Shown here: positions 1 through 64,000 of the stretch, in pieces
Numbering within the stretch: position 1 is the first letter of the stretch
How the letters are laid out: each line of letters begins with the position of its first letter
Source: Heptranchias perlo
Taxonomy: Eukaryota
Reading direction: 5' to 3'
Assembly (NCBI RefSeq): GCF_035084215.1
Contig: NC_090337.1
Location: 25,296,001-25,360,000, forward strand
DNA: 64,000 nucleotides
Made by a program: the position numbers and the translations under genes
The notes under the pieces: model-generated
Told to the model about the DNA's origin: nothing
What the model saw: only the letters and a program-made list of their open reading frames with translations
Databases searched by the model: none

Positions 1-361
1 TGGTTGTCAGGGCCCTCGACTGTGTCCGTCCCATTTCCCACACCTCTGCCCTCACCCCTTCCCCTCCCTCCTAGAACCAAGATAGGGTCCCCCTTGTCCT
101 CACCTTCCACCCCACCAGCTGCCACACTCAACGTATCATCCTCTAGCATTTCCGCCACCTCCAACGCAATGCCGCCGCCAAACACATCTTCCTCTCCCCT
201 CCTCTCAGCATTCCGCAGGGAACATTCCCTCCGCAACACCCTGGTCCACTGTTCCAACACCCGCTCTCCTCCCCACAGCACCTTCCCGTGCAAGCGCAGG
301 AGATGCAACACCTGCCCTTTCACCTCCCTTCCTACTGTCCAGGGCCCTTTCACTCCTTCCA
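1..361 (+). mobile_element. Penelope-like retroelement, 5' part (linker/Cys motif preceding the GIY-YIG domain)
   Basis: ORF 4..384 contains LSAFRREHSLRNTLVH...FPCKRRRCNTCPF...QGP, typical of the PLE linker; interrupted by a CR1 insertion. Confidence 0.8.
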
Positions 362-1479
362 TGGGTGGAGGATTGGTTATCTAACAGGAAGCAGAGAGTT
401 GGGATAAATGGTACATTCTCGGACTGGCAACCAGTAGCCAGTGGTGTTCCGCAGGGGTCGGTGCTGGGTCCCCAACTCTTTACAATCTATATTAACGATT
501 TGGAGGAGGGGACCGAGTGTAACATATCAAAGTTTGCAGATGATACAAAGATGGGAGGGAAAGTAGAGAGTGAGGAGGACATAAAAAACCTACAAGGGGA
601 TATAGACAGGCTGGGTGAGTGGGCGGAGATTTGGCAGATGCAATACAATGTTGGAAAATGTGAGGTTATGCACTTTGGCAGGAAAAATCGGAGAGCAAGT
701 TATTATCTCAATGGCGAGAAACTGGAAAGTACTGCAGTACAAAGGGATCTGGGGGTCCTAGTGCAAGAAAATCAAAAGGTTAGTATGCAGGTGCATCAGG
801 TGATCAAGAAGGCCAACGGAATGTTGGCTTTTATTGCTAGGGGGATAGAATATAAAAACAGGGATGTATTGCTGCAGTTATATAAGGTATTAGTGAGACC
901 GCACCTGGAATACTGCATACAGTTTTGGTGTCCATACTTAAGAAAAGACATACTTGCTCTCGAGGCAGTACAAAGAAGGTTCACTCGGTTAATCCCGGGG
1001 ATGAGGGGGCGGACATATGAGGAGAGGTTGAGTAGATTGGGACTCTACTCATTGGAGTTCAGAAGAATGAGAGGCGATCTTATTGAAACATATAAGATTG
1101 TGAAGGGGCTTGATCGGGTGGATGCGGTAAGGATGTTCCCAAGGATGGGTGAAACTAGAACGAGGGGGCATAATCTTAGAATAAGGGGCTGCTCTTTCAA
1201 AACTGAGATGAGGAGAAACTTCTTCACTCAGAGGGTGGTAGGTCTGTGGAATTTGCTGCCCCAGGAAGCTGTGGAAGCTACACCATTAAATAAATTTAAA
1301 ACAGAAATAGACAGTTTCCTAGAAGTAAAGGGAATTAGGGGTTACGGGGAGCGGGCAGGAAATTGGACATGATTTTAGATTTGAGGTTAGGACCAGATCA
1401 GCCATGATCTTATTGAATGGCGGAGCAGGCTCGAGGGGGCGATTGGCCTACTCCTGCTCCTATTTCTTATGTTCTTATG
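362..1479 (+). mobile_element. Young 5'-truncated CR1 LINE (RT C-terminal half plus 3'UTR)
   Basis: Uninterrupted 335-codon frame with SGVPQGSVLGP, KFADDTK and LVRPHLEYC; (TTCTTATG)n tail; TTCCA on both flanks. Confidence 0.95.
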
Positions 1480-2190
1480 TTCCAAGTGAGAAAGCAATTT
1501 ACATGTACTACTTTCAATTTAGTATACTGTATTCGTTACTCACGATGTGGTCTCCTCTACACTGGGGAGACCAAACGCAGATTGGGTGATCGCTTTGCTG
1601 AACACCTCCGCTCTGTCCGCAAGCGTGACCCTGACCTGCCAGTCGCTTGCCATTTTAATCCTCTGTCCTACTCCCACTCTGACCTCTCTGTCCCCCCCCC
1701 CCCTTGCTTCCTACACTGTTCCATTGACACTCAATGAAAGCTCAAGGAACAGTACCTCATCTTTTGATTAGGCACTTTACAACCTTCCAGACTCGACATT
1801 GATTTTAATAACTTCAGACCATAACCACTGCTGCTATTTTATTTTGTGGGACTGCAGCTGCTGGTAATGGGTTCTGCTGTTGCCATTTACAGCTCCTATA
1901 GACCCATCTTTTGTTTCTTAACTTACCACCCATTACCATCATCCCTTTTGTCATTTAATCACTCCTGCCCTGCACCCTATCGCAGACCTTCCCCTTTGTT
2001 CTTTCTTGCCCTTCCCCATCCCCCTTTCCCTGGCTCTGTACATGCTTAAAATCTGTTCAATTTTCAACATCTTCCAGTTCTGGCCAAAGGTCTTCGACCT
2101 GAAACGTTAACTCTATTTCTTTCCCCAGAGGTGCTGCCAGACTTGCTGAGTGTTTTCAGCTTTTTTTTATTTCAGATTTCCAGCTTCCGC
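1480..2190 (+). mobile_element. Penelope-like retroelement, 3' part (GIY-YIG endonuclease plus terminal repeat with degenerate hammerhead)
   Basis: FQVRKQFTCTTFNLVYCIRYSRCGLLYTGETKRRLGDRFAEH; hammerhead-like remnant at 2076-2112. Confidence 0.85.
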
Positions 2191-3599
2191 AGCTCGGTGT
2201 CAAAATTTTGTTTGATAACGTTCCTTTGAAGCGCCTTAGGACGTTTTACTACATTAAAGGCGCTATATAAATGCAAGTTGTTGAGATAAGCTTCTGCTCA
2301 TTAATCAACTGTAGTTCATTTAACAGTAATGAATTTGAATCAATTAAAACATTTTAAAAATTGAGCTCAAGGTAAGGAATATAACTGCTAGCAAATGGAA
2401 CAATTTTCTGTTTTAGGTACCCTTTGTAACATCAAACACTGCCATGGTAGGAATAGCACAGCCCAATAGAGAGTAGAGCTTCTTCTTAAACCCACAATGC
2501 CAGCAAGCCCCAACCTCAGGACGACATCCACGCCAACCTACGAAAGTTGGAAATGTTGGCGGACAGCATCAAAAAATAGAGAACACAGTCCCCAAAAAGC
2601 TGCCAACTCAAAAATAGTCTTGACCAAGACCACTGCTTCAAGGCAACTGAATAAATTAAATCCCTCTTTATTAGATTGGATTTCATGATTTTTATTGACG
2701 CTTTGAGATCCCATTCTATTATTCTGTTTTTCATGTGAAAACTTAAATGTAATGACCTCTTGTGTAACACATGAAAAATAATTACAATGGGAGTGCTGTG
2801 TAACATGAATTTGTCAGAACCTAAACTGCAGATATACCCAATTTGTTTTACAGGGAAAAGCTGAAGTACACAAATGTGCAATTTTTACAGATCTAGAAAT
2901 TTTTGGATGGGGGAGTGAACTCTGATGGTGCATAATTTATTTTGTTGTGGGGGGGTGGTGGTTGTCCTCAGGCCATGCCCCTGCACTTACTGAGAATTTT
3001 GATTTTTGACACATTTCGCTGCATTTTCCAGCATTTTGAACTGTACAGCAGTTCAGTATTCAAGCTAAAAATATATTAGTCATTAGATGATTCTAAGCTT
3101 GGGATATAAAATCCTGTCAATTATAGGTTAAGGGAAGGATTCCACAGTTTTGAGGTCCTTGAAAAGATCGATTAGTGCTGATGAAGAGCTATTGTCTTGC
3201 CTAAGTTGTTCTAAGCCTAACTATACTCTGCTGCACATTCTCTGGGGAGTTATCAACCTTCCTGACACTAGTCCAGATGTTGTCCTAATTGTGCTGACAG
3301 ACAGTAACCAAACCCTTAATCAGCAAAATCAACAGGAATCTGTAAAGCAGCCCAGTGTCGGTTACACTAACCTACAAAGCAGTCCCATGACTTTTAGACA
3401 TGCCCTTTGGTGTCTGTATTATCATGATTTGCTCTGCAGAAAATTGTATTGACTGGGGAAAGTTTACAAAAGCTGGAAGTTGTTTGCTGAAGATGTCATT
3501 CAGAGACTTTAACTTAGTACTTAATACTATGGTACCTGCAGTACCTCACCAAAATGACCATTTTTATCTGGGACTATAGAGATCATACATATCTTTACA

Positions 3600-5065
3600 A
3601 ATGTGGCGGGTACTCTCAGCTGATCAGGGAATCCACATAGATCTGTGAAGGATAGGTCATGTCTGACTAATCTAGTTGGATTTGAGGTGGTCATTAGCAT
3701 GGTGGATAGAGTAGCGTCTATGGATCTTGTCCATGTGAACTTCCAAAAGGCATCTGATAAGGTTCCACACAAGAGATTATTAGCAAAAATAAAAGCACGC
3801 AGAATTGGACGTAACCTTGTGACATGGGTCGGTAATTGGTTGGTAGGTAGGAGACAGAGTGTCTTGATAAAGGGTTCATTCTCTGATTGGCGGGATGCGA
3901 CAGGTGGTGTTCCCCAGGGATCTATATTGGAGCCTCAACTTTTCATCATATGTGTTAATGACTTGGCTGAGGGAATAAAAAGTTGTATATCCAAGTTTGT
4001 AGATGACACTATGTTAGAAGGCACAGTAAATTCTGCAGATAGGAGCAAAAAGTTATATATGGGTAAACTAAGTGAGTGCGCAAAACCATGACAGATGGAG
4101 TTCAATATGAGGACATCCACTTTACGTTTGAGAAAGACAAACCAGCATGATACCAGGGCTTAAAGGATTAAATTGTGAGGGCAGTTTGAATAAACATGGC
4201 TTGAGTTTGGAAGGTAAAATCAAGGTATTTAAAATTATAGAAATTTGATAGAGTAGATACAGAGAAACTATTTTGGGAATGCAGAACAAGAGGGCATTAA
4301 ATTAGAGCTAGGCCATTTAAGAATGAAATTAGGAAGCATTTTTTCCACAAAGGGTCGTGGAAATCTGGAACACTCTCTTCGAAAACTTACTAGAATGGTT
4401 CCAGGGATGAGGGACTTCAGTTATGTGGATAGACTGGAGAAGCTGGGGTTGTTCTCCTTAGAACAGAGAAGGTTGAGAGGAGATTTGATAGATGTGCTCA
4501 AAATTATGAGGGGTCTAGATAGAGAGAAACTGTTACCATTGGCGGAAGGGTCGAGAACTAGAGGACAGATTTAAGGTGATTGGCAAAAGAACCAAAGGCA
4601 ACATGAGGAAAAACATTCTTACACAGCGAGTAGTTGTGATCTGAAATGCAATGCCTGAAAGGGTGATGGAGGTAGATTCATTCATGGCTTTCAAAAGGGA
4701 ATTGGATAAGTACTTGAAGGGAAAAAAATTGCAGGGCTGAAGGGAAAAAAATTGCAGGGCTGAAGGGAAAAAAATTGCAGGGCAACAGGGAAAGGGCAGG
4801 GGGGTGGGACTAGCTGGATTGCTCTTGCAGAGAGCTGGCACTGGCTCGACAGGCCAAATGGCCGCCTCCTGTGCTTCTTTGAAAACACACTGAATGTTGG
4901 GTCAGTTGAAATTTTGAAGACTGAGATTGTTAGATTTTTGTTGGGTAAGGTCAGCAAGAGATGTGGAATTAAGGCAGATAATTGAAGTTGGGGTACAAAT
5001 CAGCCATTATCAATTGAATGGTAGAACAGGCTAGAGAGGCTGATTCGCCCACTCCTGTTCCTATG
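3600..5065 (+). mobile_element. Cluster of decayed CR1 LINE fragments
   Basis: RSCLTNL, FQKASDKVPHKRL, GVPQGSILEP, KFVDDT, LEKLGLFSLEQRRLRGDLI; a second CR1 piece is nested at about 4385-4870. Confidence 0.85.
4715..4783 (+). repeat. 23-bp tandem repeat x3 inside a CR1 3' region
   Basis: (TGAAGGGAAAAAAATTGCAGGGC)x3. Confidence 0.9.
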
Positions 5066-5729
5066 TATGGTAGCTGAGCTCAATCCTTTAATATACACAA
5101 TTTCAAGCCGGAGTCTCTAGATTGGAATCAGCAGCAGAGGTAGTGGCTGATATCCTACCTCCCCCTAACCTAGGGATTGAGGCTAACTGTAGTGCTTCGA
5201 TTGCTGCTGTGGCTGAGATCTCAGCACTTTGAAGATCTACATGGCTGAGTTCCAGACTGGACAGTACATTTACCCAGTGAGACATTGTAGATACCTACAA
5301 ATAAACTTGTACCACTTACTCAGACCAACTCACCCTTCTGTTCCATTAATTATAGTTGATCCCGTAGATACCGTATTGGGAAGGTCACAAAGAGCATCCC
5401 GATGCGCCCTCTTCCCATACATTGTTGACCTGTTGTCATAGAAACACTTCGCGGCTTACGTTGCACACTGTGGTGTCTATGAAGCTGCCCTGCAGCCTAC
5501 ACATACAAATTCATAATGACGAAACAAATATATTTATTTATACATTGATGAGTTAGAGGATTTAATTAAACGTCCTTTTAAAAGAAATATCTATTCTCCA
5601 GTTGTTTTCTTGAAAGAAATTGGTTCCCAAATTGTATCTTTAGTCTATTAAACTGTAAAAAAAATTTGATTTGATTTTTAAAAAATCTTCAATTGAACAG
5701 TTTTTAAATTAAATTCGTTCATAAATAAA

Positions 5730-6350
5730 TGTACGATGCGGTTTGGTGTGATCTCTGTCGCTGTCTTTCCGGGACCTTCCTGAGGGAAGTTGTAATTTCC
5801 CAGCGTGCCTTGCTGCGGCCTCTTCCTCCATCTTGGATTCCTGGGCAGGCTGTGAGTGATGAGCGCTGCTGACTTCTAACTGCTCTTTGACGTTTACTGT
5901 TTGTATTATAGCGGCTCAAAGTAACTTGGCCCGGTGCGTGAGAGTGTGCGCTTTGGTTATTTGTTACCGGGGAGGGTGCGTGACGGCGGATGTTTGTGAT
6001 ACTGACCGGATTGTACTCGGAGGTGCTTGACTGTCTCTCTCTCTCTCTCGCTCTCTTACAGATTCAGCTGCCCCGCGCGCGCTCTCGCAATGCCCGGAAG
6101 GTAAGAGACGGACGTGGACGCGTGTTATACGCTCCTTAAGGGTTTTGGCTGCTTATTAAAATCCCTCAGCCCCTGGACTGTGCGGCGATCAAGGGTTGTG
6201 GCTGCTTATTAAAGTCTCCTGGACTGTGGGGCAGTGCCTGTGGTCTATCTGAAGTTCGGGGGCGGACGAGGCACAGTAAGGCCTGCGCCTTGTTTTCTAA
6301 GAAACGTGTTCATTTTTCCTGCATTGTCAGTTACGCGCGGTGGGGATGGT
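5730..6350 (+). promoter_or_regulatory. RPL35A: RPL35A CpG-rich promoter with 5'TOP motif and non-coding exon 1 (about 5820-5851)
   Basis: CpG enrichment; CTCTTCCTCC pyrimidine tract at about 5820 followed by YY1-like CCATCTTGG; donor GTGAGT at 5852. Confidence 0.75.
6090..6100 (+). CDS. RPL35A: 60S ribosomal protein L35a (eL33), coding exon 1 (MPGR)
   Basis: Acceptor CAG at 6059-6061, ATG at 6090, donor GTAAGA at 6101; phase joins the next exon. Confidence 0.9.
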
Positions 6351-6652
6351 CCTTTCGGCAAGTACCTTTTTTAAGTGACAGAAATAAGCCCACTAGGCCT
6401 GTCTAATTTTGGTATATTGACCCACCTGCTTACTACATCCCTCATTCTCATCTCCAGAAATATTTAATTGCTGAATTCATACTTCAGTGCCATCCTTGGC
6501 AAACTACACAACGATCCTTGGGGTGAAAATGTTATACCTGACTTCTGTTCTTACTCTCCTTTTCGAGATTGTGTCAAGCTAGCCTCTGGATTTTAGTATA
6601 AAGAAACATGCAGTGATAACCTTGTTGCTGTTTACTGTGACAGATTAAACTT

Positions 6653-6775
6653 TTAGGCGTTACGGGGAGTGTGCAGGAAATTGGACATGAATTTAGATTT
6701 GAGGTTCGGATCAGATCAGCCATGATCTTATTAAATGGGCCGATTGGCCAACTCCTGCTCCTATTTCTTATGTTC
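6653..6775 (+). mobile_element. CR1 3'-end fragment, same subfamily as 362-1479
   Basis: Close match to 1336-1476; TTAAACTT on both flanks (6645-6652, 6776-6783). Confidence 0.8.
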
Positions 6776-6911
6776 TTAAACTTAAGATTATCAAAATAAA
6801 TATAAATCAGATCTGGATCTGTGTTTTAGAGAGGAAGGAGCTTTTGCAATAATAAAAAAAATAAACAATATTTCAGATATACAGGCTGGTATCTGAAAAA
6901 TGGAATCTTAA

Positions 6912-7196
<285 letters not shown>

Positions 7197-7324
7197 TGAG
7201 TGTCTGTTTTTGAATTGTGTAAAATGTATTGCTTTGACAAATCTTTGATGCTCATTACAATCATTTCTGGGGAGATGGACAGTTTTGATTAACTGTTGAC
7301 ATGCTTGTAAATTTTGTTTTCACG

Positions 7325-8510
7325 CTGAGGCTTTGTGGCACACTCACCTCTGAGTCAGAAAGTCACATAGAATATACAGCATAGAAACAGGCCATTTGGC
7401 CCAACAGGTCAATGCCTGTGTTTGTGCTCTGCATGAACCTCCTCCCTCCCTACTTCATCTGACCCTATCAGCATATCCTTCTATTTCTTTCTCCCTCATG
7501 TGTTTATCTAGCTTTTCCTTAAATGCATCTATGCTATTCACCTCAACTTCTTGTGGTAGTAAGTTCCATATTTTAACAGATCTCTGCGTGAAGAAGTTTC
7601 TCTTGAATTCCCCATTGGATTTATTAGTCTTATATTTATGGCCCCTAGTTCTGGTCTCCTCTGCAAGTGGAAACATCCCTCTATCTCTACTCTATCAAGC
7701 CCTTTCATAATCTTAAAGACCTCTATTAGGTCATCCTCAGTTTTTTTTCTAGAGAAAAGAGCCCCAGCCTGCTCAGTCTTTCCTGATAGGTATAACCCTT
7801 CAGTTCTGGTATCACCCAATAAATCTTTTTTGCACTTTCTCCAGTGCCTCTATATCTTTTTTATAATATGGAGACCAGAACTGTTCACAATACTCCAGGC
7901 TTGGCCTAACCAATGTTCTATACATGTTTAACATAACTTCTCTCCTTTTCTATTCTATCCTTCTAGAAATGAACCCCAGTCGGTGCTTGGTTTGCTTTTT
8001 TTTTATGGCCCTATTAACCTGCATCATTGTGGTGATTTGAGTATTGTATCTCCCGATCCCTCTACTCCATTTAGACTCTTATTATCCAAGCAGTATGCAG
8101 CCCCCTTATTCCTACCAAAATGTAATACCTCACACTTGCCCATATTGAAATTCATTTGCCAATTACACGCCCATTCTGCAAGTTTATTAATGTCTTCCTG
8201 TAGGTCCAGCGCTGCACTGTCGGAGGTGCCGTCTTTCAAATGAGATGTTAAACTGAGGCCCAACTGCCCCCTTAGATGGACATAAAAGATCCTATGGTCC
8301 TACTTCAAAGATGATCAGCGAAGTTCTTGCCGGTGTCCTGGCCAATATTTATCCCTCAGCCAACAGCAGAAACATTATCTGGTCATTATCACATCGCTGT
8401 TTGTGGGACCTTGCAAATTGGCTGCCGCATTTCCTTCAAAAGTACTTAATTAGTTGTTAAGTGCTTTGGGGTGTCATGAAAGGCGCTATATAAATGCGAG
8501 TTCTTTCTTT
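7325..8510. mobile_element. Deu-domain/SacSINE-like tRNA SINE (+) split by a minus-strand CR1 fragment (about 7365-8200)
   Basis: SINE head CTCTGAGTCAGAA at about 7350; body GGAGGTGCCGTCTTTC...TAAAAGATCC and L2-like tail ATAAATGC at 8200-8510; minus-strand CR1 peptides (RTRGHKYK, WQMNFNMGKCEVLHFG). Confidence 0.75.
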
Positions 8511-8922
8511 GGTACCTACTCAACATTTGCTGCGACCGTTACTCCAGTGAGTTGGCTTTACAGTGAAATTAGTGACTGTCATACTAGTTCCCATTTTGAC
8601 AAGACTAGAATTTGTTGCCCACTTTGCACTGGATTTTTGAGCTTTGATCAGGGTTTAAAAATGTATACGAGCAAATGTCTTTAGCTTGCTGTGGATTGTA
8701 TCTTGAATGTGTTCATTTAGCGTCTGTTACTAAGCAAGCAAGGAATCTTTTAATGGTTTTTAAAATTCCATAGTTGTTTCCTTTTTGAATTAAAGTTTTT
8801 ATTGAATTCACTAATCCTTTACTTGCTGAGTGCACAGTTTGAGTATAGTTGTCTGTATGATCTAGATGCTTAAGTTGTATTTGTTTCAATTTTATATGGA
8901 ATAACATTTTACTTGAGAAAAA

Positions 8923-9056
8923 TGCAGCTATAGGTGCAGTTACTTTACAGCTGAGCTGCTTGGTGCAATGCTGTCTATCTCCCTGCAGAAACAGTTGCTT
9001 AATACTATCCCTAATTGCCTCCTTCGGCTGACAGGGACTTTTGGGCACATACATAA
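8923..9056 (+). ncRNA. Candidate intronic H/ACA-like sno/scaRNA
   Basis: About 134 nt with two hairpins judged by eye and ACA at 9051-9053; the hinge only imperfectly matches ANANNA. Confidence 0.3.
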
Positions 9057-9313
9057 ACAATGCTTTTGGCTTTATTTTTCTATAATAGTGAATGATTTTC
9101 TATAATACTTTATTGCCTCTTGCTTCCAAAACTGTATATCTTGTTTAAACACTTAATTTGCTGGGCTTCTGTTGTATTATTTCTATTCGGGATTTTAGTT
9201 CCCAATTGCATTACTACAATAATGGTTCCCTGTTCCACTGGTTTCCAATTTAGCAAACATTGCTGACTTTGTTTGTGTTGGTTAAATGTACCTTTCTTTT
9301 ATTCCTTTTACAG

Positions 9314-9458
9314 CAACACTGTCACTCCTGGTGGTAAACCAAACAAGACTCGTGTCATTTGGGGTAAAGTGACTCGTGCTCATGGAAATAGTGGCATGGT
9401 CCGTGCCAAGTTCAGCAGTAACCTGCCCGCTAAGGCTATTGGGCACAGGATTCGCGTG
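9314..9458 (+). CDS. RPL35A: RPL35A coding exon 3
   Basis: (N)[48 protein letters not shown]; AG/GT boundaries. Confidence 0.97.
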
Positions 9459-10466
9459 GTGAGTGCAGGAAACAACTTTTTTTTCAGATGTCCATTTTAT
9501 ATTTGGTGTCTCCGTACTGATCTAATCCTCGTGGTGGTCTAGAAGTCTACAAGTTTTGAGCTCTGTTTAGTATATACAACAGTCTAAATTCTGCTTTAAG
9601 CCAGCAGAGGTCAGATTGTTGTAGCTTAATAGTTCAGTTGCTTCATTGTTACGTATGATAGAGTTACTGGCTTAAAGCTATATGGCGCTGTTTTGTTTTT
9701 TGAAGTCCTGATTAAAGTGACTCAAGATATAACAATCAGTAGACTGTAGTATTTGGATTTACTTGGAGTAGATCATATAATTGAAATTGGTATGTTGCCT
9801 CAGAGACTTCCCATGGACAATGTTGAGCTGTCCAGTTGGGTATCTGGTTCTCCCCAGCGACGGACTATGAAAATGCAGTGGAATAATATTTGTTGAGGCT
9901 GACAGTGTTACTGACTAGTGTTCAGGTTTTAGAAATAGAATTTGGACAAGTTTCCTAAGTGAGGAAAGGAACGGCTTTACATTCATCATTGTGCTCTCTG
10001 GATACTACAAGGTCACTTCTGGTCCAGCTAAGTTTAGTTTAGTATTAACTGCAACCAGGTATGGTTGGCATGCTTAATAATTACTATATTTTGAAACATT
10101 TTAGAAGCAAACTAGCAGCATCTACTGGATTCTGCTTGTAATGTAGTGGGCAGTTGAGGCAATCATTGATAAAAGGACTCTGACTTGGGGGCTTGTCTGT
10201 TCAAGTCAAGCTGCCTGTCCTCAATTGCACAAAGCAGACACAAATTGCAAAATATGGAAATCCAGTATTTGCTAAGTTTTTATTGTATTATGTATGTTTA
10301 AATAAAATGACCAATAATGGTACTGAATAATGCAGTAGTTTGGCAAGTATATATTTTTCCGTGTAAGTGCAACTTAAATAAATTTTTTCTCATTTGATGG
10401 AAGCATTAAGCTGTTTGTAAATATTTCACTTTATATAATCGTCTTATAATTTTTGTTCTTTTCCAG

Positions 10467-10490
10467 ATGCTGTACCCATCAAGGATTTGA
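10467..10490 (+). CDS. RPL35A: RPL35A last coding exon (MLYPSRI*)
   Basis: TTCCAG acceptor; total CDS 11+153+145+24=333 nt = 110 aa. Confidence 0.95.
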   Translation: MLYPSRI

Positions 10491-10513
10491 AGCACAGCTG
10501 TACATAAATTGAC

Positions 10514-10519
10514 AATAAA
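10514..10519 (+). terminator. RPL35A: RPL35A polyadenylation signal
   Basis: AATAAA 24 nt after the stop codon, followed by a GT/T-rich element. Confidence 0.8.
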
Positions 10520-11609
10520 TAGTAAAATGGTCTAAATTTTGTGTTTTCCTTTGTGTGTGTGTGTATGTTGGCACGGTACGTTGGGTAGTGACAAACACAA
10601 GGGTTTGCATAACTCATGTTGCAAATATGTATGTTTTGTAAATGTTGTTACTAGATAATGTTTAAAATCAAATGATTCTGATAGCTGTTCTGTGTAAGGA
10701 AGCCTGCAATAGATGTGCTTAGGCTTTTGCCTCTTTATTTAACAAGTTAAGAAGTAAAAAGTATACACTGCTCCATTATGTTAGTGGATATTTTTGATCC
10801 TTTTAACTTTGCAATTAATGTGCACAATTGGCTTGCATTTTGGAAAGTTTTCTATGGAAACAGCTAATCACATATGTATTCTTCCATTCTTACAGAAATG
10901 TTATCTATAGGCTATCTGAAAACACCTGTGATCGTGCATCTAGTATGTGAGATGCAATTTGAGGGGAAAGAAAATTTATGGTGGGCTCTTCTAAATTGTA
11001 GCCAAATTTACAAGCAGTTACAATTGCCTTTTGACCTCCAGGAATTTGCAAGCACCTATAAATACCTGACTTTGCCTCTTTCGACCACTTTCTGCAGGAG
11101 TACTTGAATAGTGGCCTTAAAGGGAGAGGGTGGATTAGCTGTCTAAATCCCAGACTACCTGAGCAATGGCATGGGAGATCTGCAAGTGTTGGCAGTGACT
11201 TACCTGCTGGACGGCAAAAATGTTCCCATATAGCCATTAACTCTTCAGCGAGTGATCCAATAACTGCAACCAAGTAATCTGTGCTGATCTAACTGACCTT
11301 AGTGCTTTCTTTTAAAAAAGAAACCTATAAGTGAAGGGCCTCAGCCCACACTGAAATACCTTAGGTAGGCCTTGGTGCCCCCGATGAACCATGGTTCCTG
11401 GTCTGCTGTTCAGTGACTTTTGCTGATGAATGCACATGCGTGAAGGCTTGGTTATACTACCTCTGCCACAGTGGTCTGCTGCCACTCATTAACTATAACC
11501 ATGGGTACAGTGCTGGAGGACTGCTAGTACCTGTGTTTCAGAATTATAGAAAATTTTGGAGGGGTGGTGTTTCTGTCAGCTTTTCTTTACCACTTTGATG
11601 CAGCGATTT

Positions 11610-13160
11610 TTATTTTTATTTGTTCATGGGATGTGGGCGTCGCTGGCAAGGCCAGCATTTATTGTCCATCCCTAATTGCCTTTGAGATGGTGGTGGTGAG
11701 CCGCCTTCTTGAACCGCTGCAGTTTGTGTGGTGAAGGTTCTTCCACAGTGCTGTTAGGCTTTTGACCCAGTGACTATGAAGGAATGGCGATATATTTCCA
11801 AGTCGGGATGATGTGTGACTTGGAGGGGAACGTGCAGGTGGTGTTGTTCCTATGTGCCTGCTGCCCTTGTCCTTCTAGGTGGTAGAGGTCGCGGGTTTGA
11901 GAGATGCTGCAGTGCATCCTGTGGATGGTACTGCAGCCACTGTGCGCCGGCGGTGAAGGGATTGAATGTATGGGGTGGCAATCAAGCGGGCTGCTTTGTC
12001 CTGGATGATGTTAAGTTTCTTGTGTTGGAGCTGCACTCATCTAGGCAAGTGGAGAGTATTCCATCACACTCCTGACTTGTGTCTTGTAGATTGTGGAAAG
12101 GCTTTGGGGAATCAGGAGGTGAGTCACTCGCCACGGAATACCCAGCCTCTGATCTGCTCTTGTAGCTACAGTATTTATGTGGCTGGTCCAGTTAAGTTTC
12201 TGGTCAATGGTGACCCCAAGGATGTTGATGGGGGATTCGGCGATGGTAATGCTGTTGAATGTCAAGGAGAGGTGGTTAGACTCTTGTTGGAGATGGTCAT
12301 TGTCTGGCACGAATATTACTTGCCACTTATCAGCTCAAGCCTGGATGTTATCCAGGTCATGCTGCATGCAGGCACAGACTGCTTCGTTATCTCAGGGGTT
12401 GTGAATGGAACTGAACACTGCAATCATCAGCGAACATCCACTTTTCTGCCCTTATGATGGAGAGAAGGTCATTGATGAAGCAGCTGAAGGTGGTTGGGCC
12501 TAGGATACCGCCCTGAGGAACTCCTGCAGCAATGTCCTTGGGCTGAGATGATTGGCCTCCCACAACCACTACCATCTTCCTTTGTGCAAGGTATGACTCC
12601 AGCCACTGGCGAATTTTCCCCCTGAATCCCACTGACTTCAATTTTACAAGGGCTCCTTGGTGCCACGCTCAGTCAAATGCTGTCTTGATATCAAGGGCAG
12701 TCACTCTCACCTCACCTCTGGAATTCAGCTCTTTTGTCCGTGTTTGGACCAAGGCTGTGATGAGGTCTGGAGCTGAGTGGTCCTGGCAGAACCCAAACTG
12801 AGCGGTGAGCAGGTTATTGGTGAGTAAGTGCCACTTAATAGCACCATCAACGACATCTTCCATCACTTTGCTGATGATTGAGAGTAGACTGATGGGGCGG
12901 TAATTGGCTGGATTGGATTTGTCCTGCTTTTTGTGGACAGGACGTACCTGGGCAATTTTCCACATTGTCGGGTGGATGCCAATGTTGTAGCTGTACTGGA
13001 ACAGTTTGGCTAGAGGCGGAGCTAGTTCTGGAGCAGAAGTCTTCAGCATTACAGCCAGGATGTTGTCGGGGCCCATAGCCTTTGTTGTATCCAGTGCACT
13101 CAGCCGTTTCTTGATATCACGTGGAATGAATCGAATTGGCTGAAGACTGGCTTCTGTGAT
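11610..13160 (-). mobile_element. Decayed non-LTR retrotransposon (CR1/L2/Jockey-group RT), distinct from the amniote-type CR1 copies
   Basis: GPDNI, PANYRPISLLSIISKVME, ALDIKTAFD, AGVPQGGILGP, FADD, YKTQVRSVMEY, with frameshifts. Confidence 0.85.
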
Positions 13161-13174
13161 TTATTCAGGTTCGA

Positions 13175-13680
13175 ATCATACAGCAGAGAAGGAGGACATT
13201 CGGCTCATTGTGCCTGTGTCAGCTCTTTGAAAGCTATTCAATTAGTCCAAACGCCCTGCAAATTTTCCATTTCAAGTATATATCCAGTTCCCTTTTGAAA
13301 GTTACTAGTGAATCTGTTTCCACCACCTTTTCAGGCAATGCATTCCAGATCATAACTTGCTGTGTTTAAAAAAAAAATTCTCCTCACCTCCCCTTTGGTT
13401 CTTTTGCCAATTACCGTAAATCTGTATCCTCTGGTTACCGACCCTCCTGTCAGTGGAAACAGTTTTTCCTCATTTAATCTTATCAATACCCTTCATAATT
13501 TTGAATACTTCTGTTAAATCTCTCCATAACCTCCTGCTCTAAGGAGAACAATCCTAGCTTCTCTAGTCTCTACACATAACTAAAGTCCCTCACCCTGGTA
13601 TCATTCTGGTAAATTGCCTCTGCACCCTCTTCAGTGCCTCGACATCCTTCCTAAAGTGTGATGCCCAGAACCGGACACTA
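13175..13680 (-). mobile_element. CR1 3' fragment
   Basis: Reverse complement resembles the CR1 RT end and 3'UTR seen elsewhere in the window. Confidence 0.75.
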
Positions 13681-14450
13681 CTCCACCTCTCTTTAATCTT
13701 GATATCTTTTCTAAGTTAACTGCTATAAAATTGCGCGTTGTTACATTGTATTGAATACTGACAATCTGAAGCTGACCTATTTGACAGAAGTATAGTAATA
13801 TGTACAATAAGAAGCAGACTTGATTATGCCACTTTAAGGCTGAATTTTGTGGGGAAGACTTGTGCAGATTGGAGTCTGGTGATTTATACAAAATAATTTC
13901 CACTAGAAACTTTCTTTTGTCAACCTGGGCCTTTGCCAGAGTATGGCTGGGAAAACACAAACCATCTTGACTCAATGCCAGATATAAACAAAGGCTCCTT
14001 TCTACCACAATACAACAGGACGTGTGAACAGTGAAGTGTTTTAGGATTTCTTACTTAGAAACTGCAAATTTATCTGCTGTTTGCCTTGTTTAAGCATGGC
14101 ATACCACCTTAATATGATAAAGTTAGAGGAAAAAAAATCATGGTGTTGGGTTAAAAATAATTCTGTGCGTTTAGTACAATTATATGGGATCAATTCAGGA
14201 TACAAAGATCTTAAACCAGTTTCCCCTGAAATGGAATTAGTTGTCCTTGTACCATGTACAGGAACATACAACATTTTTATTTTCTCCCAGCTATTTCAAC
14301 TTCTTTTCTGTTTCTTTCTTGGATTCTTGTTATTTCCATGTATTTATTTTACCTTCTCCACTTGTTTTTGTTATGACTCAAAGGTAAAAATAATCCCTTT
14401 TTTGATCATCAAAAGATCTGTATAGATTGGACTATGCATCTTCTGGCTCT

Positions 14451-14681
14451 CAATTGTAAACAATTTTACAACACCAAGTTATAGTCCAGCAATTTTATTT
14501 TAAATTCACAAGCTTTCGGAGGCTACCTCCTTCCTCAGGTGAACGATGTGGAACACCTGAGGAAGGAGGTAGCCTCCGAAAGCTTGTGAATTTAAAATAA
14601 AATTGCTGGACTATAACTTGGTGTTGTAAAATTGTTTACAATTGTCAACCCCAGTCCATCACCGGCATCTCCACATCATGA
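14451..14681. mobile_element. Non-autonomous Penelope-type element: perfect palindrome plus tail, with 13-bp TSD
   Basis: Arms 14451-14541 and 14554-14644 are exact reverse complements; CTTCTGGCTCTCA at 14440-14452 and 14682-14694. Confidence 0.9.
14554..14588 (+). ncRNA. Minimal type I hammerhead ribozyme motif (mirror copy on - strand at 14507-14541)
   Basis: CAC-CUGAGGA-A-GGAGG/UAG/CCUCC-GAAA-GC-UU-GUG: catalytic core, stem II, palindromic stem III, CAC/GUG stem I. Confidence 0.8.
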
Positions 14682-16674
14682 CTTCTGGCTCTCAGGGTGA
14701 CCTGCTCCAAGGTCACAACTCTTCCATCTCACAGTGCCATCCATACATCATACCTTTGCCTATTACCCCTGCCCACTCTGTACCAATCATATCTTGTCAA
14801 ATCTCATTGTTTGACATATCATGTATTCACTGCCACCTTCCTCATTGTCTGCTCCACTTATTTTTTTTTCATACTCCTTGTAATCTCCTTGGCATCCACT
14901 TGTCACCACCTTCTGATGACCTGACCTGCTTGATACCAAGAACTTGCCATACAGGGAATTACTGGCCCTACCCAATGGCCTACCTTTCCAATCTGCAGCA
15001 GTTTGATAAAAGATGTACCACTAAATCACCATTAATTCTGTTTTTAAAGGAAAAGAATGAAAAAGTGCAATTTGTTCCTTGTCCAGAAAAATTCCATTGT
15101 ATTTTTCAAATGAGAGAACACTATGCTTTACTTTGGCTCTATTGGAATAAGCGTACACATCTTTCAAGATAATGACTAATATTAATGCAGAGAAATTGCT
15201 CTGAAGAGAGCAACACATGTCCATCTCAATTGATTTTTTTTCCCTGGTCCTATGTGAGATACAATAATACTTCAATTTATGCTAAGCTAGGAAACTGATG
15301 TAAATGTTCAGCCCATTGTTGATGGTGACCTCAATCAAATGGTCTCAGCTTCCATAGGCACATAGCCAGAAACATGCATGTTCACACAACCATATAACCC
15401 TTTTTGGTCACAACATATGATTTAGCCAGTTTCAGTGGCAATTCCTGCAAACTATGTTTTTGATATACTAACAAGTATGTATGAGATTGTTGAAAGTAAC
15501 TAACATAATACCAAAATGAGAAGTTACTGTGACATTTTAGAATTTTTTATTCATACTTTCTCTTGTTTTTCCTTAGTTTTAGATGCTAAATTCAAAAATG
15601 GAGGTTACATCTTCATTAAAAGTCAGCATGTGTGCTCAGTTGAAGTGTCTGGTTTATTGCCAGAGCAGCTCTTTGAATGGGACAAAGTACTTGGCACGTT
15701 AATTCTGTGATGCAAAGTTGGTAAGAGATGATGTATCATAGGAACACTTGCTGTAATCCTATTAGGACAGACTGGGAAAAGAGGCAACTTAATTCTGATC
15801 AGAAATAAAACATTTTTCAGTTAAAGGTGCTTTAAACCAGGCATGATGGAATGTGTCTAACTTGTTGAGGGTACTGTCCGCCAGTCCGCAGATGACATAG
15901 GTTCTGACACCGGCACAGATAGTCATCAGGAGGAGAAAGAAAATCTGATTTAGATGCGATGGGGGAAATGGGCCCGTGTCTAGCAGATGACATTTAACGT
16001 AGTGTAATGCAAGTCGGTAGGGCTAATGCCTTGCAGGTGTATACTATTTTGGCCTCAAAAGTATTGGGATCAAGCCTGATTCATAGAACTGACTTTATTG
16101 GACTTGTTCCTAATGACCATTATGCAATGTTCCTGAGTGAATTACATTGAATTAATTTGATTTTAAAAATCTTAAATGGTTTTTCAGAGAGTGAAAAGAT
16201 GAAAACACTTTACCCTTGTACCATCTGTTATGACGAAACAGCAGCAGCCATTATCAGGAACGTGTACTTTTATGTTCTCACCATTGTTTTTCAACCTTTG
16301 CCTTCTGATTGGCCGAAGCTCAGCCTGTAGAACAGAAATGAACATGAGTAGCTAAACTGTGTTTTCCTGAAATGAGCCACTGCTGTGTAATATCTTCATA
16401 AGGATCAGTGCTGGAGAGAATATTCTTAATAAAAAAAAACTTTCTTTCACTCCTACCTATTGCAAAATGCAGTGTATTTATTGCACCAATTCAAAGATAC
16501 TCACACAATGTTTATACTAGCCATCTGGAAAAGTCTTGGCATTGCACCAGTCAGTTAAATCTTCAGCTTGCAGGTCATAAAAACCTGCAGAAAGGTGTGA
16601 TGGATTTTGTAATATATACAATGAAAAAATGTAACTACTGTGGTACATGAGCTTTATCAAAAAAGGAGCTAAAA

Positions 16675-18140
16675 ATAAAAACAGGACAAGCTTGAAACAC
16701 TCAGCAAATCAGGCAGCATCCCTGGGAAATTAGTCACCGTTTTAAGATGTGGGCCCTTCCTCAAGACTAGGAGATGTTACAGATGAGCGACATTTAAAAA
16801 GGAACGCAATGAGGGATGGGGGAAGTGAAAAAAACGCGCACACAAGCAAAGAAATAGAATGACCTGTGACGGGTTTGGTTGGAGGACAGGATGTGATGTG
16901 ATGTTAGCAGGAGACTTTGTGAAAAAAATAAAAGACATACAAGGCACAGGAAATGTGTGAATAGCTAAAGGGGGCTAGATAGAAAGGGAAGCGTAAAAAA
17001 TGGTAAGGCATAGTATTCTCCACCGGCCCGGGAGTCTGGTGGAAGTAGACAAAAAAGAAGCCGGTTGACACCAAGGACACAGCCCACCCCACCAGTAGTG
17101 CTCCAACGGAGGGACGGGGGTTGTTCCCTCTGCGCCCCCCCCCCCCCAAAGTACCATCTCACCTCCTACCCCCCATCCCCAGACACTGACACTAGCACTA
17201 GCACTGGCACATGCATCCTGCATTGCCAGGATCAGCTGCCAAAGAGAAAATGGAAGTTTTAGTGAAGGTCTAAAGTTATTAAAGTCAATGTTAAAGCCAG
17301 AGAGCTTACAGGGTGCCTAGTTGAAAGATGAAGTGCTGTTCCTCAAGCTTATGGTGAGCTTCACTACAACAGTGTAAGAAATCGAAAGTCACAGAAGTCA
17401 GTGTAGGAAAAGGAGAGAGATTTGAAATGGCAAATGATGGGAAGCCAGGGGTTGCACTTGCAAACATAACTGAGGCGTTCAGCAAAGTACGAATATTCGA
17501 CAATGACAAACAGGTAAAGACCCACTGGTTCATCAGTCTGTCCCACTCAATCACAAAGCCTTGTGCATCACAATATGTACACTCCCACTCCACCCGAAAA
17601 CCATGTAATCTGCGAGAGGTGGAAAACCAGATTAAAAACCCAGGCCAATTAGGAAAAATATCTGGAAAGTTCCACTCCGACCCCTTTAGGCGATCAAAAC
17701 TAGTCCAGGAGATCACCCTGGCGCTGATTAATGTTATGTAGTACCTACCTTTTGTACGAGATGATCTTCGCCCCAGCCAGAAACAGGTCTAGCTCTCTCT
17801 TGAAGGAATTCAGTGAATCAGTGTTCACTTAATCAACTAACCTACATTTGGTTTCCCCAATGTAGAGGAGACCACACCTTAAGCAACGAATACAGTATAC
17901 AAGATTGGAGGAGGTACATCTAAATTGCAGTGTCTCAGAAGTGTATAGGGCCCTGAACGGTGGTGAGTGGGGAGGTGAATGGGCAGGTGTTGCATCTCCT
18001 ACACTTGTGTGAGAAGATGCGAGGGGAAGGAGAGCATGTGGTGGAGGTGATTGAAGAGTGAACCAGGGTGTCACAGAGGGACCGGTCCCTTCAGAATGAT
18101 AAGAAGGGAGGGGAAGATGTGCTTGGTGGCAGGATTGCAC
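16675..18140 (-). mobile_element. Decayed Penelope-like element with internal insertions
   Basis: FRCTSSNLVYCIRCLRCGLLYIGETKCRL (GIY-YIG), KLEEQHFIFQLGTL; degenerate hammerhead at 16732-16768. Confidence 0.75.
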
Positions 18141-18599
18141 TTGGAGAGCCAGTTTAAAATTACTTTTCATACCACTATTATCTTACAGAGCTGCTCCTCA
18201 ATTTTTGGGAACACTATTCCCCCACAATGCTCATCTTTGGTCACCCAGTGCACCGCTTGAAGCTTTCTACAACCGCAAGACGTCTGTTATATAGATCTAA
18301 TGTGGAGAATACTGGTTTCACTGTAAAAATAATTATTTTAATTTGGATGATATTTTATTAGTGGCAACTTTGCAACAGGATGTTTGAGTGGTGTCCTATT
18401 TAAAATAGGGTTCCCCACACCAATAGTGAACTGCAGAGCCAATCATTTTATTCCTTTTGTGCAGTATAATTGCACCCAAAAAAACACCATGAATGCTGCA
18501 AATCTGAAATAAACAGAAAATGCTGAAATGCACAGCAAGTCAGTAAACATCCGAAAGAAATAAAAATAAAAGTTCTTGTTCAGTGTCGCTACATTTATG

Positions 18600-20250
18600 A
18601 GAACATTTATTTGGTCTGGTGCCTGATACATTATCACCAGAGGACTGGTCTGTGGAGCACCTTCCTCCCCTTGATCAGGAGAAGGCATTTGACAGGGTCA
18701 ATCATGAATGCTCTGGATTTTTAGTAGACCAGTTGCAGGTGGACATCCTGCCAGAGGAGCTCTGTGCTTCCAGCTGGAGCACCACCCACCTGTTGCATCT
18801 GGTGTTGGCCTGAACCCCACAGAGGATGCCTGACTGACAAACTGAACTGAGCTGGAGATGAAAGTCGCCACTTATCTTGGATGTTGGATAGGATTGCTCC
18901 AAGGGCTTTCATACAGAAATAAACTGGCTGGTAGCCATTATACATTGGTACTGGCTAGTTACATTGGTTCCTCCCACTGAATTTGTTACTAGGAACCAGA
19001 AGAAATTAACCTACAGAGACCATGTAGAATTACCTCGATGTTGAGGATCCTCGGAAATGGTGATGTTTTTCTTCTGCCAGCTGCACAGCCTGAACTTCTA
19101 CATCCACCTTGAAGAGATGTTTCTGCTCTAGCTGCCTTTGTTTTGTTTTATTGGGAGCTCCTAAAAATCTGGAACTTGGTTGCTTCCTGCAGGGAGTTTC
19201 TCATGACAGAGGATTCTTGCTGAGCCGCTCCGTTGAAACCCCCAGCTGCCCATACTCAGCTTCAGCAGTACATGGCCGAAAAAGAGACAAGCCCTTACTA
19301 TCGAGGTAACCAGAGTCGGGGATGTACTGGATGGAAGTGGAGCAGGATGGATGTTGTTGGAGATGTTAGCCATCCAGATGTCCTAGCGTTATGACCGTCC
19401 TGCAGTCAGTGCTGTCCAGGAACTAGTCCTCACACTATTAGGTGCATTGAGGATGCTTGATGAGGCATTCTGTCCAATCTCACCCCCATTTAGATGGAGC
19501 TGCTCATCAGTGCAGGGCCCTGAGATCACTTAGAATACTCCACTTCATGCTTTACCCTTCTCTCAAAAATTCCCTCTATGCTATTCCTCTATTCCCTGGT
19601 GTTGCAGCTGCTCCACTTCCCTGCCATAGTCTGCTCTGTTAAACCCTGGAGGAACATCCTGGCAACCAGTGGGGGCAAGCGTCCCCTGTAGAAAGTCTTG
19701 CAGTTGAGGAACTTCCCCGGTAACACTTGGGACCTGGGATGTGGTGAGTGCAGCACAGCCCATTGGCATCAAATGTCTATTTGAGCCATTCCTCAGACAT
19801 TCTGGGCAGGTGCCTGTTTTGTAGGTAAGGTAAATCTATTTTCTATATGTCCTGTGCCAGAGGTTGCAGATCTTTTTTCCATTACCTGAAGAGGCTGGTG
19901 CTCAACTTCAGGCTTCATTTCTCATTCACACTTTTTAATCTGTGGTCACATGGTGCACAGAAGGGCAAGTATATCAAACGACCTCCTTATTCCTAAGTCT
20001 GGAAAAAAATGCCATCAACTGGTCCAGGATGTGTATGTGCGCCCAGGTGGTAGGGGTGGGGTCGCTGACTATGCTGCTATTCTGAGCCCTACTGCAAGCT
20101 TGGGCAACCTTGGTGAGTTCATGCAGCGTTCACCAGTTTGACTGCAGCCTTCCACAACCAGTTGGCACTGCAGGGCATAGCCTGCTTTATTGATGCTGAG
20201 AAGCAGATTGGCATTTAACACTAAATCCATGCACATTCTTAGTTCGACTG
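18600..20250 (+). mobile_element. Highly decayed Tx1/L1-clade LINE
   Basis: LDQEKAFDRVNH motif near 18670; downstream extent is approximate. Confidence 0.5.
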
Positions 20251-20399
20251 GGTTCCTTGTTATAATGGTGCCCTAATGGGAGCAATTGTAGTTGTATTTG
20301 TCCTGGTAGCGTTGGGCTCTCACACCCAGTACCAGTCTATGGGCCAGTTTACACAAGAGTCTCATGCTGCCAACACTGAGTATGTGAGAGAAGTGAATA

Positions 20400-20570
20400 A
20401 AGGGAGCGCCATTCCCCACTGCTTGTGACATCACAAAGAGCAGCGGCACCGCCCCTTTATGTGTTGGCGTACTTGATTGGTCAATGCCTGGCCAGCTGGC
20501 ATTCGGAGAGGCGGAGCTTAGCGGGGATCAGTAACTTTCCGCGGGGGTCTGAGAGAGTGAAGGGCTGAGG
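20400..20570 (+). promoter_or_regulatory. Promoter of the C2orf72-like gene
   Basis: CRE-like TGACATCA at about 20426, GC boxes CCGCCC/GGCGGAG, inverted CCAAT (ATTGG at about 20477), CpG-rich. Confidence 0.55.
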
Positions 20571-21231
20571 ATGGAGGAAGGGGGAGCAGATTTAGATCCA
20601 GACTGGACCGAGAGGGAGTTCCAGCAACTGGTCAAAGCCATTGGAGGCAGAGAGAGCATCTTCCTGATCGGGGAGGTGTGCGAGAGCCGGGACCTGATGT
20701 TTCAGTTCGTTAGTAACATGTTTCCACATTCTGGGGAAGTTTGCAGTAAAATTTCGGACACGGGGAGCAATCAGCAAATGATGGAGCCGCAATGCAAGGA
20801 CTCGGAGACCGACAACGAGCGGGAGTTTCAGGGCTTATTGGATTCTTCTACCAAGGTGACCCACCTGGTTAACGGGAGTAAGGAGCAGAGGCGGATCAAA
20901 GCCCGGCTAATTCTCTTCCTCTTCCACCAGGATTTCATCTGTAACAAGCAGAACGATCTCGTAATCCGAGAGCTTCTGAAGGACGTTCGGCAACGGTCCA
21001 GTTCCTGGGAAGACCTGCCTGCTCTCATCGGGGTGGTCCACGCTGACACTGCTAGCGGGGAGCTGAGCGTCGCCGTCCGCCTTATAGAGTATTACCTGCG
21101 GACAGTCTTTCACCGGCATCCGGGTGAGTGCGTGCAGGCACTTCCCTTCATATCCAACCAGCCAGACTCTATGACAGAGCTGAAAAAGACCACCTGTGTT
21201 GTCCTCCGAGCTGTTTCGAGCGTCACAGCAG
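20571..21231 (+). CDS. C2orf72: C2orf72-like uncharacterised protein, exon 1
   Basis: CpG-rich 220-codon frame (FQQLVKAIGGRESIFLIGE...LILFLF...PALIGVV); phase-1 donor CAG/GTACCT; lies upstream of PSMD1 as human C2orf72 does. Confidence 0.8.
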
Positions 21232-21989
21232 GTACCTAGCAGGACTCACAGCTAATCTGACATTATAGGATTCTCCCTACATGTTATGGAATTGTCTTTG
21301 TTTTTTGGTGTATGTTTTTACCCCCATTGAATGTAGTTTGTCATCAATGTCGTTGTGGCAGGACGCATTAATACTAGTCTGAGCCGAAGATTTCCCGATA
21401 ATTGTCCGACGATCCCAAAAAGGGCGCATAGATGCCCAATAGGAGGCAGAAACATAGAACTATCTAGTGCCGATGTCCCCAAACTTTTTTGTTGTTGACC
21501 CCACTACTGAAATTCATGTTCCTGGCACCCCCTCTCTTTCTAAGAAGCAGTATTTTTGCATAGAACATGAGGATTTTATTTTCTGAGCTAACATTACATC
21601 TTACTTAAGAAAGAAGGCAACAGAAATAGAACAGTACCACTATTATACTACCAAATAAACTTGAACATTTGATGGCTTACATTTGTCACAGTGAGTAGGA
21701 TGAGCCTGTTTGCTAGCTGGTTACGATCTCAGCACTCAGTTGGAGTTAAACTCTTTGCCCCCAGACAAGGTTAGGATCTTTGTTCCTATATAGGGTTAGA
21801 ATCTCGCCCCTCAGCTAGAGTTCGGATCCACGTCCCACGGATAGGCTTAGGATCTCAGTCCCCAGATAGGTGAGATTGACATAGGAACTCTGAAGGAAAG
21901 ACAATAGTCAGTAAGGCAAGAGAAAAATGTAGAGGCTGAAGGAGACTGATACACAGAAGTGAAGGAACAACAATCTGTCCCCTCCCCCC

Positions 21990-24140
21990 TCATACATACC
22001 AGTATCCATATCCTTAGTTCCTATAGTCCAACCCCACTTCCTTCACCCAACATTCGCGGCCATGCCTTCGGCTGTCTGAGCCCTAAGCTCTGGAATTCCC
22101 TCCTTTCGATAAGGTACCGCATTGCAGACTCATGGCTAAGGTCAGAGCATGTGGAGTCAGGGGACAGGTAGCAGAATAGATAGAAAGTTGGCTACAAAAC
22201 AGAAAACAGAGAGTAGGGGTTAAGGATAGCTACTCAGACTGGCAAAAGGTATGAAATGATGTTCAACAGGAATCGGTGCTGGGACCTCTGTTGTTCACAA
22301 TTTACATTAACGATTTGGAATCAGAAGTTCAATTTCAAAACTTGCGGGGTATAGTTAGAATCATAGGTTACAGCACGGAAGGAGGCCATTTGGCCCATCA
22401 AGTCCGTGCCGGCTCTATGCACGAGCAATCCAGCTAGTCTCATTCCCCCACTCTGTCCCTGTAGTCCTGCACATTTTTTCGTTTCAAGTACTTATCCAGT
22501 TCCCTTTTGAAGGCCATGATTGAATCTGCCTCCACCATTCCCTCGAGCAGTGCATTCCAGATCCCAACAACTCGCTGCGTAAAAAAAAAGTTTTTCCTCA
22601 TGGCACCTTAGGTTCTTTTGCCAATCACCTTAAATCTATGCCCTCTGGTTCTTGACCCTTCCGCCAATGGGAAAAGTTTTTGTCTACCTACTCTATCTAG
22701 ACCCTTCATGATTTTGAATACCTCTATCAAATCTCCTCTCCACTTTCTCTGTTCCAAGGAGAACAATCCCAGCTTCTCTAGTCTATCCACGTAATTTAAG
22801 TCCCTCATGCCTGGAATAATTCTAGTAAATCTCCTCTGCACCCTCTCTAAGGCCTTCACGTCCTTCCTAAAGTGCGGTGCCCAGAACTGGACACAATACT
22901 CCAGCAGTGGTTGAACCAGTGTTTTATAAAGGTTCATCATGACTTCCTTGCTTTGGTACTCTATTCCTCTGTTTATAAAGCCCAGGACCCCGTATGCTTT
23001 TTTAACCACTCTCTCAACCTGCCCTGCCACCTTTAACAATTTGTGTACATTTTCCCCCCAGATCCCTCTGTTCCTCTACCTCCAAATACAAAAGAAGAAT
23101 GATTCAAAATGCAAGAGGGCATTAATAAACTTGCAGAATGGGTGTGTAATTGGCAAATGAATATAGATAAGTGTGAGGTGGAGCATTTTGGTAGGAAGAA
23201 TAAGGGGGCCACATATTGATTGGATAATAAGAGTCTAAATGGGGTAGAGGAGCAAAGGGATCTAGGGGTACAGATACACAAACCACTAAGAGTAGTGATG
23301 CAGGTTAAAAAGGCAAATCAAGCACTAGGGTTCATTTCTCGAGGGATAGACTTGAAAAGCAAAAAAAGTTATGTTAAACCTGTATAGAACCTTGGTTAGA
23401 CCACACTTGGAGTATTGTGCACAGTTCTGGTCTCTATATTATAGAAAGGATGTAGAGGCATTGGAGGGGGTGCAAAAAAGATTCACAAGGATGGTACCGG
23501 AACTGAGAGGATATCCTTATCAGGAAAGGCTGAACAGGTGGGGCTCTTTTCTCTAGAAAAGAAGAGGCTGAGGAGTGACCTGAAAGAGGTCTTTAAGATA
23601 ATGATAGAGTTCAATAGGGTAGATGTAGAGAAAATGTTTCCATTTGTGGGGGAGTCCAAAACTGGAGGTCATAAATATAAAACAGTTGCTAATAAACCTA
23701 ATAAGGAATTCAGGAGAAACTTCTTTATCCAAAGAGTGGTAAGAATGTGGAACGCGTTACCACAAGGAGTAGTTGAGGCAAATAGTATAGATGCATTTAA
23801 GGGGAAGTTAGATAAGCACACGAGGGAGAAAGGAATAGAAGGGTATGCTGATAGGGTTAGATGAAGTAGGGAGGGAACAGGCTAGTGTGGAGCATAAATG
23901 CCGGTATTGACCATTTGGGCCAAATGGTCTGTTTCTGTGCTGTAGTTTCATTGTAATTCAATGTAAACCTCTCAACCTCTCTCCTTTAAGACCATCCTTA
24001 AAACCTACAAGCTTTTGGTCACCTTAGCTAATGTCGTCTTCTTTGGTTCGGTGTCAATTTTTGTCCAATTACGCTTCTGTGAAGCACCTTGGGATGTTTT
24101 ACTATGTTAAAGGTGCTATATAAATGCAAGTTGTTATTGT
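21990..24140. mobile_element. Three-level nest: L2-type 3' end (+) containing CR1 (+, about 22107-23960) containing CR1 (-, about 22355-23075)
   Basis: L2 tail halves (CTCTGGAATTCCCTCC at about 22090; CCTTTAAGACCATCCTTAAAACCTAC...ATAAATGCAAGTTG at 23980-24135); CR1 peptides on both strands. Confidence 0.8.
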
Positions 24141-25292
24141 TGTCAATCTTGCATGCCTGTGTAACTACTTTTTTTTGGTGGATTTGATTGTAAAAAGTTT
24201 TGCCAATTATTGCTTTTCCTCTATTGCCAAAGATGAGGCATCATGTGAGCAAGCCACAAAGAAATACAGGCTTAAAAAAAAACTTTGCCCCAGAGCTTCA
24301 GGATCTTAGTGCAACAAAATTAGATGTGCACACCCTAACTCACTGTGCCAACTCACACACAACGAATGGCCACCAGACAAAGTACTGCAGGCCTTCCATT
24401 ATCCACAGAACCACAGCCCAGCAAAGGGGAGAAACTTTGTAATTTAAAAAAAATGGATGTAAACTTTTGAGAAATGTTGATCATAAATGAAGTGCATGAA
24501 ATAAATATGTAATCAACTAGATTGCAAACGCATTTAAACAGCCTTTGAGAGCTAATTCTGATCAAACTGTAAACCCCAAATGAGTGTTTGAATTTCACCT
24601 CAGTACCAAGCAATGCTGCCCTCACAGACTGACAAGGAGGCCAGTGAGCAGGACTGCAATTGCTCGGCCCTTCCCTCAGCAGTACCCATGCCGCCCAGGC
24701 CCTCACTGTACCTCTGCTTTGTGGATCATCTGTTTGGCAATCTCCACACTTCCGTATAGGTTCTGGCCAATTTCTGCGATGGTAAAACATGTGATCACCC
24801 TCAATGGGGCACCCGGAACTCAGCTTGAATTCCAGACCATCTCATCCTCTTTGTGCCCTCCCTGGTAACCTTATCGTGGCCCTGGTTTGGAAACCTCTGC
24901 ACTAGCAGAAAGAAGGAGACATTAGGAGAATTTTTTTCACACAACAGGTTATCAGAATACCCCCTTGTGTCTGGTTTGCTATTAATCATTCACTATTTGT
25001 CCATTCAAAACCTTTCATAATTTTGAAGACCTTTATTAAACCCCTTGTGGCAAAATAGATATTTTTAGGTTTTTTTTTAAACTTGTATTCATGTAATGCT
25101 AGAAGCAGAATGTAAGTGGTTAACTCTCAAGGCTACGTACAGTATTCCAGAAAGGCATCTGTTTGAACTAATCTGTTTGCCTACTATATTTTCTTCAAAG
25201 TACCAGTTCAATTTGTCCTGTAGTGTTAATTAGCTAATCATCCTGGGGATTATTATTTATCAGCCCAAACATCAAGTATTATTAGAGATGGA

Positions 25293-25465
25293 GACAAAAA
25301 CAGAAATTGCTGGTAACATTCAGCAGGTCAGGCAACATCAGTGGGGAGAACCAAAGTTAATGTTTCAGGTATGGAACGTACCCCAGTATCACAGATGTTG
25401 CCTGACCGGCTGAGTGATTCCAGCATTTCATGTTTTTGTTTTAGATTTCTACCACTGACAGTGTT
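25293..25465. mobile_element. Old inverted pair of Penelope terminal-repeat fragments
   Basis: AAAAACAGAAATTGCTGG...CAGGTCAGGCAACATC versus GATGTTGCCTGACC...CCAGCATTTCATGTTTTT. Confidence 0.65.
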
Positions 25466-27199
25466 TTGCTTTTTTTTCATATTGTTAGAGGTTCCATTGT
25501 CCCACAAAAGTACTATTGCAACACCTGGCTGTTGGAAGTGTCATTCCATTCGATCGTCACAGCAGACCATACAGCTAGCTGGAGTCCTGGAGGACCCCTG
25601 ATCGTGTATCGAGGGGTAGGCCCTCAACTTGGGGGTAATGACTTTGATTGATAGCAATTTTTGAATCTTGTGATTGGCTGGAGAGATCTGTGATTTATAG
25701 CTCAGTGAGCAGAGACTGCATCTTGCAGACTTAGGATGGCATTTCTTGGAGAAAAACACAGAAGGGAAGTCAGTGTGTTTGTAATCTGCAGTCATTTGGT
25801 GTAAGGCTGAGTTGTTTAAAGTTCCATGTCACCCTGACAAGCAGTGTGTCTTGGTTTCATCACAGTAAGGATGTAGAGAGACGAAAGATCACATAGGATG
25901 GCATATTTGAAGCTTTGGAGAGTCAAGAGAAGAAAGTTCAGAGGAGCACTTACCATAGTAGTGTTGATAAAATATAGAGACAAAAGAGCAGTTATGGCAG
26001 AGGTAGTGATTTGAGGCCAAGAGGTATTCAGTGAGAGCAGAGGTGCCTAGCAAATGTTTTTCTGTATCTTGTCCACAAGTGTGCAAAGGATGTTAGAGCC
26101 TCCTCATAAGTGGGATAAGTATTGAAGTCTTGGAGGGAATTTGGGCTTTGTCGAAAGTGCAAAGTTGATGAGATGGCTTCATGATGGCGGCTGTAGTAAT
26201 GGAGGAGATGTAAGAGTTCCATTTCTGCCAAAAGGAGGCAGTGAGTGTCACTGTCCGTGGACAACTTTTCACCAGGACCCAAGTCCATGTATGTTGAAGC
26301 TTTGCTTCGTATCTAGTCACTAAGAGTGCTCAAAAAGACTACCTTTGAGCAGCTTTCAAAATTATAGCAGGGGCTTACAGTTAGCTATGCTGTAGGATTG
26401 TTTCCTCTCTACTTTAAGAATGCCAATGGATAAAGCGGGACTAAAAGTGGAGCTGTCAAAGATAAGAGGTGCAGCTGTTAGACATGAAAGATATGAACAA
26501 AACGTGTCTTTGAAGAATTGAAAGAAATAAGATTTCCGTTGTCCCAGCAGAGAACATGAAGGAGATCTTGAAATCGGAGTTTATAGCACAGAAGATGGTC
26601 ATTCTGCCCATTGTCTCTGCGACAGTGCCAGATCTTCAAATGGAATTATCTAATTTAATCCCATTTCCTTGCCCCTTTCCCATATTATTTTATATTCTTC
26701 CTTTTCAAATACTTATCCAATTGCTATTTAAATGATGTAGTTTTTTTGTCGCAGTTGCTACTTAAGCATTCCAGCTTAAGGTCCAGTGATTCAGCATTAT
26801 AGTTCAATAGGAATGGAGGCTATGTGCAGAAACACTGGCTGGTTCCCCTCTATCCCCTGTGCTTGGGTATGCTGAGGCAAATTAAAGTACCCCAACTATT
26901 TCTCTGGCTGAGATCAGTTAACCCAGAACACATCAGCAATAAATGATGGGACATCCTTCAACACCGGACAAACCAATTACCACTTGAGCGGCCAGTGGCT
27001 GTCAGTAGGCTGCACACAAAAGCAGTATCTTGACTTGTTCTGTTTTGCTTTAACCTGGGGAAATGCCTTCCCCCACTTGATGTGGTCTGTGGAGCTACTG
27101 TGACTGATCTGTTGACCAGTAGATCTGGTTATGATACACCATGTACTTGCATTGATACTAATCATTATTTTAAATGCTTAACATCTGAAAAGTATTTGT

Positions 27200-28410
27200 T
27201 TATATGTCATATGTTATGGGATGATTAGATAGATTTGTGTAAAGTTATGAAGGGATGGGGCAGAGTGGATCGAAACAAACTGTTGCCAGTGATTGTAGGA
27301 TCTAGAATGAGGTGATATAGATATAAGATTAAATGTGAGTGGGTGGGAAGGTGGCAGATGGAGTATAATGTGGGGAAATGTGAAATTATCCACTTTGGTA
27401 GGACCAATAGAAAAGCAGAATATTTTTTAAAAGGTGAGAGACTAAGAAATGTTGGTAGTCAGAGGGATTTGGGTGTCCTTGTACGTGAATCACAGAAAGT
27501 TAACACACAGGTACATTAAGCAATTAGGAAGGCAAATGGTATGTTAGCCTTTATTGCAAGGGGGTTGGAGTATGAGAGCAAGGAGGTCTTGCTGCAATTA
27601 TATAGGGCTCTGGGCAGACCACACCTGGAGTACTGTGTACAGTTCTGATCTCCTTACCTAAGGAAGGATATACTTGCCTTAAAGGGGGTGCAATGAAGGT
27701 TCACTAGATTGATTCCTGGGATGAGACGGTTGTCTTCTGAGGAAAGATTGAGTAGAATGGGCCTATATTCTCTGGAGTTTAGAAGAACGAGTGGTGATCT
27801 CATTGAAACATATAAAATTCTTAGAGGGCTTGACAGTGTAGATGCTGAGAGGCTGTTTCCCCTGGCTACAGAATCTAGAACTAGGGGTCATCGTCTCAAG
27901 ATAAGGAGTTGGCCATTTAGGAACGAGATGAGGAAAAATTTCTTCACTGAGGGTTGTGAATCTTTGGAATTCACTACCTCAGAGGGCTTTGGATGCTTAG
28001 TCATTGAGTATATTCATGACTGAGATTTTTGGACACTAAGGGAATCAAGGGATATGGGGATAGGGCAGGAAAGTGGAGTTGAGGTAGATGATTAGCCATG
28101 ATCTTATCAAATGGCGGAGCAGGCTCCAGGGGCCGTATGGCCTACTCCTGCTCCTATTTCTTATGTAAGAGATTTAGGGCAGAGGATTGTGAGACTGTGG
28201 AATGCACTGCACAGTTAGTGATTGAAGCAGTGACCATGTCAACATTTAAGAATCGGTTAGATAGGTGGTTGAATGAAAGGGGGATACAGGGACATGGATA
28301 CAGAGCAGACACAAGGTATTAGGACTGCTGCTTGTTGGAGGATAAACACCAACACTGACTAGTTGGGTCAAATGGCCTGTTTTGTGTTGTAATTCTATAT
28401 AATATTTAGA
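27200..28410 (+). mobile_element. Nested CR1 fragments
   Basis: IPGMRRLSSEERLSRMGLYSLEFRR; two different CR1 3' tails. Confidence 0.85.
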
Positions 28411-30029
28411 ATAACCAGTACCTGGCAACAAGGTTTCCATTTCAAGGTAACCCGAAAGGCAAGGCATACTCTGTTGATTCTATGTGTCCATAACATATGT
28501 ACTAGGATTTAGTACTTCCTCTCAAATTAAGTTTTTATTGGTTTCTATACACTGACAGGATTTTGTCAGTTTATAAACCTATTTTACATGCCAAATCACT
28601 AAGTGAACATCATTGTCTATTTAGAATTTTCCATCCATTTATATTCCACGGTTCAAACTCAGCTTTCAACATTGGACAAATTGTGAGCGGCGATTTTCAG
28701 TCATAAGCATGAGGTAACAATTTGCGTCAAAATCATAGGCCCCAATATTTGCAGGCGGGGGAGTCGGCGGATCGCGGGGAGGGAAGCAAGTTTGCTTGTG
28801 TGGGGGGAAGCACTCCTGCTCCTTTTGGCCCACAAGCAGTGCTGGAAAAACACTTACCCGCTGTATCCGGCTGTTTTCACCTCCTTCCAGCTGCTGGATT
28901 TTCTGAGCTCTGGGAAACCTGACCCACAGGCGCTAAATCTAAATGCCTGCTAAAATTTGAGGCTGCAGCCTCATTAAAATATTTGAATTATGGACCCGCC
29001 TCTGGAGAGCAAATTAGTCACCTGCCCCCCCCCAACCCACCTCTGTTAAAACCAGAAGTGGGTGGGTTGGGGTTGGGTTTCTGATTTTGAAATTTTAACC
29101 ACCCCCCAAACCCATCCTGGGGGGGTTAAATTTCCTCCCATAGTGCCTATCAACTGGGCCATTGACAGCTAGGTAGTTTAATTTATTAGTTTCATCTCTT
29201 TTCCCTTTCACTTCACTTTTTTTCTGTTTCCTTTTTTTCGTAGGCCACCTGACTATGGGCTTTTCTCTCATTGGAGAGTGAGCAAAAGCAAGAGGCTTTT
29301 AATGAAGAAGGGGCTCTCCCAGCATCCATAGTAATGATGAAGGTCCTTTTAATAAATTTAGAGTTTATTGCCTGCCTCAATAGGGCTTTCTTGTTTCTCT
29401 TGCTCTCCAGCGAGGCAAACAAAAAAAATGATGGGAAGAGTCAAAACAGGTTTGCATCTCCAGCTAAATGGCCTGGAGAAGTACTGAGGTGCTGTGGTGG
29501 TGTATGAGTTCCTAAGTGACACAGTAACAGGAGATGGTGTTTGAACCTTGGTGTCTTGAATAAATGACAAAAATAGTAGGCTATGGTGTCAGCATTATTT
29601 TTTCTACTTCTTTTCCATGATTCTATCTCCAGTTTTTCTTCTCCATCCTAACTTGACTCTGATTTCTTCTCCTTGCCAATGCATTATTTTATGCTTCTGC
29701 CATTTCCTAAATGCCTGCTTTCATTCACTTTATTTTGTGGAGTCTGCTTAGATTGTGCATTCGTGCACATTCTCCTGCTTTAGCCATCATAGAGTCAGGG
29801 AAGGCTACTGGGCAATGGTGCTTCCTCATCATCTCCTCACTCTGGAAAAGGACTCTTCTCATATAACTTTCAGAAGGACACAAATGTGAATCATGGTCTC
29901 ACAGGTGAAGATGAGGGTTAATGCAATTTTGAAAGAAAGCGGCCATACCTATAGTATCTCACAAACCGTTACTCATGAATTATTCTTGATTCCCTCCCTT
30001 ATTCCCTCCCTTGACTTTCTCTGTTAAGT

Positions 30030-30610
30030 GTCAGCTTGTCACAGTTGGTAGTACTTGTGCCTCTGAGTCAGACGGTCGTGAGCACAAACCCCACTATGGA
30101 TGTGAGCACATATTCTTGGCTGACACTTTATTGTGGTACCAAGCAAATGGTGCGTTGTTGGAGGTGCTGGTTTTTGGATGAGATATTAAATAAAGGTCCC
30201 ATCTGTTCGCTCAAGTGGATGTAAAAGATCCCATGGTAAAAGTAAAAAACATGGTAAAAGGAGAAGCTAGATAAGTACATGAGTGAGAAAGGAAAAGAAG
30301 GTTATGCTGATAGGGTTAGATGAAGTAGGGTGGGAGGAGGCTCGTGTGGAGCATAAACGCTGGCATAAACCAGTTGAGCCGGATGGCCTGTTTCTGTGCT
30401 GTAGATTCTATGTAATTCTCCAGTGTCCCCTCCCTCAACAAATACCACCCTTCATTCATTTACTGTTTGTGTGGCCTTGCTGTGTGCAAATTAACTGCTA
30501 AGTTTGCCTACATCTTAACAGTGACTCCACTTCAAAAGTAATTCATTGGCTATAAAGTATTTTAGGACATCCTGATGTCATGAAAGGTGCTGCATAAATG
30601 CAAGTTATTC
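30030..30610 (+). mobile_element. Deu/SacSINE-like SINE with an inserted CR1 tail (about 30250-30420)
   Basis: tRNA-like head CCTCTGAGTCAGA; GGATGTAAAAGATCCCATGG; ATAAATGCAAGTT tail. Confidence 0.7.
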
Positions 30611-33600
30611 ATTATGCTCAGCACAATTAACGTTATCTCTGCTAAAATCATGAGTACTTGAAATAGCTAATAAAATTGTAAACAAGAAAAGGTAGCAAGC
30701 ATATAAAGTACACAAATCTTTTGTGTTAATGTAAACACTCTTGAAACATTGGGGAAAATGAAAAGCCCTCACATAAATATTTTACTGCTGAGGACTTTAT
30801 AGTAAAAGTGAAATGACAATTTCAAATGACTAAGTGGTGTCCCTAAGTGTTGATTATATAGAATCAATAGTGTAAATGTCTGATTCAACTACTTCTGCTT
30901 GATTGAATGGGTTGTTGACCTTTATATTATCTTCTTCCCCCTCATATTGTACCCAGGTAAAGTGGAAACTGAGAGGAAGTGGAATGGATAAATGTGCTTA
31001 AATAATGTATGCAAATCATTGAATACTTGCTGTTTGTAAACCATTGACTATATTGTAATGTAACATTATGTGATGTAAATTAATCAAACTACTAAAAATA
31101 ACTTGTTTAACCACATTATTAGATAATAGAGTTTCTTTTCAGTAATAAAGGGAAAATTAAATGTTCTAATTTTATTAGAGGTGTATATATAGTTCCATTG
31201 GCTAATACTTAGACTAGTTTTCCAGATTGTTGAATGCATTAATAGAACCTTTCAGAGGGTTTGATTCAGGCATTTCCTGGCCTTGTTTATCACATGACTG
31301 GCGAACTGATCAGTCATCAGAAGGAGGTGATGTTCCTTTGGTTGTTGCAATCACTCTAAAGAGCCTTCTCAAAATCTTTATGATAAACAATCTAGTCTAG
31401 TCAACAATGTTACCACCAGCCTAAAAGAAAATGAGCTCTATTTCAGTGGACATGTAGAAATGGCAGCATATCAGAAAACAATTTTATATTAAAGCAGGAC
31501 CACAGGGATTCATGTGTGCATAGGAAATCCTGCTGAAAATTCATACTGTATAGGAACAAGCTTATTGGCCTTCAGTACTCTTGGTTAATGTGAGCTCAGG
31601 AGCATGGCCCAGAAGGGTGGTACTTTAATTACAAATTAACTGAATAAAAACAAACAAGGTTTTTCTTTAAGGCAATTATGCTGGAGTATGGTTCTGCAGT
31701 AACTTGCCTCTTGGTGTGGCTATTGGAAGGTGTGTGGGAGTGTCTCACATTGATTCGTCCCTTCCTGCAATGTGCAGCACCACACCATTGACATAATTTG
31801 AGAACTAGTGCCATCGGCCAGAGACTGGAGCATGGTTTGGGGCAACTGATGCAAATTGAGGATGGGAAACAGATGAAGAAAATATCATCTGTATGAACCT
31901 TTTTTTGTTTTGCTAAAAGCGTGCAATCGTACTGTGTTTTCCTTGATAGACCAGCTGAGATTCAGAACTCCCTGTTTAGGAATTTGCAATGGTCTCTTTT
32001 GCTTCAAACCTTCTATGACCCAACCATTACTGCAATCATACAGCTAGCCATGTTGTACCATTAACAGTCCTCTTCATAATTGAATTGATGCCTTGTTGCT
32101 AAACTAGTGCAACTCTTTCATTGTATTCCAAATGGTTTCACATCTGTCATTCTGAGAGTGGTTGACATGAAACTAATGAAGTGTACAAAAGGCTTTTTTT
32201 AAAAACTACTTTGGAAACAGATCAGTGAAGAAAGAAAACAATTTAAATTGAAACATGGCTGCAGAGTAGCCAGACCTTTCTTCTGTGATACATGGTATTC
32301 AGTAAATACAATCATAGAACAGTGAAGCAGATAAAGATTTTTATTCTTTGTTCCCAAAGATCATGGGTTCCAGCTTTTACATCCCAGTGCTGTTTCAGTC
32401 AGTTCTGAACTCCTGTATATTCACTTTTGGAGAATCAGAAGGCAGTGGATTTGTGAATGAGTTCATTACTCGGTTGGTCAGTTGTATTGTAATATAAACA
32501 CAGAAAATGAACAACAAACAAGAATATCCAGAATAAGTTGAACATTTAAAGATCTGAATCCTCCAGGTTTTACTTCTTTGCTTACTTAACATTAATCATT
32601 AATGTTAACATACACATAATGGAATTGGGTGGTTTGAAAGGATCAGCTGGAATTCCATTCAGATTGTCAGGACTTGTGATGAACCAGGATCTCTGTTCTT
32701 GTATATTTATTGCACTTGCAGCTAACTATAACAAATAAAGATTTTGTAAAACTGTTGAAAATTCCCCCCTTTTCTTCCCTCTTCCCATCTCCACTCCACT
32801 CACCACCCCCCCCAACCCCCCAAAAAAAAGCTGAGGCTGATACTCTGTGATAACGGGGCTAGGACAGGGCAACACTGGTGCCATTGAACTTTACTGATTT
32901 AAAAAAAAAAGGTAGCACCTCCAGAACTCTGTTCTGGTATGCGTCATATCTGAGCTTCATAAACTCAGTGTTTAATAATCAAATGGTTAGATTTAGAGGA
33001 GGGGTAATGGAAGAGAAGGATGAAATCCTACAAAATGAATTGAGGTACAGCAACTTTAATTGCTGTGCTATATCAGTATAATAGGGTTGCTCCTGAGATG
33101 ACACTTAAACCCAAGGGATGCTGCTAAACCACTGAAAAACTTATATAAAATATTTTTAGCAAAGTAGTAACATTTTAATCCATATGAAACAATCCTGCAA
33201 TAATGCATATAGATGATATTTCATAATTCTAATTTGTCCCATATTATTCTCTTTAAATATGAAATAAATCATACACATTAAAATACAGACCGGATCCAAA
33301 GAAGTTATACTTTAAAATGGCATGTTTTCCCTTTTATTGCTATTTACAGCTGCTTGTTTATGCAAGTTCAGAATAAAAAGAACTAAATGGCTGACAAAGA
33401 ATTGAGTTAATTGCAGTACCAATTGAACTATATATAAATAATACGTAGTTCATTCATTTTTTTTTAAAAAATGATTTTGAAATAGAGCAGTTGAATGCCT
33501 AAGGGATGAAGCAAAAGGAAGCTACTCAACACCATATTGGATTTGAGCTGTCGGTCAGCATGTAATACATGGTGGGGCACAAGTCAGTGAAGATGTATGT

Positions 33601-34089
33601 CATGGTCTGTCATGACCAGAAGCAAAGTTAAAGTTCTTCAAGTGTTCCTGTGAAATGTTCTGAGATATTTAGTGAAATCAGCAAGATAATTTCCTCACAC
33701 CTTTTATTTCTATTGATGAGAAAACACACTTAGCAAGCAAAAGCTTTATAGTGAATTCTTAATTAATTTATTATTCTGACCCATGAAGAAGTGTAGCTGC
33801 ATGGAAAGTTAATTGGACAAGAAATTAAGTGTTAATGTAAATGAGTGTAGCCAAGTTATTCAAGGGCCCTTTTAAGGTGTGTTTACACAGTCTCCATGCC
33901 TCTGCATAAGTAAATTAGCTGACACCGGAATTTATAGTGAGGTCAGTACCATGCCCACAAAGTGAGAAGACGGCTCTGTGTCGTTTGAATTTTGGGCCCC
34001 GAACGTGTGAATTTTAAAATAGGACTCCTTTTTTTGTACTTATTCCTCTTATGCTATGTAGACAGTTACATTTTTCAAATCTTCTATGA

Positions 34090-35000
34090 ACTTTCGTCAC
34101 CATCACCCATCTCCAACCTCCCTTTCCTCTTTTCCAAAGTCCTTGGACATGTTGTCACTTCCTCGATCCGTGCCCTTGTTTCCCATAACTTCCTGTTTGA
34201 ATCTCTCCAATCAATTGTCCACCCTTCTACATCCCAGAATGACCCTAACCAAAGACACAGACAGCACTCTTTGTGTCTATGACCGTGGTGCATTATGCCT
34301 CCTCCTTGACCTCTCTAGCCTTTGAGATGATTGATCACACCATCCTCTTCCAGTACCCCTCCTTTGTTATCGAGCTTGTTGGGTCAGCCCTTATCTGGTT
34401 TCATTCTTACTTATCCGATGGCAGCTACCGCATCTCTACAATGGCTTCTCCTCTCAACCCCACACCATTATCGTAGAAGATCCTTAAGGATTCATCCATG
34501 GCCCTTTTTTATTATCTACATGCTTGCTCCATTGGTGACATCATCTACAGATATGGGGTTAGCCTCCACATGTATGCTGATGACATCCAGCAGTACCTCT
34601 ACATCACCTCTCTCGACTGCTCCACTGCCTCTGTGCTACTGGATTGCTTGTCCAATATCCAGTTTTGGATGAGCTATAATTTCCTCCAGCTAAACATTGG
34701 GAAAACCAAAGCCATTGTCTTTGGTTTCTGGTATAACTCCACACCCTCACTACTGACTCCATCTCCCTCCCTCGCCACAGTCTCATGCTGAACAAGATTG
34801 CTACCTTAGAATCATATTCGAGCAAAATCTGAATTTCTGACTCCATATCCTTTCCAAAACAAGTAGTGCCTACTTCCACCTCCGTAACATTGCCTGCCTT
34901 TGCCCTACCTGAGCTGATCTGCTGCTGAAACCTTCATTCATGTCTTTTGTCACCTGCAGATGCAATTACTCCCACCTTCCACTCTCCCTAAATTTCAGCT
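34090..35000 (+). mobile_element. Decayed L2 LINE
   Basis: IDHTIL, ALIWFHSYLSD, HMYADDIQQYL, FLQLNIGKTKAIVFG. Confidence 0.8.
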
Positions 35001-35378
35001 CTTCCTTTAAATCTGAAAGCTTAGGTTTTGTAGATTTGCATGGAATCTGCAAAAATTATGAATATGCATATGTTAAGAGCCTGCAGAAATTCTGTGCTTA
35101 TAGATTTCCACTGACTTAGGTCATGTTTAAATCTACTTGTAACGTTGCTCTCCTCCTTAATCAGTAAATAATGAACAGAGGTGGGGATGTGTACTGCTGC
35201 TCATCATGATAATGCCAGGGAGAGGGAATATTTATTCCCTCCATGTCATTCTTGCAGATATTGAGCATTGCTTGAACAGAAAGGAATGAAAAAAGCCACA
35301 ATAATAAAAGACTTGATTGAAATGAATTGCTTTGCCTTGATGAAATCGGAAACTAAGGAACTTTTATTTTGCTTACAG

Positions 35379-35495
35379 ACATAAGGAAGAGAAGACAAAC
35401 GTGTTTTTCTGGAATTCTCTGTTTCTTCCGGAATACCAGAAGACGTAGAGAAGACAGACAAGTTAATAACATTCGGAATGGTATAGAACAAGAAG
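35379..35495 (+). CDS. C2orf72: C2orf72-like exon 2
   Basis: TTTTGCTTACAG acceptor, GAAG/GTAAAT donor, 117 nt, phase 1-1; DIRKRRQTCFSGILCFFRNTRRRREDRQVNNIRNGIEQE. Confidence 0.75.
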
Positions 35496-35689
35496 GTAAA
35501 TGGAAAAAGACAATGCCTCATTTTTGTTCTTAGGATGTGGGCAATGCAGACATGGCAGTTTTATTGGCCACTGGGGGAGCTCTCTTGTTTAATGGGTTAA
35601 TCCAAATAAAATCAACATAAATAAATAGTGGAGATTATGTGGTGCTGTGGGTTAAAACACATTTTTTTAAAGCTGCTCCTTGTCTTCAG

Positions 35690-36150
35690 ACATCCTTAGC
35701 AGGTCAGAACTCCATTTCCTACATTCAAAATAACATTGGAGTCTGGGTGAGATCTGGCTTCAAATCCAACCCAGAATGATGGGTTCAAAGTTTCCACTTT
35801 CTGATTGCTGTGAGGGTCCTCTGTAAAATGAGTTTGGGCTGTTTCCATCCACTTCCCAGTGAATTCAGGCCCTTAGCACAAAACTGTCATTAACTAGCAA
35901 TCTCACTCAGAGTGCCAACAGGATGACTGATGTGGGAAATGGAAAAATATCACCATGGTCCTGGTGGAACTGCTCTTTTGAAATGCTCTGTTGGGGCAGA
36001 GTGAAAGGAGTTTTACCCTGCATCTCTTCGTGCTATACCTAACCTTGGAGTATTTGATACTGATGCTTGGTGCCAAAAGTGGAAACTCCTTCATTCCCTG
36101 GCTCTGTTGTCCCTCATGTTGATGAGCAAAAGTCAAATGGACTGAAGGAA
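35690..36150 (+). mobile_element. LF-SINE-related ancient SINE
   Basis: TTCAAATCCAACCCAG...TGTAAAATGAGTTTGGG...TTCCCAGTG...CACAAAAC resembles the LF-SINE core as recalled. Confidence 0.45.
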
Positions 36151-36247
36151 GCACTGAAAATATAACACATTTTAGAATCTGTTAGGCTTTAAAACAAATG
36201 GTAACCGTGGGATCATATTTGAAACACTTGCACCTTGTATTTTGTAG

Positions 36248-36387
36248 GAATATCCAAGGATGCTGGGACAGATGTTACTTCACAACAATTGACAGTGGGT
36301 CCATCCATGGATGATGTCTGTAAAACCCATGACCTACAGATTGACTCTAGTGGAAACAATGGAATGAATATGGAAACTGAAGTTTAA
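36248..36387 (+). CDS. C2orf72: C2orf72-like exon 3 (terminal)
   Basis: TTTTGTAG acceptor; open in phase 1 to TAA (GISKDAGTDV...MNMETEV*); total 661+117+140=918 nt = 305 aa. Confidence 0.7.
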
Positions 36388-38989
36388 ATGATTTTTATAA
36401 ACCACCATTTTCTACACCTGCACATTTATTAAGGAGTATCAGGACTTGCTGAGAAAAACAAATTAAATACTTGATTTTCCAGATGTGGTATTTTCCCTTT
36501 TTTTCAGTGTATTGATTGGGAAGGGTTGTTAGTCTGGATTAACTGAGCAAATACTTATTCCAGAATCATTTGAAATATATGATGGTGTTGTAGTTCACAT
36601 GGTTGACTTAACCTATGATCAGAAGGTATGTGTATTTGTTTTGAGATTTGTCTGTCACTCAAACTCATTCACCAACTGTAAAAATGGGAGGAGAGTCCTG
36701 ACACTGACCAGCTCACCATTTTGAATCAATTCCTTTGCAGAAGAGATGTTGACAATAATGAAAAGAGAAGTCTTTATGGTAGACTTCTGCCAGGTGAAGA
36801 AATGTATGCAAATCTAAGAGGTTTGCCTGAAAATATTTAAAATCCCTTCCTCTTCTGTCATCCATAACCTTTTACTTAATACTCGAGTGAAAATCTATCC
36901 AGTGAAGAACACGGATATTATCATATAGATAAAACCATAATTTTATAACACTACATTAATATTTTTAAAAAGACTTTACCAGTTTAGTGCATATCATCAA
37001 GCTTTTACCACAATCTGCCACTGATGTAAAGTTTTTTTTAAAAGTGAGTTTATTGCAACTAGTTCTCATTTCTGTTTGCTCACAAAAGAAATAGAATATT
37101 ACCTTTTTAAAATAATTTTAGTAGAGGGTTTCTTAGGGTATATGGTTACCTATTGTAAAGATAGTGCACATCTGATTAAACTTAACATTTTGATAATTAT
37201 TTGAATCAGCATGAAATTACAAAAGAAATTTTGCTGCCACTGAGGCTGAGGGTTTCTGGCAACAGAGATCCATGGGTCAAGCAAATGAAACAAATATGTA
37301 AAAGTGGGTCAGTTAGTGCATAAAACCCAAGGGAACTGACTTGAATTATCTTTTGATGTCAACAGATAGAATCAAAGATTTATAAAGATCTTTCTTGCTC
37401 TAACTACAGAGAACATATATTTGAACTTTTTTGATGGAAAAGATTACACTATGCAGTTAACCCACTAAATCTGTTTGAGTGGAGTGAAAAGAATCTCCTC
37501 TTGATGATAATACCTGGATGTGTAAATTCAACTTTTGTTTGAGTAGCATGGTAACCATGCAGAAGGTGCACTGGGATAGGTAGTCCAGTCCATTGTTGCG
37601 CTGATGTTAAAACTCCTGCCTGCATTCACACAATTCTGTGTAAAGAATGGAACCAAATTTTTGAGAATGGAAAATGAAGAACAAACACCGGTGCAGAGAG
37701 CTTGATTCAAAAGTCACCTACTCCAAAGATAGGGTGAGTGACATATGGAAGAAAATCAGCACTAAGCCATCCACCTGAGCTGATGCACTGCACCACTGAA
37801 AATATTTGTTTGGGACAATACTTTTGTTCAAACAATGGGGTTAATTGAAGTTTGGGTATATAAATTTAAAAAACGTTAAAAAATCAGCTGCTTACATTCC
37901 CAAACATCAATCCCCATTGCATTTTTGGTTGCCTACTTATTACCACCAAACGGTAACATACCTGAATTATGCTAACTAGAACTCCAAATGTGAAAGCCCC
38001 ATCTTATCTTTGTGCTTGGGTAAATGTAGGTTGCATAATTTATAGTCTGGGCTCCTACCCTCAAAACTATCTAGGTCAGGCAAAATGGTTTCTGTATTTT
38101 AAATTTGGAAAAGGGGTGGACAATGATAAGTTACTTCAAAAGTAGAGATTATTAGACCACTTGTGGTTATTGGTTTTGTAGCAATCAACCTAGAGTTTAA
38201 TGTTGATGCCAAGATATTGAAAGTTCATTTATTTTTCCACGATAAGGGAAACTATGAATAAACTATGAGGGTATGTAAATAAGCCACAGCTTTTCTTTTT
38301 ATAGGTGGATTACAGAGGTATTTTATAGAGTTATGCAGGGGGGGTTTCTCTGCATTGAAAAAAATCTACAAAATTTAGATCTTGTACTTTCAATCCATCT
38401 ACATTCACGTTTTTCTTTTTTATTTCTATATAATCATGGTGCTATCATTTGCTTGAAAACCTTCAGCCGCCATCTGACTAAAACAAAAGAGCAACAGTTG
38501 ACAGTCCTGTTGTCTTTTCTTGCTGAAGGTGAGGCTGATGGAATGTAATCCAATAATTCCCTGAACTGCTTGGTGGCTGAAAGCCCTGCCCCACATCAAT
38601 GGGAGGAAAGAAAAGGGAAACCTGGAAACTGGTAGCCAATTGACTCCCTGTGATTTGTTTCAAAATGGATAAAGTCCCTTAGCAACCTAGTGAAAGGATA
38701 GTGGATACTCTGCTGATCCTGTTTATTTATAGCCAAGCAAGCTGCGAAAATGTAAACATAGTTGATCAAACCATTAGAACATGAGATTTTTTTCTGCACT
38801 GACAGTTTTGAAATGGATTGTACAGCTGCAGGAGAGTGAGACAGTGGGGATATTAATGTGACTTTGTAGACTGGATAGGCAGAGCTAATGGGCCAGGTGG
38901 CTGTCGTTTGGACACATGTTCTATATCAAGTGCAGTCCTCAGAGTCTTTCTTATCAATTAGGAATTTAGACTTTTTGTCTTTTTCCCCC

Positions 38990-39300
38990 AGTGGCTCAGC
39001 AAATTTATCTGGTGAGTAGCTGAGCTACGCAAAGTGGGAAGGTTCCACGTTCAATTCCCAATCTGTGCAGGGACACTGAAGTTGATCGCAGCACCCAGAG
39101 ATAAGAGTGGGTATAATCAGAAAGAGTTTCCACTCCTGATTGGTTTTCCTGATCTGTGCTGCAAGCTTGTGTATAAACATCAGGTGAGGATAGATTCTGG
39201 CTAAGTTATAATGCTCCCATCAACAATTGGCTTTCAATTGGGCAAAATACCAGGGAGCAACCTGTGCCTGTGGAATCGTACCTCAGCAAGGAGTAAGATG
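38990..39300 (+). mobile_element. Old tRNA-derived SINE (related copies on - strand at about 5100-5290, 26800-26960 and 49450-49720)
   Basis: GTGGCTCAG A-box-like and GTTCAATTCC B-box-like motifs; GCTGAGAT(C/T)AG core shared among the minus-strand copies. Confidence 0.45.
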
Positions 39301-39439
39301 TTTTCACCAGAAAAGAGAAGTCAAAGTTGTAAAGGATGAGTTTGCTGTGAAGTTTTAGTTTATGTATACTGACTTACTTCAGATGTCCATATTGCTAGTG
39401 GGAAGATTTAGATTAGAACCAAATGAGGAGGAACAGGAT

Positions 39440-41255
39440 GCTTCTTCCCATTTCTTCCTCACTCTTTCCCCCCCCCCCCTTTCTTCCTCACTTTCTCCCC
39501 CCCCCCCCCCCTCTTTCTTTCTTCCTCACTTTCTCCCCCCCCCCCTCTTTCTTTCTTCCTCCCCCCCCCTCTTTCTTTCTTCCTCACTTTCTCCCCCCCC
39601 CCCTTCTTTCTTCCTTACTTTCTCCCCCCCCCCTTTCTTTCTTCCTCACTTTCTCCCCCCCCCCTTTCTTTCTTCCTCACTTTCTCCCCCCCCCCTTCTT
39701 TCTTCCTTACTTTCTCCCCCCCCCTTTCTTTCTTCCTCACTTTCTCCCCCCCCCTTTCTTTCTTCCTCACTTTCTCCCCCCCCCCTTCTTTCTTCCTTAC
39801 TTTCTCCCCCCCCCCCTTTCTTTCTTCCTCACTTTCTCCCCCCCCTTTCTTTCTTCCTCACTTTCCCCCCCCCCTTTCTTTCGTCCGCACTTTCTTCCCC
39901 CCCCCTTTCTCTCTTCCTCCCCCCCCCCCTTCTCTCTTCCTCACTTTCTCCCCCCCCTTCTCTCTTCCTCACTTTCTTCCCCCCCTTTCTCTCTTCCTCA
40001 CTTTCTCCCCCCCTTCTCTCTTCCTCCCCCCCCCTTCTCTCTTCCTCACTTTCTCCCCCCCTTCTCTCTTCCTCTCTTCCTCCCCCCCCCTTTCTCTCTT
40101 CCTCCCCCCCCCTTTCTCTCTTCCTCCCCCCCCCCTTTCTCTCTTCCTCCCCCCCCCCCTTTCTCTCTTCCTCCCCCCCCCCCTTTCTCTCTTCCTCCCC
40201 CCCCCCCCCTTTCTCTCTTCCTCCCCCCCCCCTTTCTCTCTTCCTCCCCCCCCCCCTTTCTCTCTTCCTCCCCCCCCCCCTTTCTCTCTTCCTCCCCCCC
40301 CCCCCCTTTCTCTCTTCCTCCCCCCCCCCCCTTCTCTCTTCCTCCCCCCCCCCCCTTTCTCTCTTCCTCCCCCCCCCCCTTTCTCTCTTCCTCCCCCCCC
40401 CCCTTTCTCTCTTCCTCCCCCCCCCTTTCTCTCTTCCTCCCCCCCCTTTCTCTCTTCCTCCCCCCCCCCCCTTTCTCTCTTCCTCCCCCCCCCCTTTTCT
40501 CTCTTCCTCCCCCCCCCCCTTTCTCTCTTCCTCCCCCCCCCCCTTTCTCTCTTCCTCCCCCCCCCCCTTTCTCTCTTCCTCCCCCCCCCCCTTTCTCTCT
40601 TCCTCCCCCCCCCCCCCTTTCTCTCTTCCTCCCCCCCCCCCCCTTTCTCTCTTCCTCCCCCCCCCCCCCTTTCTCTCTTCCTCCCCCCCCCCCCCTTCTC
40701 TCTTCCTCCCCCCCCCCCCCCCTTCTCTCTTCCTCCCCCCCCCCCCCCTTTCTCTCTTCCTCCCCCCCCCCCCCCTTTCTCTCTTCCTCCCCCCCCCCCC
40801 CCTTTCTCTCTTCCTCCCCCCCCCCCCCCCCCTTCCTCTCTTCCTCCCCCCCCCCCCCCCCCTTCCTCTCTTCCTCCCCCCCCCCCCCCCCCTTCCTCTC
40901 TTCCTCCCCCCCCCCCCCCCCCTTCCTCTCTTCCTCCCCCCCCCCCCCCCCCCTTCCTCTCTTCCTCCCCCCCCCCCCCCCCCCTTCCTCTCTTCCTCCC
41001 CCCCCCCCCTTCCTCTCTTCCCCCCCCCCCCCTTCCTCTCTTCCTCCCCCCCCCCCCCCCCCCCCTTCCTCTCTTCCTCCCCCCCCCCCCCCCCCCTTCC
41101 TCTCTTCCTCCCCCCCCCCCCCTTCCTCTCTTCCTCCCCCCCCCCCCCCTTCCTCTCTTCCTCCCCCCCCCCCCCCTTCCTCTCTTCCTCCCCCCCCCCC
41201 CCTTCCTCTCTTCCTCACTTTCTTTCTTTCTTTCTCCCCCCCCCACTTTCTTTCT
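39440..41255 (+). repeat. 1.8-kb polypyrimidine minisatellite (TTTCTCTCTTCCTC + poly-C)
   Basis: Almost pure C/T strand; units of about 20-30 bp with variable C-runs. Confidence 0.97.
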
Positions 41256-44200
41256 AACTGCGCAAGCTGGACTTTAAAGTGCATCACAGAAGCATTTGTA
41301 TATGGCACTTATATGAAATTAAACCTTCTATTGGAATAGAGATGTCACTGGATGCAGTATATACCAAAAATAAGCTAACACACTACTGCACCATCACCAA
41401 TCTGATAGGATTGATTTAGAAAGTGGAATTCAGTCCTCCTCATCCACCAGCTGCTTATTTTTCAAGTAGTTTTAATGGAAGTAGACTATAAGCACTGTTC
41501 AGCATGTTCCATGATATGGAAATTAGATTGGTTTAGACTACCTGAAAAATACTTCTGTGATGAGTGATCACTAAATTACCAAGTTATATTCTATGAGGAA
41601 GTTAACTTTTTAAAAATCATTTGAAATTTGAGTATTGCAGAACATTTGGAGTGAAAGATAATTTTAAAATGATGTTCTATGAGAAAAGGGCTGTGGGGAA
41701 TGCAAGACCTAGTAGCCTTTCAGTGCCCTGCTATAAGCTGGAGGAAGCTTTGTTCCTCATTCAACTTAGAGCCTAATACAATACTCATTCTCTGTTCAGT
41801 TTATGGAATTGAAAAGCCTCCACTCTGTGCTTTAGATTGCAAGTTAAGTAGAAATTTACAGACACAAGAAAGGTTACCTCAATCTGTTGGTGATAAGTTT
41901 CATTAGTTCTCAGCTACACTGTTGGTGAGATAACTTGCATTAAGGGGAAAGATTACCTCAGGAGATGAACAGGCCTTCAAGTAGAAAAGTTGTGAAGTCT
42001 GGTAAATGTGAGGAAGAGTAACAGGAGGCTGTATAGAGGGAATGTCTGAAGATTTTTATTTAAAATGTTGCCTGAGGCCTTGTTCCTCTGTGGTAACTCT
42101 TCAATAATCTGTCTTACAGTCAGTGCTCCTGTCATCAGTTTATGGAAGGAGCACTTGTAATAAGATGGGAGCATTGCCAACTTTCCCCTTTATAATAAGA
42201 GGACCATCACCAAGTAGGAACTGTGTAAAGCCATGCCAAATGTGATCAGTATGTTGTGGATACAAACCCACAACCATTAATTTGTGAAGTGAACATTGTA
42301 ACTACAGTATCAGTAGATATAAATAATTGTAAATTTTAACTTAGTAATATAGCAAATTTAGTTTGTGCATTATTTATATCTATGTAGATATATATATGTG
42401 TGTGTGTGTGTGCAATATAATTTTCTAAATTCAAGTTGCTTTCATCATAATCTGAGATTAATTGGTTGAAGTAGATGAAAACAGTAATAATTTGTTGAGT
42501 ATGTTGGTATACAAGTACATATCATGATCAGGTGGACTAATGTCTGCTGTTGCCTGCATAGTGAATTCCTGAGCATAGGCAGAGCCCTGGGAGACAGCTT
42601 TTTTTTAAAATGTGTATATTATTGGGGAGGGAGGGGTAATAAATAGATCTAAGAGGGTTAGAAATAGAATTTTAAGCATGGAATGATTTTTTTTTTAAAA
42701 TCAAGAATTAAAGTTTTTTAAAACAAGAATGAATTGCTGCACCCTGTGAGTGTTTACCTTTGGCTTCGGCCTCTATTTTCAACACTTGAATTTTAAATGA
42801 AATCGCTGCAAAGGTGATATTGTGTAAGAACAATTAGATTGTTACATAAAATAATTCACAGGCTATATCTGGCAAATTTGCAGAATATCTAACTGCACTC
42901 AAAAAGGTGTGTGTATTGTGTTTATCATTAATTTTAATACAGTAGTGTTAAATCCTGTCAGAACATACACTAGTCCTCATAACCGACTTGCATTTCATTA
43001 CTACTTAAACATTACATATTTTTCCTTCAAGCCCACGAAGGGGTTTGATTATCTTCAACACCTAAAACATTAAACTTTCTGTTCTGTATTAATGGATGTG
43101 TTGTGTATCTCCAACATTTTCTGTTTTTATTTGAGATTTCTAGCATTTGCTGTTTTTCATTTTTGTTGTTACATACTTATACTCTACGATTCCAAGTTCT
43201 GGCCTATTCAATATGTTGTTTATTTCTTAACTTGCAAGTTTAGAATAATTTCTAAAATCAATTTTTTTTAATGTCAAACTTCCAGGAGTTTGTGTTAATG
43301 GGGTACTACTTTCAGTAAGAAATGGTGAGAGGTAGCATAATGGGTAACACATTGCTTTAATAACCCTTTTATCATAGCAATACTGTTGGCTTAGCAGAAA
43401 CAAAGATATTGCATTAATATGCATCTGTCCAGACTTTTATACAAAACACCAACTTGCAGTGTCAGTATATTCTTTCCTTCAAAGTAATGATGATAAATGC
43501 ATCTTCAGCTGAGTGATCTTATCCCATGATTTTATTGCAGAAACTACATCAGCTAATGCACTGAGATGCTTTCATCGGTAAAAGTTTTAGTAATAAAGTG
43601 AATATAGCCACAATAACCCGATATCAAACTAGTGTATATGTCTCTTATGATATTGCTTACAGTGAATCACAATGTAGCCTCTTCCATGGCATTTAGCTGT
43701 AAACTGGATTTCTGCCTTTATTTTGTCTCTAGCTGCAAGAATTGTTTTACGATATCTTCCTCCTGTTTACTGCTCGGCGACAGGAGCTCCTGAACAATTC
43801 AACGTCCACAGTTGAATAAGATTTTGAAAGTTTATTTTGAAAAAGATACCTCCAGCGACCGTGAAGTAAATATTTTTTGAATGGTTTCTGGGTTTAAAAA
43901 AAAATTAGCATTTCCCTTCTCCACTAAATAAATAAATTAGTTCTACTTACAGACTACACTTCTATAAATAAATAAATCTCTGTATGTTATATAGTATACC
44001 TGCAGGAGGGTAAATTTAACCCAATCCACCCGGCGGGAAACTGATGCGATCAGATCGACCGCCCGATTTTACTTTCCGATGATGCGTGTACCTATTGCTT
44101 GTTACAGAGTCTGTGCACCTACTTGCTTCACTATCATAGGCTTCTAATCAGGGCCGTTCTCGAGTTATCAGCCGCTGAGGGGTTGGTTAGCTCTTGCTAA

Positions 44201-44599
44201 TTTTCTGGCTGGGCCTTGTAGGACGAGGCTGTCATTTCCGCGGATCTGTGCGCTTTGCAATGCAGCCACCGACCATGGCGTTTAGCTATAAACTGGATTT
44301 ATGCCTTTATTTTGTCTCTCGCTCTGCAATAATTTTTTCTTTTGACGATATTTTCCCCCTGTGCGCTTCCATGGCAACTTCACTTCGAATGTGCCGACAG
44401 GAAACGGTCACTGGAGCTCGTGGGCCGCTCACCACAATCCAACCTCCACCGGCAGGGCTTCCGTTCAGCTGTCTAACACATTGCCTAGCATTTAAAAAAA
44501 ACGTAGAGATGCGAAACCTATTTGTTTTTAAAATTAATAAACTCTTTTAATTTAAAAGAAAAAATATACGGTGTGATAAAATCCTAGCAGTTACTTTTG

Positions 44600-45130
44600 A
44601 AGTAAGTTAGTATTGGTGAAGGAAGGGAGGGCAGGCGGGCAGGGGACGACAGGAGGAGAGGCGAGGCCCCCCCCCCACCACCCGGGTGCGAGGAGGTTTT
44701 TTTTGTCTGTGGAAAGTCCTGAGTCAGTGCGGGAGCGGCAGCCGGTCCGGGACAAGGAGCGAGACCGACCGATAGACGACAGGGAGAAGCGGCAGCAGTG
44801 AGCGCCTGAACCGCGGCTACAACATGATTACCTCGGCCGGTGAGTGAGGCTGTCTGGCCCGCCTGCTTATTCCACCCCCCCCCCTTCCCCTTCGATCCGG
44901 ACTGAGGGTGAAGAAAGCTTCTGCCGGCTGGGCCCGGACCCCGACCCCGGGAGATCTTGGCCCACTGGCTGATTATCCAACAGCCCAGGTCTCGGCGCGG
45001 CCCGTACGCCGCACATCGGGGGTTAGTTTCTGGCTTTAAATACTTGTGTTCAAGTTGGTAGTTTCCTGGGTCCGCGCAGCTGAGTCACTGAATGAATGAG
45101 GCCCGAGAGCGGGCACTGAAACCCTGACAC
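44600..45130 (+). promoter_or_regulatory. PSMD1: PSMD1 CpG-island promoter with AP-1/ARE motifs
   Basis: GC-rich; TGAGTCA at 44720-44726; GCTGAGTCAC (ARE on - strand) at 45079-45088. Confidence 0.65.
44824..44839 (+). CDS. PSMD1: 26S proteasome non-ATPase regulatory subunit 1 (Rpn2), exon 1 (MITSA)
   Basis: AACATG start context; G/GTGAGT donor. Confidence 0.93.
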
Positions 45131-45539
45131 CGGGGCCGCTTTCAGCAGCACCCAACCGACGGGATTGAATTATCATCTGTTGCTTTACTGTAAATCGAAG
45201 GGCTCGTACAAAAGAGAGCGTGGCCATCGCCAGAAAATAAAACCAAGTGAGGGTGGAATACCAGCACCGTGTGTGGTTAATGTCCCTAAGTCCAGAGCCG
45301 TGTCAGTGAGATACATGTGTTGACACTGAGTCCAGGACAGTAAGGTCAGTAAATCCAAGGAAGTATTAAGTGAGGGAACAGCTATTTATAGCGACCTATC
45401 CATATATCTAAGGAGAGATGCAGTGGAATGAGGACAGCCATGCAGCGTTATCTCGGTCATAGCAAATGCCCAAGGATAGGGGAATGAAGAGTGAGCCAGA
45501 GATGGACAGATCAGGAGGGGTGATTGAAAGATTGGTCAA

Positions 45540-46420
45540 AGGCTGTTCAAGTTTTGGACCAGTTAGAGTTTATGGAGGATGGGAGGCCAGCAAGGAGAAC
45601 ATTAGTAAAATTGAGTTCCACAGTGTTAAAAAAACATGGATAAGGGTTTCAGCAGCAAAGGAGTTGCTTTAGGGGCAGAGGCAGGAAACTTTGCGGAGAT
45701 GGAAATAAGGGATCTTGTTGATGGATAGGACATGGGGTTAAAACTCAACTCTGGGACACCAAGATTTTGCACTTTTTGGATCCGATTTGGTGAGTAGCAG
45801 GAAGGGGATTGAGTCAAAGGCAAGGGAGTGAAGTGATTTGCAGGGGTCAAAAATTATGGGTATGGCTTTCCTATTTTGAGTTGGAAAAATTGCTTTGTCC
45901 ATGATTTGATGTCAGACAGGCAATCTGACAAAGATGGCCATGGAGTCAAGAGAATTGTTCAGAGGTACAGGTGGGTGTCATCTGCATACTTATGTAAGCT
46001 GATCATAAACCTGCAGATAATGTCACCAGGTAGATGACAGAGCAGGATTGACCCTTGAGGCTTTCCTGAGGTAACAGTGTGAGTATGGGAAGAGTATTTT
46101 GAAGGTGATGTGCCAACTTTATTTGGGATAAGTAATAATGGAACCATGCAAGGGCAGTTCCTTGGCGATGGATAGTGGAGAAGAGGTAATGGAGGAGGAT
46201 GGGATGGTCAACTCTATCAAACGCTGCAGAGTGGGTCGAGGAGGATAAGGAGGGATGATGCATCCCAGTCACAGAAGATGCCTGTTGTGATGGTGCTGTC
46301 ATAAGGATGGAAGCCAGAACTGAGGGATTCGAATAGGGATATTTCGAAGAAATGGGCATGGCATGGGAGGCAATGACACATTTGGTGACCTTGGGAAAGA
46401 TTGGTTGAAGTTAGTTGGAA
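45540..46420 (-). mobile_element. Decayed L2 LINE
   Basis: SAAFDRVDHPILL, TALAWFHYYLS, PQGSIL, HKYADDTHLYL. Confidence 0.75.
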
Positions 46421-46822
46421 AAGGCAAATGGGTTTGATGGTGAGTTTTTGAGGAGAAAATGAGGTAAGGGAAAGGAATGTTGCCTGCGGAAGGGCCTATT
46501 ATCATTGTAAGCTTGCATGGGGCTGGGATGGGCAGTTGAGTGATCATTTTGTGGGCCATTTTGATATTCCTTGTTTGAATTATTAGTATGCAGATGGATT
46601 GTGATTATAAGCAAGAAAGAACCGTGCTCCAAATTCGTCCCAACTGTCTTGAAAGTTGTATGTTGGTTCAGTGTATTATTAAATGCAGCATAGATTACAG
46701 CATTTTTTGTTACTGTTTTTTTATACAGTATGATAGCAACCTCTGATTTTCAATGTAGGTAGAATCAATTCCAGGAACTGTAGCACTCAATACCCATCCC
46801 CAGACAGTAAAGTGCATTTTTA

Positions 46823-46919
46823 ATAAAAACAGAAAATGCTGAAAACACTCAGCAGGTCAGGCAGCATCTGTGGAGAGAGAAATAGTTAACATTTCAGGTC
46901 GAGGACCTATCATCAGAAC
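46823..46919 (-). mobile_element. 97-bp Penelope-derived mini-insertion with intact hammerhead core and 13-bp TSD
   Basis: AAGTGCATTTTTA at 46810-46822 and 46920-46932; minus strand GUU-CUGAUGA-U-AGGUC/CUC/GACCU-GAAA-UG-UU-AAC at 46885-46919. Confidence 0.85.
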
Positions 46920-47219
46920 AAGTGCATTTTTATATTGTTTTAAACATAATAAATGTCCCACGGTGTTCAGAGGCGGAATGACCGCCAACTAGTAGCAGGA
47001 GAATTTGGAGGTGGCTGAAGGCATGGTTGAAGAGGTAAGTTTCAAGGAGGCTTTTGAAGCTGAGGAGAGAAGCACCCAGGTGGAAGGATTTGGAGGAAGA
47101 GTGTGGAAGAAAACCACACACATTAGAAGATAACTGCAAATTTTGTTGGTTGTGTAGACCTGGAAACTAAATGGTGGTACATTATTCAAATAAATTGTAA
47201 TAGATTGGGGTTAGAAAGA

Positions 47220-48470
47220 TTCTTATAGGAACAAGAGTAGGCCATTTAGCCCCTCGAGCCTGTACTGCCATTCTGTTGGACCGTGGCTGAGCTGTACCTC
47301 AACTCCACTTATCTGCCTTTGATCCATATCCCTTGATACCATATCTAATGTCGATTTCAGTCTTCAAAATTCCAATTGACCCACCATCCACAGCCTTTTG
47401 GTGGAGACAGTTCCAGATTTCCATTACCATTTGTGTGAAAAAAGTGCTTCCTGACTTCACTTCTGAATGGCCTAGCTCTAATTTTAAGATTATGTGCTTT
47501 TATTCTGTATTCTCCCACCAGAGGAAAGAATTTCTCTGTATCTACCCTATCAAATCCCTTTTTATTATTTTAAACACCTCAATTATATCACCGCACGACC
47601 GTATAAATTCGAGTTAATACTAACCACGTTTATGCAACCTCCTCGTAATTTAACCCTTTATGCTCCAGTATCATTCTGGGTGAATCTGCACTATATGCCC
47701 TTCAATGCCAATTTATTCTTCCTGAGGTGCATTGCCCAAAACTGAATGCAGTGCTCCAGATGGGGTCTGATCAAGGCTTTGTACAACTGAAGCATATATT
47801 CCTTCCCTTTGTGTTCTAACCCCCTTGATATAAAGGCTAATATTCTGATTACTTTTTTAATCTGTGCATTAGCTTTTAATGATTTGCGAAGCAGGACACT
47901 CAAATCCCTTTGCTTCTCCACAGCTCCTAGTTTCTCCAGTTTAAGAAAATATTCCGAAATGTCTTGGATCCAAAGTGGATGACCTCACATTTTGCTCCAT
48001 CTCCCACAGTTTTGCCCATTCACTTAATCAATTTACGTCCCTTTGTAACCTGCTGCCCCCATCGACACATCTTGCTGTACCTTCTCAGTTAGCGTCATCT
48101 GCAAACTTTGATGCACGACTCTCGATTCCTTCAACCAAGTCATTGATATATATGGTGAAAATCTGAGGCCCCAGTACAGAACCCTGGGGAAAACCACGTG
48201 TCACATCCCACCAATCAAGGTAGATTCCCTTTATCGCTGCTCTCTGTCTCCCATCGCTTGTGCGAAACCTTATCAAATGCCTTCTGGAAGTCCATGCAGA
48301 CAACGTCCATAGAAACTCCCTTATCCATCATATCAGTGACCTCTTCAAAAAATTCAACTAGATTAGTCCGATATGACCTCCCCTTCACAAATCCAGGCTG
48401 ACTCCCTTTGATCAGCTTATTCATGATGATAGATTCCAGTAACTTCCCCACAACTGAGTGGTGGGAACAT
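47220..48470 (-). mobile_element. Decayed CR1 LINE
   Basis: SQPGFVKGRSYRTNLVEFFEEVT, PQGSVLGP, KFADDAN, LIRPHLEHC. Confidence 0.85.
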
Positions 48471-50290
48471 TGCATCATAATCCCCTTGAACAAACTGCAC
48501 ATGCCAAAGAGGGTGCTGCACAAGCAGCTCTCCAGTCTCAGTCACGGGCTACTCTTCAGGAGATCACTGGAAATAGTGGACTGGGTAACTTGCCATTTTT
48601 GTTTTAATTTTTTTCCCCTACTCTCAATGAGGCGGTTTCTTGATCTTCCTTTCCTTCTCTCTTCCCCCTCTTTCCCCCCACCCCCCAGCAGTAACAGCAT
48701 ATGACTTAAGGAACTGGTGATGTAAGAAATTCCGGGTACAGTTCTAAATATTGAAATTTTATGTTGTGCATGTCAATAAGAAATAAGTATGAAAGCTGTT
48801 CTTGATCAATACACTGGTTAATAGAAATAAGTATGAAAACTGTTCCTGACCAAAACACTGTTTTGTTTGCTGTGTACAGTTCTGTAAGTGCAAAGAAGGG
48901 GGGAAAAAAGTCCACATATTATAGTTCACTATTTGTAAAAGTTTAGTTTCTATGATGTCAAACCAGTATATTTTGCTGTGGTTTTTGTTAGCCAATGTCA
49001 TTCAGTTCATCCTAGTAATCCTCAGATTACAAAATTAAAATATTTTTAAGATGTTTCTCCCTTTTTACTAACTGGTGAATTACAGTTTTTGGTAGGTTTT
49101 GTTGCATACTGGTACTATTAGCTACTGCCAATACTTGGGGTCAGTTATATGGTGTGATACCTTGGAAGGGATGGATCATGGGAAATTGAATCATGGGCCA
49201 TGTCACTCATTAGTGCCAAAGGTGAAAGAGTTCTGTGCATTTGTTTTTTTTCTCCTAACCTTTTCATTTGTAGTCATGTTTTTGGTTTCCAACACAAACT
49301 TACATGGTTCAATAACTTTTTTATTTGTTCAATTTTCTCTCATCTTCCCAAAGGCAGTAACTCTTGCTGGAGAATGGTTCCATGCGCAATTGCAGGTCTT
49401 TGGTTTCTCAAACAAGTTGGAATTATTCATACACAAGTCTTGAAATTGAGTGGCAGCAAGCTATTCGTCCTTTGGGGCACTACACAACCGAGCCCTAACT
49501 TGCTGTATTCTGACATCCACATACACACATCCAGCAGAGATTGCTAGATAGTGATTGGGAGCAAGAACCCAGGCTGATTTCCTTCTCCATAATCCAGGAA
49601 TGTTAAGGTCAATTGTAGCCCCTTGTCACTGCTATGGCTGAGATTAGCTAACCCAGCATAGACCAAGTGTCTTAGCTGGGGCCTTCTTGCTCTGTATAGC
49701 TCAGTTGCTCACTGCATCAGGGCATCATGTGTATGCATTTTTAACCATATCTATTTGACTGCAAGACTTTTTAAAAGCAGTCTCTCTAATGATGGTGGTT
49801 TAAATGGCTCTACTCTGGATAAATCTTGTCTACTATGATTGTATCTGTGGAACAAATCTAGCCCAAACCTGATAAAATTGGTAAAGAGCAGATGCTGTCC
49901 GAATGCATCATTTGCACTGTATTATGGAGATTATTTAACTTGTCTCTGTTTTACAGGGAATCTTCTGGATTTTTTTCAGCATACATTCTTGAAATGCAAC
50001 TTGTTCATTTTTATCTTTTTGGTCTTGTTTTGTTGGATGTTATGCTGTATCATGGTTGCTTTTATGAAAACTGATTCTTTTATTGGAAGAAGTTGAGAAT
50101 TGAAAAATTCTGTTAGTAAAAATATTGGTGTCTCCTGAAATGAACTCTGAGCAGCATGGAATGTCTTGGTTCCTGAGCCTGCCATTAGTAACTATTGAAC
50201 TAGGCAGTTTCTTTTTTCAATTTCACACAATCTGCTCGACTTGATTAATATATTTTGTGCTAACTTTTTCTCTTTCATTGCACTTTATAG

Positions 50291-50334
50291 CTGGGATAAT
50301 TTCTCTTCTGGATGAAAAAGAGCCACAGCTCAAG
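50291..50334 (+). CDS. PSMD1: PSMD1 exon 2
   Basis: (A)GIISLLDEKEPQLK; AG/GTAAGC boundaries. Confidence 0.95.
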
Positions 50335-50909
50335 GTAAGCGGTTGATCTTCAGAAAAACAATAATGCAGGGTTTAGGTATGCTGTGTGATTTGGGAAACA
50401 CTGCTAAACACTTTGACTGCAGCTTCATTTTTTAAAAAAGTGTGTAATCTGTTCACAACGTAAGATGAATTGTCATTGTAAATAACATGGGAGTGAAGTC
50501 TCTATGTACTTTGTAAACTAAAATTAAATGCTGGAACTAAAGCACTGCTGAAATAATTGGTAAAAGACACCTGAATGTTAAATTTAGGGCAGTATTTGTA
50601 TTGTTTGTAATAATTCAGAAGCTGTTAGCGCCTTGTGGTTACAAGGTTGAGTTTCTTCACTGCCTGTGAATGTTGAGGAGCTTCTTTGATTACTAACTGG
50701 ATTAATAACCGAGTGACCCTGTATCACATTGTTTCGTCTCAGGACATTAGTGTTAGTGTGATACTTTTTGAGAAGTCTGCAGCTTGCTTTGCGCTTCTAA
50801 CTGAAAGAGGCAGCATACATTGTATATTGAAACTTTCCTTGGTTAGTCATCAAAATTGTACTCAACACCCCTGATTAAATGTTTAATTTCATTTTTTTTT
50901 CTGTTCTAG

Positions 50910-50983
50910 GAGTTTGCTCTGCACAAGCTGAACTCCATAGTCAATGACTTCTGGGCTGAAATTTCAGAATCTGTGGTTAAAAT
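50910..50983 (+). CDS. PSMD1: PSMD1 exon 3
   Basis: EFALHKLNSIVNDFWAEISESVVK(I). Confidence 0.95.
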
Positions 50984-51302
50984 GTAAGAGATTTATACTG
51001 TTCTGATGGTTTTTGTAGGCATGTGATTTTCTGACTTGTTTTGGTAGTTATAATGGAGAGACTTTATAATTGTTGTGTACTGTAAAATGAACAATTCCAA
51101 ATTCATCAGCTAATTTGTTTATTAAACGAACATCTTGTGAGCGCTTGTATATCATCACTAGTTTTAGAATGGTAGTGTCTTGGTACTCAAGCTTGCTGTG
51201 CTACTTCTAAAAAAAGGTAACCTGCAAACTGTCTGTACATCCATCAGATGTCAATTGAATATTCAGTCAGTTGGCACAGCCCTCAAACTTAATTGTGTGA
51301 GA

Positions 51303-51305
<3 letters not shown>

Positions 51306-51343
<38 letters not shown>
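51306..51343 (+). repeat. (CA)n microsatellite
   Basis: About 18 AC units. Confidence 0.95.
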
Positions 51344-51345
<2 letters not shown>

Positions 51346-51364
51346 CAAAGTTTGCATATGTAGT

Positions 51365-52135
51365 AAAACAGTGATGAGGATATTAACAAACTTCAGGAGG
51401 ACATAGACAGACTGGTCACATGGCAGATGAAATTTAACGCAGAGAAGTGTGAAGTGATGCATTTTGGTAGGAAGAATGAGGAGAGGCAATATAAACTAAA
51501 TGGTACAGTTTTAAAGTGGCTGGAGTAACGGAGAGACCTGGGGATGTATGTACAAGGAAGTTATGCTAATTCTTTATAAATCACTGGTTAGGCCTTAGCT
51601 GGAGTATTGTGTCCAATTCTGGGCACCACACTTTAGGAAGGATGTCAAGGCCTTAGGGTGCAGAGAAGATTTACTTGAATGGTACCAGGGATATGGGACT
51701 TCAGTTACATGGAGAGACTAGAGAAGCTGGGGTTATTCTCCTTAGAACAGAGTAGATAGGGGGAGATATAATAGAGGTGTTCAAAATCATGAAGGGTTTT
51801 GATAGAGTAAATAAGGAGTAACTGTTTCCAGTGACAGAAGGGTCGGTAACCAGAGGGGACAGATTTAAGGTAATTGGCAAAAGAACCAGAGGCGAGATGA
51901 GGAGAATTTTTTTTTTTAAGCAGCGAGTAATGAGCTGGAATTCACTGCCTGAAAGGGGGGTGGAAGCAGATTCAATAATAACTTTCAAAAGGTAATTGGA
52001 TAAATATTTGAATGGAAAAGATTTGCAGGGCTATGGGGAAAGAACAGGGGAGTGGGACTAATCGAATAGCATTTTCAAAGAACCAGCGCAGACACAATGT
52101 GCTGAATGGCCTCTTGTGCTGTATCATTCTATGAC
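51365..52135 (+). mobile_element. CR1 3' fragment
   Basis: WQMKFNAEKCEVMHFG; CR1 3'UTR ending ATTCTATG. Confidence 0.85.
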
Positions 52136-52395
52136 CACTAAAAGGAGAATAGGTGCTTTTACATTGGTCTTTAGCAGAAGCAACATCATCAATTGTACCT
52201 CGCTCTCAATGATGTCAGTACTTTGCACTTGAGCACTGGCTACAATGTGATGGTCATGTTCGCAGATTAGCAAACATCATGGTTCTACCACTTTGCAGGA
52301 AGGCTGGTTGTACTATCCACAAATAAATGCAGGAGAGTGATGCTGTTAGCTTGCTCTGCTAAGGCCTAGGCAGCAATATATAATCAACCATTTAA

Positions 52396-52605
<210 letters not shown>

Positions 52606-52929
52606 TAGCATTCTTTAATTTCCATCTCTATTTACTAACTCTTGTGAATTATTTCATAAAGTTTATTAAAAAATGTGATGCTTTAAATTTGGTATTTATA
52701 GATCCACAGTTGGGTCTTTTTTGTGGATCTTTCTGGGCTATCTTAAACCTGCTTTTGGTGTATTTTTTAACTCTTTGGAAATCTTCAGCTTTTGAAAGAG
52801 TATAACCAAGTTGTCATGGTCTGTTTTTATCTTCCACCACCTGCTCCCCTGGTTGTTGTAATTATATAAGTTTTCTGTTTTAGTTAGTACAAAATGTACT
52901 CTAAACTGTTCACCAATAAATAGCCAGAT

Positions 52930-53105
52930 AATAGGAACATAGGAACAGGAGTAGGCCATTCAGCCCCTCGTGCTTGCTCCGCCATTTGATAAGATCATGG
53001 TTGATCTGTGATCTAACTCCATATACCTGCCTTTGGCCCATATCCCTTAATACCTTTGGTTGCCAAAAAGCTATCTATCTCACATTTAAATTTAGCAATT
53101 GAGCT
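52930..53105 (-). mobile_element. CR1 3'-end fragment
   Basis: ATAGGAACATAGGAACAGGAGTAGGCCATTCAGCCC is the reverse complement of a CR1 tail. Confidence 0.75.
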
Positions 53106-53447
53106 AATGGATTATTACATACAAGAGTTCAGAATTAAATTAGACTGACTGTCAATTTGGATGATGTGCTTGAATGTGCTGTTTTCTTTGTTTTGCCTGT
53201 ATATAATTGGGAATCTTGTTGCCTACATGCATATCATTTTAGTTATTCACAATTAAAAATAACAAACTATTAAGAATTTAATTTAAGATCATTGGAGAGA
53301 TTTAACGTGTTATACTTACAATATGCGCTACACTTGCGCATTCTAATTTCCTTATGAAATTGAGTGCCACTGTAGACATAAGCACTATTATGTACTCTAT
53401 ACATGTCTGCATACGTATAGTGGTGGTCTGACATTTGAAATGGCTTG

Positions 53448-56400
53448 TGTAACAGTGAGAGAGGGATGATATGTGAGCCATAGGCTTTTGAGAGCTCTCT
53501 ATATCTGCTATAGGGGTACAGCTTTAAGAAATTGTATAAAATGTCAGAATGATCTATAAATCTCTAAAGGGAATAAGGTCAATCAGGAACGACTAACTTT
53601 GTAGTTTACGGACCCTACTTGTTCCACAATATCATTTGGGCCCTGCCATTGAGCCACCAGTTTGCTCCCGGTCGTTGGAACCAGAAGCAAAATTTGGTCG
53701 CCCTAACGGAACTGCCTCACCCTGGCCTGCTTATTGTAGTAGATCCATTGGTTTTCTTGGGCCTTTTTCAGGTGATCCCCTACTATAGGAGTGACTATCT
53801 CCACCCTCTCCTTCATTTTCTACCATATTCTGAGAGGGGCTATTCTGTTTCTCCCATTCCTCCCTAATAACATCTAGAAGCCCACAAGGTTACCTCCCAT
53901 AGAGAAGCTCGAAAGGTGAAAACTCTGTGGTGGCCTGTGGAACTTCTCGAATTGCAAACGTTAGGTATAATAAGAAGGCATCCCAGTTCTTGCCAGCCCC
54001 CTCTACTACTTTCTTTAGCATACTTTTCAAAGTTTTATTGAAACGCTCTATCAACCCATCGATCTGGGGATGATATACCAAGGTTCGTTGAGCCTTCATC
54101 TTTAACAATGCACATAGGTCTCCCATCAGTTTGGATATAAACGGAGTCCCCTGATCTGCCGGAAACTCTTTTGGAATTCCTACCCTGAAAACGCCCATAC
54201 CAATTCATTGGCAATGCTTTTTGATGCCATATTCCATAAGGGAATAGCCCCCGGATACCTGGTTGCATATTCAACTATCACTAGAATATACTGATATCCC
54301 TTGGCAGACCTACCCAAAGGCCCCACCAGGTCCATTGCATTTCTTTCGAATGGTACATCGATTATGGGTAGGGGGATCAACAGAGCGTGAAGATGAGGTT
54401 TAGGTACTGCCAATTGACATTCTGGACAGGAATTACAGTACAATTGAACTTCTTTATAAATCCCTGGCCAAAAAAATTGTCGTAAGATTTTTCTCCTGGG
54501 TTTTTTCTATCCTGAGATGCCTGCCCAACAAGTGTTTATGGGCCAGATCAAATACTAGCTGTCACAAGGGTTTTGGAACCAATAGTTGTTCTGTCTCTAC
54601 CCCGTGCTCACTGGCCACCCTCTACAACAAATCATTCTCAATTATATAGTAAGGCCCAGCCCTTTTTAATTTACCTTCCACCAGGTGTCTATTAACTGAT
54701 ACCATTTCGGTTTTTACGTTCTGAAAAGCTGGGTCATTAGCTGGTTCCCATTTAAAATCGGTCATATTTATGGGAAACTCCTTTAGGGAGTCTTTCCTTC
54801 TCCTAAGATGATCCTTTCAGGAACCTTCTCCCTCTGTGTCCGATAGAGGTGCTCTATTAGTGGAAGGAGTCTTAAGTTGATCTCCTACTAAAATAGTTGG
54901 GATCTATTCTTTAGCTCCTCGAGCCTTATCACACCTCTGCTCTCTTAGATTTTCATTTCTTCCCAATCCCCTGAAATGTGTCAGGGTCCTCTAAGGGAAA
55001 ATTTTGAGCAAACTCCATGGGCATATTCTGAACCTTGTTTTTAATGAGGGCTTCAAATTCCGGAAGATCTCTTCCCAGGATCACCAGTTGAGGGAGGCCA
55101 GGGACGACTACGGTGGCAATCTCCTGTCTTTTCCCGACATACTCTAAAGCCACCATAGTGGTGGGGTAATACTGCACATTCCCATGCATGCACCAGACCC
55201 CTGTTTCTGATCCATGAAGTGACTGGGAAGGTCGGACCAGATTGGCGGCTACCAAGGTCACAGTGCTACTGGAATCAGTCAGTGTAGTGACCTCTTTACC
55301 ATTTATCTTTATGGGTTTTAAAAAAAAAATGGGTGGCCTCCACATGGCTCACAGTTTGCACTATGCCAATCATATAATCCTCTCCAGGGACTGAGTTCTG
55401 GTTTCCCAGACTCCAGTCCATAGATTCCCCAGTGTTCGGACATTGTCTTGCAATATGCCCTAACCCATCACAATGGTAACACCCTAACAGCTTATTAGAT
55501 TTAACATTTTTAACTTTATCAAAAATGTTACAATGTCCCTTCACACCTTCTTGCTCCACTTCAGCACCTTCCTTCAGTCTTATCGGGATCTCCGTGGTTC
55601 TTTGAGGTAGGAGGATGCCATAGGGTCCTAGAGGAGACGTCTACTCGATCGCGAACCAGTTCCTTCACTGCCTGATGTCACTCTACTGTGGCAGTCCACT
55701 CCTGGGTGTCTGCCGGCTCTTTGTCCGATTCATCTCCTGACATTCGGGGATAGAGCTCAGATGAACCGGCCCGTGACAGCCAGCTCTACGAACTTTGCCA
55801 GGTTATTTGTCTCAGGCTGCAGCCATTGCCATGCCAGGTGTATCAGGTCATATATCTGTGATCTTGGAGCTTTCCCCACCTCGTAGGTCCAGGCTTGAAA
55901 CCGTGGAGCTCTCACCATGGGGGTTACTCCAGTACAGGCCAGGATTTCCTCCTTCAGCGTCTGGTAATCAGCTGCATCTGCCAGTTCCAAGTCAAAGTAT
56001 GCCTTTTGGATGTCTCCTACTGAAAAAGGAGCCACAATCCCTGCCCACTGTTCTTTTGGCCACTTTTCCTGCTCTGCACATCGTTCGAAGACCAGAAGGT
56101 ACACCTCCTCTTAGTGTCTGGGGTCATCTTTTGCATTACCAAGCTAGGCCGGATAGGCTGCAGGTCTGTCGTCTTGGGTCCTCCCGACGCCAGTCTCTGC
56201 TTCAAATTCTGGATCTCGGCCTCATTTCTTTCCACTGTCACCTTTGTGATCCGATTCATTTCTTGTTGGAGTTCCTGTTGTGCCAATATGGCCTGCATGA
56301 ATGCTCTCCTCATTTCCCCCATGATGGTGGATCTTGGCCTTTCTCAGAGTCCCAAATTCCACTTCTAACACTGTGCAACAAGCTTAAGCAGGCCCAGGAC

Positions 56401-56732
56401 CCAGTGGTCAATTAGTAATGTTCAAAACAAGTGAGGTTTATTCACCCATGGCTGTTTTGTCTTTGAGTGCAGAGATAAAACAGTAACGGCGATTACCCCA
56501 TACTGATTCTTAGCTCCAGCCTCTCCCCAACTGAACCATTTCCCTGTCTTTTGTCTTTCCAGGCTGGAAGTCGTTCCTGATTGACCTTAATTGCCTTTAA
56601 AGATTTCTTATAGATGTACCACCTCGGTCATTCTGACATATTATACAATTTCTTAAAGCTGCACCCCGATAGCGGATACAGACCTCTCAAAAGCCTTTGG
56701 CTCTCATATCGTCCCTCTCTCACACTGTTACA
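53448..56732 (-). mobile_element. Decayed Gmr1-like gypsy LTR retrotransposon (LTR-PBS-gag/SCAN-CCHC-protease-integrase, no RT) with an inverted partial LTR at its 3' end
   Basis: SCAN-like gag 55757-56322, CYHCDGLGHIARQC, LTDSSS protease, integrase (CPECQ, DLVGP, DQGTPF, YHPQIDGLIERFN, WQGP); LTR 56374-56732; PBS-like 56356-56373. Confidence 0.88.
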
Positions 56733-57374
56733 CCCTGGAACATGCTATGTATATTGGGAGGGTATCTTTAGACTCAAATTTTTTGAACCCCAAAATTAAA
56801 AATACCCCAATTAAAATGAATTACGAACTCAGTGCTGAACTAGGACAAAATTCTAGATACAAGATTAAATGCAAGAGATTGAGATCAGAGAGCAAGAGAA
56901 ATTTCAGAGGCTGTGAAATTCACTTCCAGGGTTAGTGGTTGAGGCAGAAACTATACTGACATTCAAGATGAGATTGGATGAAGGGTAAGGAGTTGAAGAC
57001 ATATGGGAACAGGACATGTAAATGTGATAATAGGACTATTTGCTCATGTGGAGGGTAAACACAAACATGGACTGTTGAGCCAATTGGTCTGTTTATGTTG
57101 TAACTCCTATGTATTAAAGCAGCTTGGTATATATTTGTGCCCTCTGATCTAAAGGATGTTACCTCGGGGAGTAGTATGGTTAAATCTATAATAAATGTTC
57201 TACCCTGCCCCAGCACTTGGACTCTATATTAGACCAGTGTGATATTTTCTATTTCGAACACCATCCATGGCTAGCTTTTCTAAGTGATATTGCCATATAG
57301 TACCAAATTAGGAAGTTTGTGCTGTGGGTCCATGCCTGCTAGAAATTGAGTTCCGTACTGTTCATACTTATTTC

Positions 57375-57720
57375 ACAACAGCAACTTGCATTTATATTAC
57401 ACCTTTACTGTAGAAAAATGTCCCACGGTGATTCAGAGGCATGAAGAAAATTGATGCCAAGCCAAAGAAGGAGAATTAGCTGGGGTGACCAAAAGCTTGG
57501 TCAATGAGATGGATTTTGAGGATTAGAGGAATATGGAGGGGTGTAAGGAGGGAATTCCAGAGAGTGGAACTGAGATGGCTGCAAGCATGGCTGTCAGAAA
57601 TAAGGCGAATAAAGGTGGGCTTGCAAAAGAAGCTGGAGTTTGGGAGGGTTTAGTAAGACTGGAGGAGGCTAGAGAGGTAGTGTGGGACAAGGCCATAGAG
57701 GAAATTATTTTGTACTCGCT
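57375..57720 (-). mobile_element. L2-type 3' fragment
   Basis: AACTTGCATTTATA tail and GGGAATTCCAGAG signature. Confidence 0.6.
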
Positions 57721-58029
57721 AGACAAAGGAAATTGAGCTCAGAGGTGAAGGAGGGTATGTTAATCCACTGCACCATCCAGTTACTGAGCTTTCATTTGTC
57801 TTTTTTTCCACTTTCTGTGTTCCCTTGTGAGCAATATTTGTCAGATATTTAAGCTTCAGCGTTTAATTGTTGGAAGACAGTATTTTTGTGAGTTTGATAG
57901 CCATCGTGACATTACAGTATGGCTGCAAGAAGGGATTGGCAACTTCAATTCTTTAATGCATGGCAGTGGGTAGTCTTGATTTGGTTCATGTGACCATTGT
58001 TTAATGAGATTGTCATTTCTTTATTGTAG

Positions 58030-58235
58030 CAAAATGCATTGATCATTACACAAAGCTTCGTGTTGAAAATAGAGATCTACCTGATGGTGAGGAGAAATCT
58101 ATTGACCCTCGATTAGAAGGTATTGTGAATAAGATGTTTCAACGCTGCTTTGATGACCACAAATACAAACAGGCAATTGGCATTGCTCTAGAGACCAGAC
58201 GGCTTGACGTCTTTGAGAAAGTGATTCTTGAATCC
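58030..58235 (+). CDS. PSMD1: PSMD1 exon 5
   Basis: (A)[13 protein letters not shown]...[25 protein letters not shown]. Confidence 0.96.
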
Positions 58236-58581
58236 GTGAGTATGTCTTGTTTTAACATTGCCATTTATGATTTATTACACACTTGCTTCTCTCTTTCCAC
58301 CCCCTCTCCAAAAAGGTAATTCAGTATTGGCCTTTATTGTTGTCATATAATTAATGCTGAAGTTTTAGTAAACCTGTCTTGTGGAAGTTTTAAAATAGTG
58401 TTCCTGGAGGGAAGATCTGTTGATGTAGTCTTTAGTTAACAAATTTTGTTAATTGCGGATGGCATGTCATCAGTTTGTAAGCCTTTACGTTTTTTTGACA
58501 AACACAGTTTGCTTAATATTAAGTCCCAAGGAAGCCATGTGTTGAGATACTACCATATTTAACTGTACTGTTTCTTCACAG

Positions 58582-58725
58582 AATGATATCTCTGGGATGC
58601 TTGCGTACAGTGTGAAAGTATGCATGTCACTGATGCAGAATAAGCAATTCAGAAATGAAGTCCTGCGTGTTCTGGTCAAACTCTATATGAATCTGGAAAA
58701 ACCAGACTTCATTAATGTGTGTCAG
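58582..58725 (+). CDS. PSMD1: PSMD1 exon 6
   Basis: [48 protein letters not shown]. Confidence 0.96.
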
Positions 58726-59776
58726 GTAATACCATTTTAACCATATATCTATATAAGTCTTGCCTATGGTGCACACTTCCTGTCCACAAACCTTACTTCC
58801 TGATAGATTTTTGATAATGCTTTGATAGTAACGCTCATAATTGAAACTAACCTATGTAAACACTTACCTGTCATGATGTAGTTGCAGACTTCCCACCATT
58901 GGTGACACCATGGTACCTCCCCATTCCTGTCCCAATTGTTTGACCTTTGCCCACTGTTCCAGACTTTAGGGCTGTTCCTGTACCCATTTCCCCCCTCTGC
59001 CCTGCTGGCCCTTCTTGTAGCCCCCACTCCGACTCTTCCAGGCCACCTGCTGTCATGCCAGCTATTAAAGCTAGTTAAAAAATGTTGATGCTGCCTGGCT
59101 CGACTATCCTGGTCTGCCCTGTCCTGGCACTCCAGGCCTTTAATTTTTTTTTCTTGGCCTGCCCATCCAGGGAGAAAGAATGTGGGTAAGAGATTGCAAA
59201 GAGAGATAGGGTGGAGAAAAGTTAGGTGTATGATATGATTAAAAGTCTTGCATATGCTGCGCACTTCCTGTTCTCAAACCTTACTTCCTTTTGTTACGAT
59301 TTTCTGTCGCCCCTTTTATGTCAACTTTTTAAAATACCAGAACCCTATCTCAATGTTTTATGATGGCAAAAAAATCTGAAAATGATGTAATAGTAAAAGC
59401 CCATCTGCCTGTTATGCTGTAGTTGGAGGCATGCTGAGCAACCAGCACCACCTGGTGGCAACTCTTACCACCATTTTGTTTTTAAACATTTTTTTCCCCT
59501 GCTGTTCATGCTGATGATATGGTGTTCCAAATGTTCAGTACGGACAAGACACGTATTTGTAAATTTGAATTTATTGTAGATGAAAGTTTGCACTAAAGAT
59601 GTTTTTGTATAGTTTGACATTTAGGAGAGGTAGTATTGAGATTTCAGACTGTTGATTTTATTACACCCAAAACATGACTTAAAAATTTGGTGTTAAACAT
59701 TTTCCTACAGCACTAAGTTTGAGTATGTTTTAAATGCCAGCAGGTGGCACACTTGTGCTATTACCTATGCCCCTGA

Positions 59777-60094
<318 letters not shown>

Positions 60095-61199
60095 TAAAGT
60101 TGCTATACACAAAGTCACAGTGGATACAAATTTAATTGTATTTTCTGGTAATCAGCTTTATATTGATAAACTTTCAGTGATTGTTTAGTAACAATGTTGA
60201 TAGGCATATAGCATATAGAATGACAAACGCTTGAAAATCCTCATTTGACTCCACAAATATAATAATAACTAAAAGACAGTAATCACTTCCAGATATATTT
60301 TCCTTTCGCTAACTTTAGTGAAAAAGCAGTGTTACCTGCAGAAATATCCAATCTGCCTCTGAATCAGGAAACTGCATGTCATGTACGGAACAGGAAGGTA
60401 CCAGCTTTGTATTTTTGTGTTGGGTTAACTCAACACCACCAAGGCAATGGCACTGCATTTAGCCTATCGACATTTTTGCGTGCATCAACATCTGACATCT
60501 GTGATTTCAGACCTGTCAGCATGAGGGCATGCAACAGCTATGCTGTTGAAATAGCTATTGAGTAATGAGCGATATCTTGACAAGAAGATATTCTGACCTT
60601 GTATATAGTGAAAGGGCAATTGTGGTATAGAGAGGACATACATTCAGGGTTTGGAGGCTATTGCCTCTGCAGTGTTAATGAATTTTGGGAGGTATTGTAC
60701 CATAGCCTGCATATCACTGTATTGCATTTAAATGGCAGAGTGACTGTTGCCCTACAAGAATGGTGTAGGTATATTTGGAGGTTATGTAATTTTATATTGA
60801 AATGTTGAAATATGCAGTAGAAAATTGCGTTCTGATTATTTTGCAGTCTATATTGTGTCAAATGCAAAAGGATTAGATTTGGCTTAATGGAAAAAGTTGT
60901 GGCTTCAAACCCCACTCCAGAACTTGAGCACAAATTACATTGTCTTCCTGTGGATACATCATTTGTTTAACACTGTTCTCCAGAAGTGCAACTGTAGTGT
61001 GTCAGTATTTGAATGTACTGTAATGTTAAAGGAATGAAAAATTGTGTAGATGTTGGGTGTATCAGAGCTTGTTACATTTTTATCTCCCCTTCTGTACTCA
61101 ATTGTATATAGAAATGGGAGACTAATGTAGTCCATAGGGGAAACCCAGAGATTAAAAACTCAAGACTGTTCCTTCCCTTTATAGCTGAGCTTTGAACAT

Positions 61200-61835
61200 T
61201 AAACAACAACTTGCATTTATATAGTGCCTTACATAGTAAGAATGGTCCAAGGCACTTCACAGGAGCGTAAATCAGACAAAATTTGGCACCAAGCCTCATA
61301 GAGATATTAGGACAAGTAACCAAATGCTTGGTCAAAGAGGTATGTTTTAAGGATCTACTTAAAGTAGGAGAGATAGATAGGGAAGGAATTCCAGAGCTTA
61401 GGGCCTAGGTAGCTGAAGGCACAGCCACTAATGCTGGAGCGATGAAAATCGGGGATGCGCAAGAGGCCAGAATTGGAGGAGCGCAGAGATCTCAAAGGGT
61501 TGCAGGGGGTTACCGAGATAGGGAGGGGCGAGGCCATTGAGGGATTTGAACACAAGAATGAGAATTTTGAAATCGAGGCATTCCCAGACCAGGAACCAAT
61601 GTAGTTAGCAAGCACAGGGGTGAGCAGATTTGAAAAAAATGTCTTTACACGGAGGTTGGTGAGAATGCGGAATTCTCATTGCTGAAGCTGAGTCCATAAA
61701 TGCTTTTAAAAGGCAGTTAGATAGTTGTTTGAAAAGAGAAATATTAATTGGTGGAGGAGTGGGATTAGACAAGATGGTTTGTGGAGGAATGAATTGGCAC
61801 AGACTTGTTTCTGAGTTGTAATGTTCTATGATTCT
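61200..61835. mobile_element. L2-type 3' end (-) abutting a CR1 tail (+)
   Basis: CAACAACTTGCATTTATATAG tail; CAFSYLGPKLWNSF; CR1 tail ending TTCTATGATTCTA. Confidence 0.7.
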
Positions 61836-62336
61836 AAGCATGGTAGAAAAAAGGTGAGAGAGAAAGGATGAAATAAAGATTTTGGGGAATGGAGACTGAA
61901 GGCAGGTTTGATGAGAAAGGTTGTGAAGGAGACTTTTAAAGGCAGGGAGGAAGCTAAATGTTGGGAGGGAGCTGAAGAGGGCAGGGTGTAATTGCTATCG
62001 GAACAGGCACTGATGGTGAAAGAAGGAAAGAACTTGCATTTATATCGCGCCTTTCCTGACCTCAGCACATCCCAAAGTGCTTTGCAGCCAATGAAGAACT
62101 TTTGAAGTGCAGTCACAGTTGTAATGTAGGAAATGCAGCAGCCAATTTGCTCACAGCAAGCTCTATCAGAAATAAATGACCAATTAAAGTGTTTTTAGTG
62201 ATGTTAATTAAAGGATAAATATGAAGCAAACCAAGAAGAGAGATTATTCAAACTTTAAATAGATCAATTGTTTTGTTTAATGATCAAGCTTCTGATATTT
62301 TTCTATGATAACTAATATTTTGAATTCGATCTCCAG

Positions 62337-62403
62337 TGAAGCAATGGAGACGGAGGAAAAATTGGGAAACTCTCCAGTAGCATCTGTGAAAACAACAGAA
62401 TTG
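62337..62403 (+). CDS. PSMD1: PSMD1 exon 8 (gene continues beyond the window)
   Basis: CTCCAG acceptor; (S)EAMETEEKLGNSPVASVKTTEL; GTGAGA donor. Confidence 0.85.
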
Positions 62404-64000
62404 GTGAGAGGATAAAGAGGACTGTACTGTGTTTCCCCTCCTTCCCCCCCACCTTCCTTTCTATTTACCCATTGTGGGATCTTGCTCTGCTATGTGATTT
62501 CTCCAAGCAAGATGATTTGTCTGAGGCCTCCTGCAATGCCAATTGTAGCAGGCTGCTGGGTGATGCACGGTAGTAACTTTGAATCGCTGGCTTTCCGATT
62601 TTGTTCTCTGTCTGAAAGGTGTCATGTTTCAAGATATTTTGATAATTTTTCCAAAGAAAGGATTTGAAAATTAGTTACTTTTTAATGTTTAGTTTTCAGT
62701 AAAGTGTGTTCATGTTTGTCTTTTTAAGAAGTGTTGAGATGAAAAGTGGTTAATATGCCAAATGGAAGTTGTTTTCCCTCCAAGACTAAACAAGCAATGT
62801 ATTAGCTTGTCTGCATAATTGAGAAACACCAATTGTGTTGGAAATTCCTCTGGTCCCTGTCCGTGCCTACATCTCTTTTTATATTAAAAAAAATCTCCTT
62901 CAGAGATTTTTCGAAATGAAGGCTGCAAGAACAGTCAAGTTTGTTAAAGAGAAAGCTGAGAGAGGACTTGCTGAGATGAAAAGGTTAGAAATACTGGAGG
63001 CTAGCTAGAAGCCATCTTGTTTACGCCAAGTAATACGACCCACTGATATGGGCTAGCGTACTTTGCAATTGTGCAAAGAGAAGTAGTATGGATTGAATTA
63101 AGTTATTCCAGCCATAAAGGCTGTTCTGTATGTTCATCTTACTATGAAGTAAATTAGCTTATTGATTGGCATCAAGCCTCATCTTCCCAAATGTTTGCTT
63201 GGTTCGCCTTTGGAGGGATTGAAGAAGTATTTGCAAAATTTGAGATTAGCCAGTCCAGATCAAAAGGGGATGCTTTTCTTACATTGCTGGGTTACATTAT
63301 TGTATAAGTAGGGTAGTGTGGGTCAACTCCCATGAAAGACATTCAGACCACTTATAGGAGTGACTGACACCACTGAACCCGGGAAGGTATCTGTGGCAGA
63401 CCTGAATTTGTAACACTTGAACTCTATTTGCTTTTTAACCATGAAAATTTGATATGGCATTATGTTTGGAATCAGAAGCTCAGTGTATAGATTGTGGGCA
63501 CAGACCCACATCCTAAGACTCTGGCATTCATTAGGGGAGGTTTTTTTTTATTATGGTCACTGACCAGTTTAGGAAACCACTAATAAAAAGTGCCTATCTT
63601 GTCAATAAATTTGTACTTTCAATCAATTTGTTTGCTACTGTGGATGACGGTGGACGGGAGCAAATGTCGATAACTTCCTGAGATGGGGGATTTTTCTTTT
63701 TGTCTAGCCAATACGAAGTAAAATATGCAAAATAGTTTTATGTTCCAACAAGATGTCTTGTATTTTGTACAATCCAATCAGCATTGGTTACCTAACATTA
63801 TTTACTGGCATATAGAGATTTTAGAAATGTACAAAACTGGTCCAATCCAGAGATTTAAACAGGTGGAGTTTTTTTGGAACTTTTTTTTAAATGGCACCCA
63901 TGAGGCATTGGAACCTCCTCCCCCTCCCCTACCTGCCCTCATGTTTTGTGTCAGAGGGGAAAGATTGATCTTAGAAACAGAGCAGGGAGGCATTGGTTTA

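What the first reader, a model, noticed from the sequence alone, without database searches (positions are those of the whole stretch)
14440..14694. Perfect 194-bp palindrome carrying a hammerhead ribozyme on each strand, flanked by a 13-bp TSD
Seen: 91-bp arms (14451-14541, 14554-14644) that are exact reverse complements around a 12-nt loop, a 37-nt unpaired tail, and CTTCTGGCTCTCA on both sides. Each arm, read outward from the loop, has CAC-CUGAGGA-stem II(GGAGG/CCUCC)-GAAA-GCUU-GUG followed by AATAAA. Known: Penelope-like elements carry minimal type I hammerheads with palindromic stem III that cleave as dimers, and often insert with inverted terminal repeats. Inferred: this is a very recent, ORF-less mobile unit of about 230 bp (retrozyme-like). 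A read-through transcript from either strand would fold into a long hairpin masking its own ribozyme and could be a Dicer or ADAR substrate.
Basis: partly seen in the sequence, partly recalled or inferred. Interest (0 to 1): 0.8.

Follow-up and report, generated by a model that had tools for sequence, protein, structure and literature searches.

The report
Two-primer footprint of a Penelope retrotransposon
This palindrome is one of thousands of short scars left by an abundant, recently active Penelope-like jumping gene, not a separate mobile ribozyme element, but the scars together suggest how these elements copy their RNA from both cut DNA ends at once.

Summary
In detail: 91-bp perfect arms, 12-nt spacer, 37-nt tail, 13-bp direct repeat, hammerhead cores. 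The retrozyme-like reading is not. The unit is 100% identical to the pseudo-LTR of a full-length Penelope-like element (PLE) in the same genome, whose 893-902-aa RT + GIY-YIG ORF starts at the ATG inside the tail. The genome holds 31,219 exact tail copies and 8,323 compact fold-backs, but this exact junction occurs only twice, so the hairpins are independent insertions. An inverted copy plus a one-sided tail is known PLE anatomy. What the copies add: 44 of 49 hairpins chosen blind to the tail have exactly one tailed and one tail-less arm; target duplications are 12-13 bp; both outer joints show microhomology; inner ends pile up 29-30 nt below a TATA box; 76 of 85 arms run through the ribozyme cut site. 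Best model (inferred): a staggered double nick, two reverse transcriptions from two start sites about 37 nt apart, run-off near the RNA 5' end, then joining of the two cDNAs. Ribozyme cleavage, the transcription start and transcription of this locus are untested. New member of a known kind; moderate interest.

The parts
14440..14452 (.). Left copy of the 13-bp target-site duplication; its last 2 nt also match the element (microhomology)
   Evidence: sister copies have 12-13-bp duplications of unrelated sequence
14451..14553 (-).
   Evidence: identical to L213:3803-3905
14504..14544 (-). Minimal type I hammerhead motif with complete 6-bp stem I; predicted cut between 14510 and 14509
   Evidence: activity not tested
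14542..14553 (-). 12 nt present only in the inverted arm; the inversion junction lies at 14553/14554 and has no microhomology
14554..14644 (+). Direct pseudo-LTR arm, 5'-truncated inside hammerhead stem I (43 nt below the parent's TATA box)
14554..14588 (+). Minimal type I hammerhead motif with stem I cut down to 3 bp; predicted cut after 14585
   Evidence: activity not tested
14596..14601 (+). AATAAA hexamer (mirror copy 14494-14499 on the minus strand); use as a polyadenylation signal not shown
14645..14681 (+). PLE tail (37 nt), the end of the parent's 5' UTR
14678..14680 (+). ATG that starts the 893-902-aa RT + GIY-YIG ORF in full-length parents; here it opens no element ORF
14682..14694 (.). 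Right copy of the 13-bp target-site duplication; its first 2 nt also match the element (microhomology)

Best explanation
The feature is a dead-end, minimal insertion of an abundant and recently active endonuclease-bearing Penelope-like retrotransposon (probably Neptune clade), made by priming on both target strands. SHOWN from sequence: identity with the parent pseudo-LTR, independent origin of each hairpin, 12-13-bp duplications, two fixed outer ends about 37 nt apart, one of each per insertion, microhomology at both outer joints, a pile-up of inner ends. INFERRED steps: (1) the GIY-YIG nuclease, probably in a dimer, nicks both strands 12-13 bp apart; (2) each 3' end pairs over about 1-4 nt with the element RNA, one at the start codon and one about 35-37 nt upstream at the tip of a predicted stem-loop; (3) both RTs copy toward the RNA 5' end, usually on the same RNA or on RNA from the same source copy, passing through the uncleaved hammerhead; (4) when the RNA starts at the pseudo-LTR promoter there are only about 105-140 nt to copy, so both cDNAs run off at or just short of the transcription start; (5) the two cDNA ends are joined, often over 1-6 nt of microhomology, and filled in, giving a palindrome with a tail on one side. 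Longer copies arise when the start sites lie in a downstream pseudo-LTR of a read-through or tandem transcript. The hairpin copy lacks the TATA box and the ORF and shows no sign of spawning daughters.
For: Parent: the 140-nt unit matches L213 at 100%, followed by an 893-aa ORF; 902-aa ORFs in L061-L063, L070, L216; Pfam RVT_1 E 3e-10, GIY-YIG E 4e-4 on the C-terminal part, just under the cut-off. Independence: 2 exact junctions of 8,323 compact fold-backs, and those two differ in duplication and outer end. One-tail rule: 44 of 49 (P = 4e-9 against a free 50:50 choice); 43 of 49 by a separate motif test; 54 tail-less against 3 tailed inverted partners among 85 tail-selected copies, 28 without a partner within 1.5 kb; 62,115 arm matches against 31,219 tail matches. 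Duplication 12-13 bp in 37 of 47 and 40 of 45. Microhomology of 2 nt or more at 25 of 45 joints on each side against 10% and 16% in swapped-target controls. Arms identical within an insertion in 28 of 49 against 5.7% of 1,176 cross pairs. Each arm holds sequence the other lacks; tail-less arm reaches further in 16, tailed arm in 16, even in 11. Inner ends: 11 of 45 ends between +3 and +47 fall at TATA+29/30, corrected P 7e-5; 28 of 98 in the compact set, across variants whose TATA-to-core distance differs; genome-wide counts for this variant fall 28% over the 2 nt at +29 to +27, then 12% over 5 nt and about 15% over the next 15 nt (2,720; 1,948; 1,710; 1,462). 76 of 85 arms cross the predicted ribozyme cut. 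In vitro precedent: an anole PLE cleaves and extends both strands, starts RT at two adjacent sites that bound the tail, is predicted to be a dimer, and does not need ribozyme cleavage (PMC11167929).
Against: No biochemistry or RNA-end data for this element; the transcription start is inferred only from distance to a TATA-like box. The D. virilis Penelope promoter is TATA-less and internal (PMC2377424). [quoted passage not shown] Exceptions exist: 1 of 49 with two tails, 1 with none, 3 unclassified. The loss of arms is also steep over +35 to +29 (6,688 to 2,720; confounded by sequence variants), so the ends are spread over about 10 nt and not at one base. 28 of 85 tailed copies have no inverted partner within 1.5 kb. 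Arm identity could also come from repair or conversion within the palindrome. The finding's own central junction has no microhomology. Samples come from the first 17 Mb of one contig plus 30 best hits.
Confidence: 0.7

Rival explanations
1. The 229-bp hairpin is itself a replicating non-autonomous element (retrozyme-, SINE- or MITE-like) that borrows the PLE protein.
For: ORF-less, flanked by a duplication, 8,323 similar compact structures; a few central junctions recur, for example three perfect-palindrome centres among 50 listed.
Against: This junction occurs twice in 3.25 Gb and the two copies have different outer ends; centre sequences are very varied; recurrent centres sit at self-complementary spots where independent joins are expected; no promoter in the unit; not tandem.
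Confidence: 0.04
2. One cDNA is made from the tail end, then folds back and copies itself, and the copy is joined to the other target end.
For: Arms are usually identical (28 of 49); central microhomology is common (29 of 49 with 1 nt or more).
Against: Here the tail-less arm carries 12 nt that the tailed arm lacks, in the orientation that a fold-back would not give; 16 of 43 are like that; the tail-less end is fixed at about -36 with microhomology to the target; some arm pairs differ at common family polymorphisms (L014, L021, L027, L124).
Confidence: 0.08
3. Two-ended priming as in the best model, but the short length comes from RT stalling at the hammerhead or another structure, or from two separate RNAs (dual priming), and not from run-off at a transcription start on one template.
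For: Many inner ends lie within about 15 nt of the hammerhead core; a few arm pairs differ at shared polymorphisms; dual priming was proposed for L1 (PMC2837659).
Against: The peak follows the TATA box (+29/30) in variants where the core is 45 or 38-39 nt from it; counts flatten upstream of +27; two free RNAs would not by themselves give the one-tail rule or the excess of identical arms.
Confidence: 0.15
4. Assembly fold-back artefact.
For: Perfect palindromes are a known long-read artefact (general knowledge); raw reads over this locus were not examined.
Against: Target duplication around the structure, unique left flank, asymmetric arms, thousands of analogues each with its own duplication, older analogues whose arms have diverged.
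Confidence: 0.01

Closest known systems
Endonuclease-bearing Penelope-like elements, Neptune/Nematis type (PMC8557442)
   Same: Single ORF with RT, DKG motif, C-terminal GIY-YIG, pseudo-LTRs, partial tandems, inverted 5'-truncated copy, 30-40-bp tail often at one end, hammerhead in the pseudo-LTR, CX2-5CxxC linker.
   Different: The window copy is the shortest form, with no ORF. I saw no microsatellite targeting in the 45 duplications scored (68% A+T). Clade not placed on a tree.
PAc, Poseidon element of Anolis carolinensis (PMC11167929)
   Same: Two RT start sites bounding the tail, both strands cut and extended, AT-rich targets, hammerhead cleavage apparently not needed for insertion.
   Different: In PAc the ORF starts at hammerhead stem II and the start sites lie over 100 nt inside the ORF; here the ATG is 122 nt below the core and the start sites are at the ATG and about 36 nt upstream. 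PAc showed no strand difference in start site; here each insertion uses one of each.
Minimal type I hammerheads of metazoan PLEs (PMC4209133)
   Same: Core, extra base between 9 and 10.1, G10.1-C11.1 pair, palindromic 15.2-16.2; pairs of motifs on opposite strands 100-700 bp apart were already noted there in Schistosoma.
   Different: Cleavage triplet CUU; motifs here sit almost back to back; activity untested.
L1 twin priming and dual priming (PMC2837659)
   Same: Second priming from the top-strand nick gives an inverted piece within a target duplication.
   Different: In L1 it is a variant pathway and the two pieces cover different parts of the RNA with an internal deletion; here it looks like the main pathway (54 of 85) and the two cDNAs cover the same stretch from two fixed starts.
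Non-LTR retrozymes (PMC7229834; bioRxiv 10.64898/2026.07.22.740005)
   Same: Short, non-coding, type I hammerhead, related to PLE pseudo-LTRs.
   Different: Retrozymes are head-to-tail tandem repeats that yield circular RNA; this unit is inverted, single, and has one motif per strand.

Membership tests
EN+ Penelope-like element (parent family) | Single ORF with RT domain | tested here: met
   902-aa ORF, Pfam RVT_1 E 3.3e-10 above cut-off
EN+ Penelope-like element (parent family) | [quoted passage not shown] | tested here: met
   Pfam GIY-YIG E 4.3e-4, 21 bits against cut-off 22.6; Atlas neighbours at 0.95-0.96 with GIY-YIG on 13-18% of members; cysteines read from the translation
EN+ Penelope-like element (parent family) | DKG motif before the RT core | tested here: met
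   read from the translation; motif named in PMC8557442
EN+ Penelope-like element (parent family) | Pseudo-LTRs, partial tandems and inverted 5'-truncated copy | tested here: met
   3,082-bp tandems in L061, L063, L154; inverted copies in L070, L156, L213, L214
EN+ Penelope-like element (parent family) | 30-40-bp tail at one end | tested here: met
   37 nt here; one end only in 44 of 49
Neptune clade | CX2-5CxxC linker between RT and EN (shared with Nematis, absent in Penelope/Poseidon) | tested here: met
   CX4CxxC in P0001; definition from PMC8557442
Neptune clade | RT phylogeny groups with Neptune and not Nematis | not tested
   no reference sequences were fetched and no tree was built
Minimal type I hammerhead ribozyme | Conserved core, base between 9 and 10.1, G10.1-C11.1, palindromic 15.2-16.2 | tested here: met
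   GCUU at the cut in 356 of 360 motifs found in the fetched loci (overlapping loci count more than once)
Minimal type I hammerhead ribozyme | Stems I and II kept by covariation | tested here: inconclusive
   24 hand-picked variants: 92.8% of cells paired, 13 two-sided changes, 0 of 500 shuffles; but the pair-count measures were not significant (131 and 49 of 500) and the sequences are related
Minimal type I hammerhead ribozyme | Match to an Rfam hammerhead model | tested here: not met
Minimal type I hammerhead ribozyme | Self-cleavage, as a dimer or with protein help | not testable with these tools
   a two-copy cofold paired stems I and II across molecules and did not show the stem III dimer
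Non-LTR retrozyme | Head-to-tail tandem units, each with a hammerhead | tested here: not met
   single inverted pair; no other copy in the 64-kb window
Non-LTR retrozyme | The unit replicates as a family with fixed boundaries | tested here: not met
Non-LTR retrozyme | Expressed as circular RNA | not testable with these tools
   no run on record as RNA, contigs only

The most novel reading that the evidence does not exclude
In this PLE family the normal insertion reaction is obligatorily two-ended: one protein dimer on one RNA cuts the target with a 12-13-bp stagger and launches two reverse transcriptases from two fixed sites about 37 nt apart, one per strand, the rear one displacing the front one. 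Both run off at the transcription start when the 5' pseudo-LTR is used, a 'strong-stop'-like product. That single rule would explain the one-sided tail, the inverted copy and the excess of ~230-bp hairpin scars, and would make PLEs a steady source of thousands of perfect genomic palindromes.
Probability: 0.4. Interest if true: 0.7.

Novelty: new member of a known kind. Interest (0 to 1): 0.42.

Why it matters
The single locus is ordinary: one of thousands of truncated PLE insertions with anatomy already drawn in PMC8557442. The family matters more. That paper calls the origin of the tandem and inverted structures still undefined, and the only in vitro PLE system I found in the library (PMC11167929) explains the tail but not the inversion. 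This genome offers tens of thousands of young junctions and near-identical intact ORFs, which turn the question into counts and simple assays: stagger length, which start site goes with which strand, one RNA or two, where the RNA begins. It also means at least 8,323 near-perfect hairpins of about 200 bp that would be double-stranded RNA if transcribed; PLEs were reported as heavily A-to-I edited in lizard (PMC5625713), but nothing here shows that for this genome.

Tried and rejected
Rfam: no hammerhead match on the hairpin or on one arm; the miRNA-precursor hits are generic hairpin matches far below gathering scores and were rejected. Empty-site search: the left flank is single-copy, so no paralogous empty site exists in this assembly. 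RNA evidence: no RNA holder listed; the four runs laid on the parent pseudo-LTR are contigs from one sample, RNA status a guess, and cannot show starts, ends or strand; they show loose ends at the tail end with varied flanks but were not used as support. No solved structure matched P0001. Ribozyme-defined 5' ends: no pile-up at the cut, 2 of 85 within 7 nt of it. Intron-defined 5' end as in D. virilis: no acceptor AG at the pile-up position. In one search, 11 'inverted' hits with outer end -194 were an internal repeat of the 3' UTR and were discarded; one search recounted (its flag for continuation into the ORF was mis-indexed and was ignored). Dropped rows: L145 (duplicate of L144), L003 (duplicate of L002), 33 of 78 loci lacked an anchor or an exact duplication. 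Earlier findings of the scan: three look-ups returned nothing. Literature: nine searches; none returned a paper on paired start-site use, twin priming in PLEs or this family, but the library lacks most subscription papers, the Lunse 2017 paper was not held, Repbase and Dfam could not be searched, and no supplements were read, which may bear on the novelty claim.

Full report
1. Observation. The arms (14451-14541, 14554-14644) are 91 nt and fully complementary around 12 nt, the tail is 37 nt, and a 13-nt exact direct repeat flanks the whole. The hairpin is far beyond chance (z = -26.7). There is no second copy in the 64-kb window. The left flank is single-copy in the genome. Pfam places RPL35A-family exons at about 7.0-9.5 kb, a DUF4630 frame at 20.6-21.2 kb and RPN2_N exons from 58 kb (101 of 104 listed frames of 85 aa or more were scanned), so the feature lies between two plus-strand coding regions; whether a transcript covers it is unknown. 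The host is a 3.25-Gb genome; that it looks like a cartilaginous fish is my recollection of such repeats, not a test.

2. It belongs to a very large family. A 35-mer of the tail has 31,219 exact matches, a 32-mer of the arm 62,115. A pattern for two back-to-back hammerhead cores within 30 nt finds 8,323 sites. The finding's exact centre occurs twice, and the other copy (L005) has a different duplication and outer end. The 50 centres listed and the 29 of 30 best hits that could be parsed are highly varied. So the hairpins are made again and again and do not descend from one hairpin master.

3. The parent. At 672 places the tail continues into the same downstream sequence. That sequence is an ORF starting at the ATG in the tail: 902 aa in L061, L062, L063, L070 and L216, 893 aa in L213. 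[quoted passage not shown] Units of about 3,082 bp stand in near-identical tandems. The finding's left arm plus tail (140 nt) is 100% identical to the pseudo-LTR of L213, whose layout is inverted tailed copy, direct pseudo-LTR, ORF, tail-less pseudo-LTR. The 12-nt 'loop' is the upstream continuation of the left arm in that parent.

4. What is already known. PMC8557442 describes the adjacent inverted 5'-truncated copy and a 30-40-bp tail often at one end only, and calls the cause undefined. PMC4209133 (first two of four parts read) describes minimal hammerheads in PLE repeats with the same extra base, G-C closing pair and palindromic 15.2-16.2, notes pairs on opposite strands 100-700 bp apart, and found low activity even as dimers. 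PMC11167929 (first two of four parts) shows that an anole PLE protein cleaves and extends both strands, starts RT at two adjacent sites that bound the tail, and does not need ribozyme cleavage. PMC2377424 (passages) places the Penelope promoter in the pseudo-LTR, TATA-less in D. virilis. PMC7229834 (passages) and bioRxiv 10.64898/2026.07.22.740005 (first part and passages) define animal retrozymes as tandem repeats. PMC2837659 (passages) defines twin and dual priming for L1. PMC5625713 (passages) reports editing of Penelope in lizard. The anatomy of the finding is therefore a known kind.

5. What the copies say about mechanism. (a) Outer ends. Among the first 50 compact fold-backs, chosen without regard to the tail, 44 have one tailed and one tail-less arm, 3 have a tail plus an unclassified end, 1 has two tails, and 2 (one duplicated locus) have none; 44 of 49 against a free 50:50 choice gives P = 4e-9. 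A motif test gives 43 of 49. Among 85 of the first 100 tail matches, 54 have a tail-less inverted partner within 1.5 kb, 3 a tailed one, 28 none; 44 of the 54 span 300 bp or less. The genome-wide arm-to-tail ratio is 1.99 (different probes, so approximate). Tail-less ends centre on -36 and tailed ends on the first few bases of the ORF. (b) Target. Duplications are 12-13 bp in 37 of 47 and 40 of 45 (overlapping sets), 68% A+T, with no fixed sequence. Microhomology of 2 nt or more with the element occurs at 25 of 45 joints on each side, against 10% and 16% when targets are swapped (45 of 78 loci scored). (c) Template. Arms are identical over 78 nt in 28 of 49 insertions against 5.7% of cross pairs; a few pairs differ at common family polymorphisms, which suggests two templates now and then. 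Either arm may reach further inward (16, 16, 11 even), which a simple fold-back of one cDNA does not give. (d) Inner ends. They peak 29-30 nt below a TATAAAT box of the parent: 11 of 45 ends between +3 and +47 in the tail-selected set (corrected P 7e-5) and 28 of 98 in the compact set, whose pattern limits how far ends can reach. The peak holds in variants with 45 and with 38-39 nt between box and core. Genome-wide, copies of this variant reaching +35, +29, +27, +22 and +7 number 6,688, 2,720, 1,948, 1,710 and 1,462: steep loss down to +27, slow loss beyond. The first step is confounded by sequence variants and the last probe has a different 3' anchor. About 30 nt below a TATA box is where polymerase II starts (established knowledge), so I read this as run-off at the RNA 5' end with some trimming. 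25 of the 85 arms extend upstream of the box and must come from longer templates. (e) Ribozyme. 76 of 85 arms cross the predicted cut, so the templates were uncleaved, as in PMC11167929. The motif is nonetheless conserved, with pairing kept in 92.8% of cells and 13 two-sided changes among 24 picked variants (related sequences, so suggestive only). Rfam does not recognise it.

6. Model. A staggered double nick; each 3' end pairs briefly with the RNA, one at the ATG and one about 36 nt upstream at the tip of a predicted stem-loop (z = -2.0); two cDNAs run toward the RNA 5' end; their ends are joined, often by short microhomology (29 of 49 centres overlap by 1-6 nt; the finding's own centre is blunt), and filled in. 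In the window copy the tail-less cDNA stopped at TATA+31 and the tailed one at +43. The product has no promoter box and no ORF. The junction facts are shown; nicking, priming, template number and the transcription start are inferred. Against the model: no RNA-end or biochemical data, the anole protein showed no strand difference in start site, a third of tailed copies have no nearby partner, and the samples come mostly from one contig end.

7. Verdict. Real, young, and a new member of a known kind: a minimal PLE insertion with inverted pseudo-LTR and one tail. My nine literature searches found no paper that quantifies paired start-site use or run-off at the transcription start in PLEs, but key older papers, repeat libraries and all supplements were not seen, so that part may be in print. 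Interest 0.42: the locus is ordinary, the family is a good handle on an open mechanistic question.

Noticed in passing
L153 (G000:C2:21272400-21277000): Head-to-tail array of a 404-bp derivative of this PLE (3' end of the pseudo-LTR with TATA box and hammerhead, plus the first 128 nt of the ORF), 10 hammerhead cores at exact 404-bp spacing. This, unlike the finding, fits the definition of a non-LTR retrozyme born from a PLE.
   Followed up: partly
L154, L061, L063: Tandems of two to three or more full-length 3,082-bp units at 99-100% identity, several with open 902-aa frames: the family looks active now or very recently.
   Followed up: partly
L088-L117, L031-L060: Several pseudo-LTR variants (different sequence between TATA box and hammerhead, different 3' UTR, about 81% alike) share a 95-97% identical protein: promoter turnover on a constant ORF.
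   Followed up: partly
L213:3802-3990: Predicted fold pairs the first 7 nt of the inferred transcript with ORF bases about 37-43, enclosing the hammerhead and both RT start sites; not checked in the other variants.
   Followed up: no
L065, L066, L064, L144/L145, L002/L003: Some insertions are duplicated together with their flanks (local or segmental duplications), so raw counts slightly overstate independent events.
   Followed up: partly
window 6912-9539 (+), 20553-21236 (+), 58008-60094 (+): Coding exons with Pfam matches to Ribosomal_L35Ae, DUF4630 and RPN2_N.
   Followed up: no
window 54183-56110 (-): Fragments matching SCAN, zinc knuckle, aspartyl protease and integrase zinc-binding models in separate frames: a decayed LTR-retrotransposon-like stretch.
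   Followed up: no
window 39451-41255: Strongly strand-skewed tandem repeat region of about 1.8 kb.
   Followed up: no
window 86-1369, 3624-4088, 12390-13688, 22369-23944, 47225-48541, 51553-52129: Many old LINE-like RT fragments and dispersed repeats at 65-85% identity.
   Followed up: no

Follow-up and report, generated by a model that had tools for sequence, protein, structure and literature searches.

A dead, rearranged Gmr1-like Gypsy copy with an inverted LTR end in a vertebrate intron

The 3285-bp element found at 53448-56732 of the window (the whole stretch of 64,000 nucleotides that was analysed) is real: a retroelement of a known kind, present as an apparently unique copy that is rearranged and dead, and no sign of mobility was detected. 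On the minus strand it starts with TGTAACAG and ends with CTGTTACA, and at 53594 the minus-strand sequence gives way to LTR positions 164 to 1 in reverse complement. The best explanation, to which a probability of about 0.55 was given, is that one strand switch during reverse transcription produced a cDNA with two U3 ends, which would have been integrated once and is now dead. The element lies in a host gene with an RPN2_N domain, which we take to be PSMD1. The features of the locus are listed below in window coordinates.

52434..52603, plus strand: RPN2/PSMD1 exon 5' of the element-bearing intron (PF21505 RPN2_N, splice sites)
53443..53447, no strand: left host flank, a possible decayed 5-bp TSD or chance (3/5 match to the right flank)
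53448..53594, plus strand: inverted arm of 147 bp, LTR positions 1-164 (from the U3 end, perhaps reaching into R), from alignment to the LTR
53591..53594, no strand: integrase/inverted LTR junction (the LTR match ends at 53594; other family contigs reach 53589-53591)
53595..54780, minus strand: integrase containing stops and frameshifts, comprising H2C2, the DDE core and half of the C-terminal SH3-like/GPY-F module, namely the first (Pfam, homologs)
55064..55312, minus strand: decayed aspartyl protease (PF13975, PF00077)
55330..56343, minus strand: decayed gag, with an N-terminal part, a SCAN-like capsid at about 55906-55763 and a CCHC knuckle at about 55484-55434 (Pfam, homolog alignment)
56355..56373, minus strand: PBS-like stretch adjoining the LTR, from likeness to the post-LTR stretch of relatives
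56374..56732, minus strand: 5' LTR of 359 bp, TG...CA, with AATAAA at LTR position 291 and TATAA at 88 and 121
56733..56737, no strand: right host flank (3/5 match to the left flank)
58030..58205 (end approximate), plus strand: following RPN2/PSMD1 exon (splice sites)

The DNA of the window is vertebrate, with a cartilaginous fish as the putative host. A Pfam search identified RPN2_N (PF21505, E=6.8e-23) in a spliced gene on the plus strand, with exons in the window near 44825, 50290, 50946, 52434, 58030, 58597 and 59876. The element takes up 3285 bp of the 5426-bp intron at 52604-58029, antisense to the gene, and the exons on either side are intact. LINE remnants, presumably CR1-like, were found around the gene in the window. 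The exon at 52434-52603 encodes EESRNYAL, where other vertebrates would have a hydrophobic residue at the R, and either a variant or a sequence error could be involved. The start exon of PSMD1 is preceded, at a distance of 3.5 kb, by a pyrimidine-rich tandem array of 1.8 kb (39451-41255, period about 24-30), and a host-exon-like open frame of 228 aa on the plus strand at 20553-21239 could, by presumed synteny, be a C2orf72-like gene.

The minus-strand LTR with AATAAA that the first-pass annotation had placed at 56732-56374 was confirmed, and its ends form an imperfect 7-bp terminal inverted repeat with 6/7 positions matching. The PBS-like stretch was compared with those of five Gmr1-like loci (L002, L055, L015, L079 and L081), revealing 12/19, 11/19, 11/19, 9/19 and 8/19 identical positions, respectively. 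Downstream, Pfam domains followed in the order SCAN (6e-5), zf-CCHC (2e-6), aspartyl protease (4e-5), integrase H2C2 (4e-9) and rve_3 (0.011), with the SCAN and rve_3 matches under the curated cut-offs. The SCAN match (PF02023, E=6e-5) reached 23.2 bits against a cut-off of 27 in this decayed copy, with E-values of 4e-17 and 2e-15 in homologs.

A search with the integrase core retrieved 554 proteins at E<=1e-10, of which the best 120 were used for comparisons. The best homologs are SCAN-PR-IN-RT-RH polyproteins, with at most 74% identity over the integrase core piece among these best 120 of 554. They are collinear with the element from gag to 53595, without RT between PR and IN, and 91 of the 120 listed extend below 53640; IN lies ahead of RT in 56 of the 57 listed homologs with both motifs. 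A SCAN gag and the PR-IN-RT-RH order are described for Gmr1-like Ty3/Gypsy elements (10.1101/2025.03.03.638093; PMC11117352), and the LTRs given for Gmr elements measure 337-518 bp (PMC11117352, Table 2). Best hits and domain order thus support the predicted origin from a Gmr1-like Ty3/Gypsy element, as had been proposed, with the SCAN-like gag, the CCHC knuckle, PR followed directly by IN and the 359-bp TG..CA LTR as shared traits.

In contrast with a complete Gmr1-like element, this one has no RT, RNase H, PPT or direct 3' LTR; its integrase is cut in the C-terminal module, and its far end consists of inverted LTR positions 1-164. The earlier claim that RT/RNase H and a direct 3' LTR are missing held throughout the window, where the RT/RNase H part of the closest homolog (residues 931-1448) gave no tblastn match at E<=1, and no other strong match to the LTR was found.

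Related loci were collected by an alignment scan that yielded 77 in metagenomes and 46 in genome bins, 123 overall, whereas viral contigs had none; when metagenome contigs were scanned with a single protein, no locus was found either. All 123 are distant at the DNA level, the best reaching 66-81% over 59-223 bp of integrase. As a control, the 84 related loci with an integrase core plus 2 kb downstream were surveyed, and RT was found downstream in 73. Of the other 11, seven have RT before IN and four have no RT core match, and a bracketing inverted repeat is absent from all four. In one locus (L004), a Gmr1-like coding region lies inside a 1.2-kb inverted repeat of 94% identity (3858-5031, 10006-11197), with flank pieces repeated at 1203-2028 and RT kept, which looks like a host fold-back arrangement. 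Loci L078-L122 are eukaryote-type Gypsy/Gmr1-like retrotransposons in bacterial or archaeal genome bins, some with LTRs and TSDs, and are likely host contamination.

The presence of the junction in reads was followed in four public runs that cover the stretch and come from one sample, probably the assembly source; three of them were compared as contigs at 80% likeness. One 514-bp read-derived contig (53523-54036) spans the junction with 0 differences in 3/3 runs and extends 71 and 442 bp on either side of it, at depths of 12.3, 11.5 and 10.6 compared with 12.6, 11.1 and 10.5 in the unique-flank bin. Therefore, the junction is real. A misjoin of an inverted LTR during assembly is scarcely credible: the three runs share one sample that is probably the assembly source and no listed piece covers the whole element, but the junction is bridged without differences in all three runs, and the arms differ at 11 sites plus five gaps, unlike a misplaced duplicate.

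Position 53636 was covered by 19, 18 and 19 contigs from other family copies among those listed for this sample, and these reach no further than 53589-53590, taking the contig-end values to mean the furthest reach. One listed diverged contig starts at 53591 with its first 12 letters unaligned. Other family copies in the contigs listed thus appear to depart from the element sequence within 5 bp of the junction. Microhomology at the junction would be about 4 nt, and up to 6, because the integrase match overlaps the LTR match that ends at 53594. No second contig across the junction was present among the contigs listed for the one sample. No joint of 53447 to 56733, as expected from an empty site, was seen among the 15 joints listed, and 53108-53447 and 56733-56836 gave no convincing match in the window to a host-repeat copy of such a site. 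The junction is apparently single-copy and one-off. The first-pass annotation had itself held that a unique junction would make this a one-off rearrangement, and the junction looks unique in the contigs listed. Summed contig depth on the arm (53412-53542) was 787-849, about twice that on the matching left LTR part (56556-56817), a poor measure; over positions 1-95, the arm is thus matched by a larger number of family contigs than the left LTR is.

The integrase announced by the annotation is present, with H2C2 and core identified by Pfam, but it is neither complete nor intact. The switch falls inside the C-terminal SH3-like/GPY-F module, with matches to positions 1-18 of 35 in PF22938 and 14-41 of 64 in PF24626. 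A conserved motif ends 20 residues past the cut in 72 of the 72 listed homologs with both motifs, which leaves the integrase about 20 residues short, and the reading frame meets a stop after three codons of the inverted arm. At least 7 frame changes were found in the coding region along the homolog alignment, together with 10 in-frame stops over eight coding pieces; the four pieces between 54918 and 53595 hold 7 of these stops. Decay affects every coding part, and the integrase part has no fewer stops or frame changes than gag; it has not been kept intact. A domesticated integrase gene was ruled out by a frame broken throughout. One family member in UniRef, a frog protein (P0026, 1 of 81 homologs), ends exactly at VNYKV, probably through a stop or the end of a gene model.

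As in Ginger1 transposons, a Gypsy-type integrase lies between inverted ends with TG..CA, and the lengths of these ends are similar. Ginger1 elements are described with 40-270-bp TIRs, 4-bp TSDs of CCGG/CCGT, a YPYY motif, GPY/F and OTU/Ulp1 domains (PMC2836005). The arms, of 147 and 164 bp, fall within the TIR feature (about 40-270 bp, starting TGT). The 4-bp flanks match at 1/4 and are not CCGG/CCGT, and YPYY (Y/F-P-Y/F-Y/F) is absent from all sense frames of the element, where decay could mask one. The C-terminal module is cut instead of holding a complete GPY/F, and gag and PR are kept without OTU/Ulp1 instead of a single transposase ORF with these domains. Overall, the element lacks 4 of the 5 Ginger1 features tested. 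Dispersed copies with the same ends were not found among the contigs listed for the one sample. The element further differs from Ginger1 in retaining gag, PR, PBS and a whole LTR, and in being single-copy and dead.

It is very improbable that the locus is one decayed copy of a mobilised, RT-less family with TIRs, a nascent Ginger-like DNA transposon. The TG..CA ends, an arm length of 147 bp that is covered by the range for Ginger1 TIRs (40-270 bp), the presence of integrase and the absence of RT speak for such a family, and the contig comparison covers the listed contigs only. Against it, the element's own contig is the only one listed that bridges the junction, with the 19, 18 and 19 others stopping at 53589-53590; the integrase is without its last 20 conserved residues and carries 7 stops and several frame changes; YPYY, an added C-terminal domain and a CCGG/CCGT 4-bp TSD are missing; and none of the 84 related loci is RT-less with a bracketing inverted repeat. 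The statement that a retroelement had 'turned into' a TIR-bounded integrase element was therefore overstated, as the element has a dead, truncated integrase, the junction was seen only once among the contigs listed and most Ginger1 features are absent.

An inverted LTR copy at the far end, as had been reported, was corroborated by alignment of the arms (53448-53594, plus, and 56732-56569, minus), in which 135 of 146 columns are identical (92%) with a local score of 178 compared with a maximum of 27 in 500 shuffles. The outer edge of the arm falls exactly on the LTR terminus. Of the 11 substitutions between the arms, five are at sites where the left LTR differs from most other listed family contigs, and a sixth private site of the left LTR falls in a 13-bp gap. 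Among the sites listed, the arm shares 0/5 comparable private sites of the left LTR and is therefore unlikely to be a late copy of it. The two arms look equally old, as would result from parallel decay from about the same time.

Five gaps (2, 2, 13, 3 and 1 bp) were also found between the arms, clustered near the junction, compared with 0.8-1.1 expected from the density of coding frameshifts (P=0.001-0.006, or 0.04-0.11 if counted as three events). Two of them lie in dinucleotide runs, and family LTRs are variable in the same region. The excess of gaps speaks mildly against arms that started out identical.

The annotation had offered a strand switch or auto-integration as the source of the two U3 ends. 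The first is now the leading explanation, and the second is contradicted by a junction in the middle of the LTR. In auto-integration a processed LTR terminus is joined to internal DNA, giving circles (PMC2644782); in the element, LTR position 164 forms the internal junction and non-element DNA adjoins the two termini, by which this route was ruled out. For the strand switch, we infer the following steps, the use of microhomology included. Plus-strand DNA would start at the PPT and copy about 164 nt of the LTR, and its 3' end would then pair over about 4 nt with element RNA, at the part that encodes the integrase C-terminus. Extension as minus strand would proceed through IN, PR, gag and PBS and, after the normal jump, the LTR, and a second plus strand would complete a 3.3-kb duplex that lacks RT/RNase H and carries the U3 tip at either end. 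The family integrase would have inserted this duplex once, into the PSMD1 intron, where the copy, without PPT and 3' R, would be unable to copy itself and has decayed. Co-packaging of two different family RNAs could make the arms differ at birth.

The strand switch is favoured by the arm stopping precisely where the LTR ends, which is what integrase would produce, by the equal age suggested for the arms and by the single aberrant event it takes; complex elements formed by template switching (PMC1950507) and HIV proviruses with inversions (PMC9278108) are precedents for RT accidents that integrate, although not in this two-U3 form. The 3/5 TSD, the excess of arm gaps and the lack of an empty site among the listed joints stand against it, and a microhomology this short would suit repair no less than RT switching. 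No case of integration through two U3 ends was found in the literature searched, outside which most subscription journals lie. For the arm to end at LTR position 1, there must have been either a U3 end made by integrase or a role for the LTR's short terminal inverted repeat.

The latter alternative underlies a local rearrangement of one integrated element, in which a repair or replication template switch would lead from integrase to inverted LTR and on to the original 3' flank via the terminal repeat, or a 3' LTR would flip with a deletion. The 7-bp repeat (6/7) could account for the exact end even if no second U3 att site was involved, and the gaps cluster near the junction. However, two switches or two events are required, and a late copy of the 5' LTR is disfavoured by the private sites (0/5 shared), with the element's own 3' LTR as a possible source. 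This rearrangement, which predicts a TSD just as the strand switch does, is considered improbable.

The match of 3/5 bases between the element flanks was as claimed. The outer ends were examined in 11 of the 123 related loci; L098, L104 and L116 were left out as RT-before-IN and L011 as having no TG/CA ends. Among the seven IN-before-RT loci with both outer ends, a 5-bp TSD was complete (5/5) in four and matched at 4/5 in two, L088 being the miss; in L002, the TSD is 5/5 with the LTR starting at TG. As 6 of 7 relatives have a 5-bp TSD, the fair flank test is 3/5 and not 1/4, and by analogy with these distant relatives the TSD of the element's own family would be 5 bp. A 3/5 match has P=0.045 for a true TSD at 7.5% divergence compared with 0.096 by chance, or about 2:1 against a true TSD. 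The flank match is thus weakly against a single insertion, nearly neutral and not decisive.

Before the TSD length was known, the strand switch had stood level with an origin from two opposite insertions of the same family, each judged slightly short of an even chance. The two copies, adjacent or one in the LTR of the other, would then have lost the stretch between LTR position 165 of one and the integrase of the other through a microhomology-mediated deletion, and this origin is now considered unlikely. It would agree with the lack of a clean TSD and with the excess of arm gaps, and complex plant elements are described as arising mostly from recombination of adjacent insertions, without TSDs (PMC1950507). 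The first 8 nt of the right flank (56733-56740) match the LTR just beyond the junction position at 7/8, a post hoc observation that would fit insertion into a same-family LTR and counts towards this origin; the same 7/8 match occurs in 164 of 15,692 host 8-mers (1%), and it is probably chance. On the other side, two coeval events are required in one small intron of an intact gene, the deletion must spare both exons, the family is low-copy (about 10-25 internal contigs per site), and the 3/5 flank match would itself arise by chance in only 11% of cases. Given intact exons and an intron of 5.4 kb, two independent insertions of a low-copy family are, as a rough inference, a priori unlikely. The odds of the three main readings rest on this kind of rough prior argument, and the strand switch remains the preferred one.

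Integrated products of template switching are described by Sabot and Schulman (2007) in grasses, with the TSD as diagnostic (PMC1950507). These complex LTR insertions share with the element, for which this is proposed, the integration of aberrant RT products as one piece, and differ, as described there, in their direct LTRs and clean TSDs. In HIV-1, 2 proviruses with inversions were reported, 1.3% in each of two classes (PMC9278108); deletions and inversions are described in the part of that source available, and two U3 ends are not. DIRS elements share inverted terminal repeats with the element, but as generally described they have a tyrosine recombinase and RT, compared with a DDE integrase and no RT here, by which a DIRS-like element was ruled out. 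No description of an RT-less Gypsy copy capped by an inverted U3 was found in the literature searched, most subscription journals lying outside it.

Another parallel concerns the origin of Ginger1. According to Bao et al. (2010), the path from LTR element to DNA transposon is unclear, and the TIRs may derive from two LTRs flanking an integrase in opposite orientation (PMC2836005). Their scheme uses a 3' LTR and an upstream insertion, compared with a 5' LTR and an inverted U3 in the element, and this hypothetical route is close to the two insertions followed by deletion. The element may be said to resemble the hypothesised step, but as a dead end. That it is a natural fossil of the missing first Gypsy-to-Ginger-like step, that such units may recur, and that it was perhaps remobilised as DNA at least once, has a very slim chance of being right; on that reading, because IN precedes RT in Gmr1-like elements, a single plus-strand switch at the IN/RT border would remove RT and give an integrase-bearing unit with TIRs.

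A single dead copy with a clipped integrase is raw material only and shows no transition, and the origin of Ginger1 TIRs from LTRs is treated as an open, hypothetical step in the source consulted (PMC2836005). The locus does show that a genome can contain the geometry of an integrase flanked by two LTR tips that face outward, from which RT has been removed. The IN-before-RT order of Gmr1-like elements makes this Ginger-like geometry reachable by one event, and a genome-wide count of such products would give the rate at which RT error makes TIR-like ends.
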